From Iphione sp. A-MEVVRFRX5 (taxonomy: Eukaryota): DNA of 64,000 nt. The DNA lies in NCBI GenBank assembly GCA_976226885.1, contig OZ320316.1, positions 51,336,001 to 51,400,000 of the forward strand, read 5' to 3'. Positions within the stretch are counted from its first letter, which is position 1. The number at the start of each line of letters is the position of its first letter. Below, piece after piece: positions 1-64,000 of this stretch. The notes beneath the pieces were generated by a model that saw only the letters and a program-made list of their open reading frames with translations, was not told where the DNA came from and searched no databases. The translations under genes and the position numbers were made by a program.

Positions 1-3000
1 GTGCCTTATTACACAGTATAATATCATGCTGTGTATATGTATAAACCTTACCTCTGAGAGTATTTTTCAGGCCAAGGCGTACTACTAAGGTAATATGTCG
101 TCAATACACAAGAATATCCTGGCCAATGTTGAATATATGTACATATATCTATACGCCAAGACTAAGTAAGTAAGAGGGGCGTCTTGGAATAAGGAAAAAA
201 GAAGAGAAGTTGAAAAAAAAAGAAATGAAAAAATCATTTTCTACTGACAGAATGTTTGTTCTACGAGAATACGGATGACAGAAAGCACAATCTGACCACT
301 TTAAAAGTACAATAGGGATCTAAAGTTTTGTGCTACATCGGCGGTCTAGGCACGTGAGCAAACTGTGTATTCAGCGCTTTTCACTTGTCTGCTGTGGCTC
401 AACTATCACGTCAGTGGTATATCGTGCTGGGTTCAACGTTGAACACGCAGAGGAGCTTTTAGTCAGCGCTCCGGCGGCGCGCGTCCAATCTTATTTCGAA
501 ATTACCCATTTCGCAGGAGGGACAAGGCATATCCGGGAGAGCGAGGGTGGGGAGACAATAGGAGGGAGGGTGGGCCATCATTGTCCTCAGGGGCTATACT
601 ACTGCATTAAAATCCCCCATTTTCTTATCCTACTGGCGGACAGCCCCCTCTCCCTCCGCTCCATTTACATAATTGAAAGTCTGTGTTGTCAATCAACGGC
701 AGCAGTGCCCCGTGCACCGGCAGCCTCTCATTGTCCAACGCCAATCATGGCATATTCCGCACTTTCTGATCCGCGCAAGCATAGTGGGAATTAGATCAGA
801 ATGTTGCATGCTCCTTTCATCGTTTTTGAGCATGCAACAGCAATACGTCATCATCCATTTATGGCCTACTGATGGTGACAAGACCCTTCCATGGAATATC
901 CTTGTTCATCCAGACCTTCGACCATGCCTTGGCCGTTCAGGTTCGCTACACGTGCTGCAGTTATTTACCAGAGTTATGACAACCAAATAGCCTATCTGTG
1001 GGGCAACGATCAGTTGGTATTAGGCAAATACAACAGTGACTAGTAGAATCAACATCAGCTCCAATCTAATCATACGGTTACCGACATGATCTTCAAGTGA
1101 AGAAGGATCATAGACATACGCACTGAATGATATCTCCTCCCCCAATCCAGCCATATCCGCAGTCGCAAAGGACTCAGATAAACCATCGATAAGCCGATAT
1201 CATTAGGTGAGCAAGGCGGCGACAAACCCTACGATTGCTATTCTGGTAGGTTCTTTGTATGGCAACGAAGCCTTATCGCTTGGCACAATAGCCCCTTCGG
1301 TGTCCCACTGGACGAGTCGCTCCTGCAAGAACGACCGGTGGTCGGCGCACAAGGGGAGCCGTTCAGGTGCTGTATGCGTCTGAGCAGTCGCTGTAGGACA
1401 AGATGAGGGCAGGCGAATCCCGGGTAATTCTAACAGAGCCGCTGGTCTTAAAGAGCGGCTTGCCGCTAGCCTCACCCACCTGATGATCTGTATCCATGGC
1501 AACTTATTGAAAGACACTGTTGACTTGCTTACTTGGGCTACTTGAGTCGGGCTGCGGGCCGCACATGCGATTGAAAGGTGCAATTGCTGCAGCGCACACA
1601 ATCCCCATTGCAGCTCACTAGAACAACTTTTGATAATGTTCACTTCCGGTTAAGAGGCCTGGTTTGCGGTGTCGCCTGAGAACACTTTGAGACCGATGTT
1701 TCTATATCCCCAAGTCATAACCAACATTTTACAGGTGTTGATTACTTAATACAGCATACATTTACTTCAGGACGGATGGCTATCAGCTGTTAATATTTTA
1801 TGTCAAAATTATAGGGTCCCGTATTTATTCATTGAAAGATTTCAGCCAGCAGGATGATCATCCAACCAGTCGGAGACCAGTAGTTTCAAGAATAAAGTAA
1901 CTTCAGTACATTGTACTTAAAAATATTCGGTAAACTGATATTTTCAAAGTATGCATATACATTTCACGTGTGCATATTACTATTTTAAAAAGAGATTTTA
2001 AGCACACATGACGTAAAATTAAGATTGCAGTTCATAACTAATTCGCGGCATATTATATATGTAGGTGAAAAGGTTAGTGAAATTGTGTCTCTACCAGACA
2101 TGTCCTTTTCGGTTCTTGAAGGTTTTAACATTTATTCAGTCTTGGTTACACAGTTTTCTTCATTATGCCATGCTATGGCCTCTGAATATTATGTTGTACT
2201 GAGTATCTAACAATTTGATGCATAAAAAAGATCCATCACAGATATGCAGTATTGACGCTTTGATTCACAGATATCTACAGAATTAATCAATGTTTTTCCC
2301 AATCAAATAGGCCTACATACAGGTATATAGCTGTCACTTCGCCTGTTTTTTTCTGCGAATAAAGCGTCCCATTTGCCCGAGAGAGATCTAATTAATAGGC
2401 ATGCTCGACATCGGGTGACAGAATAATGTGGGAAAGCGCTGAGGAGTGCGGTGTATATCATATCTATGGAAGCTGTCACTACGCCTAGCCAAATTCTATC
2501 CACAGATCCAGCTACACCTGCTTGGTGCTGTATCTTCTTATAACGGACGGCTGCAGATGATGGCGGGTGCCATACTGATTCAATTTCCTCCGCGGGGCGT
2601 CGGGCGCGGCGCTTGCTTTTGCGGCGGGGCCACCTCTTGCACAACACTATAAAAAGCACAAGGCTTGTCGCATGGGCAGACAGCAGATGTTGACTCAGCA
2701 GCCGCTTTGCACCCTCCCCCGCCACAAGTGAACCTGGTCCCAAGGAGCCGTTCCCCAAAATGATTTAACATTTGTTACTCATGCGCTTGATTAATTCGAA
2801 ACAGAGAACGCAACCACCGGGGACGCGGTTTTTCACGCACCTGCCAAGTCCATTCAGAACAAGCAAGATCTGAGCATGCTGGTTACCAATCAAAGACTGT
2901 TTTCGCTGGCAACCGACCTATCCAGTTAGTGTATCAACACCTTTGTTATGCTGCATGCATAAAGGAAACGAAGGGAGCTTTCTTGCCAAAGATTTTTTTG

Positions 3001-3554
3001 AGACAGATACGTCGATTCTTTCTAATTCATACCTCTGATGGTCGGACTTTTTGTAGGGCAAAGATTGTACTCAGAAGGAGGTGAAACAAGGTTCAAGGTT
3101 CTTGCACTTCAGAGATATGTTTGATTTCAGAGGGATACTGTATTTCGGCCGAAATAACATAAATAACCAGATAAACCCTTCGAAGATTTCTACCTGACAT
3201 GATATAATAAACTCATCGCCGAGCAGTTGCCTGCAGCGAAGACGTTTTCAACTGTTTCAGTGACAGCATCAAGAAAAAGCCCATTCACATGGAGATCTAA
3301 ATGTAATTATGATTGGAAAGTGTGAGTAAATACTGTACATGTATAGACATACTCACACTCATCCCTAAAGACAAATGAAGACTGGATAACGTCCAAACGA
3401 ACGGGTAAACTAACTGAAGGAATGTTACGAAACTGTAAGTCCTTCGCAGGTTACAATTATTACAGTCAGATTCTGAAGAAACTGAGAACATCTCTGTAAC
3501 ATGTCTCAAAACCGGAGGTTACAACTGCCGAGACAATTTGGATATTAGCCACAT

Positions 3555-4270
3555 GTTCTCATAGTTAGTTCTAGTTGACGACGGAGGTTACGAAGTAACC
3601 TTGACTTACTGGGTAACACAACGACAGCTGTGTCAGTAAACCCAGGGAAGGGCTATGAACATTTGGTGCATACTGCTGTGACGTTATTTAGACAACGTGC
3701 TTTCCAATATGTGATTATCTTGGGCGGTATATGTAACATAACTGAGAAAATTTCATAGCAAGTGCTGACAAGAGAGGACACATTAGGCATGTTCTACCTC
3801 GTTACGACAGCTCTGATGAATGCCTCAGTGCCATTAAAGATATATTGCAGGAACAGACCCGAAATTACTATAACAATACTAATAACGCACATTTAGTTTT
3901 CTGCAATACTTTCGGCATAAGTTACATGGATTACAATATGATAGCAAATAATTACACGCCAATGCCAGACACCGCGATCCGATATCAGATGGTCATCGAC
4001 GAGTCTGTGATTGCAGTCAATCGGCTAGTTCGAGAGTTGAATATAGCAAATGGATCGATGGCTCTGAACATAGCGAACTTGATCCATACGAGGGAGAAGA
4101 AGGCATGGAGGCATGAAAATTTGGGAGGGAGGACATTCAAACGTACCGTGTACCATAATGGGGATGGGAAAATTAACAAACTTTTGATGTGGATCTATTG
4201 ACCTGAGGCTCACCCGCGGTCAGAGGTTGTATTAGGTAACATTATAAACAAGAACAGAGTGTACTAGGGC
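3555..4270 (+). pseudogene. Decayed SGNH/GDSL-hydrolase-like ORF, probably a retroelement accessory ORF
   Basis: VLIVSSS*RRRL (block I-like, about 3555-3595) and VIILGGICNIT (3711-3743, block III-like), then a stop at 3756-3758 and a frameshift into the 3845-4201 ORF (LVFCNTFGISYMDYN...QMVIDESVIAVNRLVRELN). Family call is from motif resemblance only. Confidence 0.4.
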
Positions 4271-4660
4271 TCCTGTCAAGGGTATTGCAATAGATTCAGT
4301 TAATTTACACGGATGAATCGACCTAGGGCTCTGCCGTGGTCAGAGATTACATAATGTTAGGATATTGATAAGCTTTTTTTTTACCAGAGAGTTTACATAG
4401 ACAGTTATTGTTTGGATCGACGCAGTGGGGCATGGGGCTCTGCCACTGCCCCAAGGCTGGAATGTGAGATTATCATATGAATGTAAAAGTGTGGAATGAT
4501 TGTGTGGAAATATCCTGAAGTCAGGGTCTAATGGCATAACTATTGATGGGACCACACATGGGATTCTGCCGAGGTTGAAATACTGTAACTATACCAGTGG
4601 GTAATAGTTAGAATAAGGGAAAATGGAGGGACAGGGGACTCTGCCGCTGCCCAGAACCCT
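4201..4660 (+). repeat. Degenerate repeats with core ggg(g/a)ctctgcc downstream of the SGNH-like relic
   Basis: Related units near 4201 (acctgaggctcacccgcggtcagag), 4261, 4321 (acctagggctctgccgtggtcagag), 4432, 4558 and 4633. The 4201 and 4321 copies are 120 bp apart. Confidence 0.55.
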
Positions 4661-7600
4661 GAGAATACAGGATGGATAAGGACGACTTAGGGCGTTTTGA
4701 CCTATGCAGGATTATAGTTAGATTAATAACATAGCACTCAATTGTATGCAAGAAAACTCAGGAAGTATACATGTTGGCACATTCACTCAATTGATATGTT
4801 TGTCATCAGCATTGTAAATGCACATCGATTGATCAACATTACCATAAAGTATTTCATAGTAAAGGTGATTGGTAAAAGACTGGAAACACATACTAATATT
4901 GTATGCCATCTTCCAGTGAAAATAAAGTTTAAAAAAATGTTCTATTTCTTAGCAAATTTATAACTCCTAAAAGAATCTATATCTTTGATTAGTTCATTGA
5001 AATTTGAGAAATGCTAAATATGTAGAATATGTGAAGTGGGGACTTCAATCACCTTAAATTACTGTTATATCCTACGACATAGATGGCAAAGGAAGCCAGA
5101 GACTTATTTTTACTTTTATTTGCATGGGCGATAAAAGTCTACCGTTGTACAGAAGGAAACTGAATCCTCCATGGTGACAAAGCTAGCGGGTGATTGCTGT
5201 AAGCAATGACTGTCTGTGTTATTGAGAATGTGTAGGCTGTCATTCACAAGTCGGAAGTGCCCCTCCGTCACCCAGCCACCGTCTGCACCTCTTCCGCCCC
5301 GAACCGCATCCGATCGTCGTGTGTGCCTAAAGGGCCGTGTGAAGTTCGTCGATTGCTGATATGTGCAGGCGCAGGTGTTAGAAACGCCAGGTGCTGACGA
5401 CTCCCGGAGGCTCTGCCCAACAGGCTGCGGTGAAACTGAGAAAACTACATTTTGATGTTTTCTGTTATGCGGTTTGTGACAGGATATCCTCACCTATCTG
5501 TGCATGTTACCTTGTGTGCGTGAACCCTTTACCTCGGGGGAACCAAATGAGCCTCGCATCGAAAAAAGAAATGGATAAGAGGAAGCCCCAACACACTCAT
5601 CCAGGTATTCGCTATATTATTTACTTATGGAATGAAAGAAATGAATCCAAGCCTGAACTGCTAGATGTTAGAAGGCTATGGGCGCCTTCTTGCAAGGTTC
5701 TCACGATGAATAGTTTAAGGTTTGATATACTTATTTCCTCTTATTTCAAATAGACATCCTATATCAATTTTGTTAATGCACATTACCCCACAACTATTTC
5801 TTACTGGTCCCTAGTGTGCAAAACACAAAGAAATCTTTAAAAAAAAACGGGGGGGGCATTGCAGAGGTGCATCCGTCTCTGTCATGTTGCCGATGGCAAT
5901 CGAGGTATTCAAGCTCTGACAGGTAGAACATCTTTGAAGGTGTGTTGCCTTTTTTTAAAGACAATTATTCCAAAAGGGTACGTTGTGCAAAAATAGGTTT
6001 AACTTTTTTCAAAGACCAGTCTCTTTATCGTAAGCTAACAATGGCATTGTATTCTTCTGAAGGTCAATTCCTGATGCAAGCTTTGCTGATCAATAGAGAC
6101 TTTGTAATTGTGATCGATGACACAGGTTTATCATCCTGACGTACAAAATAAAGGATAGTCTGTTTCTTCTTTTGTCGTCCATACGCTTAAAATCAGTTCA
6201 CTCGAGCCAGAGGGGAATGAATACAAAAGCAATACTAATACTAACAAAACATGGAGAAAACCGCCTCAATTATAAAGATTGTTTTTGTCTAGCTAAATTC
6301 GACCTATTTGATCTTGTCCCCTCCCATTTTCTTCAAGTTTTATCTCTGACATTCTCGAAACATTCCGGCAGGACGAGACAGAATTAAACAAGGCTTTCTG
6401 AAATATGTTAATTCCAACCAAATTTGTCAGAAATTAGCAAAGGGAACCTCCCAAGAGTGACAGAATGGTATTCAAACAGCAGGGCCCTGCCTTTATTTAT
6501 CGTGAAAGAGCGTCACTGAGTGACCAGGTCACAGCTTGTTCTCCGTTATTCAGCGGCCAGTCGATCACCAAAGCAGGCATCATTCAAAGTCTGGCGATTG
6601 CCTAGCCAGAAGAAGCTGCCATCCACCATGCAGAGTTACTAGATGCGGCCTCTGCGTTGAACTCCATTTGTGAGTCAAATGAAGGCCAGAAGGGGACCAC
6701 CAAGACGGACGCTTGGCCTATTGGCGGTCATTCCGCTGCAGGCATTGTGTGTTCAGTCGCTTGATCCCTGACTTCGGCAGTAGACGGCGCTTAACTCGCC
6801 AATCGGCCCCGGAGCTGCTGCCACCCTGTCAGGCCTAATGAGAGGCCTTGGGTCGGGTAAGGGCCGGTCGACCGCCCATTACCTTGCGGCTGACCGGGCA
6901 TCGACACCTCAGGCTGGCACTTCAGCCTGTCCGATTACCAGCAACCTTTAACATGGTGAGCGACGTTGGCATGGGACCAGACGCCGGACCCCCACCCCTG
7001 CACCACCTCACTCTCGCTGTGCTAATCTGCCTGCTTCCTTCCTGCAACCCTCTTGCCTATCGGACTTCTACCGATTTTGTCGTATTAATTAAGTAGAACT
7101 GCTACCGATTGAGGATAGATGGCAAAGTTTGCTTGTCGACGGCTATGAGCCATACGATAAATCTCCAAACTCATTTCCCTTGCATCACAATGGTACAAAT
7201 TATACTAGAGTAACACCACAAAAGCGGGATGCGGGGATGCCACCATAACGAATCACATATGAGCCGGGTCACCAGCGGCGGGTCATCACCGCAGGAGATG
7301 GGACGGAGCAGCATGCTGATGACGTGTTTGTTCAGCCTTTCAGACATAATGGAAGGACCGTCCTTATTGTGGCCTCATGTAGCGAGAAGACAGCCGGTCC
7401 TGCGTCTAGCACATAGACGGAGGACGTTTGCTTTCTCGGCTTAATCTTGTTTATATCGATTGTCCATCGCCGGAGGAGGGAAGTTAGTGTGAAGGCGGCA
7501 CTCTGCCGTGAATGAGGCCCCCATAGATAAGACCTCTCGAGCAGCACGATTGATAGAGCCCGACATTCATATTTAACCGACACGTGATGGATCGGGATCG

Positions 7601-7883
7601 ATTCTTTATTGAGACGCTCACACACGTTCGCCGGCCCCCGGTGATCCCTGGGGAGCTTTGACTCCGCCCGTTTACACGGACCTCCGCTGGTTTATGATCG
7701 CGATCGGCCCAACTCCGAGCTTCGACATGAATTGTTGGCAATTCCTAAGTCTATAGTGTGACGTGGCGCCTTCATTTCATCTGATGATAGCGACCAATAG
7801 ATGGATGTTTCTTATTATGTAATAACAATCAAGCAATTAGTGGCCACAAGATTGATATATTGCCTTCCGAAAGGGTAAGGAAG

Positions 7884-8125
7884 TTAAAAGTGTCTAGGGA
7901 GAGAACAGAGCTTGCGAGGAAGGTAAAGAACTAATTGCGAAAAGGGGGTAGAGAAGGGGATGTAGAGAAGAAGATGGAGTGAATAATAAGGTGAGGGAGA
8001 TGAAGAATGGCTAGGATTGATAGGAGAGTAATAAGCAAGCAGGATGACGAGAAAAGTATGAAGCAGATAGGGAGGAAGAGAGGAGAGAAAAAGCAATGGG
8101 GAATGGAAGAGAGGGAGAAAAAATG
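7884..8125 (+). repeat. Purine-rich (GA) low-complexity tract
   Basis: Strong G/A strand bias (ggaggaagagaggagagaaaaag...). Confidence 0.6.
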
Positions 8126-9616
8126 AGCACCTAATTTTCACATTTCCTTATAGATCAGACGAAATACACTCGCCGACGTATCACGTTGTGTTGTTGGTAA
8201 ATCAATAAATCTATCTAGACTTTTAAGTGACTCCCTAGTAGTTCATGGTAAATAAATATGTTACGCATTGTAGAATGTTTCCTATATATACTTATTGTAC
8301 CGCTATTTACGCCGCTGTCAAGTTAAATATCGCTAGTAAGTGCCGAGGCGCTACGCGGGGAGCCACAAGGTTGTTAAGGTTTGAGTTAGAACACGTAACG
8401 AGACGCCTACTACTAGGCGCATCTCAATGTTTGCAGTAAAAAGTGAAATAAAGTCTATCTTGCCAATTCATTGACCACTACCAAAAGGACTCGCAAGCCC
8501 CACCCTCTTACATTATATGAGCAGGCATGGCTTGCGCCTCTCGGATTGACACAGTAATCTTGTGCCCAATCACGCGGGTCTTGCCGACTGGAATTGCATT
8601 ACGTGAGGTTCCCTTCGGGTCGCAATCGGATCAGCCCGTGGCAGCGGCGAGTTGCTCTGGAGTGCGAGCCCCAACAACTGCTGCCGATGACCTAATTGCC
8701 CGACCCGCCTATGGCCTTTTATACCCAATTCGTCGCCAGGCTGGGCGGCGGATAATCCATGCATGAATAGGGTAAAGATGCTTGGTACAGATCCTTGTCT
8801 GCCTAAAGTAGGACTGCCTGCAGGGGTCGCCGGCACAGCCTGAACCGTTGCCATTTGTAATCGCCACCCGTTGTCGCCAGACATTGAGAGCACTTCACTC
8901 AGGAAATTGGCCTGAGTGTCTCCGGGCGGTTGTGAACGACCGGCCAATGGAAGTGGACGGGGAGCGATCGATGTGTACTGCCCCTTGCTCGAACACTGGG
9001 GTGACAGACGCGGAAACGAGCTGACACGGCAGGCGAAGACAACTGTCTACTCGAAGGAAGAGCAACTCATCAAAAGAAGTCTCATGTGCCGGTGAAATTG
9101 GCTTGTTGGGCTGCCATCGTTGTTCCCGTCACCGTTTGTTCTAGGGCATTTCCTCACAAGGTTTTTGGCTTTTACACTGGCCCGTCGAGGACCTCGGCTT
9201 TGGCCTGTATGAAGGATGTAGGGTAAGGATTAGGTGAGCGCGTGTAAATCAAGTAGGGAGAAATTGACCTGAGGCTTTGTTCTGTCGAGGCCGGAGACTC
9301 CCTCTCCATCTCGCACGCGTTTAAACGATGTGTTGTTCCTGTGTTGATTGATTCCTTCTCCCTTGTCCCTTCTCGGGTAGTCTCTTGAGGAGCGCTATCA
9401 TGTCCAATCATGTCTCACGCAACTCCCATAACGAAAAGCCTTTTCTTTCAAGATGATGAAACAATCTTTTTATAGCAATCGCAGAATAAAGAGCACGCAG
9501 AAACTTTCACCTCACGAGGAAATGCTCGCGTGCAGCGTCTTATTTTTTCTCTTGAAAACTTTAAAAAATATCATACTTCATGCCGCGCCGTACAACACCT
9601 TTTCATATTTTTGCAG

Positions 9617-9901
9617 GCGTTAAAGAGTACTGTCACGTGGACGCATTTAACGCCTCCTGCGGCCCCAACCACGTGATCCTCATGCGATCGGCTGTGTACG
9701 GTCGCATCGGCCTTGGGAAATGTGTGCGTCGTAACCTGGGTTACCTGGGCTGCACCATGGATGTGGTGCCCTACATGGACACGCGCTGCTCGGGCAGGTC
9801 ATCCTGCCGCGTGAACGTCGTCGACCTGACCAAGAAAGGCATGAAGCCGTGCCCAGAAGATGTTACCTCGCATCTACAGGCCAGCTACACCTGCGTAGAA
9901 G
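9617..9901 (+). CDS. Gene 1 SUEL-type lectin exon (285 nt, phase 1-1)
   Basis: Acceptor atatttttgcag|GC, donor GAA G|gtgagt. Encodes VKEYCHVDAFNASC...SAVYGRIGLGKC...CSGRSSC...PCPEDVTSHLQASYTCVE with 8 Cys and YGR, typical of the SUEL/Gal_Lectin fold. Confidence 0.93.
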
Positions 9902-12900
9902 GTGAGTCGTCCTGAACGAAAACAAAACCTATAATAATGCAATAGTAATGGCTAATTGTATATTGTATTTCGATAAACATTTGAATCGGGTTAGAACTAG
10001 ATTCAAGTGTGACATAGAAATCCTAAGTTAGATTGGGTTGTCAGCAGTAACATGTGATTATCTCAATGTGCTAGATATTTGAATGTCCAATTTATATGTA
10101 TGTAAATTGACATTTATGTGTGCAAAGTCTAATATACACATATAGATAGCAGCGTCCACTTTGGCTGTTTGACAAACGCAACTTGAGTAGGACTATATTC
10201 ATTATCTGGCGGTACCATGTTGTTTTATTTCTTTTCAAAGAGTTCTGCAGAAGAGAAACTAACGTAACTCTAGAGCGTGTTCGAAGAAATATCTAAAACA
10301 ATTTGCCAGATGACCGTCATGATTGCGTAATGAAGGCCACCCATATGGCCGAGAGAAAAACGTCCCTTGGCTCGATACCTGGTGTCGAAATCAGAGCTCG
10401 ATCATGTTGGATTTTTTTTGCATCTCCCACAAGGAGGTCAAGGGAAAATCAATAATTTCATGAATAACACACACGACAAAAATGCCTGGGGCTATATTGA
10501 TATAAAGGATTAATCTATTTCGCATCAGGGCCTGTGGGATTATGAAGGTGTGGCTTGTTGGGCTTTGGTCGTTAGGGACGTGATAAAAAAGACACAATGG
10601 GCCAGGCAGCACATGAATAGTTTAACAGCTGGTGGTTGTGCTTTGCACGTGTAGCGTGGTCGGAGCCAGACGGTCTACCTGATTAAGGTGTGGCTACAGT
10701 TGACGTCATGCTACGCACTCTGCCAACGACCAACAGCCTCGGGCGACGGGGCTGAACCCTTTCAGGTGGCCCCCTCACACTAAGGCGATAGGCCGAGAAT
10801 GGACCAATCACAGACGTGTCGCAGGTCACATGGCAAGGGACATTTGTCTCTGCACCCCTTGACTCGCACGTATACAGAGGCCTCCCGCTATGCGCCCAAT
10901 GGCTTTGTAGTGTCTGCACCCGCCCACTCCCAGCAATGTGCTGCTGGCAATACTAAACGCTTCCTTCAGTGATGCACGGGCAACTTCAAATTAAGTTTTA
11001 ACCATTCTCCTCCCTGCCCGTTTAAATGTGCCCGTCGTGTGTCGTCGCCCGTATAATCTATAAAGACTTCAGCACCTCAGAGGGTTGTACATGTACACCG
11101 ATTACCAACAGCGGCTCTATGACTAAGTAGTGTATGGAAATGTGCATTTAAGGCCAATCCATGTTAGTAGTATCAGACTTGGTTATGTGCGTCGAGTAAC
11201 TTCATTTTGTTACAATTAGTACATTTATGTACTACCTGCATCGTTCAAATAAGGCGAAAATGTGAAAAGCTTTAAAAACAAAACAAAAGAGATTCTGAAT
11301 ACGAATTCGCATGTGTATTAGAATTCGAGCATATCAATTTATACGGGATCCTTATTCGAAAATGTACAAGGAAATTGACGAAGGGGATGGTACAACTGTA
11401 TGAGTGGCTCTACGTGCCTGTAAACTTGTAGCCATTTACTGAAAGCTTGGTGCACAGGGAGTCTGCTTATGGCTTCTTAGGATTCACTGCAGTCAATGAG
11501 GAGTCCAGCGGCCTGGTTTGAATTACATCGGCGCCAACCAGTTAGAATGAAGGGGATGTCGTGCAGAGGCTTTTCCCATGGTTAGTGATTAGGGGCTATC
11601 ATGGCGGCGCCCTGCCCCCGTGGCCCTGTTTACCCAGCTCCTCCTTGAAGCCTTGGGCGGTGAGCAGATCAGGCAAGGGGAGAAGGAGGCCGCACGAGCA
11701 GCTCGCTGTCACTTTAGCAGTGCGCTTCCAATTAATCCGCCTTTGCCCGTGGCGTGACCCACGCGCCAGCACAACTCCCGTGTCTCTCAACCCACCGGGC
11801 TCCAAGCATCCTCCTCACAGGAAACGACGTGGCGCCAAGGCGCTCCACTGCCGGGGGCATCCAACTCTACACTAGCCATTGAACTCCAGTGCAAGCCATA
11901 GTTGCTGTCTCTATCCCTTCAAGGTTGAGGGGGCATCCAGTCGCTTTCGTCCTACACATGCGCCACCTTCACCCCGCTTCCCCCCACATGGCGTCGGTAT
12001 CCTTTGAAGCGGCGCCAGCTTCGCGACGGCCAAACAGGAGGGCTGGGTCGACCATGGCCTTTTTTGACACTGGCACACTTGCAGCAGAAACCAAATGGGC
12101 CGCGAACCTTTGTGGGCAAGGCAACCGCCAGGTATCCAATAATTACAACGCCCTCTGCCGTCCTTTTGACATGTTTCTCTGATGACACCAGATGTCAGTT
12201 CACTCACCGGGCTCATTTTCACCACGACAGGCCGGTTGGGTCTGATGACAAGGATTGAAAGGTTGACGTATCAGGAGAGCTCTTTTGCTGTTCTATTAAG
12301 GCCCACAGCAGTAACACATCTCTCTTCCTTTCTCACTGCTGTGATTCTTTCCATTGGTTGATGCGCACATACATGGCAGCTTGACGTTTTTTTGGGCAAT
12401 CTTTTCAAATGCTACAAGTTCCAACGGTAATCCATATACATTTCGAATCTATAGCCCCTAAGCCCTCGTCTGTCCTCATCGCTGACACCAATGAATTTAG
12501 AGTACGATACTTGACATGTCTGGATTTTATTGTAGTTCTTGGTCGCATGCGACTTCTATCCGGGAAAGACTGAATTAACCGAGTTTATTCATCGTATAAG
12601 AACGGGACAGCACTCACAAAACCTGTCATTATGTTTCAAGGGTATGCATCTCGAGTGGAGGCCCATTAGGCACGGCATCATTTCGCAAATTGTTAACTTC
12701 TGAAATCTTAAAACCTGAACCATCGAGCAGAGAAGACAAGTAGGGACATCTCACGCAATGCCAGTTGATGTATCCTTAGAATTCCAATAAGAATTGCACC
12801 AATCAAATGTGCACCTTGTATGAAATACGTGTACATTAGGCCAATATAGAAATCATCCATCAGCGCAGACCCATATAAGATGTTGCCTCACGAAAGAAAA

Positions 12901-15900
12901 CGACCATTGAGAATAAGTGAAAATGGAAGAAGGAGTAAGAATCGTCTGTCCTTTCCATGCGGCAGAGAGAAAGAGTATCAAATCATTGTCAAGATATAAA
13001 ATATAAATCTGGGAGGCTTTTTCCACAACTATGACTTTTTTCCTCTTAAGCAATCAAAAAAGTTGGTTTTCGAATATTTCTGTAAAGCAAATCCAGAATA
13101 CAACTGCAAAAATCAGAGTATGAACAATGATGATTACCTGGAGAAATGTATTAAAAATTGTGCAGGATGTTAGTTTGTACAGTTTTAAATCCATATTTCG
13201 TCTTGGACCAGAAGGCCGTTGGCTTCAACTGTTTGGGGATTGCACATAATCAAGAAACAACATGAGCTTCGTCTAGACTCAGACTAGAGTGAAAGCCTTT
13301 TACCAAAGTTAACACATGGCATGTACATGTACATGTATATGTAGTTTGTTGCGTTTTTTTTTTTTTTTGGGGGGGGGGGAATCATATGGTTGTTTGGACT
13401 ACATGTGTTCTTCTCTCTATATATATACACATGTATATACATATTCGTCGCCATGGTGTCTTAGGGGCAAACCGTCATATCAAATCAGTTGTTACTCGGG
13501 ATATATCAGCCCAACGGATAGTGGGCCTCCCTATTATTTTTTTACTTTTCGACCGGTCATTGCTGTAAGAGCAACGTAAAAATCTGAAATCAAAATCAGC
13601 TTGTAAAACAACCTAGTATATTCCTACTGAATTGTTTTACAGGAATTCAGAAATGTCAATCTTGAAAGAGCAAATGTGATTTTTTTATTCCTTTTTCAGA
13701 GACAATGTGCAATCTTTATCATTTTCTTTGGTCTCTTAAAATCCCTTGTTTTATCCATGTGTACTCATATCTATGTGTACTCTTATTTCCAATTTCTTTG
13801 TACATGGTCTTCCTTTACTACAAGACTTCCAAGCGTACCCTGTTCCCCAGAAAAAATCTGATTGATGATGATTCAAAACTTTTATGTGGCCATCTCTTCT
13901 TGCAGTGCGATCTGGCAGCCGCCGAGAATGCCAGCAGCAGAAGCGAATGGTGGTACAACAGACTCATGGTTTCCTGGCCTCGACGACGGCCGCCGACTAC
14001 AGCTACGGCAGTGCGCGTTGTCCCTGGTTGATCCAGGGTCAGCCGGGCCAGCGTGTCAACATCACACTCCACAACTTCGCTCGCTATCATCGACCGATGG
14101 ACAGCGGCGACGGTGGCGACGGCGGCGGCGGCGGTGGTACCATAGCAGGAAGTAGCGATCATATCCGGCCAGACGCCTGCTACGAGTTCGCGCTACTGCA
14201 GGACGGTGCCTCAAAGAAGAATATCGTCGGCTGCGTCGGCGAGGAGCGGAAGACGCATGTATATACATCCGTTGGAAACAGTGTGGAATTACACGTGTTG
14301 GAGCGTATCATTGCGAGCGACGCCGTCCACTTCATGATCGAATACAATGGTGAGTGACGTTCCTGTGCTTCCTTCAGATATGAATTGAATCCTTGTAAGA
14401 TCTGCCGACTTGTGATGACCAGATATCACTTTACCTAAGAATATAAATAATGCTAAGACTGCGAGTCTTCTCAGCAAATCCTCCCTCTAGTCATTTGGAA
14501 AAAAATATGTACGGGCAAAAAAAGCATGTGATTTAGCACCTGTTACACGCACAAACAACTACGCGGGGAATGCTTAACACCCGACGGAGCTTATTTTTGT
14601 GCCGTGTGGAATGATGAAAGATAAACCTGCCATCAAGGTAGTAAGGGCATTAACGTAGAAAAAACAATGTTCGTACTCCTTCTGTATTGAGAAGGGTTTT
14701 CCGAGGGAAAAGGAAGGCGGACAAGAAGCAGGTGCTCTTTTTTACTGCATTGCCTAATACGGGCTCAGTGCTGTATTCGCAATGTGCTCTGACACCGGAC
14801 GCAGCTGGGGCCGGAACACTACAGCAGCGCAATCTTCTTAGCGGTAAGGGAAGGTACTAACCGTAACTCGTGTTCGTAGGGAAGTATTCATTCTGCCCTC
14901 GTACGTCGTCTATTAAAATGACGGTCGCTGACTCATTCAAATTGACTTGCCGTCGAAGGTAGTCGTTCGGAGAAGGTGGGCCTAGTCGAGGGGAGTGGAA
15001 GGGGGAGGGGGAGTTTTACTGGCGAGTTCCATGAGTCTTGTTTCAAACCCGTCATCTTCGAGGCAGTTCCAAAATGCATTAGTCCTTTACCAGTTTCCTT
15101 ATCATGGGCATCCAGGAACCGCCGCACTTGCAAAACGCTACCGGATTACGTTTTGTAAGGGGGAGGCGGTTTAATCCAATATAGCGGCAGCGAAACATAC
15201 ATTACGTCGGCCCGCCTAGCCGCATCCGATGCCTCCTAATATCGTTACGTGATTCATATCGTGGCCGCTGTAGCGCGTGCCGGCTGCCTTTCTCTCCTCT
15301 CTCCCTCGCAGTGAGTGGCATCAAGAAACCTGACCGGGTGCCTGTGATGAGCGACGGTGGCTGTAATTCACGAAATTAGTGGGCACCCATTACCCGCCTG
15401 TCGTCCGCCGACTTACACACGATAAGACGGGCTCATACGCCATCAACGACGGATAGAGTTGGGCGACGGGTGGGCTATGTGTTTGAGGGGTTTGTGTGTG
15501 TGTGGGGGGGGGGGGAAGGGGGCTGAGTGCGGGGCTAGACGTGTTGAGGAGTGATGGCAAGACGCCCCGTCATGTTACCCGCATCAGGGATTAGCTCAGA
15601 GGCGCCTCTGGCGGTCGACGCGCTATCAGCAAAATGTGCATTAAACAAGGACGTCGCTTCACTGATCGCAATCGGGCCGCCTTCATTAAGCAAATTTCCA
15701 ACAAGAAAGCACGCATGGCTGCTGGTTCCTCCTTAAGGCCGACATAGAAATAATGCCCGCTTGGTACAACAGACGAGACCCTTCCACATTATCAGCCATC
15801 TAGCCAGCCAGGAAAGGGCTTGTTGGTAAAGTAAAGACTGAAAACGCCGCCGACACAGTCGTTCCCAATGGAAAGGTGAGCTGTCCACAGAATGTGTGCG

Positions 15901-18900
15901 GTGATATGGGATGACAGACGAGCGTGCCGGGATAAGGTGACCCCTGGTGACTTGCAGTTCGACAAAGATGTCCTTCAGGCACGCACAAAACGAGCATCAC
16001 GCTCTCGGCACGCGCCGACAGAGGATATGTCTGCAACGGATGGATGACACCGGGCACAGGGGTAGCTAGTCAAGAAAAAAAAACGAGGCATGGGTAGCAT
16101 GGTTGAAGGGACTGTGTCTGATGATCACTGAGGCAGCCGCAAAGAATGATAAAACATTGGTACTGGTTGTCAGTCAAATGCTAAGTAGAGATCAAAGCGA
16201 ATCTATTGTTCTTCTCCATCAGGATTCCGCCTGCCTCGCTGAATGCGATATTATCTGATAGCCAGCTTTTATTGCCCTTAAATGGCTCCCGTGTCACGCT
16301 CAAAAAGAAAACCAGGTATCCATTGAGTGGTAGTTCTCGTAGAGTCACATAGATATTCAGTCAGATCTAATGTATCAGAAGGAAGAATTTAGTCTTAATA
16401 ATCATGATAAATATGTGCAATTGTAGTTTCGCTAGACACTATCAAAATACGGAATTTTCCTCTTTAAGATAAGATAATAGACTATCATAATAGACTACCC
16501 ACCAGTTACAATATGCGGTTTCCTCTGATTATTGCACTGTAATGGCTTGTTTTAACCACCAGGGAGGGGTCAGTTGAGTAGAACAATCTGTCACGTGAGA
16601 CTTTATTTTATATAAAGTGATAGGTGATAACTACCAGATAACATATATAACATAATATCATTTATTTACATCTTTTTAAAATATAACAACTAATTCACTT
16701 TTCATTACTTCTGTATGTACAATTCAGGCTTTGAATACCTCCCTCAAGAGGCGAAACGTTGGATGATGAATAAATTTATCTCTTATATATCTTATCTTAT
16801 AGGCCTTCAATTTTAGTGTAAAGGTAATACAAGTAACATATACATGTAAGCCCCCCTAACAATGATGTACAGACATTTTTATGGTCCAGTCTTTGAATTT
16901 TTCCTTTTGTCGAAATTACGTCCATTTGTAAACATAGGTCATTTTAGTGCCTTTTAGAAAACGTAGGCACTATCAATATTGGTATGTAATTGTCTTCTCT
17001 GCCTTCCAAGAGCGTGTATGTATCTCAGTTTCTAATTAAGAGAGAAGAGAGAACTGTTCGTTTAATAAATGGCAAAGTCAAGTGGAATAGTCAATATATC
17101 GCTAAGACATATGAGTTGCCGCTCTTGCTTGGTGTGTGTAATATGTTCGTTCCTCTATTATCGCCACTCTGTGCTTAATGGCAAACCTGCCGCCCTGCTA
17201 CTAGCATCTGACACGCACTTATCTCGTTTTTTCCCGTTACAGTCATAGGTTGTCCCACGCTTCGGGCGCCGCCTGGTGGGACTATCCGGCATGCGGGGTC
17301 CCACGTGACGGTGCGTTGTAACCAGACGGAAGAGGTCTGGTACTTGACATGCCGCGACAACCGATGGGTCGGTGAGCAGGGCAACTGTACCCTAGGTAGG
17401 ACGTCAGATTTTACTACTGCTGCCGCAGGTTTGCTATGCTTCTCTTTGGTCTATACTAAACTTTACTATGTCACACCGTGCAATTTCGGTGCTCTCTTCT
17501 CTGGTAGAAAAAAAGTGTCTTCTACGCATTCTAGTATCAGATATTGTGGAATGTTCGGTAATCTCTTGGAAATTTTGTAAAAAGTTCGACTTACACATAC
17601 CGAGAGTAACGCTTCCTTTATATTAAAAGAACTAGTATATAAATCACCTTTTGAAGTATGGAATTTCAGCTACCCTCTCATTGTTTAATCCCCGTTTTAA
17701 CAACGTATTCTGGTGCGTAACAGGATCCATATCGCTTTCAAAGCGCCATCAGACCGAGGCAAGAGAAATGTGAGATAAGATCAAAGATAGGTCCTTACCT
17801 CGTGAATTTAATGAAATTAAATCGCCTTGAAGCGACATCTCCATTTACAAAACTGCAGACACTAAAGGTAATATGCTGAGTGCAATATGCGATATGAGTA
17901 ACATGTTTAGGTAGGCTACAGGGCAGGACACATTTAGTTTCTACTCATAAGGAACTAAAATATGGACAATCTAATACATGACATAATTTAGTATTCCCTT
18001 TTGACTGGTATGGCTGTGAGATGTCTGTACCATTCCGTCACATTTAGCGTAATTCTAGTCCATCCCGCGTGCCTTATTCTAATCTCCCTCTGATGTTAAC
18101 TTCATAACTAATGTCTTTACGTAAGACATACGACACCGTCTGCTACGGTACAGATTGTACAGAAATAATCCTCATTGCAAAGTGCCCGTGGCTTTGTATG
18201 GCCACTGAATGCATCTAGACAGTACGTGGAGAGCAAACCTAAACCAGATCCATGTTGGCGCTCCACATCCATCCGTCATGGCAGTGTAAATAGATCCTTT
18301 CTTAGACAGCCTAGGGGCCTGCTAGTAATTAGTTCCACCGTCAGGGGAACCCGACTCCGAATTGACCTGTCTATCACAGAAGAATCGTCATCTCTGGGTT
18401 CACATTACGCCACAACAGGACGTTACTCGGACCTCTCCTCTGGGTGCACAGACTTCTGACGTTGGCAGGACGGGCGGGACTTCGCCAGTACATAATCCTG
18501 ACCTCCTTTCTCCCCTATTGGTTTGTTTTTCGGTGTTATCTGCACACCCATTGATGAGAGTGTTCTCCTCTACTCCGCTTAATTTGTGGCCGTGAAATAC
18601 ATGTAGTGGCCTTCAACATTCACGCGTTATAATACTCTCTACACTCATTAAAAACAAGCATACAGAGTCAACTCAGAATTAAGACGACAAATGGGACCAG
18701 ACAAAGTTGCCCTTAACTGTGAGTTCCCCTCTTATCCGAACTATATCATAAAAATTATACTATGGGGATCAACTACACTTGCCATTAATCCTGAATTGCC
18801 CTCTTAGTTTAATTACCCACAAGGTGAGTTCCTACTGTAGGTTCAATTTGGTTATTTTCAATTTAGGCAGTTTACAGTCACTGATAATCCAAGTAGGCTA

Positions 18901-21900
18901 ATATACTCAGGGGGTATCAGTACTAAAGATTGTCCTTGATGTCCCTTCTATCTCCTATTAATGGTTATGGTCTAGATGTGATATGCAACAGTGTTAGGAA
19001 GATGTCTCAAAGTCTGGTCCAATTTTCATGAATTATCCATACATGCAGTTTTAATTGGTAACTTGTGGCTAGGGTCGTTTACCAGAACCAATCATGCAAG
19101 TAGGCCAATACTTACGAGGCATCTGTACTGACGATTGCCCAGGCCTTCCCTTTATCTGTCCCTTCGATCCCCTATTAGTGGCCTTGGTCTCCACCTGATA
19201 TGCAGCCGCGGCTACAATGGGCCGCCAGTCTAGTTTAATTGTTATGAATTGTCCCGGCCTAATGAGGTCACTGAACTCGGCAGATTCCCCGAGCAGCTCG
19301 AATTCTTATCAATGAGCTCCAATTGTAGCTGGTGCCAGCGTTAAGATTGTATCGACCGAACGCGGGATATGACCACACAGAGAAACCAGCTCTGAATGAA
19401 GAAATCTGCTTAGTTCCCGTTGGAACCAGTGGCTATGGGGTGTCCCTTTCCCTTCCATGTTGTCTACAGTGATTCACTATAAATCGGGTGTATGTGCCTG
19501 CGTTGCGGAATGAGACGACGTGGGGAATTTGTTTCCTTGATATAAGAAAGCTGATATCACAGTGAACCAAATTCCGTGGTCGAAAATCCCAATATTCTTG
19601 ATGTCCTTGTATGTTCAATTATGTCGGAGAACCTCTTTCCCTCTGAAATTGACGTCCTGTGCGTAACGCCAGAAGAGTGCCTCAGAGGTAAGGCCATGAG
19701 TCATAAAAAAGGTGTATGAGCCCTCAGTGTCTGCCTTCGCACAGTCACCTTAGACAGTGTCCAAACTGTATTTAAAACGGTCCATTCAATATTTATGCTC
19801 AGGGCCTCAATCTCTCAAAGAGCCCAGTGAAGTGAAATACATCTCGAGTTATGTCCTCTTAATTTTAGCTTATACCCATAGCACCCTATCGGGTCCAACT
19901 TATTCTGCAAGCGACACTGAATTTAAAAATTAGGGCCAAGTGACCATTTAGCCGAAGATTTTTGGTTCTTGGTTTGAATATTAGGTTTTGTCCCCAGGAA
20001 TTGCGTCTGGTTTCCGACGCCATCCAGACGGAAATTTTCCAATCACTGGCCTGATTAAAGCGCCGGCCTGCTCGTCCTTCGTGCGCCACATTATTTCCTC
20101 GCAGAATTAATGTTGTGTGCTCGGCGCGGGGTCTCGTCTCCAAGCTTGGTGCTTCCTTCGCACCGCACCCAGCGTGCAACCCTCCACGCGCCTCATCGTC
20201 CTTCCCCTTTCTCGCCGAAAATCTTATTATTTATCGCGATCTGACGCGAGATCTCAGAGAGACTGCACCTATAATGGCTTGCTGGGCGTATGCGTCCGAG
20301 AAGATGGGCTGCCTTTGTTTCCAGGCTATTCCCGTTCTCTGTTATCGATGGCTGCGACTGTCATCCAGTCAGTTGCAATTGAGGACAACGGGGATCAGCA
20401 AGAAATCCTCGGAAGATCTTCTCAAGCATCCAGTCGGTCGGAAATGTATTGTTCCTGGACAGCGCATTTTGAAGAGAAAGGACTATTTTGATTTACGACT
20501 TGATGTAGGTACATTTGCCACAAGTCTTAAGTCACTTGTACAGGAACATGGGCTGATGTAAACTCAGTCAATTTTTTATGAAGCAACTCATATAGGAACA
20601 ACGCGACCGTGTGTGTGCGCATGTGTGTGTTTGGTCTAAGTAGAGAGTAGAAAAAGAACGATAGAGAAAGAAAGCAAGAAGACATGATGACTGGGAATAC
20701 AAAGTACTGGGACGGCAGAGAACAAGAAGAATAAAACGAGCTAACGGTATTAAATTTACGAAACTTTTTGATAAGCGAAACATGAAAACACGCATACTGA
20801 TACCATTCCATGCACAGATATGCTAAACAAAAGAATGCATAAACTACAACTATGATCAATTTGAGAGATAGTGTGGACCGCCTGCCTTTAACTGAAGAAC
20901 ACAAGACAGCCGAATTGATGCATTCTACTACCGGAATGCATTTAAATACCCCTCTTAGATCTATTTTTCACTTTCTACATACATTTAATGTAAAGTGGCT
21001 TGATTGCCATTCATAAATGGATTGGTGTTGGTTACAAAGCTTTTTTTCCATTCATGGCCACACGACTGCCTTTTAATGCACACTTCTTTCATCAGAAGCT
21101 CTGACCTTCGCAAAACCTTGACTTTGCGGCAATATTTGAAAACAGTCTCGGTACGCTATTATCTTATACATACAGAAGGATGTTGATTCAATGTGACGGA
21201 AAGTTCAGAAAATATCTATTAATACTTCGAAAGGTCTGCAATAATAGAAAATCCTAAACGTATGAAGGTTTAGTGTTTTCAAACATAACGATAACCTTTA
21301 AGAGACGATTACTATATGGTCCGACAATGCACAGTAAAAGGGTCCGTACCATCTGGGGCCTCGACGGAAAAAAACACTACCTATCTGCTTTTGTGTTAGA
21401 TATCAGTTTTTATTATCAGACAGAGGCAGGTTGGTATTGTTCTGGTATATCTCAAATAGGCGTGGTGATAACAGTACCCTGGTCTGTTTGAAGACAACCA
21501 AGCAGTTGCCCTTCGCTCAGGCCACCAAGCAGCTACAATGCTGGCCATGCCGCCGAGGCTGGGGCCTGCCGCTGTCGATTGTTTTAACCGCCGCATCATC
21601 TTCTTTGATCTGATGGGTCGCTGGTAATTGATAACTTGGCTAAATATTGATAGTCACCAAAGAGAAGAAAAGGGAGCTACGTGGGAAGGAGGCCGCAGGG
21701 AAGCAGACAAAGCGTTTCTCGGCGGCTGGCTTCATCGAGGAAAGCCTATATCAAAGGCGCCGATGTAAGATGCGCGGGTATTCATGTATGTCTGCGTGTC
21801 TGCATTAATGGCGGGACTTAAGTGGGCCCTGCCACTTAAGCCTTTTTTGTTCTTGTGATTGCGACCAACGGCGCTGACAGGCGACCGACCACTGATGAGC

Positions 21901-24900
21901 GGGCGGCTCAGATCATGGCGGACTGATTATGACTGAACGACGGAGGGAAGTGGAGATGGATGTGTAAACTGAATACAGAAAGGCCATCAGCTGTAATGCA
22001 CGCTGACCGCAATGGGCTTCTCAAACATGTCATGATCGACAAAACGAGATGCAGTGCGTACTTAGTAGACGCCATGAGCTAAATATATAGTCATGCAGAA
22101 TGTTCCCAGTCTGGAAACATGGTATATGTGTGCTTTCGCTTGGGATTTCATCGGCCGTGAGTGGCTTTGGGTTACAAAGGTCTGACTATAGCATTTGATG
22201 TAGACAGACGGAACGAGAGGTCAGTGACATCAGGCGATGGCACAATGGCTCTGCTGGCATTTTGTCTTGTTAGTGATGTGAAAATGGGCTAAAGGCGCGC
22301 ACACAGAGAGTGAAGATAGGAAATATTATGTTATGTCTGGCTGCACTTCGGATGGGCCTTGAAAACATCATCGAGCCCGAGGGTATGTGACAAGCCTGAC
22401 AGCTGCGCACTCTGCCTCCTGGTGTCTTCTAATTCGTGACGTCGGAGGCTAGCCTGTCACGACGCAAGCGCCATCTAGCAACGAGCCTTCCTACGTCATC
22501 TTACAACGGCTCCAAGTGGGGACACGGTGGTTGGTCGGAGGGTGAGAACGTAGGTGGAAAAAGGAGGGGTAGGTTGGTGTTGGTGGTGGGTGTACACAGA
22601 CGATCATCTTCTTGTCGTTCTCTCTGGCAATATTTGCCGATGCCCAAGTCACTGCCATTGCGTGGCGACAGGCGGCGCTAGCGTCAATAATACCTAATGG
22701 CCATTCTCTATCCCCGTGGAGGAGTAAAAGCCAAGGTAACATGCGCCACTGTCGTTTCTTCTCTAGTCCCCGGCCCCCTCCAACTGAGTCCCCGGAGGAG
22801 GGTGTGAAGGATAAGAAGGCGGGTAACTGTAGAGGTGGGTGTCCCGATTGTCATTCCTCCTACTAGGGTTGGTGTTGGCAGCTGTGATGGTGATGATGGG
22901 TGATGGGAGCCCCACCGGTGGGTGTGGCATACGTCGAGCCGTCGAGATTGTCAATTAAATCAAGGCTGCCCGAGCGCAGGCGCCCAGCGTGAGACACGAG
23001 ATAATGATGGATCCACGGCCTGGGCGCATCTTCTCCACAGGAAGGGAATCCTGCCTCAGGGAGTCCGCAAAGGAAGTCCTTGGTCATCCAACAAGCGACA
23101 AGCCACCTCCTGCTTGTCTTAGACTTACAGTATGTCGTTGTCAAGGGGAGTCCAAGTACTGAAGTAGATTCGTGTGAAAATTTCTCATCTCAAGGTTTCG
23201 GACAAAGAGAATAGAATTTTAAGGATCGTTCCAGTAGAATCCCCGCAGACAGTATAGCCATTCAAATGACCTTACTCGATCGGACTTTTCATGCTCCATA
23301 CACATTAATTATTTATTGGTAATTAAACTGAGACATTCTCTTCCCGATCACAAGGTGCTTGAATATGAAAGTGGGTTCGTAAATTAAAAGGTGTTACTAT
23401 TCAAACGCCTGCCGCGGAGAAATCAAAGCCTTCCCCTGGAGGAATGTGAATTCCCAACATTTGCAGGAGGCGGACCGCATCATTACGACGAAAAGAAATT
23501 AATTGAATCAATATGAACTGAAGGGTCGAAAGGAAGATTCCCTCTTCCTATCCGCACCAGAGTAGCTTAGAGCTTAGTCGTGCGCCTTGAGTAGATGTTG
23601 TTAAGTGAAGAATTGGAAGTTTTTATAAATAGCAAAAACATAAATGAAAGACCAAGGGGATTAAATGAAAGCGAAATGCTTTCAAATGGCTTGCTTGACG
23701 GATGCAGTGTGGCTCTATCTTCTTCAGTTAGATGGCAAGGATACATGTAGTGTTAATTAGATTAATAAAATAAATACATTGTGTATGAAAGGAAATTTGA
23801 CACTCAATATATATATATATGTATGTGCGTGTTCCTCGTTTACGACTATGCTTCGGTAATGCTCAAAGTGTCTTCTGAAAGCTTGAATATCTGAATCATA
23901 TATTGATGTCGTCAGTACAATGTTGATGGCCGTTTTCTTCCATTAGTTCTATATTTTTCTCTCGATAAAGGTAGTTCCTATGTAAAGGTACCTTTTAAAC
24001 TTTAAAGCTTTTAAAGCTTAGTAACCATCTTCAAAGCGTGTATAGGTGCCATGTGCCATGCACATATCAACATTGTCTGTAATGTTCTAATAATGTTTGT
24101 CTGCCTGTCTGTCCAGCTGCCTGTCTACTTGTGTGTCTGTTGTCTGTCTGTTAAGCCCACTTTCCATGGGTACAGATTATTGTTTCCGTATTCCATGCTC
24201 ATCCAAAAAATGAACCCGTTTTCCGGAGGAGAGACAAGCATATGGACCCCACCTTTCCATGTGTATTGGTGCAGATATGTGCTGTAAAGCGCTGTAATCA
24301 TGTTCCTACTCTGTCGGAGTCTGGAGTCCAGAGTCATGGTTAATTTATGGCCCGGGATCATTTTCGGTCTCCGGATGGCTCCAGACATGGAGCACAGAGG
24401 CCATACTCATGGACTGGCTTCAGGCAGAATACCTTAGATCATTTTTCCAGACTTCTGTATCCATGGTATGGAGCAAAGGTCTGGCTACATGGAAAGCGGT
24501 CCTTAGTCTATCGTTTATCGCCTGTTTCCACGCTTCTGTCTGTATTCGTTTGACATATTAATCACCGAATCGTTCATCTCTGTGTCATTCCTTTTGTATT
24601 GCTTTACCTCATCTTTTACAATTCATGCACATTCAAACTCAACGACTTTCCTTCGATTCCGTCTGTGCATATTCCAACAAGATTCCCCGGTGCCAGTCTG
24701 AATCGCATCTTAGTCCCATAGTCCTCCTGGCCGTCCCTGAGCTGCCCACCAAAACCCGATGAGGCGCTCATTTCTCCCGGGAGAACCATGTTATCGATCT
24801 TTGTGTTTACTTTCCTTGTAGCTGGCACTTGGAATATCGGGACAATATTTGGCTCGACGACGTCATTTCCTTACGGTAAGTAGATACGCCCACAGTGCGC

Positions 24901-27900
24901 CGCCTCTTCCCCTTACCAAGCCGCCGGCAAACTGGGCCTCAAGAAGACGCTTGTTTGAAATTCATGACTCCGCCTGCCTCCAAACGCTCTCATAATATTG
25001 ACCAACCGGCTGGCCTGACAGTAGACACATATATATCACTCAAGTGGGAAAAAGTGACCAAAATTCGGACCGTGCGCCACAGCTAAATCTAGTTTCCGGA
25101 AGATCTGTAGGCCCCATCATAATTCACTCTCTTCAACAAGAGGACAGTTAATCAAAGTTATGCAAGTTCTATTAATGTGTGTTTAATATCTTGGGGGTTA
25201 TATATATCAACACTAATACTATCATTAGCATGTATCACTAGGCCAGATTAGCCAAAATTAGAGGAATCTTCCAAAGGAAGGAATTTCTAAACTTGCAGAT
25301 TAGAATGAACTTTAAGCAACATTGGAATTCTCTTTGATAATTATTTCAGAAAGGAATCATACGTTATTTTGAAGCAAATCGCTTCTTTCCCAAGACCTTG
25401 ACATGTTTTTGGGTATACCACATTGTCAATTATTTCAATTTGAATACCAACTCCCACTTTATATATACATGTACATGTGTATATATATATGCATCTCATA
25501 TGTTAAGTGTAAATCAGAAACACATTTTCTTCTTTACTGCACCCCATCAAAATCATAATATTTGTGCATTCAAGCATGGATTGTAATGATGAGCCCAACT
25601 GTATTATCTATCCCACTATCTCATTAAAAGCATACACTGCTTTAGAACATGTAGCTATTTAGAGTCATTTAAATTAATGTTTCTACATAAAGAAGGGTAT
25701 GGTATAAGAAGAATCAACAGTTCATCTGCTGTGCCGAAATGCCATTCCGTAGCCAAAAAAGTATGAACGTATTGACTACAAATATACATGTATTACATTG
25801 CTTACCTCTCCTTTTTCGATCAAGTAGCTACGTATGGTCAAGAAATATCACTCATATATGTGCCATATATGATCTTTATCCTATATTTGTACTGGACATC
25901 ATATTTTCGAATCATAAATCTCCACAATAAAAATAAATAGGGTCTTCTGTGTTTATCAAACTCGGAGACGGGGATGCGAGCGTTTCCTGGCTTAGGGGTT
26001 ACTAGCACTCCAAGCGCTAAAAGTGATTTTTGCTAGGAACACCTACATTTGATTGCTAATATCCTGTTTTTACCATCGCCCAAGTCACAAAAAAATGACA
26101 ATTTTCCACTGAACTGGCTAATATTGGTTTCATCTTTATGTAACGACTGCATATGGCCATTACTTTCGCCTTTGCAATCAAAACCATTGGATATCGCAAT
26201 GTACACAAGCGAAAAACTGTTAGGACATCAAGAATCCAATAGGTGGCAGGGGTGTCGCCATGAACGCCCACGCTCCTAGCGGTAGTATCTGGCATTTAAT
26301 CATAATGTTCCCGTTTCAGGCATTCTCGTCGTCGTCGCCATTGGTGTGGCACTGGGTGTGTTTTTCGGAGGACTTTTGTTATTCGGAATAAATATCTACA
26401 TGAAAAGGTAAGTTCTGATTAAAAGAGAAGTTCAACTAGATTGCGTTGATAAGTACACAAATACCACGAACGTGCATGTATGAAGGGGATGCCCCTGAAA
26501 GCATACACGGGGCATAATCTAGAAAAAATGAAGTGAAATTACAAATCTGTAATGGGATCTTGATGATAAACAACCATCTCAACCTATTTACAGTCATATA
26601 GTCACATTCTTTAAACATTTTCGTCTAATTTAGATTTACCCCTAGGACGTTACATAATCGCACCAACTAGGTGCATTTTAACATTAATCTTTTCGGTGAA
26701 TATGTAATATGATTGACTCTTGCCTATTGTACATACTATCTAAATGTATTCATTTCATCTCATACATCAACCCATTCTCACAATAATAGTCAGTGTGAAT
26801 GGTGTAATGAACTCCTCTGTACGAAAACAGCCGTGGTAATGGCTAACGGACGGAAATAAATTGTTTCTTATCTTATCTTATCTTATCTTATTTTGTTCTC
26901 AATCTTTTTTTCGGGTATGATTGCTATATTCTTTCAGAATGGATCCCATAATTTGAAAACCTTGTGTGCATGAAAACGATACGACGAATGAATTATGACC
27001 AAAGTCCTTTGTTTGCAAGAAAATGTGGGAGTTTGGCAATTAGTGCGTGATCAAGAGGGGATTATATATATATATACTTATAATAAATTTGTAACAAAAG
27101 ATGTTTGGCTTAGATCTTGTATGAAAAATGTTTTTCATCTTTCAAAATGCAGTGGAGACCCCCGTAGGAAACCATGCTTCGAACTGGACAATTTTGGCCC
27201 TTCGTACCATTTGGTCGCATCAGGAGTAATCTTAATATTGATTTAAATGTGTTCTGGTCTTGGCCCCTTTCCTGCTTTGAGTTCACTCATATGTGGATCA
27301 TTCTTTTGAAATAGATCTATATAATTGCGGGGGCTGGGTGGGATTGCTTAGGTAGCTGTGTCTGTGCACGTGCGTTGGTGCTGCTTAAACCGTATCAGAC
27401 ATGCTCCACAAAAAGTCACATTTATATGAGACAATGATATCAGTGACAAAAATATCCTCCCTCCCGCCCCCATGCACGGTAGCATCTTAGATCTTAGTTG
27501 TTGAACACTCCGCTAGATGGAAGCACAGGTTACTGTCAGGTCTTGTTATGATTCATGGTATGTAGGGTCGATGCGTCGCCACACCTCTTCGGTGTCATAA
27601 CCCTGCGTCCGCCACAAGAGAATAAGTAGCTTTAATCTGTATCTATGTGAAATATGATAGGCCTATCTTGGCCTATGTCTATCAGGGACGTCTTCTGCAG
27701 AAAAATAAATAATTGATTGATGACAGGTGGTTCGGGTCGCTGATAACTGGCACGGTCCAAGACACATCAGAAAGGTATGAGGTAGAGGGTTGGGCGGATC
27801 GCCGGTGGCTGTGCACAGCTGTGATCGCTCTGATCATTCCTTGCAGCCAATGAAAAAAAACGCCCATTGTTCTCATCTTTACTGACCAAACTACCGGTCT

Positions 27901-28517
27901 TTTTATTCTTTGTATGGACCAGATGATGAAGCGACAGTCAGTGATACTATATTGTACTGGCAGGTTGGGGAGACTGGCTGGTCTCTTTTTTAACGTTGTA
28001 TACAGTCTACGTATAGAAGATTGTGGTATAATGGTGAGCTTAAATGCAGTTGCTTCTATTGCCTTGCAGATCGCGTCGGTGTACCTCGCCACCCAGCACG
28101 AGGACGATTGAGGAGGTAACTGGTAGTGACAAGTTGATGGGACCTCCGCCGCCCATCGAGGCCGGATACACAACTGAGGTGCTGATGAAAACCCGCGGCA
28201 GCACAGGTGGTGGCGGCGGCGGTCTTCCGCCGTCAATGGCGATGCCGCAGCAGGGCGGCGGTGTCGACGATGTGGACGTCATGAGCGTTCGCGAGTACAA
28301 GAGCCGCAATGGATCCGAGCTGGCCCATGTGCACATCCAGGGCCCCTACGGCCGTTCGGGCACCTTCCCTTCCTCTTTCACGTCAAGAGGGAACGGGGGT
28401 GGGGGAGGCAACGGCGGCGGTGGTGGCGGAGGTGGTGGTGGCGGCGGCGGCAGTAGTGGTGGTGGGACGCTGGGACGACCGCCATCGCATGTCTATGAAA
28501 GTCCGAAGTTCTCATGA
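9617..28517 (+). CDS. Gene 1 (5'-partial): SUEL lectin / CUB-like / sushi-like / TM receptor; join(9617-9901,13906-14349,17243-17395,24822-24875,26320-26407,28070-28517), about 490 aa without the missing signal-peptide exon
   Basis: Six exons with canonical AG/GT ends whose phases chain without frameshift (1-1, 1-1, 1-1, 1-1, 1-2, 2-stop). They give an ordered ectodomain-TM-tail protein, and the first two exons are clearly paralogous to gene 2 exons. Confidence 0.9.
13906..14349 (+). CDS. Gene 1 CUB-like exon (444 nt, phase 1-1)
   Basis: Acceptor catctcttcttgcag|TG, donor AAT G|gtgagt. Encodes GFLAS...CPWLIQGQPGQRVNITLHNF...CYEF...VYTS...FMIEYN, the CUB hallmark CxWxI..PGQxxxxTL..F. Confidence 0.9.
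16769..16799 (+). repeat. AATAAA followed by a short (TCTTA)n tail, possible 3' end of a non-LTR retroposon relic
   Basis: gaataaatttatctcttatatatcttatcttat; same arrangement as 26855-26890. Confidence 0.35.
17243..17395 (+). CDS. Gene 1 sushi/CCP-like exon (153 nt, phase 1-1)
   Basis: Acceptor gttttttcccgttacag|TC, donor CTA G|gtagga. Encodes VIGCPTLRAPPGGTIRHAGSHVTVRCNQTEEVWYLTCRDNRWVGEQGNCTL: 4 Cys with the C..W....C ending of CCP-like modules. Confidence 0.85.
24822..24875 (+). CDS. Gene 1 juxtamembrane stalk micro-exon (54 nt, phase 1-1)
   Basis: Strong acceptor ttgtgtttactttccttgtag|CT and donor TAC G|gtaagt. Open reading AGTWNIGTIFGSTTSFPY joins in frame to the TM exon as FPY-GILVVV. 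Confidence 0.8.
26320..26407 (+). CDS. Gene 1 transmembrane exon (88 nt, phase 1-2)
   Basis: Acceptor gttcccgtttcag|GC, donor AAA AG|gtaagt. Encodes GILVVVAIGVALGVFFGGLLLFGINIYMK, followed after splicing by the basic stop-transfer RSRR. Confidence 0.9.
26855..26890 (+). repeat. AATAAA followed by (TCTTA)5, probable 3' tail of a LINE/SINE relic
   Basis: aataaattgtt then TCTTA x5 at 26866-26890. A polyA signal directly before a short tandem tail is typical of non-LTR element 3' ends; no coding remnant was recognised. Confidence 0.5.
28070..28517 (+). CDS. Gene 1 terminal exon, cytoplasmic tail A (Gly/Pro-rich, ends HVYESPKFS*)
   Basis: Acceptor cttctattgccttgcag|A; AG+A gives Arg in frame with the 28044-28517 ORF. 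Low-complexity tail with Tyr residues; TGA at 28515-28517. Confidence 0.85.
28395..28466 (+). repeat. Imperfect (GGN)n repeat encoding the poly-Gly tract of tail A
   Basis: gggggtgggggaggcaacggcggcggtggtggcggaggtggtggtggcggcggcggcagtagtggtggtggg read directly. Confidence 0.85.
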
Positions 28518-29117
28518 TGGTTGCAAACCGGAACCCTCAGCCAGCCGAAGGAGACGCTACCGCTCAACAAGAGGGAGACCACTGGCGCCACGGTGTGTGG
28601 ACGCCCTCTACGCGAGAGTTTTTCCTCCTCTAGTGAGACGGAGGAGGCGCCAGAGAACCAAGACAAATTGCTCTATGAAAACGTGCCAGAGACAACTAGG
28701 ACGACTGATGACAGTGAACGTAGTAATAAATGCACCTCTGCGGACCGGCGTTTCCGGTCCGACCCGCCACCGCCAGTGACCTGTACAACACAGCACAAGA
28801 TCAACAGGCAATTGCGTGATCGTGACGTCACAGACGTCTGGGCCCCATCCGCCGGTAACAAAGGTGACCCCCAGGCATGGCCGACAGCTTCAAGTACGCC
28901 TACAATCTACGCCAACGTGCGCCGGGCTTCAGGTGACGGCCGGGCCGATCGATGTGCCGTGAGAGCGAGCCCCTCGCCGCCCGCAGCAAACACGGCAGAC
29001 AAAGCCTGCCGGGCAGACGCCATCAATAGCTGGGCCGTCGGCCAAGCCGACGATGGCGACGGCGGCGAGTACGAGCTGCTCAAAGAGAATGTTTATACGA
29101 ATCAATCCGATGTTTGA
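28518..29117 (+). CDS. In-frame post-stop extension of gene 1 (tail B, 199 codons plus stop) with LLYENV, TIYANV, EYELL, VYTNQ and C-terminal SDV
   Basis: Same frame as tail A, starts at the codon after the TGA, has no stop until 29115-29117, and carries clustered signalling motifs. How it is expressed is unresolved. Confidence 0.65.
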   Translation, partial: WLQTGTLSQPKETLPLNKRETTGATVCGRPLRESFSSSSETEEAPENQDKLLYENVPETTRTTDDSERSNKCTSADRRFRSDPPPPVTCTTQHKINRQLRDRDVTDVWAPSAGNKGDPQAWPTASSTPTIYANVRRASGDGRADRCAVRASPSPPAANTADKACRADAINSWAVGQADDGDGGEYELLKENVYTNQSDV

Positions 29118-29390
29118 CTTTTGCTCTTGGTGTTGTGGTAGCCCGGATATGATAAAAGAGGTGCGGACGGCAGAGCAGCCATAGTCGTTGTGAGCAGCTC
29201 ACCGGAGTCTTTGCCAAGGCATTCCCGTAATGAAAGAGCAACTCGAACAAGGCGCACTGCCCCAGCCCCTATGTTTCCCCAGGGACAGTGGCCACTCGCA
29301 AACATCACATCGAGTTACTCATAATAGCGTCTGGTTCGGCGATGGCCGTAACATAATTACACTGGACTCTGGGAAATCAAGCCACCAGGA

Positions 29391-29396
29391 AATAAA
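29391..29396 (+). terminator. Candidate polyadenylation signal for gene 1
   Basis: First AATAAA I found downstream of the tail B stop (about 270 nt); another lies at 30184-30189. Usage not demonstrated. Confidence 0.35.
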
Positions 29397-32311
29397 AGCT
29401 TTACTGACCACCTGGTACAAGATACGTGAGAGCTAGTATCGACCTGCTCCACGCTCTACGGAGCTGCTCCCGTGCCCATATCTCACCACACAATATGCTC
29501 TGGATGTGGCCTCCGTAGCCTCCGGCTCATAACCTGCTGACGTTGAGGTCGATATACTGCAGAATGTGTAGGCTATCGTTCAATGAGGGATTCCGGTCAA
29601 ATACAGCAGTCGCCCCCTCCCCCTTTACTTTTACCCATGTTTCAGTCTATTTGTCTCCACGCTATTACTGTGCATATACCCGCACCTTATCAATCACCTC
29701 ACACAGCTTTAAGTGTGTCAACATTGTCAACAGACAATCTAAGCGTGCATCAGTATTCAACTGAGAGAGTTGATCTACAACAGGAGTAAATCTGAGCAGT
29801 GGGTTACTTGATGAGTCTGCACAAATTATATTTTTACTGCCGTATCTCAGTATTACGCACTTGTTGGTGACGTACATGTACTTTATAGGCCGAGGAACAA
29901 ATGGTTGTCGTGAGCCGCAGCTGCGAACAGTCGGGAAATGCCACAATCTTCATTGATCTGCTTAGAATGGATCCTGCCAGCCGTCCCGACCGGCGACGAG
30001 CAGTTCCCCGCAGATTCAATGGGTTTGAACGTCTTGTGATGTTAACGTTCCAGTCGGTCGCTCCGCCTCACAGATATGAAGCACTATTTTATCTCCGAAC
30101 TATAATGTCAGCCGCTGAGGCGCTCCCTGTGACTTGAAACGAGTTGCTCGTCGTGAGTCACTCTCCACATCTGTTCCTTTGTAAATAAAAGAAAATTGGT
30201 TTTGCTCGGAGACGTAAGTGACACATCATATATGAAATATCGTTCCTCTCACAGTGCACGACGAGGGATTTTTCTCAAGGCGTGCCAGACCTCAACACAT
30301 TGTACAGTTTACAGGAAATAAATCGAACATATAAAGCTTGTGAAAGAATGTCTACCACATAATGTTTCCGTTCCTATAGAAAACCAATGTCTATACAATG
30401 AAAAACAATACAAATATCCTTACATGACCTCTGTACTATCGATCATTCATAACTTCAGCAGAAAGTCGTTTGAGTTTTATCATTCCTTCTTTATTTAATT
30501 GGCAACAATAAATATCTTTTGCTTTTTTAATAAACTTGCTCACTGCAGATTCTAAACATGCTCCTTCCAACATTATGAATTGGGATCTAGACATACATCA
30601 CCTATTATTTTCTTTTGGTTTTTGTTTCAGTGGAATCAAATTCAACAGTCTTTGCCAATAAAAATTTTACTCCGTGTCACTTTTTGTCTCCTAATAATCA
30701 AATTCGGTTTCATACTTCCAAATTCTCATGTATCCATGCTTGTATTTCTTCTATCTACACTTATTTAAGGTGGCGAAACACCTGGATGATAGAATTCTTA
30801 TGAACGACACATTAGATTCATGATGATGCATATGACGTAGAAGTTGATAGGACAAACAGTCGCCCTTACCAAATTCCCCGTGACTGTAATTTAGAGGGAC
30901 AAATTGATTTAATAATTATGTTAAAGGGGTTGCTTATGCCGAGTTCCTCGTTTCAAAATCTGAAAGGTAAACATTGCATTACTTTCTCCTTCAATACTTC
31001 ACCTATCCGAACTGGGTCAGTTGAACAAAGGGGTTCACGAACACTTGAAGGGAATCCAGTCATCCTGCATTAAGTGCTGGGATTAGCCTTGCGTTACTCC
31101 CCTCAACATATCTGCTAGTTATATCTGCCCTGTTTTGATGCAGAATTCTGTCACACATTAAGAAGGCTATTATGATTAACTCCCCAAAAACGACCACTAA
31201 ACCATATTCCTCCTAAGAAACCCCACAACATACAAATAACTCATGGAGAATGGCACGACCTTCATATCGAACTTTATTCTGTTTGAGGGAGTAAAATTCC
31301 GTCCATGACAACCTTCTAACCTAAAGAGGATCCGCTGAAATGGGCTGCACTCGGATAGCAATGGTCCATTGTATATTACCATAATTATAAAACTCTCGAC
31401 CTGATTTTTTTATTTTAATACCTATACTGTTGACAGTTGTTGTGGCCCAGTAGAAACCTAAGACAAGTGGAGTAGAAAAATGCCAAACATTGAAGTTAAA
31501 AATCAAATAAAGCTAGTCTGGACATAATATAGATGAGTGTGCCTGTTTGTTATTAGGAAAATCCACATTTAAGGCTGTTGACAACTTTGATTGTCTAGAA
31601 GGAACCGATTTAAGACCACTGGTCGAAAATATACAAAAAAATATGTGGTTGTAAGTTACAAGCAAACGCACTACTCTAAAAGATCCTACAGTAAGAATAC
31701 ATGTGCAGTAAACGCGGTATAAAATCTCTCCCAAAGCAACGTGATATTCACTGTGCGGTAGTGGGACATAATAAAAACCTCTCTATTCATAGCCGTAGAT
31801 TAATTTCGCTGGTTGCGGCCGATCTAAAGAAGATTATGTGCCAACACCTGCTTCCATTCAATGCTGTATACATCTCAAGAATAACCTGCTCACTGGCGGC
31901 ACAAAATCACCACGAGTGAGCTGTGATGTTTCCCATTCTTGTAATAGATGGCCATCATAAAAACAATTTAAACGTAAATATAGAATTGATTTATGATGTT
32001 ACATAAGGAGGATGCAGACAAAACGGGAGAAACGGGAGAAATTCCCAAGAAATTCAATGACTCATTAACTGGTGTGTGTGCAGCGAAAGTTTGAAGCCAT
32101 TGACAATTATGTCACGAACCTTGACATCCAAACTAATTAGCGTGTGCCCAGTCTGACCGTGGGGCTAAATGGCTCGCTTGCTTATACTTGCCGACTAATG
32201 GATAAAGTGGATGCGACGTGAGCTGATCATAATCGGGAATATGGATCAGGACAAAATACGATCTGCCAGAGGCAGTGAGTAATCCGTGAGAGTGAAGAAA
32301 CGCACGGACGA

Positions 32312-32440
32312 GGGCGGGGCATTGTCAGTTGACCGTTGACCCATCCAGCTGCCCCTTCCTCTCCGCTAGAGGCCACCAACAACAGCCGGCTTGACCCCGC
32401 CTGACCCAGCCTGACCCTCGAGCCGCCCTGCACCTGACCC
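32312..32440. promoter_or_regulatory. Cluster of six nuclear-receptor-type half-sites (TGACCC/TGACCG) with DR1 and tandem DR4 spacing, plus a GC box
   Basis: TGACCG-t-TGACCC (32330-32342), TGACCC at 32392, 32402, 32412 and 32435, GGGCGGGG at 32312-32319. Function is inferred. Confidence 0.3.
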
Positions 32441-35400
32441 GTGCGCGGCCTTTCGCCGTCACAACACGAGAAGGCCATTTCGGACATTGGGGTCAAATTT
32501 CTAATCCTCGCGATGAGGTTCTTTCTATCAGACGAGGGTGACGGTCCACCTTTGTCCTGGTCACTGCTCAGAGCAGCTGGGCAAGCTGAGTTATTCCGAC
32601 TGGAAGCAGTTGAGACTGCTTGACCTAAGAAGACTGAGGCCGGCCCCCAAAAAAAACGTTCCCTTGGACAATCCTACCCTACAGCACTCTGCCCATACAG
32701 CATTCACTCCTACGGCTGCCATGCATCAGATCATCAATCACACACATCACGTATCTGTCGAACAAGTATCTCCTCACGCGCCACCGAGAAGCGCGTGCGG
32801 CTGCGGCAATCGTCGTCAGCCCAGACTTGCGGGCTATAAAGATCAAAATGAAATTTTAATTTTTTTTCATATTCGAGCTCTTGGGAGCGAGGAAGGCTAT
32901 TATCATCGTTGCGATTGATCTTACGAACGAATCGAAATGGCGCAAGTGCGCATGCGCACGTCGCTCCAGGGAGCCGTTTGCCACCCCGTCGTCACGGACA
33001 CTAATTTGTATTAGGTAGATTTTAAAATTGATAAGGCGTCGCGCCGATGGTGATGAGGAAAATGAAAAAGCATTAACGCCCTCATTACCATGAACCCCAT
33101 TCGGGCTGAAAAGCTCATTATAACTTATCTCATTTGCAATTTGATATCAACCTGGAGTGGCTCTTGACGCGAAGCCTTACTATACTAGAATGACGGGGCT
33201 ACGGGCGGTGGTGGGGAGAACGTGCCTTCCGGAAGAGGACAACTAGGCGTCACCGACGGCTGTGAGATTCCCTTTGTCACATCACAACGTTATAGCCATC
33301 TAGTTCAAAGCTCGGGTGAGTCGACAGAGGGCGAATTCCGTTTACACTGCGTGTCTTCTGAAGCGGTCAGCGAGACAATGGTGTACCCTGAGGCCTGTCA
33401 AACGACCTGCCATCTATTGGCGGTAGCGGATGGATGGAGCGTTTGTTTTAGTGGTTGTCTAAAGGAAATGATGGAGGTGCCGGTCTCTCTGAGAGGGTTA
33501 CAGGGTGTAGAGTTCAATCGAAGTAGGGACGGGAATCGCGCGGCAGGGTCAGCAATATGAGTAGACGCTGGCTGTCCACGAGGATGAGGAAGTTACAGAT
33601 GGCAGGACCTTACGGCCTGAGAGGCAGCAGCAGGTTCATGAGAACGACCAGCGAGCAGGTCATCCTCAGCATAATCATCGGCCCGGTGCGGGGAGCAGCT
33701 CGGCCTAATGCCATCAGAGCTAATCGGGCCGTGAGTGAAGAACATCGGCGGCCTCCTGCGTGCGTCCATCATCAAAGCTGGCGGCCCGGCGCGGACATCC
33801 GACGCGCCGTGCGGCCACCAACAAATAGAGGCTTTGATGATGAGTAATGACTCATTCACTCACAGCGAGCCACTCACGGAGCACTCACTGGAAGAGGTGC
33901 TCATGTTCAAAATGCTATCCTCTGTCAGCCCCGCTCACCAAGGCCACACGCTTTAAAAAATATGAATAGCGAGACTGGTCAACCCACCGCTTTCCTTGTA
34001 AATCTACAAGAGATACCATCTTTTTACTTGCGGGTCACGAAGGTCTAGATAGCCTTCGGTTTCTTATGCGTCTGAGCTACATCAACTCCACTAAGCCCTG
34101 CCATTTCTTAATTCTTACCATGAGACCAATTGCTATCTAATGTCATTTCCTTGCACTCTGGTATCAGACTTTAGCGTCCTCCTGCAACCGTAAATGTTTA
34201 ATGTACACATTAGTTGATGCTTTTGATCTTCAGATATGTCTACGCACCGATACGTCTGTGGGCCGCTCCCCAAGACCTCTCCAAGCAGACATTCTACCCA
34301 TATTTCCTCGCATAGCATCCATCCCAAACTCTAACCCACGCCTCCCTTCTCACCACGCGTCCACTATCACCACAATAGCGGGGGACCTGATGTGCTCGTC
34401 GCTGTAATCAAATAAGACACCATGACGGGGACTCGTCGACTGCCCGACATGTGATACCGGAGACGTCGGCCGCTTCCATTCCCCCGCGGCGGACGCCCGG
34501 CACGCCCTCCTGCCTGAAGACGGCGTCTCATCTCCTCCTGCCTGCCGCCCTCCCTGGAGCAAACTCCGATGGAACCGCCGCCATTTGAAACAGAGAACGG
34601 CCTCTGTGCGCCATGTCAGTAAGACTACCTTGTGCAGAATGAAGGCTTCGCTCTGGTGTCGTTGGCGCATGATCTCGCCGTTGGGCTTCCATTTCTCTGC
34701 TTTGGTGTGGACAACGCCATGCCATTCCTTCAGCGCCTCCCGCAAGAGCTGAAAGAATGGATTCGCCCCTTTGTGTTAGGCCCGATTTTATCCCACTATC
34801 ACCTTAGAATAAAAGACCGCAGTATAACCTGTCTGGGAAACGATAAACATGTATACTCATGTACGCATTTTTGTTCTTAACTTTAGTAGTTCTCATCAAA
34901 TTCGTGTAAAAAATCACATCCGGCATCAATCTGTATTGATAAACAACTGCATAATTACCAAGACAACAACAGTAATGAATAAGAACCATTTTGTTACAGC
35001 AATAACGTGCATGCCCGAGTTGAAATGATTGTATGAAGAATGATGCTCGAACAATAGCCAGGTCTGGGTTCTAGCCATCATCATCACTTCTACCCATCTC
35101 TACCAGTACTCAAACAAGGATATTTGACTTGTCACATTCAGAATATCCAAAGACAATCCTCCTTTGGCGCTGTCCGGGAGTCAATTGAGATTATTAGCAA
35201 GATACAGGCACTAACCACTCAGTTTAGCTGATTTAAAATGAGTAATTGTCCAATTTTTCCATTCATTCGTTTCTTCCCTGCCTGTATATAACTTCATATC
35301 ACTGACTCTACAGTCCAGGAAAACAAGTCTTGACATAGGTTTGAGAAAATGTACTTTATGTACATAATTATCAGGGGAAGTAAAAAGTAAAAAAAATAAA

Positions 35401-38400
35401 AATTAAAGTGATTAATAAATACGAAAGCATCACGTGCTTGTTTGATTAATATAATGTTCGCCCTTACTTCTCAAACCTTTCCTTTTCATCGAACATAGCA
35501 GCGAGGTAAACGTTTTGGTCCCAAAACTCTACTCAAATGGCATGAGTATCCCGTCCCCAGATGCCATATCCCATTTCTGCCTCCCAACTGTTGTATATAT
35601 GCATCACGAAAGACCGGCTCTGCATATCCAAGGCGTGCTGTCCGAATGAGGAGTGTTTCATCGTAATAGAGCGGCAATGTGAGGTCCACTAGTTGACAAA
35701 TGGTCATACCGACTGACAGACTGATTGACCGTGGGCTTCTCGTATTTTTCAACAGGATCCCATTAAGAAGATGAAGTCCTCTGGAGACTCTGCCCGTCCG
35801 ATTGTTGGAAGCTCCTGACTGGTATGATGATTAATGACAAGAAGATGGTAAATAGCTTAGTTTGGTCTGACAAATGCGGACAGGGCACGTCTTGAGTGCT
35901 TATGCATCAATGAGATAGAGACAGAAAATGACAGAGAGAGGGCTGGAGGGTATGGCTGTGTACCCGTGTGTGGCATCGCGGGTGCTAAAAATGATAAGAA
36001 CCATCTCTGTTTCCGGTAGTTTTTAATCGTTGTGTTTGCATATGTGTTTCCACGTTCGTGTAAAAGCATTATCTTCCAGTGACTTACTGAACCAACGTTA
36101 AGGTGGTGTATGCCAAATATAGAAAGACGGTTATTCAGCACAGAGACGGAGAGAAAACCGCCCAAAGGGAGGAATTGCTGGTGGGGTTAGTGAGGTGGCC
36201 GAACGACGGACCCGCTCTTATAATCTCCAGCTTCATTTGTCATGATTTACAGCCCGCTGCCCGTAGGTCAATGATCGATCACAGCCGGGCTGTGTGCCGA
36301 CTCGCAGATACCTCGCGCCCCACAGCTCTCTACACGGACTTAATAGACCAACAAGCAGCCACATACACCTCTCCACCTGGTCTGCATACGAGGCTATCCC
36401 CTCGCGAGCACTTCCCTAGGCCGCTAGAGCCTGCATTAGCTTGCTACGCACAGCTGTACCGAATAGGCCCGCCATTCAAATACCTGGGGATTTTTAGGCA
36501 GGTCGGCGGGTAATTGATCCGCATGGTTATTATCTCATCGAGTTGCTCTGCCCAGTGGTACCGAGTAGCTCCTTGTTCAGCGGGGCCCAGGGATTCGGCG
36601 GGGAGGAACCGGAACTTGGTCGGTTTTTCCCCTTTTACCAAACGGCGTTTTCCTGTATGCTTGCTGTCGACCCTCTCACAAATCCCCCTTCAACCAGCAT
36701 CTCCGAAGCCACAGCGCTGCGCAGACCTGAGCTTAAGAGCTACTCGCTTTGTCAAAGCTAGCCTCCCAAATATACCGGGACACCTCAAAGCGTCTGTAAT
36801 CCGGGAAGGATCCGCCTCTACAGCACTTGACAGTTGGAGGGAGGGCTGGTGCTTAGGGAAGTTGGGGTTTTATGCTTTGACTGTATGGTTGAACACCAAG
36901 GTACCTTACGCTCCTGCAAACTGCCTTCGTATCGCCCGATCGGGCGAGGCCCGAGGCACCATCACTCCTCTTTCTAACTACCTGTCGTTTAAATCAGTTT
37001 AAATTGCTCGTGGTCGGCGGTTAAAGAAGTCATAGTCCCTGTCAACCCTACAACCTCAGCAAAAGCACCACTATACAGTAGTAAAGCACATTATCTGACA
37101 CAATACGCAATGATTCGAGTCAAGTAAATCATGTTGCACACCAATATTGCAAGATTATGTTTGCATACAGAAGTCTGCCTTTAGAGGTACGTTCACGCTC
37201 TTATGCACATAAATTTACATTGTGAATCGCCAGTCTGTGGTCTTGACAAAAACGCTTGCAATGGTTTAATTCATACTTCTAGTACCTGAAAGCTGAAGCG
37301 ATTCGATGCAGACGGGATCCCAGGTAAAAAAGGAATATAGAGAATAGGCGAAACAATGGCTTTGACGACTCGTAAGCGCTCTCGGTTTCCTTTCTGAATT
37401 TCAGAGTGACTCTGACTTTAATCTCTTTTCTTTTGTAACCGGTTCTCCCGATTAGCTTTGAAATGAAATCTAATGCAAAGCGGCGGGTGGAGCCCACAAC
37501 GTGCCTGCGTTAAGGCAACATTCTCCCATACTACTTTCAGAATCCCGAGAGGTTCGGCCTTTTGTTAGCGTGTTCCATGACAGAGTGTGCATTTTCCTGT
37601 ACCGAGAGATTCCTTTGGTCTTGATGAAGGACCCGAGAAACTGACATCTTTAGACTTAACATTAGAGACGGTTACTAACTAATTCATCACATAGTAATAT
37701 AAAATCAAAAGGATATCTGTTTCTATAGAATGTCAGTATAGAGCAAGAATGAAAGGGCAGCAGACGTCAAGCACTTAGCGACGAGAATCTGGTAGTAAAC
37801 ACAGCAGTATCGCATGCTTCAGTGCTGAACTTGACTGATGTTTCATTACTTGTCTTTAGAATATCTAAATATACAGTGTTGAGGGAGATAAATTTATCGG
37901 ATAGAGAGACCAACGGGACGCCATGTTTCACTGCGGGTTAACATGCCAACCGCCACCTCCTCTTCCGGAGGATCCTCCATCTATCTCCCTATTGGCTTCC
38001 TGTTCTTGACACACCTATAGGGACACCCCACTAGGAGTCGCTAGGGGTCTTCCGGGCAGTAGAGGTGCCTTCCCGCCTACCTGAGGTGCTAGGCACTGGA
38101 TCATACGTAATTGCCTTGAGCAGTCACTCTCTCCCTGTCAGAGCATTGCATGCATGTAATAGTTCTTCTTGTTCGCATTAGTTTTGAACCCATGACTTTT
38201 AAAACCTTTCACCTCCACTGACCACCACCGTCCCGCGACCCCATCTCCGGTGTCATTTTGCGATAGTTGATGACATTTGTCACTTTCTTGTCCGGAGGTT
38301 CCACAAGCACTAGGATCATGCCTTCGGGCCTCTTACTGTCGTTGACCTAAGGGCATGTAGGAATCGGGTTCGACACGTGTAGGCAAGTCGTTAGGTGGCG

Positions 38401-41400
38401 TCGGGGGCCACCACCGGTCTTGTCACCGAGCCTCGACATGGATGCTAACCGATACAACCTGCTCTTATCCCGTACGAAAGGACAGCGCCGCCCTGACGGC
38501 CACTAAGCCGACGTGGTCCCTTGGGGTCAACGGCCGCGTCTCTCCCTGATCCCCCAGCAGACAACCTCAGCGGGCTTCTTGGATTAGAACGCAATGACCA
38601 TTCCCCTGTGACGAAATGATTAAAGGGGAAACATCAGGCCATCAAGAGAGGGGCCCGTCTCCCTGTGATATCCTGACCGCGTGACACTGTCGGCGGCACG
38701 TTGAATGCCGCTTTGATTGGCTCCGACGGCGAAAGGAGAATATTGCGGCCGTCGCCCGGGCCTCTGACGGGACAATTTACGGGGCCGCTGCCTTTTTGTT
38801 ATGCCAGTTCGAGCGACGTGCTTTGGAAAGCTGTCAGTAAGAATTACTGATGTCGATGTACAGTTGATGAGTGGAGAATGCTCGCCAAGCTGATGGGCAA
38901 TCCCATCATACGCTCGTTGATTGCTCGCGGGGCTGACAAAGACGGAGGAAAATTTTGCGTTAACGCAATTCCGCTACGTTCAAAAATCACACAAAACCAT
39001 AATGGCCCGCGAATGAAGGGTGTTGATATAAAGGTTCATGCAGTTCGAACACGTCTCCATGGTCTATAACTCTCTCGCTACTTTTCACTGTGGTCCGGTG
39101 TGTTGTATTGTGGTGACATTTTAGATGAAAAATGAGACTTTAGCATTATTTCTAATAGCCTGCTATTGTGTGCGAATATGATAAAATAAGGTGGATGAGA
39201 AATAAATAATGAAGGGGAGCAATGAGGAGGCATTGGGGTCCAGGAAGAGACAGGGGAAAGACAGGCGAGAAAGCAATTATATGCGGCGGCAAACTTGTAG
39301 GTTACTGCATCAATGATGATAGCTTAGCCTGACTAGACTCGTATATCAAATCGGTGTGACTGCTATGTGGAAGGAGGATAACAGAGACAAATGCAGACTG
39401 AAGCAGGGAGCTAGGTCACCGACCGCAATCCCTTTACTGCTTCATCCGACATCAGGACTTGTCTGAAGACGCCGCCCCTTTAAAGGTCGAGGCTCTGCAT
39501 AAATCAGAGGCGTTTGTACCACCGCTAAATACGTAGCAACGTTTGATCTATCAGCTCAGCTATTTTCTAGCCCTACCCCTGCCCGCACCCCGCCCTTGTC
39601 CAGTCAGCATCTGTGGTGAGCTGGGGTGAGTGAAGCGCGGGGATCGGTTCTCTCGTTAGTCACAAGGCTGGTGCACAGTTGGTTTGTCAGGCCTTGGTGG
39701 CTAGCATATCAATGCCAGGACTAGTTCCACATGTCTCTCGCAACTTCTAATGGGCTTTACTTAGCAAAATCCCACTTAATTTAACTTTCGGCTAGAATTT
39801 GATTACTGATTGTGTTTGCCCTTCTTTTTGGATGCTATCCTATCGGATGTGTTCATGAGCATATAATGAGCAAGTTATTGGAATGTTTTTAAAATATTGT
39901 TGGTCAATTACAGGAACACTTTGTACATGGGGAAAAGTTTACTTGTGTAAAAGCACTGATTACATTTAGTAATCTAGTACACACCTCTCGTTTACTCATT
40001 ATATCGCTTTAAAATGTAGGCCTTAAAGACGTCATACATTTAAACCAGTATATGAATGCTTATCCTATGCAGACATATATCAAAGTGTAAAGTGATGTGC
40101 CTAGCCACTATGCGACGACGGCCACTCCTTGGCCTACGCGTTCTGGCGGTCCTTGGAGAGAGTATATTCGTGTGATATTGATAGCTCTCCACCGCCACTG
40201 GCAGGGCTCCCGCAGGATCCAGGCCGCCAGCGGGGCAACATCCATTACTGGGTGTCGACCGCATTGGCCACTGCTGCTGATCACGGAGCGGGTAAGGGCC
40301 TGCCTTCCTGGACATCCATTTCTCGGTGTGCATCCACCATACTGCGGCCAACTCAGCTGTTGAACGGAATACGTTATAACTAGTACTGTCGATATTCTCA
40401 GAGCAAAGAGCGAGACGAGCTCACACCTGGGATCACATCTATGTTAAAATGAACAAATATGGTATCCAGTGTGCTGCCCATTCGTCATTCATCAATAATC
40501 GAATGGAAGCATCTAGCGATACTATGTGTGTGTGCGAGCGCGTGTGTGTGTACAGATTCCTGCGGGAATACATGATTGTTCGTATTCTCGTAGGCTCTAA
40601 AGCCTATTAAAAGAAAATGAAGGAGGACAAAGACGTTTGCATAAACTTAACAATTTTCTCTGGAATGAAATCTTTAAATTTATTCTGTACTTTGCCATAT
40701 CATTCTGGTGACGCGGGTAAAATTACTTGTTCAACGTAAAAGATACAATTTTCATATCGATTTTCTATATTGACCTTAATACATAAGGCAAATATGCATT
40801 GGTCGATCTGCTTGGACTAGCAATCATTTGTAAACGAGAGCGTTGAATTACTCTCCATTTTGGTCTCGATGCATATCGTACTAGATGTATTCAGCAGAGA
40901 GCCAGACAGTCGCCTGATTTGCACATTTGATCAAGCATACGCCACCCGAGACGATCTATTGGCACTTCCAGGATGTTGACAATCGTAATTATTGCTGACT
41001 CATTGAACTGATGCTTGGATCGGTTTGGTCTGAACGATGGCTTGTTCCATGCAGCATAGGTCTCCTGAATCGGAACAATGGCCTGCGCTCATGTCCCGCT
41101 AGGCAATCGATCAAACGGTGGTGAACGAGCCTCATCGGCAAGGTAAACCGCAAGCATCGAACGACATTTAAAAGTCGTCCGCCTTCCCAAAACTGCTACA
41201 CTCAGAGGCGCCACCCTCCCCCAATAGCCGGGTTGGTCACAGTTTCCAAGCGACAAACCTGGCCTGCCAATTAGAGGGCAATTACTCGAGTGCAGGCTTA
41301 GCGTAAACATGATAATAAGTCGGATCTATACCGATTCGTCCTTACTGAACTCCCGCCAACGTAAACTCAGTGCCAGCCTGCTCTGCCTTTTTTGTTGGAC

Positions 41401-41718
41401 TGTTTTGATTTTCATGCGATAAGGGCTAGAAGGAGGGCGGCTATTGTTAGGGTAGTTTGGGATAGTATCAAAACCATTTAGAATGTATTACGATCAATTT
41501 CCTATCATTTCATGTGCCTTTTAGGCAACAGGGTATGCGGTTAAATGAGGTCAGTGGTGAGGGTAGAGCACGGGAAGAGATAGAGATAGAGAGAAACATC
41601 AAATACGCAGAAATTGAGAGGCAGGAACTGAGAAATAGAAAGCAGAGTGAAGGACAAAGATGGAGAAATCGAGATAGTAAATATACTTTACCATGAAAGA
41701 AGACAATGCACGTATCTA

Positions 41719-42151
41719 CAGTCAATACTCAAAAACCAAACACTCAGAAACCAATATATCCAAAATATCCCAAAATGTGACTGTGATGAACAGTATTCCA
41801 CGGTTGAAATACCGAACATTTACATCCAAAACCCGAAAGATTTTCAGATGAATTTGGCTTATTTCTGCCAGTTTTCAGACAAATTTGGCTTATTTTGCCG
41901 ATATTTGGTCAAATTTGGCTGAATATTGCTGACATTTGGAAGAATTTGGCTTAGTTTTGCCAATTTTCAGACGAATTTGCCCAATTCTTGCTGAATTTTG
42001 GATGATTTTGTAGTGAAAATACACAAATAGACACCAAACACACATTAAACTATGGAGAGTACGCGGAAAAGTGAAAATTAGAAATCCAAAAATATAACAT
42101 CTGAACAATTTTAGCTGAAACAGCCAGTATTCAGTTCTGGAGATTCGACTG
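41719..42151. mobile_element. Tc1/mariner(pogo)-like MITE, 433 bp
   Basis: Flanked by TA on both sides (41717-41718, 42152-42153). Degenerate TIRs cagtcaatactcaaaaaccaaacact vs cagtcgaatctccagaactgaatact (17/26 by eye). No ORF. Confidence 0.6.
41843..42005. repeat. About 31-bp minisatellite inside the MITE
   Basis: Core aatttggc/aatttgcc at 41851, 41882, 41912, 41943, 41974. Confidence 0.8.
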
Positions 42152-44749
42152 TATATGTCAAGGGATCCAGAGAACACATGCTTAACGTTCCATGGATGCC
42201 ATATTTTAAAGAAAGATCACTTCAATATAAACCCATACAGTGCTCAAACATATCTATATATACATGTAGTATATTTTGAAGCTGGTACTATATTGATCAA
42301 GTAGGACCTTGTAATGGGTTCGGACAACTTCTGATTAGTGCAGAAAAATAACAGCGATTCAACGAGATAAAGATACTGTTTGAGGCTGTTGGAACTGATC
42401 ATGTCACATTTTACTAGTAGAGCGTGACCCAAATAGTGCTGGTAGTATAATGACACTGGATCAAGGTAGGGGGAAATCGAGCGTATTGATGCGTACCGGC
42501 CTTTGTTTTCTGAGTTAAGCATCGACTTTTACTTCGGCCAGTTTCAACAAGGATGGGGACGTACTGGAGAGTTGTGGTCCACAGTAGGCTGTATGCATCG
42601 TTGGAACCTGCTGATTTGAGCCCCGCCCCCCTACCCGACGAGAATTCTGAAGGTCATTGATCTAACCGCCTGTTGTCTTGAGATCAAAGAGTGATCTTGA
42701 CCTAAATACGACCATTCAGACTTGACAACCTTCGACAGCATTCGTAGTCTCGGCGACAGAGAACGTCCATCTTAGTGATTTGCAAGGTCCAAGCGGAAGG
42801 GTGGATTCTCCAGTAATGACACGTCAAATGGATCATCAAAAAGCATGTTCAGATCCTAATTTATCCGAGCTTCCTCATTTTGTCCGTGGAAGTTGAAACA
42901 AAGCAGACCTTCAGCCAACATAATTTCGTGCTGTCGTAAACAAGGGGTATTATGGGTGCAGAGTTTTGAATAGGCGTCAAATACTGGCCCATGTGACTAT
43001 TCAAGTAGACCTGACAAATCACATGCCATTCCAGAAGTGGCGTGCAAGGTGAGGCTAAAACTGGCCCTCGTAATTGCCCCTCACGTGTGTGCCTTGAACG
43101 CTTGCTCCTCCACCTTATCCGGGCAGCCCCTCAAGTTCCACATGCTGGCAACGACCTCGTGTGTTTACTTGGTGTCGTTGTGATGATTATGCGCCACTCC
43201 AGTTCGCCCTCTCTTATCCGAGAAGGGGGACAATGGGCACGTTACACAATTGGTGTATGCATCAAGAGCAAAAATAGCTGAAATAGGTTCGAGTCCGTGG
43301 AACACAAACTCAGTGTATTCCATGGACGTCTTCGAAGGTCCTTAAAGCTGGGTGGATGAAACAAAGACAAATGGCGGCTTGTCTTTTTTATTCCTTGTAG
43401 AGACCTCCAAGCAAGGGCAGACGAATGGTCGAGACCCGATGCAACGGGTAATGGCCCGCGTCATGTGACAAGCACAGGTAATTTGATTGGTTCTCAACAG
43501 CAGTTATCAGAAGCGACCCAGGAGGCGTTCTCCAGGCGGATATTACTCCAGGGCGTCTGAGTCACGCCTACCGCCTGTACTCCTTCTACCACCAATAACA
43601 TGGCTACCGGGCAAACCAAGCTCACGCCGGTCGTGTCTCGAAATCCTCTTTTTTCCTCCCTTTTTCCTTTGGGGATGGGAAACGGGTGAGAGAAAAAAAT
43701 GCCTCCCGCTGATTTTGCGGAATTAGTTTCGTCAGCAAAATCAGCCGCGTGGAATGGGCACAAAAAAAGTCCCACTTTGATTGGCGCGGTTACATCGATA
43801 AGGAACGATGTATGCAGCATCTTTGCCCATATATAAGTGACTGCGGGAAGGTATGCGTGCCTCTGAACGGTGTGCCCGGAGGTGTGTAAGGGTGCTGAAG
43901 TTGCCCTGGAGGGGTGGTCGATGATGCACTGTAAGGAATGGGCGTATCAGATTATTGCAGGTAGGCCTAATTTATTTATGGCAAGCACCGCTCTGCCGTT
44001 GTTTGGTCCTGTGCGGTCGAATTTATCCAGAGCCATGACATGGATGAAAAAAGGGCTTGCTGGAAGGAACTCCGTGGAGGATTTCGACAGGAGCCCCGTG
44101 AGAAGACTAGCCAGTTGGGGAGACGGGGGTTGAACGATAGGCCTCTACCGTGGCTCAATGAGGTTCGGTGCAAACAAACTCGGCGGGCACGAGAGGCCGA
44201 CGACTTGTACCCGAGCGACCCGGGAGTGAATCGGGGGAGTAATATCCTCCTTGTTGGCCTCCTCCCCGGCCCCTTTGCCGCTGCCCCAGTGGCCAATTTA
44301 AAGCGATATTCGGCGGAGAGCAAAGTCATTACACGCCGAATAATCGCGACTGAGATGAAGAGGCGACGTCCGGAGGAAGGGAAGGGCACGGCGGAAGGGG
44401 TTTCCTCACGCCTGAACTGCTCGTCGGACATTTTGTCGTGGGTCCAAAAAAAGCAGCAATGCTGAAAGGCAGCACTTTCCGCCACATTGAAGTGACGTTT
44501 ACAAGTTTAACCTTCGTCTGGCAAACGGCTGCACCAAACACGATAAACTTAACCTATGTCAAGTCGAAGATAAAATAATCGATCTCCTCCTGAAGGTGTA
44601 AATCATGTTATGCTAGTTCATGAAGAACAACTGGAAGTGAAAGCAATTGGGGAGCGTTGATAAACCCCATAAACCAAAAAGTATGACCCTGCGTAAACAA
44701 TAAAAGGCGGATATCCCCTTTCCAAGTACTGCCGCCATTAGAGGAAAAT

Positions 44750-45234
44750 TCTACGGGTCCTGTGACGTAGGTGGCAGCACTGTGCCTTCTTTCAATCAGC
44801 AGCAGCCGTGGCGGCGGCGGTGGTGGCGGCAGCGGTGGCGATGGTGGTGGTAGTCGGAGTCGGAGGAGGAGGAGGAATAGGAGGAGAAGGCTTCGGTTAG
44901 GGTGCGGCCCGGCGCGTCATTTCTCCGCGTGCGTGCATCAGCTGCGGACAACCCCGGACGCGCGGAGCGTGAGGCGTTTACACGGGCTGGCTACGTCTGG
45001 TTAGTGTCACGAGTAAGGATCTCAACCCCCCTACCCCTCCTGTAAAAAGTGGCCAGTGTAAACAATTACGCTGTCTACTGGCAACTCTGGTCACTTCAAC
45101 TCGTTCAAGAGAGTACGGCTGTGACTCGCGGATCGTTATTAAGGTGTGTGTAGCATCAACGGACTCGCAGGCATAGGGACATTTTCTTCTGGAACTTCCC
45201 GAGTCAGTTGTCACAGCGACTGCCTGGACCCAGC
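44750..45234 (+). promoter_or_regulatory. CpG-rich promoter / 5' leader of gene 2 with (GGC/GGT)n and (GGA)n repeats
   Basis: GC/CpG-rich stretch with a CRE-like tgacgta near 44763 and trinucleotide repeats at 44808-44890, directly upstream of the ATG at 45235. No TATA box seen. Confidence 0.5.
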
Positions 45235-45361
45235 ATGGATAAGTTAGCAGTTCGCCGGCATCTGTGGCTGCGCTTGCCGACATGGCGAAAGTACCTCTTC
45301 GGAATAATCTTCTTCTCACTGCAACTTTTGAGACGCGCATCACCAGAGGAAGACACTTCAA
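45235..45361 (+). CDS. Gene 2 first coding exon, signal peptide (127 nt, phase 1)
   Basis: agcATGg start; MDKLAVRRHLWLRLPTWRKYLFGIIFFSLQLLRRASPEEDTS has a basic n-region and hydrophobic LFGIIFFSLQLL core. Donor TCA A|gtcagt; A+CT gives Thr in frame with the SUEL exon. This frame is not in the supplied ORF track. Confidence 0.75.
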
Positions 45362-48300
45362 GTCAGTATTTTATTACTACAAACTAAACTATTTCGTTAT
45401 CAGTATCTGTATAAATACCCTAGAAAATGGTGTCGCGAGTTTCGACGTGGAGTTGTCAGTTTTTACTACTGGGGTATTCTTTGTTTAAAGAAAGGGCAAA
45501 GTGCATGTGCTTGAACGTGTATACACTTTGCGTGGTTTTCTTCCGAACTTTCAACTCCGGCTTTTATTCAAGTCAGCAGAATTTGCCTTCAGTCAGCATT
45601 TTCCAAACATTACTCAGTGAACAATCTTGACCTAAAAGAAAGAAATACATGTACATTGTTAGAGCTTTATTAGGTTAACATCTGGTATTGTACTATTTGT
45701 CCTTCAAAACTCCTTGGATGACGAGTGGAAAGTGTACATATACGCCTTAGAGTCCCAGCCGCTCGTAATGGAGACCTGGCATCAAGTTTATCTGCTCTTG
45801 GGTTGTCTGCGAGAGGCAGTGGCTGGTTGTGCGCGTAGGCAGTGGCATGGGGGCTGCTCGGGCAGTGGCCCGGTGGCATGAGCAGCTCGCTTGGTTAGGC
45901 AGACTAGCAGGTAGTAGCGAGGTAGTGGGCAGCTGAGGGTGGTAATGGTGGTGGTCGGGAGGGTATGGGATCCCCCAGAGTCAGTAGTGATCTATAGCTA
46001 CTAGAGCGCCGGAGGAAATGCACTGCCTCCAAGGAAAGGGTATAGGGTAAAGCCCCGCCATCGCTATATATATATTGTATCGGAGAAGGGTGAAGGCAGG
46101 CGTTGAATGATCTGTTTGTTGAATGCTATTCTCATATATGGCACCTTTCAAGCAGTTACACTCCTTTACTCCCATTCCCAGCGATATAAGAGAACGACAA
46201 AAGCACATACACACAGATGGCGTGATTGGTGAACGCTTGGGCAGATACATTCAGTCAGCTTTCAGTCCAGCTTCACTTGTCTGATTTTGAAAGATGGATG
46301 GCCGCGGTCTTTCGCGGACTAAGGATCTCCTTTCCTTTCGATGAATCTGATATAACAGAGCCTCACCCATGAGGGTGGTGTGAAGGTTGCGATGGAGATG
46401 GGGCGTCGAAGCACGGCCACTGGAGTACGTAAGCACCACTGTACTCACCGGCTGAGGCAGCCAGTGGGCGGGGGATACTCGACAGGTGCTCCGCTCTCTT
46501 GTAGCTCAGGGGGTGGGGATGCTGTAAACACTGTAGAATGCGCTCTGCAGGTCGGGATGCGCGGAGTGAATGGGGCAGTGGCGTCTGTTTCTGGCTTCCA
46601 CTGGCGTCACGGATCCAGGCAAGAACGAACCACAACATTGCCCTCTGAGCGCACCCACCTTCCCACCCATCTACCCTTCGGCATCCCCTGGCCAACTCAG
46701 GCCTTCTCCCCTCCACCTCCACCCCCTCCATGGCACAACTCTTTACGCACTCATATGGTGGCTACACCCATCTCCAGTCGGTCGGTGTAGGTGCCTCCCG
46801 TTCTTTGCATTCCGGTTCCAATCTTGCAGCCCTCCTATGAGTTGCTCACTCGCGCGCTCATCCAGCTGCTCCAAACTACGCCATACCATGCTAGTAGACT
46901 CCTCCTGGCGCCGCCCTAAAAGAACTTCCGGGCGAGGAACAGCAGCGCACCAATCTTTTTAAAGAAACCACCAGTCCGTTTGAGTAACACCTAAAGCATT
47001 TTAAAAGATAGGGATCCATAAAACCCTTCCGCCAGCAATAGATACTTTGTGATCTGCCTTGAAACCAAACAAAACTGTAAATTTCATCGGAGACCTTTTT
47101 TTATGTTCGTAACATACACTGCTCAGAACTAGTCATAGCTTTTAGAGGACGGCCACATCAGGCGATTCGAGCGGTCCTTTCATTGGCGTGAATAGCCGGC
47201 GTCGTGGATGGTGGAGCAGCTCACTTGGACTGCAAGGTGTTGAGGCCTAACCCCAAGTCAACGGTTTGAATATTTCAGATGATTTGATGGTATTATCTCG
47301 CCGTCCTCGACACTCTTCGGCGAGCATAAATATTTGACGCGTACAATCTGTTGGTGCGCAAGCGTGGCAGGCGTCATATCGACAGGGTCAATCCATCACG
47401 TCTCTGGGTGGCGCCATTAGCCTCGTCCAGCTGCCCGCGAGCGGGCAGTATCTGGTGTAATATAAGCTACTCTGCCTGTAATTACCCTCATATGGGCCGT
47501 CATGGGCAAACATGACATCAGGGAGGTAGAGTGAGAGCACTGGCCGGCTGAAGGGACACGTGAATCTCCATACGACTCGCTGGACACCTATCGGCAACTA
47601 TGTATGATACATGTACATACAAGACAGCGACAAAGTATCCATGTGGTAATTTATATGTGCGTAAATAGATACTAAAAGGATGATGGTCATTTTTATGATT
47701 TTACTTTAAGCATGGTATTATACACTTTATACATTCGTACAACTGAGGTCCGAGGATACTAAAATTGTAAGAAATTGTGAAATATCCTGAACTGACTAAT
47801 GAAACCTAATAATGCTTGTAAATACAAGTGATGAATTCTATAGGCAAGAGCTGAAGTAAGAATGCACATAAACACCCCAAACGTGTAGGATATGCGTGTT
47901 GAATAATAGATACCCAGAAGATGGGCACTTACTGGAAATGTTATTGATCACCCATCTTTTAATGTCTACAAAATTATGCCAGAAAAAAGTGAGCCCCTGG
48001 TAGGATTTTCCTACATCTAATTGGCCCTGGGTGGACGATGACGAGTTACACATTAGGGCAATGATAGGAGGCTAGTGACATAGCCACACATGGTAGGGCA
48101 CCCGCATTATTGCCCCTGCATAATGTATGGCTAATTATTTTCTCCTCGGTTGCATCGCTTGGGTGACCACTTCCAGAAAGGCATCAATTAAACATGGATA
48201 ATATCGTCCATCACACCATCCGACGCTGGAGTGAAGTCAATGTCAGCAGACATGTTCGCCATGGAGATCCACACAAAGGTAATACATGCTGAATGGACGG

Positions 48301-51300
48301 GTGCAGCATCGGTGAAGTAGGACTTGTGCTAACACAAGGTCGAATGATTGCACATTGTACAAGGACCTTCTTTCTTATTAATGGCAACAGGATGGTGTAC
48401 GTAAACACTTTCCAGTGCTATTCTGATATGGTACAATGGAACTTTAGCCATAACAACTGAACTAGCTGAAATATGGCGGACTACATACCATACCACGTTC
48501 GATATTGCCGCATACACGTAATGCGATTTATTGTCTACTGTTTCCCGGGAAGTTTTTCAACCTGGTTAAAAGTAGTCGCATTATTGGAGGCATTCAAACA
48601 GAGATAGGCAACCAGGCAAAGTTTCCATTTGAATGCATGGATTTTGTAACCAATAGACCGTATTTCCCATTTGTTGTATTATCAAGGCGTGTGTTTTTGC
48701 AGCTGGTTCGACATCTGTCGGTAAAACACCTATCATAATACACGCTGGCCCAGGAGTGCCTAGTTCCTCTAATCTTACTTATGAATAATCCGTTTGATCG
48801 CGATTGCCTCTTGTCTTGAAGGCGGCAGAGTGTGTTTTTTTACTGGAGCTCATATTTTCAAACGGATAAAGACATCCCCAGAAAAAGGTCTTTCACGGGG
48901 GTAGGGCCAAGATCCAAGGAAGGCTCTGATCATTTATTTTTCCTCCGCCTATGCGGACAGCCTTGCGCGTGTGATCATCAAAACGTGCGTTAGTTGCGGA
49001 AGGATTATGTCTGGCTTGCAAAATCTTCCATTAAGATATTAAGCATTGGCACCCTTTAAAAGAGGCGTTCTTGATGGTCTCATTTTTATCGGAGCAGATC
49101 TTCATAATCGGCAACGTGGTATTTTTACGGGCAGGCCCCTTGAGATATGAACTCTACTTTCAGAACCCACCACACCCTCTTGTAAAATACGTTATTACGT
49201 GTACTCATCGCTTGAAAAGAAAATCCCAAACCATGATTTATCTCTATGGACATATATATTGAGGTATTTTAGTGTTGATCACTTTTAGTGATCAAACAAT
49301 GACGCTTTGAAAAAAATATCACCATACTCACTACCCAGATGTCAGTTCTCAACACTATTTCACCTGCCAGATATGCAACTTAATATGTTGTAGTTACTGA
49401 ATACACTAATGAATCAGTATCTCCTAAACTTAATGCTTTCTAGCAAGTCCCATACTACGTCTTGCTCGAAAATTGGTTTTCTCGCGTTACACCAATGTAA
49501 ACAATATTGTAGCCTTGCTGTCATGTACACGCACCATATCCCCTGTCATGGTTGGACACTTTCTGCCTTGCTGGCGCATAAATTTCTTATCGTCCTGTCT
49601 GCATAAAAACACCCATCAGACACGTATTGCATCTTATGCCTTCACCACCAATCGATCATCTCATCACACCCAGAAGTGACAAGGTGGTGGCCATTGCCCA
49701 CTTTGCGACCCCTGGTCATCTCCACTTTCCTCACCTCTTCCCCCTTCCCAAAGTCGCGACTAGTCTGGCGGCAGTAAAACGAACCCTCGAGGAGGAGAAG
49801 GAGGAGATCGACTCCTTGGTGTCCGCGGACTTGTTCTGTCGCTCGCCTGACATGGCTCGACGGCGGTAATTTCAATTAGCGAAGATTAACACCTCCGGTC
49901 TGGGTCCATCCGACTCCACGGCTGACAGGTGAGCTATTCGCAGGCACGATGGCGAGACAGGCGGACCCAGCAACAGGAGTCGGCAGTCGGTGGCGGTCGG
50001 TGGCAGGGGTGGGTGATATTAAGAGACGTGAGCGGTGACAACGCCCCTCATCCATGACAGGCGATTAAAGACGCTCTTGATAGGTGGCGCCCCGGGGGTT
50101 AGGGCAAGTCAAGAGATCTTTCGGTCGACGTCAAAGCCGCCACTCTGACGTGTCTCGAACCGAACTCTCTGACCTTCCAGGTTTATCAACTGGTTTGTTT
50201 TGCACCACTGACGAAACGACGCCCTTCAACATCGTCGCCGTGATCACCACCGTCTTCATACCAAGGACTGGATTCTTGCCTTTCAGATATAAAAAGATCC
50301 AGTAGCAGCCTTATCGAATCCCTCGGGCTTCTTCTTAATTGAGCTATACTTATCTGGTAGGTAAGAAGGTGCAAAGGCTTGTTACTAGGAAACTTGATCA
50401 GCTTCTAATTGTGCACCAGCTCAGATGATTATCTGAAAAGCTATACATGCCAATCAAGACTCAATTTTCGGAACTATCGCCCCCGCCATAATAACAGCTA
50501 CATATGTATTCTGATACTTGTCCCACATATTCCATGCCATTGATTAATGAGGAAAAGAGACTCTGAACACTCAAGAGATTAATCAATATTTCAAGATAAT
50601 GAGACAGAGTTTCCCTATATAGGCCAGCAGCATATTGAAATTTTCTTGCATATACATATACAATAGAAAAGTTCTAGAAATACATTGTCCAATTGTTTTT
50701 TTATCTAATTCTCATGTCGATTATTATAGAGACAGTCCTGGAAACTGTCTGGTCATGCTGGTAGACAGGGAACACCACCCCTGCCAGAGGGAAATAGAGG
50801 GCGGGTTAGCCCGTTTGACTGTGAATCTGTACCAATGGCTGTAACCAATGCCTATTGGGAAAGGGCCATTTATCCCGTCAACGATTCCCTGGGAATTATA
50901 GGCATACATTAGCCGTTGAATTTCCGGTCCTGCGCGGTGACTTGAGGGAGAACGCTGGGTGCTATTTCATAAATGATTTTATCTTTCCGCTCAGGTTGCC
51001 ACGGAATCCCTCTCACTGCACGCAAAATTAGATTTAACAGCTATGATTTTGTGAACCGTCGCCACTGGCTAGGCTACCATTACTTCAGCCCTGTCGAAAA
51101 CAATTACCAGAGCCGGCCAGCGGCCAGTCAATACCGCTTTTGTTCCGTCACCGCATCTCATTCTGACCGACTTCACTTTCGGTGATATTTTCGCCTCTTC
51201 CCGGCTTCTTTCTATTTTAACGCCCTCACTTGGTTCCATCTCGTTGCCATGGCTCACTGGAATGTGACGGGATTAATTGTCGTCTGCTAGCGGCGTTTGG

Positions 51301-54300
51301 GGTTGCGGTGAGTACGTTGATTGTGGAGGTGTTGTGGCAGCCGGAGAGATTGATATGACACTTCGACGTTCATCCTTTTACGCCACTCTCCCAACATCCC
51401 CCTCTTACTCTCATCTTTGCCCGGCCGAAGGTGGAATGCCTGGCTCCCCCTGGCACCCAATCATGTGACAATGCGCACAGCGTGATGACAATCCACTGCT
51501 AATAACTGCACATTATCGAGCGATGATGACGGTTGATGCATACACCCTCCCAACCCATCACTTCGTGCACAGAGCCATGGTGCTTATTCCATGTAACGCA
51601 TACTGTGATTAATTTGGCCGGTCAATCTTGGGGGAATCATGCTCATTGTGACTAGTGATTTCGGGTAGATGGATTCTCCGTTTCATATAGATTACTTTGC
51701 TTTAATTCTTATTTTATTCTTTCTGCAAATTACATTGCTAATGCTTCGGCTAATGATGGGATTTATTTGCAAGTATGCGCACGTAGTATATAACTCGTGG
51801 TCCCGAGTCGGTCAAATCTGCCTAAACAAGATTGTTAGAGTAGTGAAATATACGTGAAACATTCCACATAAACCACGTGTTACCTTTTAAATACAGTTAG
51901 ACCTGGCTATTTCAAAGACCTGGAGCTTCAAATTCCTCAATGCCTAAGGTATATGAGGTAACAATAGCCTTAATCTTTACATTAAATAAGGATTAAATAC
52001 ATCCGATTTTTTAGTCTTTCAGACAAAATTCTGGCAGCCGTAGAGATTCGAAGTAGTGAGGTCTGGCACGGAACAGAATAGACGGCGCTTTCATTCAGTC
52101 TGATCGGTTTCCAACATGCCTGGAAATTTAGCAAAGCTAATTTGCTATTATACATGGTCGGATGCAGAATTATTTCAGATAAGGAGTAGACGTATAGCAA
52201 GTGTTGACTGCAAAACACATTGTATTTCGTCTGCAAAGCATATACATGTACATCTACATGTATTCAATATCATTCAGAGCAAAGGCAACTTGCTGTTAGG
52301 AGTGCAAAATCAGTCCACACCGGGAAAACGTTCCACCTCTTCAATGATGACGATGGAAATTACTCCCGCTGTCCTATATGATATCAGAGATAATTTCCTC
52401 TGGAAAAACTCTCTAACGTTTGCATAGGTTCTGCCTGAGCACGGCTTTGTTTCTTCGACGTGCACTGCCTTCCTCGGCGCTACAGGATCAGGTTGCAATT
52501 ATGATGAATCCTCTCCAACACTGTTTTATACAGTACATACAAGCCGAATGGAAGTGCTCTGATGGCAGCATGGTGGCTGAGAGGACAGACAGAACGGGAG
52601 AAATGGGCACAGCAAAAAAACTTAAAAGCGGTATCATCCACCCATTTTTGCCTCTCTTCTTTTTTTAAGGAAAAAGACATAAGCAATCGATAACGGGAGA
52701 TGGAACTTTGCAACCGTGTCGGGTGGCGAAATGCAGATACAGATCGTTTGCATTTTAGCAATTACTTTTTTTTTGCTTAAGGCTCATAAAACATGGTTTA
52801 TGGAAAATCAGTATCGGAAAGTAGTCTATTTGATAAAAGCGTAGACCTACATTTGTCCTCTCTAGTTGAAAGTACCCTGGTTGGCAATGAGAATGAAATA
52901 GGAGGCCATGAATATTTAAGGATACTTAAGAAGGACAAATGTCCACTTTTTATGCGTTTTTGCCTTTGGTATTTATATGACTCCTTTTTACATACGTGCT
53001 CCGTCTTTCACGGAATAGTTTATGACACACTACTACACGTGAACGATCATCCAAGGCAAGCAGAGAATCTTCCCAAGCACTTTGCACAGCAAACAATGCC
53101 TGCCTCTTAGTAGTATCTCTATCCTCCTCATCCCATGTCTTGGGGTTCGTTGGGCAAAGAAACGCATCATTAAGGGTGTTTTCCTTATCTGTGTTGGTGT
53201 CCATGCGCTTTTGATCCATTTTGTGTCCGTTTAGGCCATTTTTATTGAACTACACTCTTTCAGTGAGGGGTGCCAAATGCGTCCATGTGCGTTGGTATCC
53301 GTTGGTATTTATTTGGTATCCTTTGATATCCGTTGCTCATTAATGGTCCCTGACCAATAATTTCACACACATGGACCCAAAACGCACAGCATTACACAGC
53401 AGAATTATACAGCAGATGGCCTTTGAATCATGAGAAAATCTATGATAGATGTATAAAAAAGACTACCACACATTTCCACACAAATCTGCAGTTTTTCCAC
53501 ACTTTCGGCCTGAAATCTGCTGTTTTTCCGCACTTTCTCCCTGAAATTTGCCATTTTTCCACACTTTTTCCATGGAATTTGCCACAGTTTTGATGAAATA
53601 GCGATTTTTGCGCACTTTCCCCATGAAATTAACTGTTTTTTCATGCAGCCTCACGCAGCCTTAAAGCAGCCTCAATAGGCACCCCCATCCGTAAGGTTGG
53701 GTTAAGGCGGTCTTTCCATGTACACGTAGTTTACACACACAGAACCGGGGCCGTAAGTGCGTGATAATCAATCTCACTGTATTTCAATATACCATACCCA
53801 TGTGTGCGTATTTCATGCACCCGGACCACGGTGCATGAAGCCTAATCCAGCAATGTCGGATCTTCATGGAAACGGATCCGTGTGCATGGTGCTGCGGATC
53901 TTTCGGATATATGGAAAGACCGCCTAAGGGAAAATGCATGTAAAACTCATACCAACGCATACAGATAGCAAACGCAGGTGAATGCAGCTCAACGCATGTA
54001 AGAGACACAGCCTTATTCGAAACTACATTTGTACTATACTACATTTGTGTATGTGTTTCCCATTCAAACTTGTCTCAGGTATTGATAAGAGGATGTTGTC
54101 GAGATCAACTTTTGCACACACTAGCCAGATGGTATTAATGTGATCTTTCGTTTTGCAGCTATCGCGGAGTACTGTCAACTTGAATCGTTCAAAGCCAAAT
54201 GCGACTCAGATGAGGTGATTATCATCACCAGTGCAAGGTATGGGCGGATGCGGCTGGGCAGATGTGTCAAATCTGACTACGGCTCACTGAGCTGTGGGGC

Positions 54301-57300
54301 CGACGTCCTCGCCGAGGTCGACCGAAAATGCTCTGGGCGACGCGAGTGCAAATTTCCAGTTGCCGACCTGCATGGTCGGCAGCAGTGTCCTGAGGATCTC
54401 ACTCCCTTCCTGGAGGCCAGCTATACCTGTATGAAAGGTACGTGGGTCAATAATGATGTTCCATGGCTAATGTTTCCCTTTCACTTTAGTGTGTACTATG
54501 AATGATAAAATCGTTCTCATATACATGGGAATGGCTGATAGTATTCCCAGTTACTTGTCATTAAAGACTGTTTTCTCTAGTTTGTTGCAATGTATGCATT
54601 GCATATTTTTTTTATCCACAGGCGATACTCGGTGGAGATGTTTCGACACCTGCCTCGCACTGATGCATCTGTATTCACGTTGCATTTGTTTTTCAATTTT
54701 CGGTCCATGCTGATAATATTTAAGAAAATGCATGCAAATGCACAAATGGGATAATTATAGCATGTTGTTAGGAGAAGGCAAAAATCTGTGTGATCATATA
54801 TTATATCAAGAAAAAAGGTGCCTTTTTTGCATATGTCCACACATTTCTTCATGATTTCATCAAATTGCACTGCTTTTAAGACCATTACTCATCAAATTTG
54901 CAACTTTTATGACGTTTTTATCAACTCATCACTGTTAGAATATTTTAGATGTTTTTTCATCATATTCGCCCCTATCAGATGTTTACTAGTATCATTGCTT
55001 CATCTAACGAATGTTGACGCACATTCTTACGTTTTAGAATGGACTCAAATGCAAAAACAAATAAATCCCTCTGGGAAAGGTTATTAATCAGAATATTACT
55101 ATGCAACACAAATGCAAAGTAAACACAATGACACAAGTATGCAAACCGGCCCTGTCCGTTAGGTTTCGGTAAACCAAATTCAAACATACATACACACTAA
55201 CATAATCAATTATCCATGTGCAATGCATATGTTTGTTTCTACCATTTATATCTCGACATTAAATGTCAATACCATTTTATATCATGACGATATATAGCAC
55301 GCATGCTCTGCGAAACAATTAGTGCCTATTGATACGTAGTAGAATGTGTTTAGAGCTATGACCACCAGGTGGTCTCCCGCAGGTCTGCCTTTCGCCTCGT
55401 CTGAGTGTGAACATCGATTCATATACGGGTATTTCCCCACTGTGGATATACCTTTCCTTAATAAAGGAAACCACGTGGAAGCATGTGTCGGCAGTTGACG
55501 CACATCCAGACCCAGTCCTTTATTTATACTATTATTGGTCTGCGACCAAACCCTGCATGAATTAAAAATGAGACCTGCCAATGATCATTGATGGGTATTT
55601 ATATATTGAATACAAGTGCATAATATACCAGCAGACAATCGTTAACAAATATATACGTATACACGCAGATTAAATCCCCATTACATATTAATGTGAAAGT
55701 TATCGTTCTGTACTTAACAGCCTCGAGATCTGACGTGTGTGCAATAAATATATATGAATAGAAACTTGTATATCTAAAGTTTGATATTCATTCCCCCTTT
55801 GCTAAATGTTGATCATCCTGTAGGGATTCCATAAAGATGAATTTAATGATCCCTGTCATGAATTTCCAGCAGAACACGTCGACAATGCAACAAAATAAAT
55901 AGAATGGTGCCCTTATGAAGGCAAATTCCTCCTTGGTATAAGGGATCCTTACATTAACATGGCAGCACGTGAGCCATATATTGCTGAGCCGCGGTTCCGA
56001 CCGGAGAACCGCTGCTAACAAACCAGCAACAAACCCCCTGGCAAGGAAAGGAGCAAATTGAATAGCCTGATATGTTGGTTCCGGCGCCGCTATGCCGCCA
56101 TCCGTCTCAATCGGTCAGGCAGACGTTACACGCATCCGTATGTTGGGGGTTAGGTGGAGGAACAATGTAGGAGGGGTTCCTCTTGGTGAATCATGACTGT
56201 TTGCAAGTTGTTTATTTGAGAGGGAAACGAATGTAATATGTATCGGATGAGGATTGTTGATGCGGTAAAGAGGCTACACGACGAGAGAAACATTTCCTAA
56301 GGTAGAGAGCCATTTATCAAGTCATACGGTATTACGGCTTTGGAAAGGCGGCTACAGCAAAGGAAATATGTATAGGGAGTAGTCTGTTAAAAGATCAAAG
56401 GAGATTGAATGCATTCTCCATATCAACGTTTGGATGCTTTATCTTTGTTCTTGCGGCCATCTTAAATCGCCGTGGGGTTGCGTGTGCAAATGTGCGACTG
56501 CATGTACATAGTGTACATGTAACAGTGCTTGAGATTAGAAAATAATTCATAAACTTGCATACAGATACAGTATTACTCAGCGAGCTACTATAATAAACCT
56601 GCCAAACATCCCTAGAGTATTGCAAGTTGCCAAGTGTAGCGACGGTACAGAATCAACCTCGGCAATAATATATGTAGACAATACACGAAACAACACAAGA
56701 GGTGTTCCTTAATTCAGTCGGAAAGCGTGAAAGCTGTGTAAGCATCTTACATCTTATACACTTGGACGCATTCTTTGAGGATTGTGTCAGATAATATATG
56801 CTCATAAGCGTGTCTTGTCCTCCGTTGTTGCTGTGAGTGTAACTAATTGTGATTGAGGAAGACGTGGAGTGAAATTTCTATCGTGACAAGGCGCGAGGGA
56901 AAAACACCAAGAACGCCTCAGAAGAATGAAAGCAGACAATATCTAATCACTGTCAGGGAAATTTGTGGCAACCGTCGGCCGATAAAAAGGACAGAGCAGC
57001 TAAAGAGACTACGTAATAGCATTTCAAAAGTGACACAGTATCCAAAGTAAATACAACCCCCATCGATTCGGAAGCAGCTTCCTCGTCCGAATAAAATGCA
57101 TTCATTATATTTCACTGAAACCGCCCGACTTGAATTTACATTTTCAAGAATGGAACGACAAGGCAATCGATCGGCAGACTGTTTGAAGTGGCTGCGGCCT
57201 ACAACCATACCCACGCGCCTACTTCATGGACACCCCCTACTCCCCTAACCCCCAAACGCCTCAGCGAAATCTTTTTTTCCAGTGAGAATCGGCTGATGAG

Positions 57301-60300
57301 TAATGAGACCGCAAATGGGTCGCTTTAGAAGTGGACGGCATGGGACAGGAGACAAAAGCCTTATGGGATATGGGGCTCATCAACGATGGTGCGCGCGCAT
57401 ATCTCTGTGTGATGTTTATTACATGCCTTGGCTGGCAGAGACAGAGAGACATAGACAGAAGACATACTGTACTATGAACACTCAACTCTTCTTTTGTGTC
57501 TGTCTCTTTCATTCATTTACTTTAGATTTTTTCTCAAACTGAACTCAAGCTCTTTCCTTGTCTTAAGAGCTCTTTTCTGTCCTTCATTGACTCTCTACCT
57601 CCAATTGTTTCTGTACTCTCATTCCCTGGATACTCAGGTTCAATCGATTCATTTACTATTCATCTTGTCTCCGTCTCCACATTCCTCACACGCAATTTCA
57701 AAAACTGGCCAATGTAACATTACCAACTAAACTATATGTTGCAAAAAATATCGATTACTGAGCTATATACATGTACTTGTATTCATGCTGTGGTACTGTC
57801 ATCCAAAAGCACCAATTTTGTTCCTACAAATTAATTTCAACCCTAACTAAACCGAGCTGTGCTCTAGATCAGCCCGACACCTCACTACTTCAACATGACT
57901 GAACTGACGCCGCCCTTCTCGATTAGCCACCCGGATGTAGCGCCCGACGCCTCGAGCCCAGCGCCCGACTCTCCAGTTCGTCGTCCGGCTTCCGGTCATA
58001 GCTTGGCAGCTTTCTATGTGCACGGCTGGCCACAGTGGTCCCAAGTAATACGATATCATTGATCCTCGAGTGGCGCTAATGAATATTGCACCGCGCGCCG
58101 CTCGCCATAGCCATTTGATACCGATGCCCGGACACTCCCACACTACAGTGCGATATTGCCCATCCTATGTTGGCCAATATCGACCTCTCGATCCCTAGCC
58201 CGCTTTCATTGGTCTCGGCAGACTTTGCTTACCGCCGCTGGACGCTACAGTTCCGCTGCCCACCTGCTTCGATTATACTAACTACGCTTAGGGGCCTCCG
58301 CTCTCCCTCCTTCAATTTCTTCTTTTAACTGTCCACGCCAACCTCCTTTTGCTCCTCTGTCCGCATACGTGATTTTATGGCGATGTGAGCATGCATGCTT
58401 AAAATAAGCCCTATAAAACACGCCCTCTTTCGAAAATCCTAAATCGTGAAGTCCTATATGAAACAGTGCACGGTTTATCGCCGATAGCTGGTTCTACATT
58501 AAAAGTCAACGCCTCTCTCACCGCCATCAATTACTCGCCCGTGCTGTTTTACGGGGCCCGTCGGCCACTCTTATTGATCGTGCAAACATTTTGATTGCAT
58601 TACCTGAATTTCTAGCTTGCAGGTAAGAGGCTTTCTTGTTTGTCCTAATCTGACTGTATTTAGGAGGCGTGCTGTGTCATCGACGTCGGCAAATTAGGCC
58701 TTGTTGGATCCTTTCACGTCCACTTTTAGAGTGTGCGCAAACACTATTTCCATCCCTTGCGTTTTGGCCATGCTTGGTGAGAAGGAGATGCCTTTACGCG
58801 AGCAGGATTTGCCTTGGCTCAAAACCGACACTGATTTGCATGCCACAAAAGGATGAAGCGACATCCGTTTTCTTTCCTTCCCCCTGCATGACTAGATTTC
58901 TAACAATGTTCCTGAAGGGCGCATAACTAATGTGAGTGATGATCGTACAGCTGTGTTTGTCGACCAAATTACCTATGCGAAGTAAGGGAACTAAGGCACG
59001 GATATGGATATCGCCAACGTGGCCGACACACCAATCTGCTGTAGGGCTTCATGCTTGGTCATAGGCCGAGCTATTCTCCGACTGTTATTAAAACCGGTGC
59101 TTCAATTCGAATTATCCCCTTGAGGTAAAAACAGGCACCAATATTGAAACCCTTCCCCTTTGAAGTCCAATGCTTCTTCAAGTATGGGCAAAACGTTCTG
59201 GGAGGGATGGGGTCTTCTTCACTGGGAGAGCACCAAAGGGGAGGGATGGCCTTGCCGGCTCACTTATTCCGTTTAGTCCGGCCGGCGGGTGCAGACGCGA
59301 GCATCCCCGAGAGTCACTATAGGCGTGACACTGACGTGCCAGTGGGCCACCGTAGCGCCGGCGCACGCAGACGAGAGTTGTTTTGCTTTGCTTAATATTT
59401 GATCCGAGAGAATTCCCCGCCAGCCGGCAAAGCCTCCGGGCTGGAATCTGTAAGTCGTCTCTGTCACCTTGCCGAGCCTCAGAATATTCTATTTCCTTGG
59501 CTGCGTTTGCGATGGCCTCAGACGAGCAAATACCCGAGCAGCTCTCTTCAGATGCTTCAAGGCATGTGGCTTCTGGTAGCGCCTTGTACATATGGTCCCA
59601 TAGATGTTGACAACCCAATCGCCCCGGCCTGCCCCCGTTCACTATTCACTCCGTGCAGCACGCAATGTTTGTGCGGAACCGTGACCACCGCCATCCCAGC
59701 CGAGCGCCGACCAGCCACCGGTCCTCCGGCAGCCTTCCTGTAGGCCTACTGTTTGACCGATGGCTTTCACCGGGGCGCCAAGCTAACACAACTGCCACCT
59801 CAACTAGCGACACCTTCAAGTGTGATCATTTGGACCACCATCAGTACAGGCCGCTAATGCTGTACAGCTGTGACATGGCTTTCTGTCACCTCTTTCGGCC
59901 CTCATTTTCTTCCAATTTGCATCGATTTAGCAAATGCGGTCACAGGCTACAGAGTAGACTGTTAATTCCTTTGCGCTGTTTATGGTCGCTCAAGGGGCAC
60001 CTTGTGGTTGACGGCAGGCGCCGAGTGCCAGGCAAGAGAATTACAATCCAGTTGAAAACGAATTGGCTTTCGCTATAAAAAAATTTGTGGCCAGTGTGCA
60101 CACGACTCGGATGGTGAACCAAACGAGGCGGCTCACGTTGGGGCTGAGTAAATTGAATCCTGTAGTGTCAATTATCTCTATAGCTCAGGAGACGATTTCC
60201 CACTAACCCACACGACTCACCGAATACGAAGCCTCTTTATTTATAGGCACGTGAACTCATTAAGCGTAGCAGTGCTCATAGTGTATCAAACGTATCACGC

Positions 60301-62190
60301 AATTATGGGGCCGAAGTTACAGCTGATAGCTCCTATTTTCTCTTAGTCTGGAACCCAGCCACAGCAACACAGTCGTATTACAATCTTTTGTGGTATACTA
60401 TGTGAAGGGAGTCTGAAGCTCTAAACGAATTTAGAATGACAAGTGGATAACTTATATGCCTATTTAGAATGGGGGAAAAAGAGTTTTATGCTCTTCCTTG
60501 GTTGAATGTATCGCGAAATAAATTATACTTAGGAGGGTGTTTGGTCAAGTGCTTCGATGCTACTCTTAATCTGCATTGCCGTAAGCAGATCTGCAATCCG
60601 TCAAGCCGTGCAGCAGCAGCAGTAGTAGCTCAGGAGAAACAGGAGCAATACCAGGAGGCGGGCCAACTGCAGGATAAAGAAGGGCAAGCCCCCCTCCCGC
60701 GAGCAAGGAAACCTAACGGTAAACGAGGCCATCTGTCCTCTGTCGCCTTGGATCCACCCCTCCCCCCTTCCCAACCCCCAGCCCCCCAGCTACCACTTCC
60801 TCCACGACCAGCACCCGTCCCTCACTGCTATAGCAATGCAAACATTGATCCAGCCGACGAAAGAAAACATCAAAGCATCGCGGGAATTTTAAGTAGCCTT
60901 TTCTTCAAAGCTAACCGATATCTGTTTCGATTCCGAGATTACCCGTCAATTAGCGGGCTGCAGCGTCAGGCATGTGGCTCCAGAGAATTGATTGCTTTTA
61001 GTCCATATTGATGTCTGTCTTTCTAATAAAGGCCTGGTAAGGATCCCCTTAACCGATTCAGGTTTTATTTCTGTGCACCATTCTGTAGGGATTATGTCGT
61101 GATCCTAAAATGGTTGCTGAAATTGAATAGGCGACCACTAACACGAGTAGTCCAATCAGATTTAGACCTGATTCCAGAAAGTCTGCCTGGCGCGTATCAT
61201 TGTCGTCTCCTCATTTTACCAGGAGAGATTGATATTCCCTGCTGATCCAATGCAGTGCAGACAACAAAGAATTCTTTTTATGAAGGACTTTTTTGCTTCA
61301 TCCTTTCATTCGTCTTTTTTGCATCTAATTTTAAAGGGACAGACCATATAGTCTACAGGTGACTCACATTGCCATTTTATATACGTGTCTACGTATGTTT
61401 TAGTAGGTCGTATTCGAAGCAGCTGCTGTGTTGAATTGATTTTGTTGAGCCATACTTGCGTCAGAGAATGTGATTTTCCTGGGGAATTATCATGGAAGTT
61501 ATATGATGAAAAGGCCTGTCTGCATACAATATCAGATGTGAAGATACGTACATATCTTCATCGTCAGAAGCAAATGTAACCTTGTATATAACCATGCTCT
61601 TGTCTCCTTTTCAGCTGTCCCCATTGAACGATATGCCATCAAATAAACCGTATCAAACGAGAGAGCTGTCATGGAGTTAGTACCATTAATTGGTCAACTA
61701 ATGAAGCTTGTCACGCTATAATATTTCGCTTCAATTTCTTCTTCAGTGACAGTGCCAACAGATCAGACGTGCTTGCCTGGCCAAGGTATCGTACTAACTG
61801 GGCCGTCAGGCATCATTGCTAGCCGTTTGTCGGAGAATTCGGACCTCGGCTCCGAAATGTGTCCATGGTCGATACGTGTGCCGCCAGGACAGAGTATCAA
61901 CTTGACGCTCATCAACTTTGCGCGCGCGCCGAACCCGACCGATACCAACGCCGACGATGAAGAAGGAGCTGCCAACGGCGCCGGAAGCTTCGGTGAAGAT
62001 TTCCTGGCTGCCGGTCCGCGCATCTGCTACCAGTTCGCACAGATTCTGGAGAGCGGCGCACGCCGAACCATCACCGAATGTGAGGGAGGCCCCCGTGAGT
62101 TGAAAGCCTACACTTCGTCGACGCATCGCATGGATATCGTAATTCTCAGCCGCAAGTCGACGGACACTTACTTCTTACTGAAGTATGAAG
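45235..62190 (+). CDS. Gene 2 (3'-partial): paralogous SUEL / CUB-like receptor; join(45235-45361,54159-54437,61747-62190), remaining exons beyond the window
   Basis: Three phase-1-compatible exons: signal peptide, SUEL, CUB-like, in the same order and phases as gene 1. I found no sushi or TM exon before 64000. Confidence 0.88.
53471..53642. repeat. 31-bp minisatellite (gc..tttttcc.cacttt..c.tg.aa(a)t..)
   Basis: Full units at 53488, 53519, 53550 and 53601, with one truncated unit at 53581. Confidence 0.8.
53706..53924. mobile_element. PIF/Harbinger (Tourist-like) MITE, 219 bp
   Basis: Perfect 14-bp TIR GGCGGTCTTTCCAT / ATGGAAAGACCGCC (16/17 extended), with TAA target-site duplication at 53703-53705 and 53925-53927. 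Confidence 0.8.
54159..54437 (+). CDS. Gene 2 SUEL-type lectin exon (279 nt, phase 1-1)
   Basis: Acceptor ctttcgttttgcag|CT, donor AAA G|gtacgt. IAEYCQLESFKAKC...SARYGRMRLGRC...CSGRREC...CPEDLTPFLEASYTCMK; 8 Cys; about 42 of 95 positions identical to the gene 1 SUEL exon by hand alignment. Confidence 0.93.
57480..57690 (+). repeat. Pyrimidine-rich (CT) low-complexity tract
   Basis: ctcttcttttgtgtctgtctctttcattc...ctctacctcc composition bias. Confidence 0.5.
61747..62190 (+). CDS. Gene 2 CUB-like exon (444 nt, phase 1-1)
   Basis: Acceptor caatttcttcttcag|TG, donor GAA G|gtgggt. GIIAS...CPWSIRVPPGQSINLTLINFAR...CYQF...AYTS...FLLKYE aligns with the gene 1 CUB exon. Confidence 0.9.
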
Positions 62191-64000
62191 GTGGGTGTCA
62201 TACTTACCATTATAGATTCGGTCATAGCCAAAATATAAAAATATACATTCACTCCCTGCTTTCCGAATACTCAATATGTGAGTTTTCTTCCTATCCGCAC
62301 ACATTTTCACGGAGGCATTAGGCTTAACTTCACTTATTACAATATTTCATAACCGAGTAGACCTCATGGGCATACTCAATTCACAAACAGGTCTTGTTTG
62401 GTAAGCACAGGATGACTGTTTATGCAACAAATCCTTAAACCTTCTCTTTGTGTGCACATGCATATGCACGTGAAGCGGACTAACGTATAGGTGAGGGACA
62501 CTTCACATCTACCGGAGTGTATATTGTCACTTGTGTACACTTCAGTTTTATTTTATTGCCTCTTCCATGTACACGAAGTGAATGAATATCCCATCCCTCG
62601 AAATGTGTGCACGTGTACAGCGCTGTCTTCTCCAAAATACGGGTATATCTCTATTAACGAATCCTCTGGAATTGAAGCCTCTTTAAACGGAATTAGGATA
62701 ATTTCACTGATTTTGTGACCTGAAGCCATTATTGGCAAACCTCTCTTTTTTAATTGACACAAAATGGTGGATCAACAAAGGCTTATATTTAAATAAGGAC
62801 AATGTACCTTGAAAATTACTCCTGGAATGGACTGCTTACAATAACGCAGTTTCCCAGTATGAAGTGGCTTTACAGAACCTACCTACTTCCTTAACAGCGG
62901 TATACCTGTATGTATTTAACCCTACAACACACTAAGCAAACAGCCAAGAGACGGAGGAGGGCATGGCGGACAAGAGACAGTAAAAGGGGAAGCAAAGCTT
63001 TTCAGTGGATTCTGGCAGGAATACACAGCCGTACTTCTCTTCTTTGTTGTCTACTATCTCTCCCTCTCTCTGTCATGCCCTCTCATAAAAAGCGCGTGTA
63101 ATCTTTATCAAGTTCACGACCGCGTATGGAGAAAACCTGTGCATAGACTTTCATTAATAGCGTGCAATGCAGTTTTCTGAATGTACCATGTTCCCGTGCA
63201 TTATTACTATATCCAGTACTGTGCAGACGTATAACAAAGACACTCATGTCAGGACATTCTCATAAAACACGCCTTTCACTTTGATAAAGGGATAATCCGT
63301 AGCTCATTATAACTTGAACAAGAGAGTAACCTTTGATCTAAGACGTCAAAGATAAAGCCGTGAAGGGTTTTTGGCACGTCTTTTCATTTTGCTAATACTG
63401 TACATGTATGTCTAATGGTATGTGTGAAATTGGCTACATTTGCAAAAGGCTATGTGATTAAGTCTATAAGCATAATTGTGTAAAAGGCGTCTATTAGTCA
63501 AATTTACTTCTCAATATACAGTTCATGTATATGTACGTCATCATGCGGGTTAAGGTAAATGTTTAAAATATCCATCGTGAAGTCAATATGAAATGATATT
63601 CATACATAAATATCAAATAAGATCAAGTACCCTCCATAAATGTATTTAATTATATATACAATGCGGGGAATATCCGTAGACGTTATGGGACTTTCCACAT
63701 GTAACGTGACGTATATGGTTATGCTCCTATAATTGTGTACGAGTATTCCATAATGTTGAAATGAGCCAGTCAAACCTGGCTCACATGACAAGCATAATTA
63801 GAATTTGCTGTTTAATAATCTGACCAATTTTTCCATCAGGCATGTATTTTGAGCCTATAAATATCGCCGGTTTATTGCACCGCTTATGTCGCGCGGAAGC
63901 AAATCGTTCGAGACACTCATTAGAATTTCTTAACTGTTGCCAATCGCAGGTAACATAGTCTGCTGATGGAAATTGATAGGAATGAAACAACATATGAGTC

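Follow-up and report, generated by a model that had tools for sequence, protein, structure and literature searches.

The receptor gene and its first stop codon

The window, by which we mean the whole 64,000-nucleotide stretch of DNA that was analysed, carries on its forward strand a gene (gene 1) whose predicted product is a type I membrane receptor, built from a SUEL lectin domain, a CUB-like and a sushi-like domain, a single membrane span and a conserved cytoplasmic tail, hereafter tail A (Table 1). The lectin exon is 45% identical to the SUEL exon of a second gene, gene 2 (54152-54439; PF02140 match, E 1.8e-10), and the CUB-like exon is paralogous to 61770-62153, Pfam CUB matches of E 0.003 (gene 1) and 0.013 both falling under Pfam's cut-off. 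Pfam Sushi gave no match to the four-cysteine exon, which is sushi-like by its cysteine and tryptophan spacing only. A basic KRSRRC stretch after the hydrophobic exon, together with fitting splice phases, points to a single span and a cytoplasmic tail: the donor of that exon, AG/GTAAGT, leaves two bases of a codon (26407/26408), and the acceptor of tail A, cag/A (28069/28070), is phase-matched to it.

Table 1. Features of gene 1 and of the sequence behind its first stop codon (window positions)
Feature	Position	Strand	Remarks
SUEL-lectin exon, gene 1	9610..9903 (approximate in-frame limits)	+	Pfam PF02140, E 1.6e-7, above cut-off
CUB-like exon, gene 1	13929..14348 (approximate limits)	+	weak Pfam CUB match, below cut-off
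Four-cysteine sushi-like exon	17243..17396	+	phase 1 at both ends; read from sequence
Transmembrane exon (...ILVVVAIGVALGVFFGGLLLFGINIYMK)	26320..26407	+	sequence and ORF list
Last-exon coding part, tail A	28070..28514	+	conserved cytoplasmic tail, end HVYESPKFS
GGN microsatellite	28386..28465	+	codes for a poly-Gly insertion of ~26 residues; absent in relatives
First stop, TGA	28515..28517	+	position kept in 5/5 sequences; TGA in 3/3 with DNA
Conserved element, ~22 nt (TG.YTG....CCRGAACC..)	28518..28539	+	directly 3' of first stop
Tail B	28518..29114	+	199 open in-frame codons, hydrophilic, no Met
Acceptor-like site (GAGTTTTTCCTCCTCTAG)	28618..28633	+	exon start 28634 in same phase as 28070
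LLYENV	28668..28685	+	YxNV; fits ITIM pattern too
AATAAA inside tail B	28725..28730	+	208 nt past first stop; might act as poly(A) signal of a short mRNA for tail A
TIYANV	28902..28919	+	YxNV; fits ITSM pattern too
C-terminal block EYELLKENVYTNQSDV	29067..29114	+	one YxxL, one YxN, S-x-V end
Second stop, TGA	29115..29117	+	codon score negative in all frames beyond
AATAAA	29391..29396	+	274 nt past second stop

Tail A is 57–66% identical to its four homologues (P0001 to P0004) over aligned columns, with 37 invariant positions. All four, from distant relatives, end ...H[LV]YESP[KT]FS with the stop at the same position, and the stop is TGA in both of the relatives' loci for which DNA was at hand, L001 and L002, so that conservation of the stop in related loci, which the original prediction had named as a check on itself, was found. 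Four-fold sites in tail A are 24–44% identical to those of relatives, the value for the window against L001 (24%) amounting to saturation. Since the position is common to four distant relatives, the codon is TGA in L001 and L002 and four-fold sites are saturated, the first stop of gene 1 is, by sequence comparison, ancestral and ancient, and the normal product is read as ending ...HVYESPKFS at this ancestral UGA. Two of the refuting cases that the original prediction had named, a fault of the assembly and a nonsense allele private to this individual, are ruled out by the same shared stop position and the TGA at two DNA loci.

The open frame behind the stop

The sequence around the first stop reads ...CCG AAG TTC TCA TGA TGG TTG CAA..., and behind it, as the original prediction had it, the frame stays open for 199 codons and closes at a second TGA. 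The probability of so long an open frame (tail B) is 0.0013 under mononucleotide shuffling, 0.0013–0.003 under a dinucleotide Markov model of local composition, and 7e-5 to 3e-4 when the composition is taken from GC-rich non-coding DNA elsewhere in the window; among the 6018 stop-to-stop frames in the window, two reach at least 199 codons, the other holding the gene 2 CUB exon. On length alone, a genome-wide scan of ~2000 gene ends is estimated to give ~0.1–1 such case by chance, and with multiple testing across gene ends the length of tail B therefore needs other evidence beside it.

Some of this evidence comes from codon usage. Tail B scores +0.18 bit per codon (log-odds) in frame 0, its other two frames giving −0.12 and −0.28 and confirmed exons 0.0 to 0.48, and past the second stop the score drops to between −0.27 and −0.40 in all frames; conditioned on the composition and openness of tail B itself, the test is marginal (p = 0.054). 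The readthrough-gene criteria of Jungreis et al. (PMC5100048) were applied, under which a downstream AUG, opposite-strand coding and selenocysteine are all set aside here: with no methionine in tail B, AUG initiation within it is impossible; the reverse frames across it carry 4, 4 and 9 stops; and selenocysteine decoding of the first TGA is unsupported, Rfam yielding neither a SECIS nor any other match in 27500-32500 at E<=5.

Further evidence lies in the motifs, all of which reappeared on recomputation where the original prediction had placed them, the tyrosine of EYELL at 29070, that of VYTNQ at 29094 and the C-terminus NQSDV among them. Three of the four tyrosines in tail B lie in YxN and two in YxNV; the probabilities of two YxNV and of three YxN among four tyrosines are 5e-5 and 6e-4 under residue shuffling, or 0.026 when no motif is specified in advance, and that of the S-x-V end is 0.022. 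Whilst LLYENV and TIYANV do fit the ITIM and ITSM patterns invoked originally, the other two tyrosines do not; such patterns are short, and the same sites match YxN as well. The reading of tail B as phosphatase-recruiting through ITIM/ITSM motifs exceeds the data, the motif that recurs being YxN(V), a Grb2-type SH2 consensus. The ...QSDV end fits the form S/T-x-hydrophobic of a class I PDZ ligand, a putative ligand that would be present only if tail B is translated. Language-model comparison placed tail B nearest to the tyrosine-phosphorylated adaptor tails of PAG, SCIMP, LIME1 and SIT, a resemblance that is a lead only, since the scores (0.67–0.77) lie under the tool's reliability line. The frame of tail B is non-random, coding-like in its exon-like codon usage and motif-bearing, and on this point the original prediction is supported.

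Tail B in relatives

Comparison with relatives gives a mixed picture. The 1.7-Mb P0003 contig (ENA sample ERZ26222911, locus positions 10391-10984) has, as the gene called next, one of 169 aa that shares strand and frame, with a stop-to-stop length of 198 codons as against 200 here; judged from the gene calls, this relative may share the second frame. Homologues of tail B were found neither when 1.84e9 representatives were scanned exhaustively with phmmer, nor in a word-based search at E<=10, nor in Pfam, nor in a scan of JGI metagenomes with a tail A profile, the length window of the protein search leaving out full-length receptors. Alignment of tail B to the 58 codons that follow the stop in L001 breaks off after ~24 nt, and the part open to a cross-species codon signature is the ~24 nt alignable to L001 and L002; as (ACC)n microsatellites hold all frames open in both, the openness of their frames proves little. 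Within the window there are no copies of tail B and no paralogous tail elsewhere, Gly-run noise aside, and the idea that it arose from tail A by duplication and divergence, hinted at by BLASTP (E 0.02), was rejected when profile comparison gave a probability of just 0.9%.

What does align is the short element directly 3' of the first stop, which by manual count from the alignment matches L001 at 15/22 positions and L002 at 13/22, and is kept despite the saturation of four-fold sites. Poor conservation of the remainder fits what is known of readthrough extensions, which as a rule are disordered, rich in motifs and little conserved among orthologues (PMC4999894) and diverge faster than the first ORF (PMC5100048).

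Possible routes to a longer receptor

A coding-like, signalling-tail-like frame of 199 codons behind an ancient conserved stop suggests that the receptor probably also comes in a longer form, produced either through readthrough of the stop codon or through alternative splicing. To readthrough of the first UGA as the means of access to tail B we give a probability of about 0.4. Under this reading a near-cognate tRNA would decode UGA on a minority of ribosomes, and translation would then go on in frame for 199 codons, adding a disordered tail that carries YxN(V) sites for phosphotyrosine docking and ends in S-D-V; from a single mRNA, two receptors, one short and one long, would thereby arise whose partners inside the cell differ. 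The peptide across the stop would be FS-X-WLQTGTLSQPK, with Trp, Cys or Arg expected at X from near-cognate decoding of UGA. That tail B is translated, that the route is readthrough and not splicing, and that its tyrosines are phosphorylated and bind SH2 proteins, or its end PDZ proteins, are all points that we infer. Frame 0 is open from the first codon past the stop, and only readthrough needs that.

The stop context is UGA-UGG in the window and UGA-UGU and UGA-UGC in relatives. UGA-U, which the original prediction had set against UGA-C as the leakiest context, corresponds to no known leaky context: the locus has neither UGA-C nor UGA-CUAG, and no stimulatory RNA structure was found 3' of the stop in the window or in L001, where folding energies do not differ from those of shuffled sequences (z −0.95 to +1.6). 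The appeal to Drosophila as a precedent was not apt, the organism being probably an annelid and abundant readthrough having been reported only in Pancrustacea (PMC5100048). The recoding-controlled switch as first proposed is supported in part, by the age of the stop, the coding-like frame and the in-frame ORF of almost equal length that a distant relative seems to keep, whilst readthrough as its mechanism is not established, given a phase-matched acceptor, the UGA-U context, the lack of RNA structure and the lack of alignment to L001. A more specific claim, namely UGA readthrough outside Pancrustacea, kept across distant annelid lineages and driven by an undescribed ~22-nt element after UGA-U rather than by UGA-C/CUAG, which would add a 199-residue phosphotyrosine/PDZ tail to a lectin-type receptor, is tentative and rather doubtful.

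Splicing, which the criteria for a readthrough gene require to be set aside, has a candidate route here through the acceptor-like site at 28633/28634. In its main version, donor 26407/26408 would join 28633/28634 instead of 28069/28070, tail B replacing tail A to give ...INIYMK-S-ETEEAPENQDKLLYENV... (splice-form peptide ...INIYMK/SETEEAPENQDK); in a rarer version, a short in-frame intron containing the stop would be removed, for example from a weak donor AA/GTTCTC (28507/28508) to 28634. The acceptor has 13 pyrimidines in the 16 nt ahead of its AG and shares the phase of both the transmembrane-exon donor and the regular acceptor; every coding-like property of tail B fits splicing equally well, and outside Pancrustacea readthrough is far rarer than the use of alternative terminal exons (PMC5100048). 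Acceptor-like sites this strong occur, however, at 0.5–0.8 per kb, so that the chance of a phase-matched one in 600 nt is ~0.1–0.15, and the site is here simply a serine run (TCC TCC TCT AGT). Splicing would also make the common frame of tails A and B a coincidence, since it needs neither the frame match nor the 39 open spacer codons (joint chance estimated at ~0.1), and the P0003 locus is likewise in frame with a nearly equal stop-to-stop length. Next to the membrane, the spliced form would have an acidic stretch (K then SETEEAPE) where tail A has the basic KRSRRC; the 174 nt past the stop of L001 contain no evident counterpart of the acceptor; the internal donor is a poor consensus match, with no good donor listed near the stop; and the conserved TGA and 22-nt element would be left unexplained. 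On balance we regard splicing as an unlikely route to tail B.

Alternatively, tail B is untranslated today, either as coding sequence that was recently retired (once, for instance, an alternative last exon in this fast-evolving receptor family) or as a chance frame in a GC-rich, T-poor 3'UTR, with the conserved 22 nt an ordinary 3'UTR regulatory site. We consider this improbable to a similar degree. It would account for homologues of tail B being found nowhere and for an alignment to L001 that ends by 24 nt, and the AATAAA at 28725 could terminate the mRNA within tail B. The T-poor composition (AT skew +0.2 to +0.39) leaves fewer stops, the adjacent +1 frame is open too, for 164 codons (28285-28776), p values of ~0.002 are expected to turn up occasionally in a genome-wide scan, and the composition-conditioned codon test is only marginal. 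Against this, ORF length has no bearing on the recurrence of YxN and YxNV, on the S-x-V end or on the frame-specific codon score, and the same-frame ORF of like length at P0003 would have to be a coincidence; a relic still open over 199 codons must moreover be very young, yet the stop that precedes it is ancient.

The known antizyme frameshift site is UCC-UGA-U, which UCA-UGA-U here resembles, and an antizyme-like +1 frameshift would read D-G-C-K-P-E-P... and stay open for 87 codons to 28779; we hold it to be very improbable, for although the post-stop element reads D-x-C-x-P-E-P in this frame in the window, L001 and L002, with core differences confined to third codon positions, the pattern spans only three sequences and ~five codons (chance ~0.1), the frame is rich in arginine and scores below zero on codon usage (−0.06 to −0.12), folding revealed no structure downstream, and neither tail B nor the frame-0 ORF at the P0003 locus is explained.

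Known systems and implications

The extension of L-MPZ (the large form of myelin protein zero), the readthrough isoform of vertebrate P0, comprises ~63 residues. Gene 1 is like it in being a single-pass type I protein whose cytoplasmic tail would be lengthened through the normal stop, in L-MPZ as a minor isoform with extra regulatory sites (PMC7070019); L-MPZ is, however, experimentally proven and conserved in tetrapods, whereas the present case, 199 residues behind UGA-U in what is probably an annelid, is known from sequence alone. With the readthrough genes identified by PhyloCSF in Drosophila and Anopheles (PMC5100048, PMC4999894, PMC3840789) it shares a conserved stop, a long in-frame second ORF with no downstream AUG and a disordered, motif-rich, fast-diverging extension, although what defined those candidates, once splicing had been excluded, was a codon-substitution signature spanning many genomes, and the codon score of tail B is from a single sequence.

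Receptors with alternative 3' terminal exons or distal acceptors likewise combine one ectodomain and span with two signalling tails, and gene 1 has a phase-matched acceptor of the kind needed; in such receptors the second tail need not be in frame and contiguous with the first stop, whereas here it is both, apparently also in a distant relative. The adaptors PAG/Cbp, SIT, LIME and SCIMP, and ITIM/ITSM receptors, also carry disordered cytoplasmic tails with several tyrosine motifs (YxN, YxxL/V); the transmembrane adaptors have no sequence homology to tail B, and the likeness is in motif and composition only, the phosphosites being putative.

Were the long form made, one gene would encode two receptors that bind sugars alike outside the cell but are wired differently within it, the longer one carrying, beyond the conserved tail A, three YxN sites of Grb2 type and a C-terminus of PDZ type. 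If reached by readthrough, it would join the very few long and conserved extensions in organisms other than insects and crustaceans, on a cell-surface receptor, and its context, UGA-U followed by a conserved 22-nt element, is not predicted to be leaky by current rules and would allow ideas on how readthrough is specified to be tested. Splicing would make it an ordinary though neat tail-swap. By either route, an annotation that ends at the first TGA would miss a probable isoform.

Conservation of the first stop codon

The first stop codon of gene 1, a SUEL-lectin-type membrane receptor gene, lies in the setting ...CCG AAG TTC TCA TGA TGG TTG CAA..., just as the original prediction quoted it. 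A search of ENA and Logan assemblies with tail A, the cytoplasmic tail encoded by the last exon, returned four relatives at the level of open reading frames, all of which share the terminus ...H[L/V]YESP[K/T]FS at the same place as gene 1, with 37 positions of the tail invariant across the five sequences. Both relative loci with DNA sequence (L001 and L002) use TGA, set in TTCTCA-TGA-TG as in the window. At four-fold degenerate sites of tail A, the window is 24% identical to L001, and L001 is 28% identical to L002; these sites are saturated, and the three lineages lie far apart. The comparison points firmly to an ancestral stop and to a canonical protein ending in YESPKFS. The shared stop position and TGA in distant relatives rule out both an assembly error and a nonsense allele that is private or recent. 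Conservation continues for ~22 nt 3' of the stop (15 of 22 positions identical to L001, 13 of 22 to L002), past which similarity is gone from the alignment of the window with both loci; the element directly behind the stop is under selection.

Features of gene 1 and its paralogue, gene 2, in the window
Feature	Position	Gene, strand	Remarks
SUEL-lectin exon		gene 1, +	Pfam PF02140, E 1.6e-7
CUB-like exon		gene 1, +	weak Pfam match, E 0.003
Sushi-like exon	17243-17396	gene 1, +	four cysteines; not confirmed by Pfam
Transmembrane exon	26320-26407	gene 1, +	perfect donor, AG|GTAAGT, splitting a codon after its second base
Last exon	from 28070	gene 1, +	first base completes the codon split at the transmembrane-exon donor
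First stop (TGA)	28515-28517	gene 1, +	
Tail B	28518-29114	gene 1, +	199 codons
Second stop (TGA)	29115-29117	gene 1, +	
SUEL exon	54152-54439	gene 2, +	45% identity to gene 1
CUB exon	61770-62153	gene 2, +	33% identity to gene 1

The open frame behind the stop

The in-frame codons that follow (tail B) are open as far as the second TGA, which bears out the predicted extent. Chance would produce such a frame with a probability of 0.0013-0.003 given the base or dinucleotide composition of the region itself, and of 7e-5 to 3e-4 given that of the window's other GC-rich non-coding parts; only two of the window's 6018 stop-to-stop frames are 199 codons or longer, the second holding the gene 2 CUB exon. 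Length alone is no proof, since T is scarce here (AT skew +0.2 to +0.39), a neighbouring +1 frame (28285-28776), which overlaps tail A at its end and tail B at its start, is open for 164 codons, and a genome-wide scan covers, by estimate, thousands of gene ends. Rich in Arg and scored negatively on codon usage, that +1 frame looks like a by-product of GC-rich, T-poor composition.

A codon log-odds score trained on the window's seven confident exons, under which real exons score 0.0 to 0.48 (leave-one-out), gives tail B +0.18 bit/codon in frame 0 and -0.12 and -0.28 in the other two, a pattern as in real exons, and is negative in all three frames 3' of the second stop. Tail B ranks sixth among ~150 open frames of at least 80 codons in the window, with confirmed exons as the top three. 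Conditioned on its dinucleotide composition and openness, the frame-0 score stands 1.6 sd above expectation (p = 0.054), which is supportive of coding, not decisive; that tail B is an untranslated relic or a chance frame is judged rather unlikely.

All four predicted Tyr motifs and the ...NQSDV end lie where they had been placed. The reading of these motifs as ITIM/ITSM-like holds, as a pattern match, for two of the four Tyr; the other two are unmatched, and the recurrence is better described by YxN(V), the Grb2-type SH2 consensus. Tail B contains exactly four Tyr, three in YxN and two in YxNV, with a third "ENVY" close by. When residues are shuffled, two YxNV arise with P = 5e-5 and three YxN with 6e-4, and a motif-agnostic version (any two Tyr sharing both +2 and +3 residues) gives 0.026; the S-x-V end has a chance of 0.022. 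The nearest language-model neighbours of tail B are tyrosine-phosphorylated adaptor tails (PAG, SCIMP, LIME1, SIT and ITAM proteins), a resemblance whose scores of 0.67-0.77 fall below the tool's reliability line and which is a lead only. Against a coding role, no Pfam family matched tail B, and neither an exhaustive phmmer scan of 1.84e9 representatives nor a word-based search returned a homologue. Nor is tail B related to tail A, of which it was considered as a diverged copy.

Relatives downstream of the stop

Little can be read from post-stop openness at L001 (58 codons, free of stops in frame 0 as well as in +1) and L002 (16 codons), because each contig runs out in (ACC)n repeats, which hold every frame open. 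These (ACC/GCC)n microsatellites (L001 1940-1984, L002 683-702) lie shortly 3' of the conserved stop, where the contigs break off, and in both the ACC units are read as Thr by the post-stop ORF; no such repeat occurs in the window, but Thr is the most frequent residue in tail B. Among the relatives, the P0003 locus is the most telling. On its 1.7-Mb ENA contig, positions 10001-10390 hold the tail A ORF, and the gene called next (10475-10984; 169 aa) agrees with it in strand and frame; no complete call among those listed for 20 kb is longer. On gene-call coordinates alone, first stop to downstream stop spans 198 codons there against 200 in the window, so that the locus apparently carries an in-frame second ORF of nearly equal total length.

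Possible routes to tail B

The favoured reading, with a probability of roughly 0.4, is readthrough, whereby ribosomes would read through the first UGA and continue in frame 0 into tail B; this and the other likelihoods are our own estimates, weighing the evidence against a much lower prior for readthrough. Readthrough needs a second ORF that is in frame and open from its first codon, as is found in the window and apparently at the P0003 locus, and it would give a role to both the conserved TGA and the 22 conserved nt behind it. In being disordered, rich in motifs and poorly conserved, tail B resembles known readthrough extensions (PMC4999894, PMC5100048). Against this, UGA-U is no recognised leaky context, Pancrustacea are the only group known for abundant readthrough (PMC5100048), and an AATAAA lies inside tail B at 28725.

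Alternative splicing from the transmembrane-exon donor into tail B is the second route left, judged less likely than readthrough and about as likely as an untranslated relic or chance frame. An acceptor-like site, TTTTTCCTCCTCTAG|T at 28633|28634, matches that donor in phase, but sites of equal strength occur 0.5-0.8 times per kb, and this one is also a plain serine run; the juxtamembrane sequence produced would be acidic, and under splicing there is no need for the frame to be shared or for the 39 spacer codons to be open. Other explanations, including a +1 frameshift, are very improbable: the +1 frame of the conserved element (window 28515-28545, L001 1808-1835, L002 655-680) reads D-x-C-x-P-E-P in all three sequences, with core differences at third codon positions only, but this pattern comes from three sequences and five codons (chance ~0.1), and the +1 frame is Arg-rich and scores negatively. 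Antizyme-type +1 frameshift sites skip the U of UGA, and UCA-UGA-U resembles such a site. Selenocysteine (no SECIS found), downstream initiation (tail B has no Met and cannot be an independent AUG-initiated ORF) and antisense coding (4, 4 and 9 stops in the reverse frames) are excluded, and folding found no significant RNA structure after the first stop.

As a readthrough gene, gene 1 would stand nearest to the set of conserved readthrough genes known from flies and mosquitoes (PMC5100048, PMC3840789), the nearest proven analogue being L-MPZ, an isoform of the single-pass myelin protein P0 that arises by readthrough (PMC7070019). As expected of such genes, the stop is conserved, and AUG initiation, antisense coding and selenocysteine drop out; the stop context is none of the recognised leaky ones, the phase-matched acceptor-like site keeps splicing in play, and a cross-species frame-0 coding signature has only the ~22 nt alignable to L001 and L002 to draw on. 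The open frame behind the stop is real and worth experiment, with the extended isoform a candidate that, if true, would join an already known kind rather than found a new one.

Gene architecture and paralogue

Across the junction of the transmembrane and last exons the protein reads ...INIYMK-R-SRRC..., basic as is normal for a stop-transfer sequence. Phase 1 is common to the 3' end of the sushi-like exon and the 5' end of the transmembrane exon (G|GC = Gly); the two could be joined directly, without a stalk exon, and the intervening 9 kb may contain optional exons of phase 1, or no exon at all. Gene 2, a diverged SUEL-lectin/CUB paralogue on the same strand, begins at ~54.1 kb, and its 3' part, including the tail, lies past the window end. 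Between the two receptor genes, a low-complexity GGN Gly-run (44790-44900) resembles one in tail A, with no further similarity between their surroundings. The tail A run, a poly-Gly insertion of ~26 residues encoded by a GGN microsatellite (28386-28465) and absent from all four relatives, looks like an in-frame repeat expansion within an otherwise strongly conserved tail.
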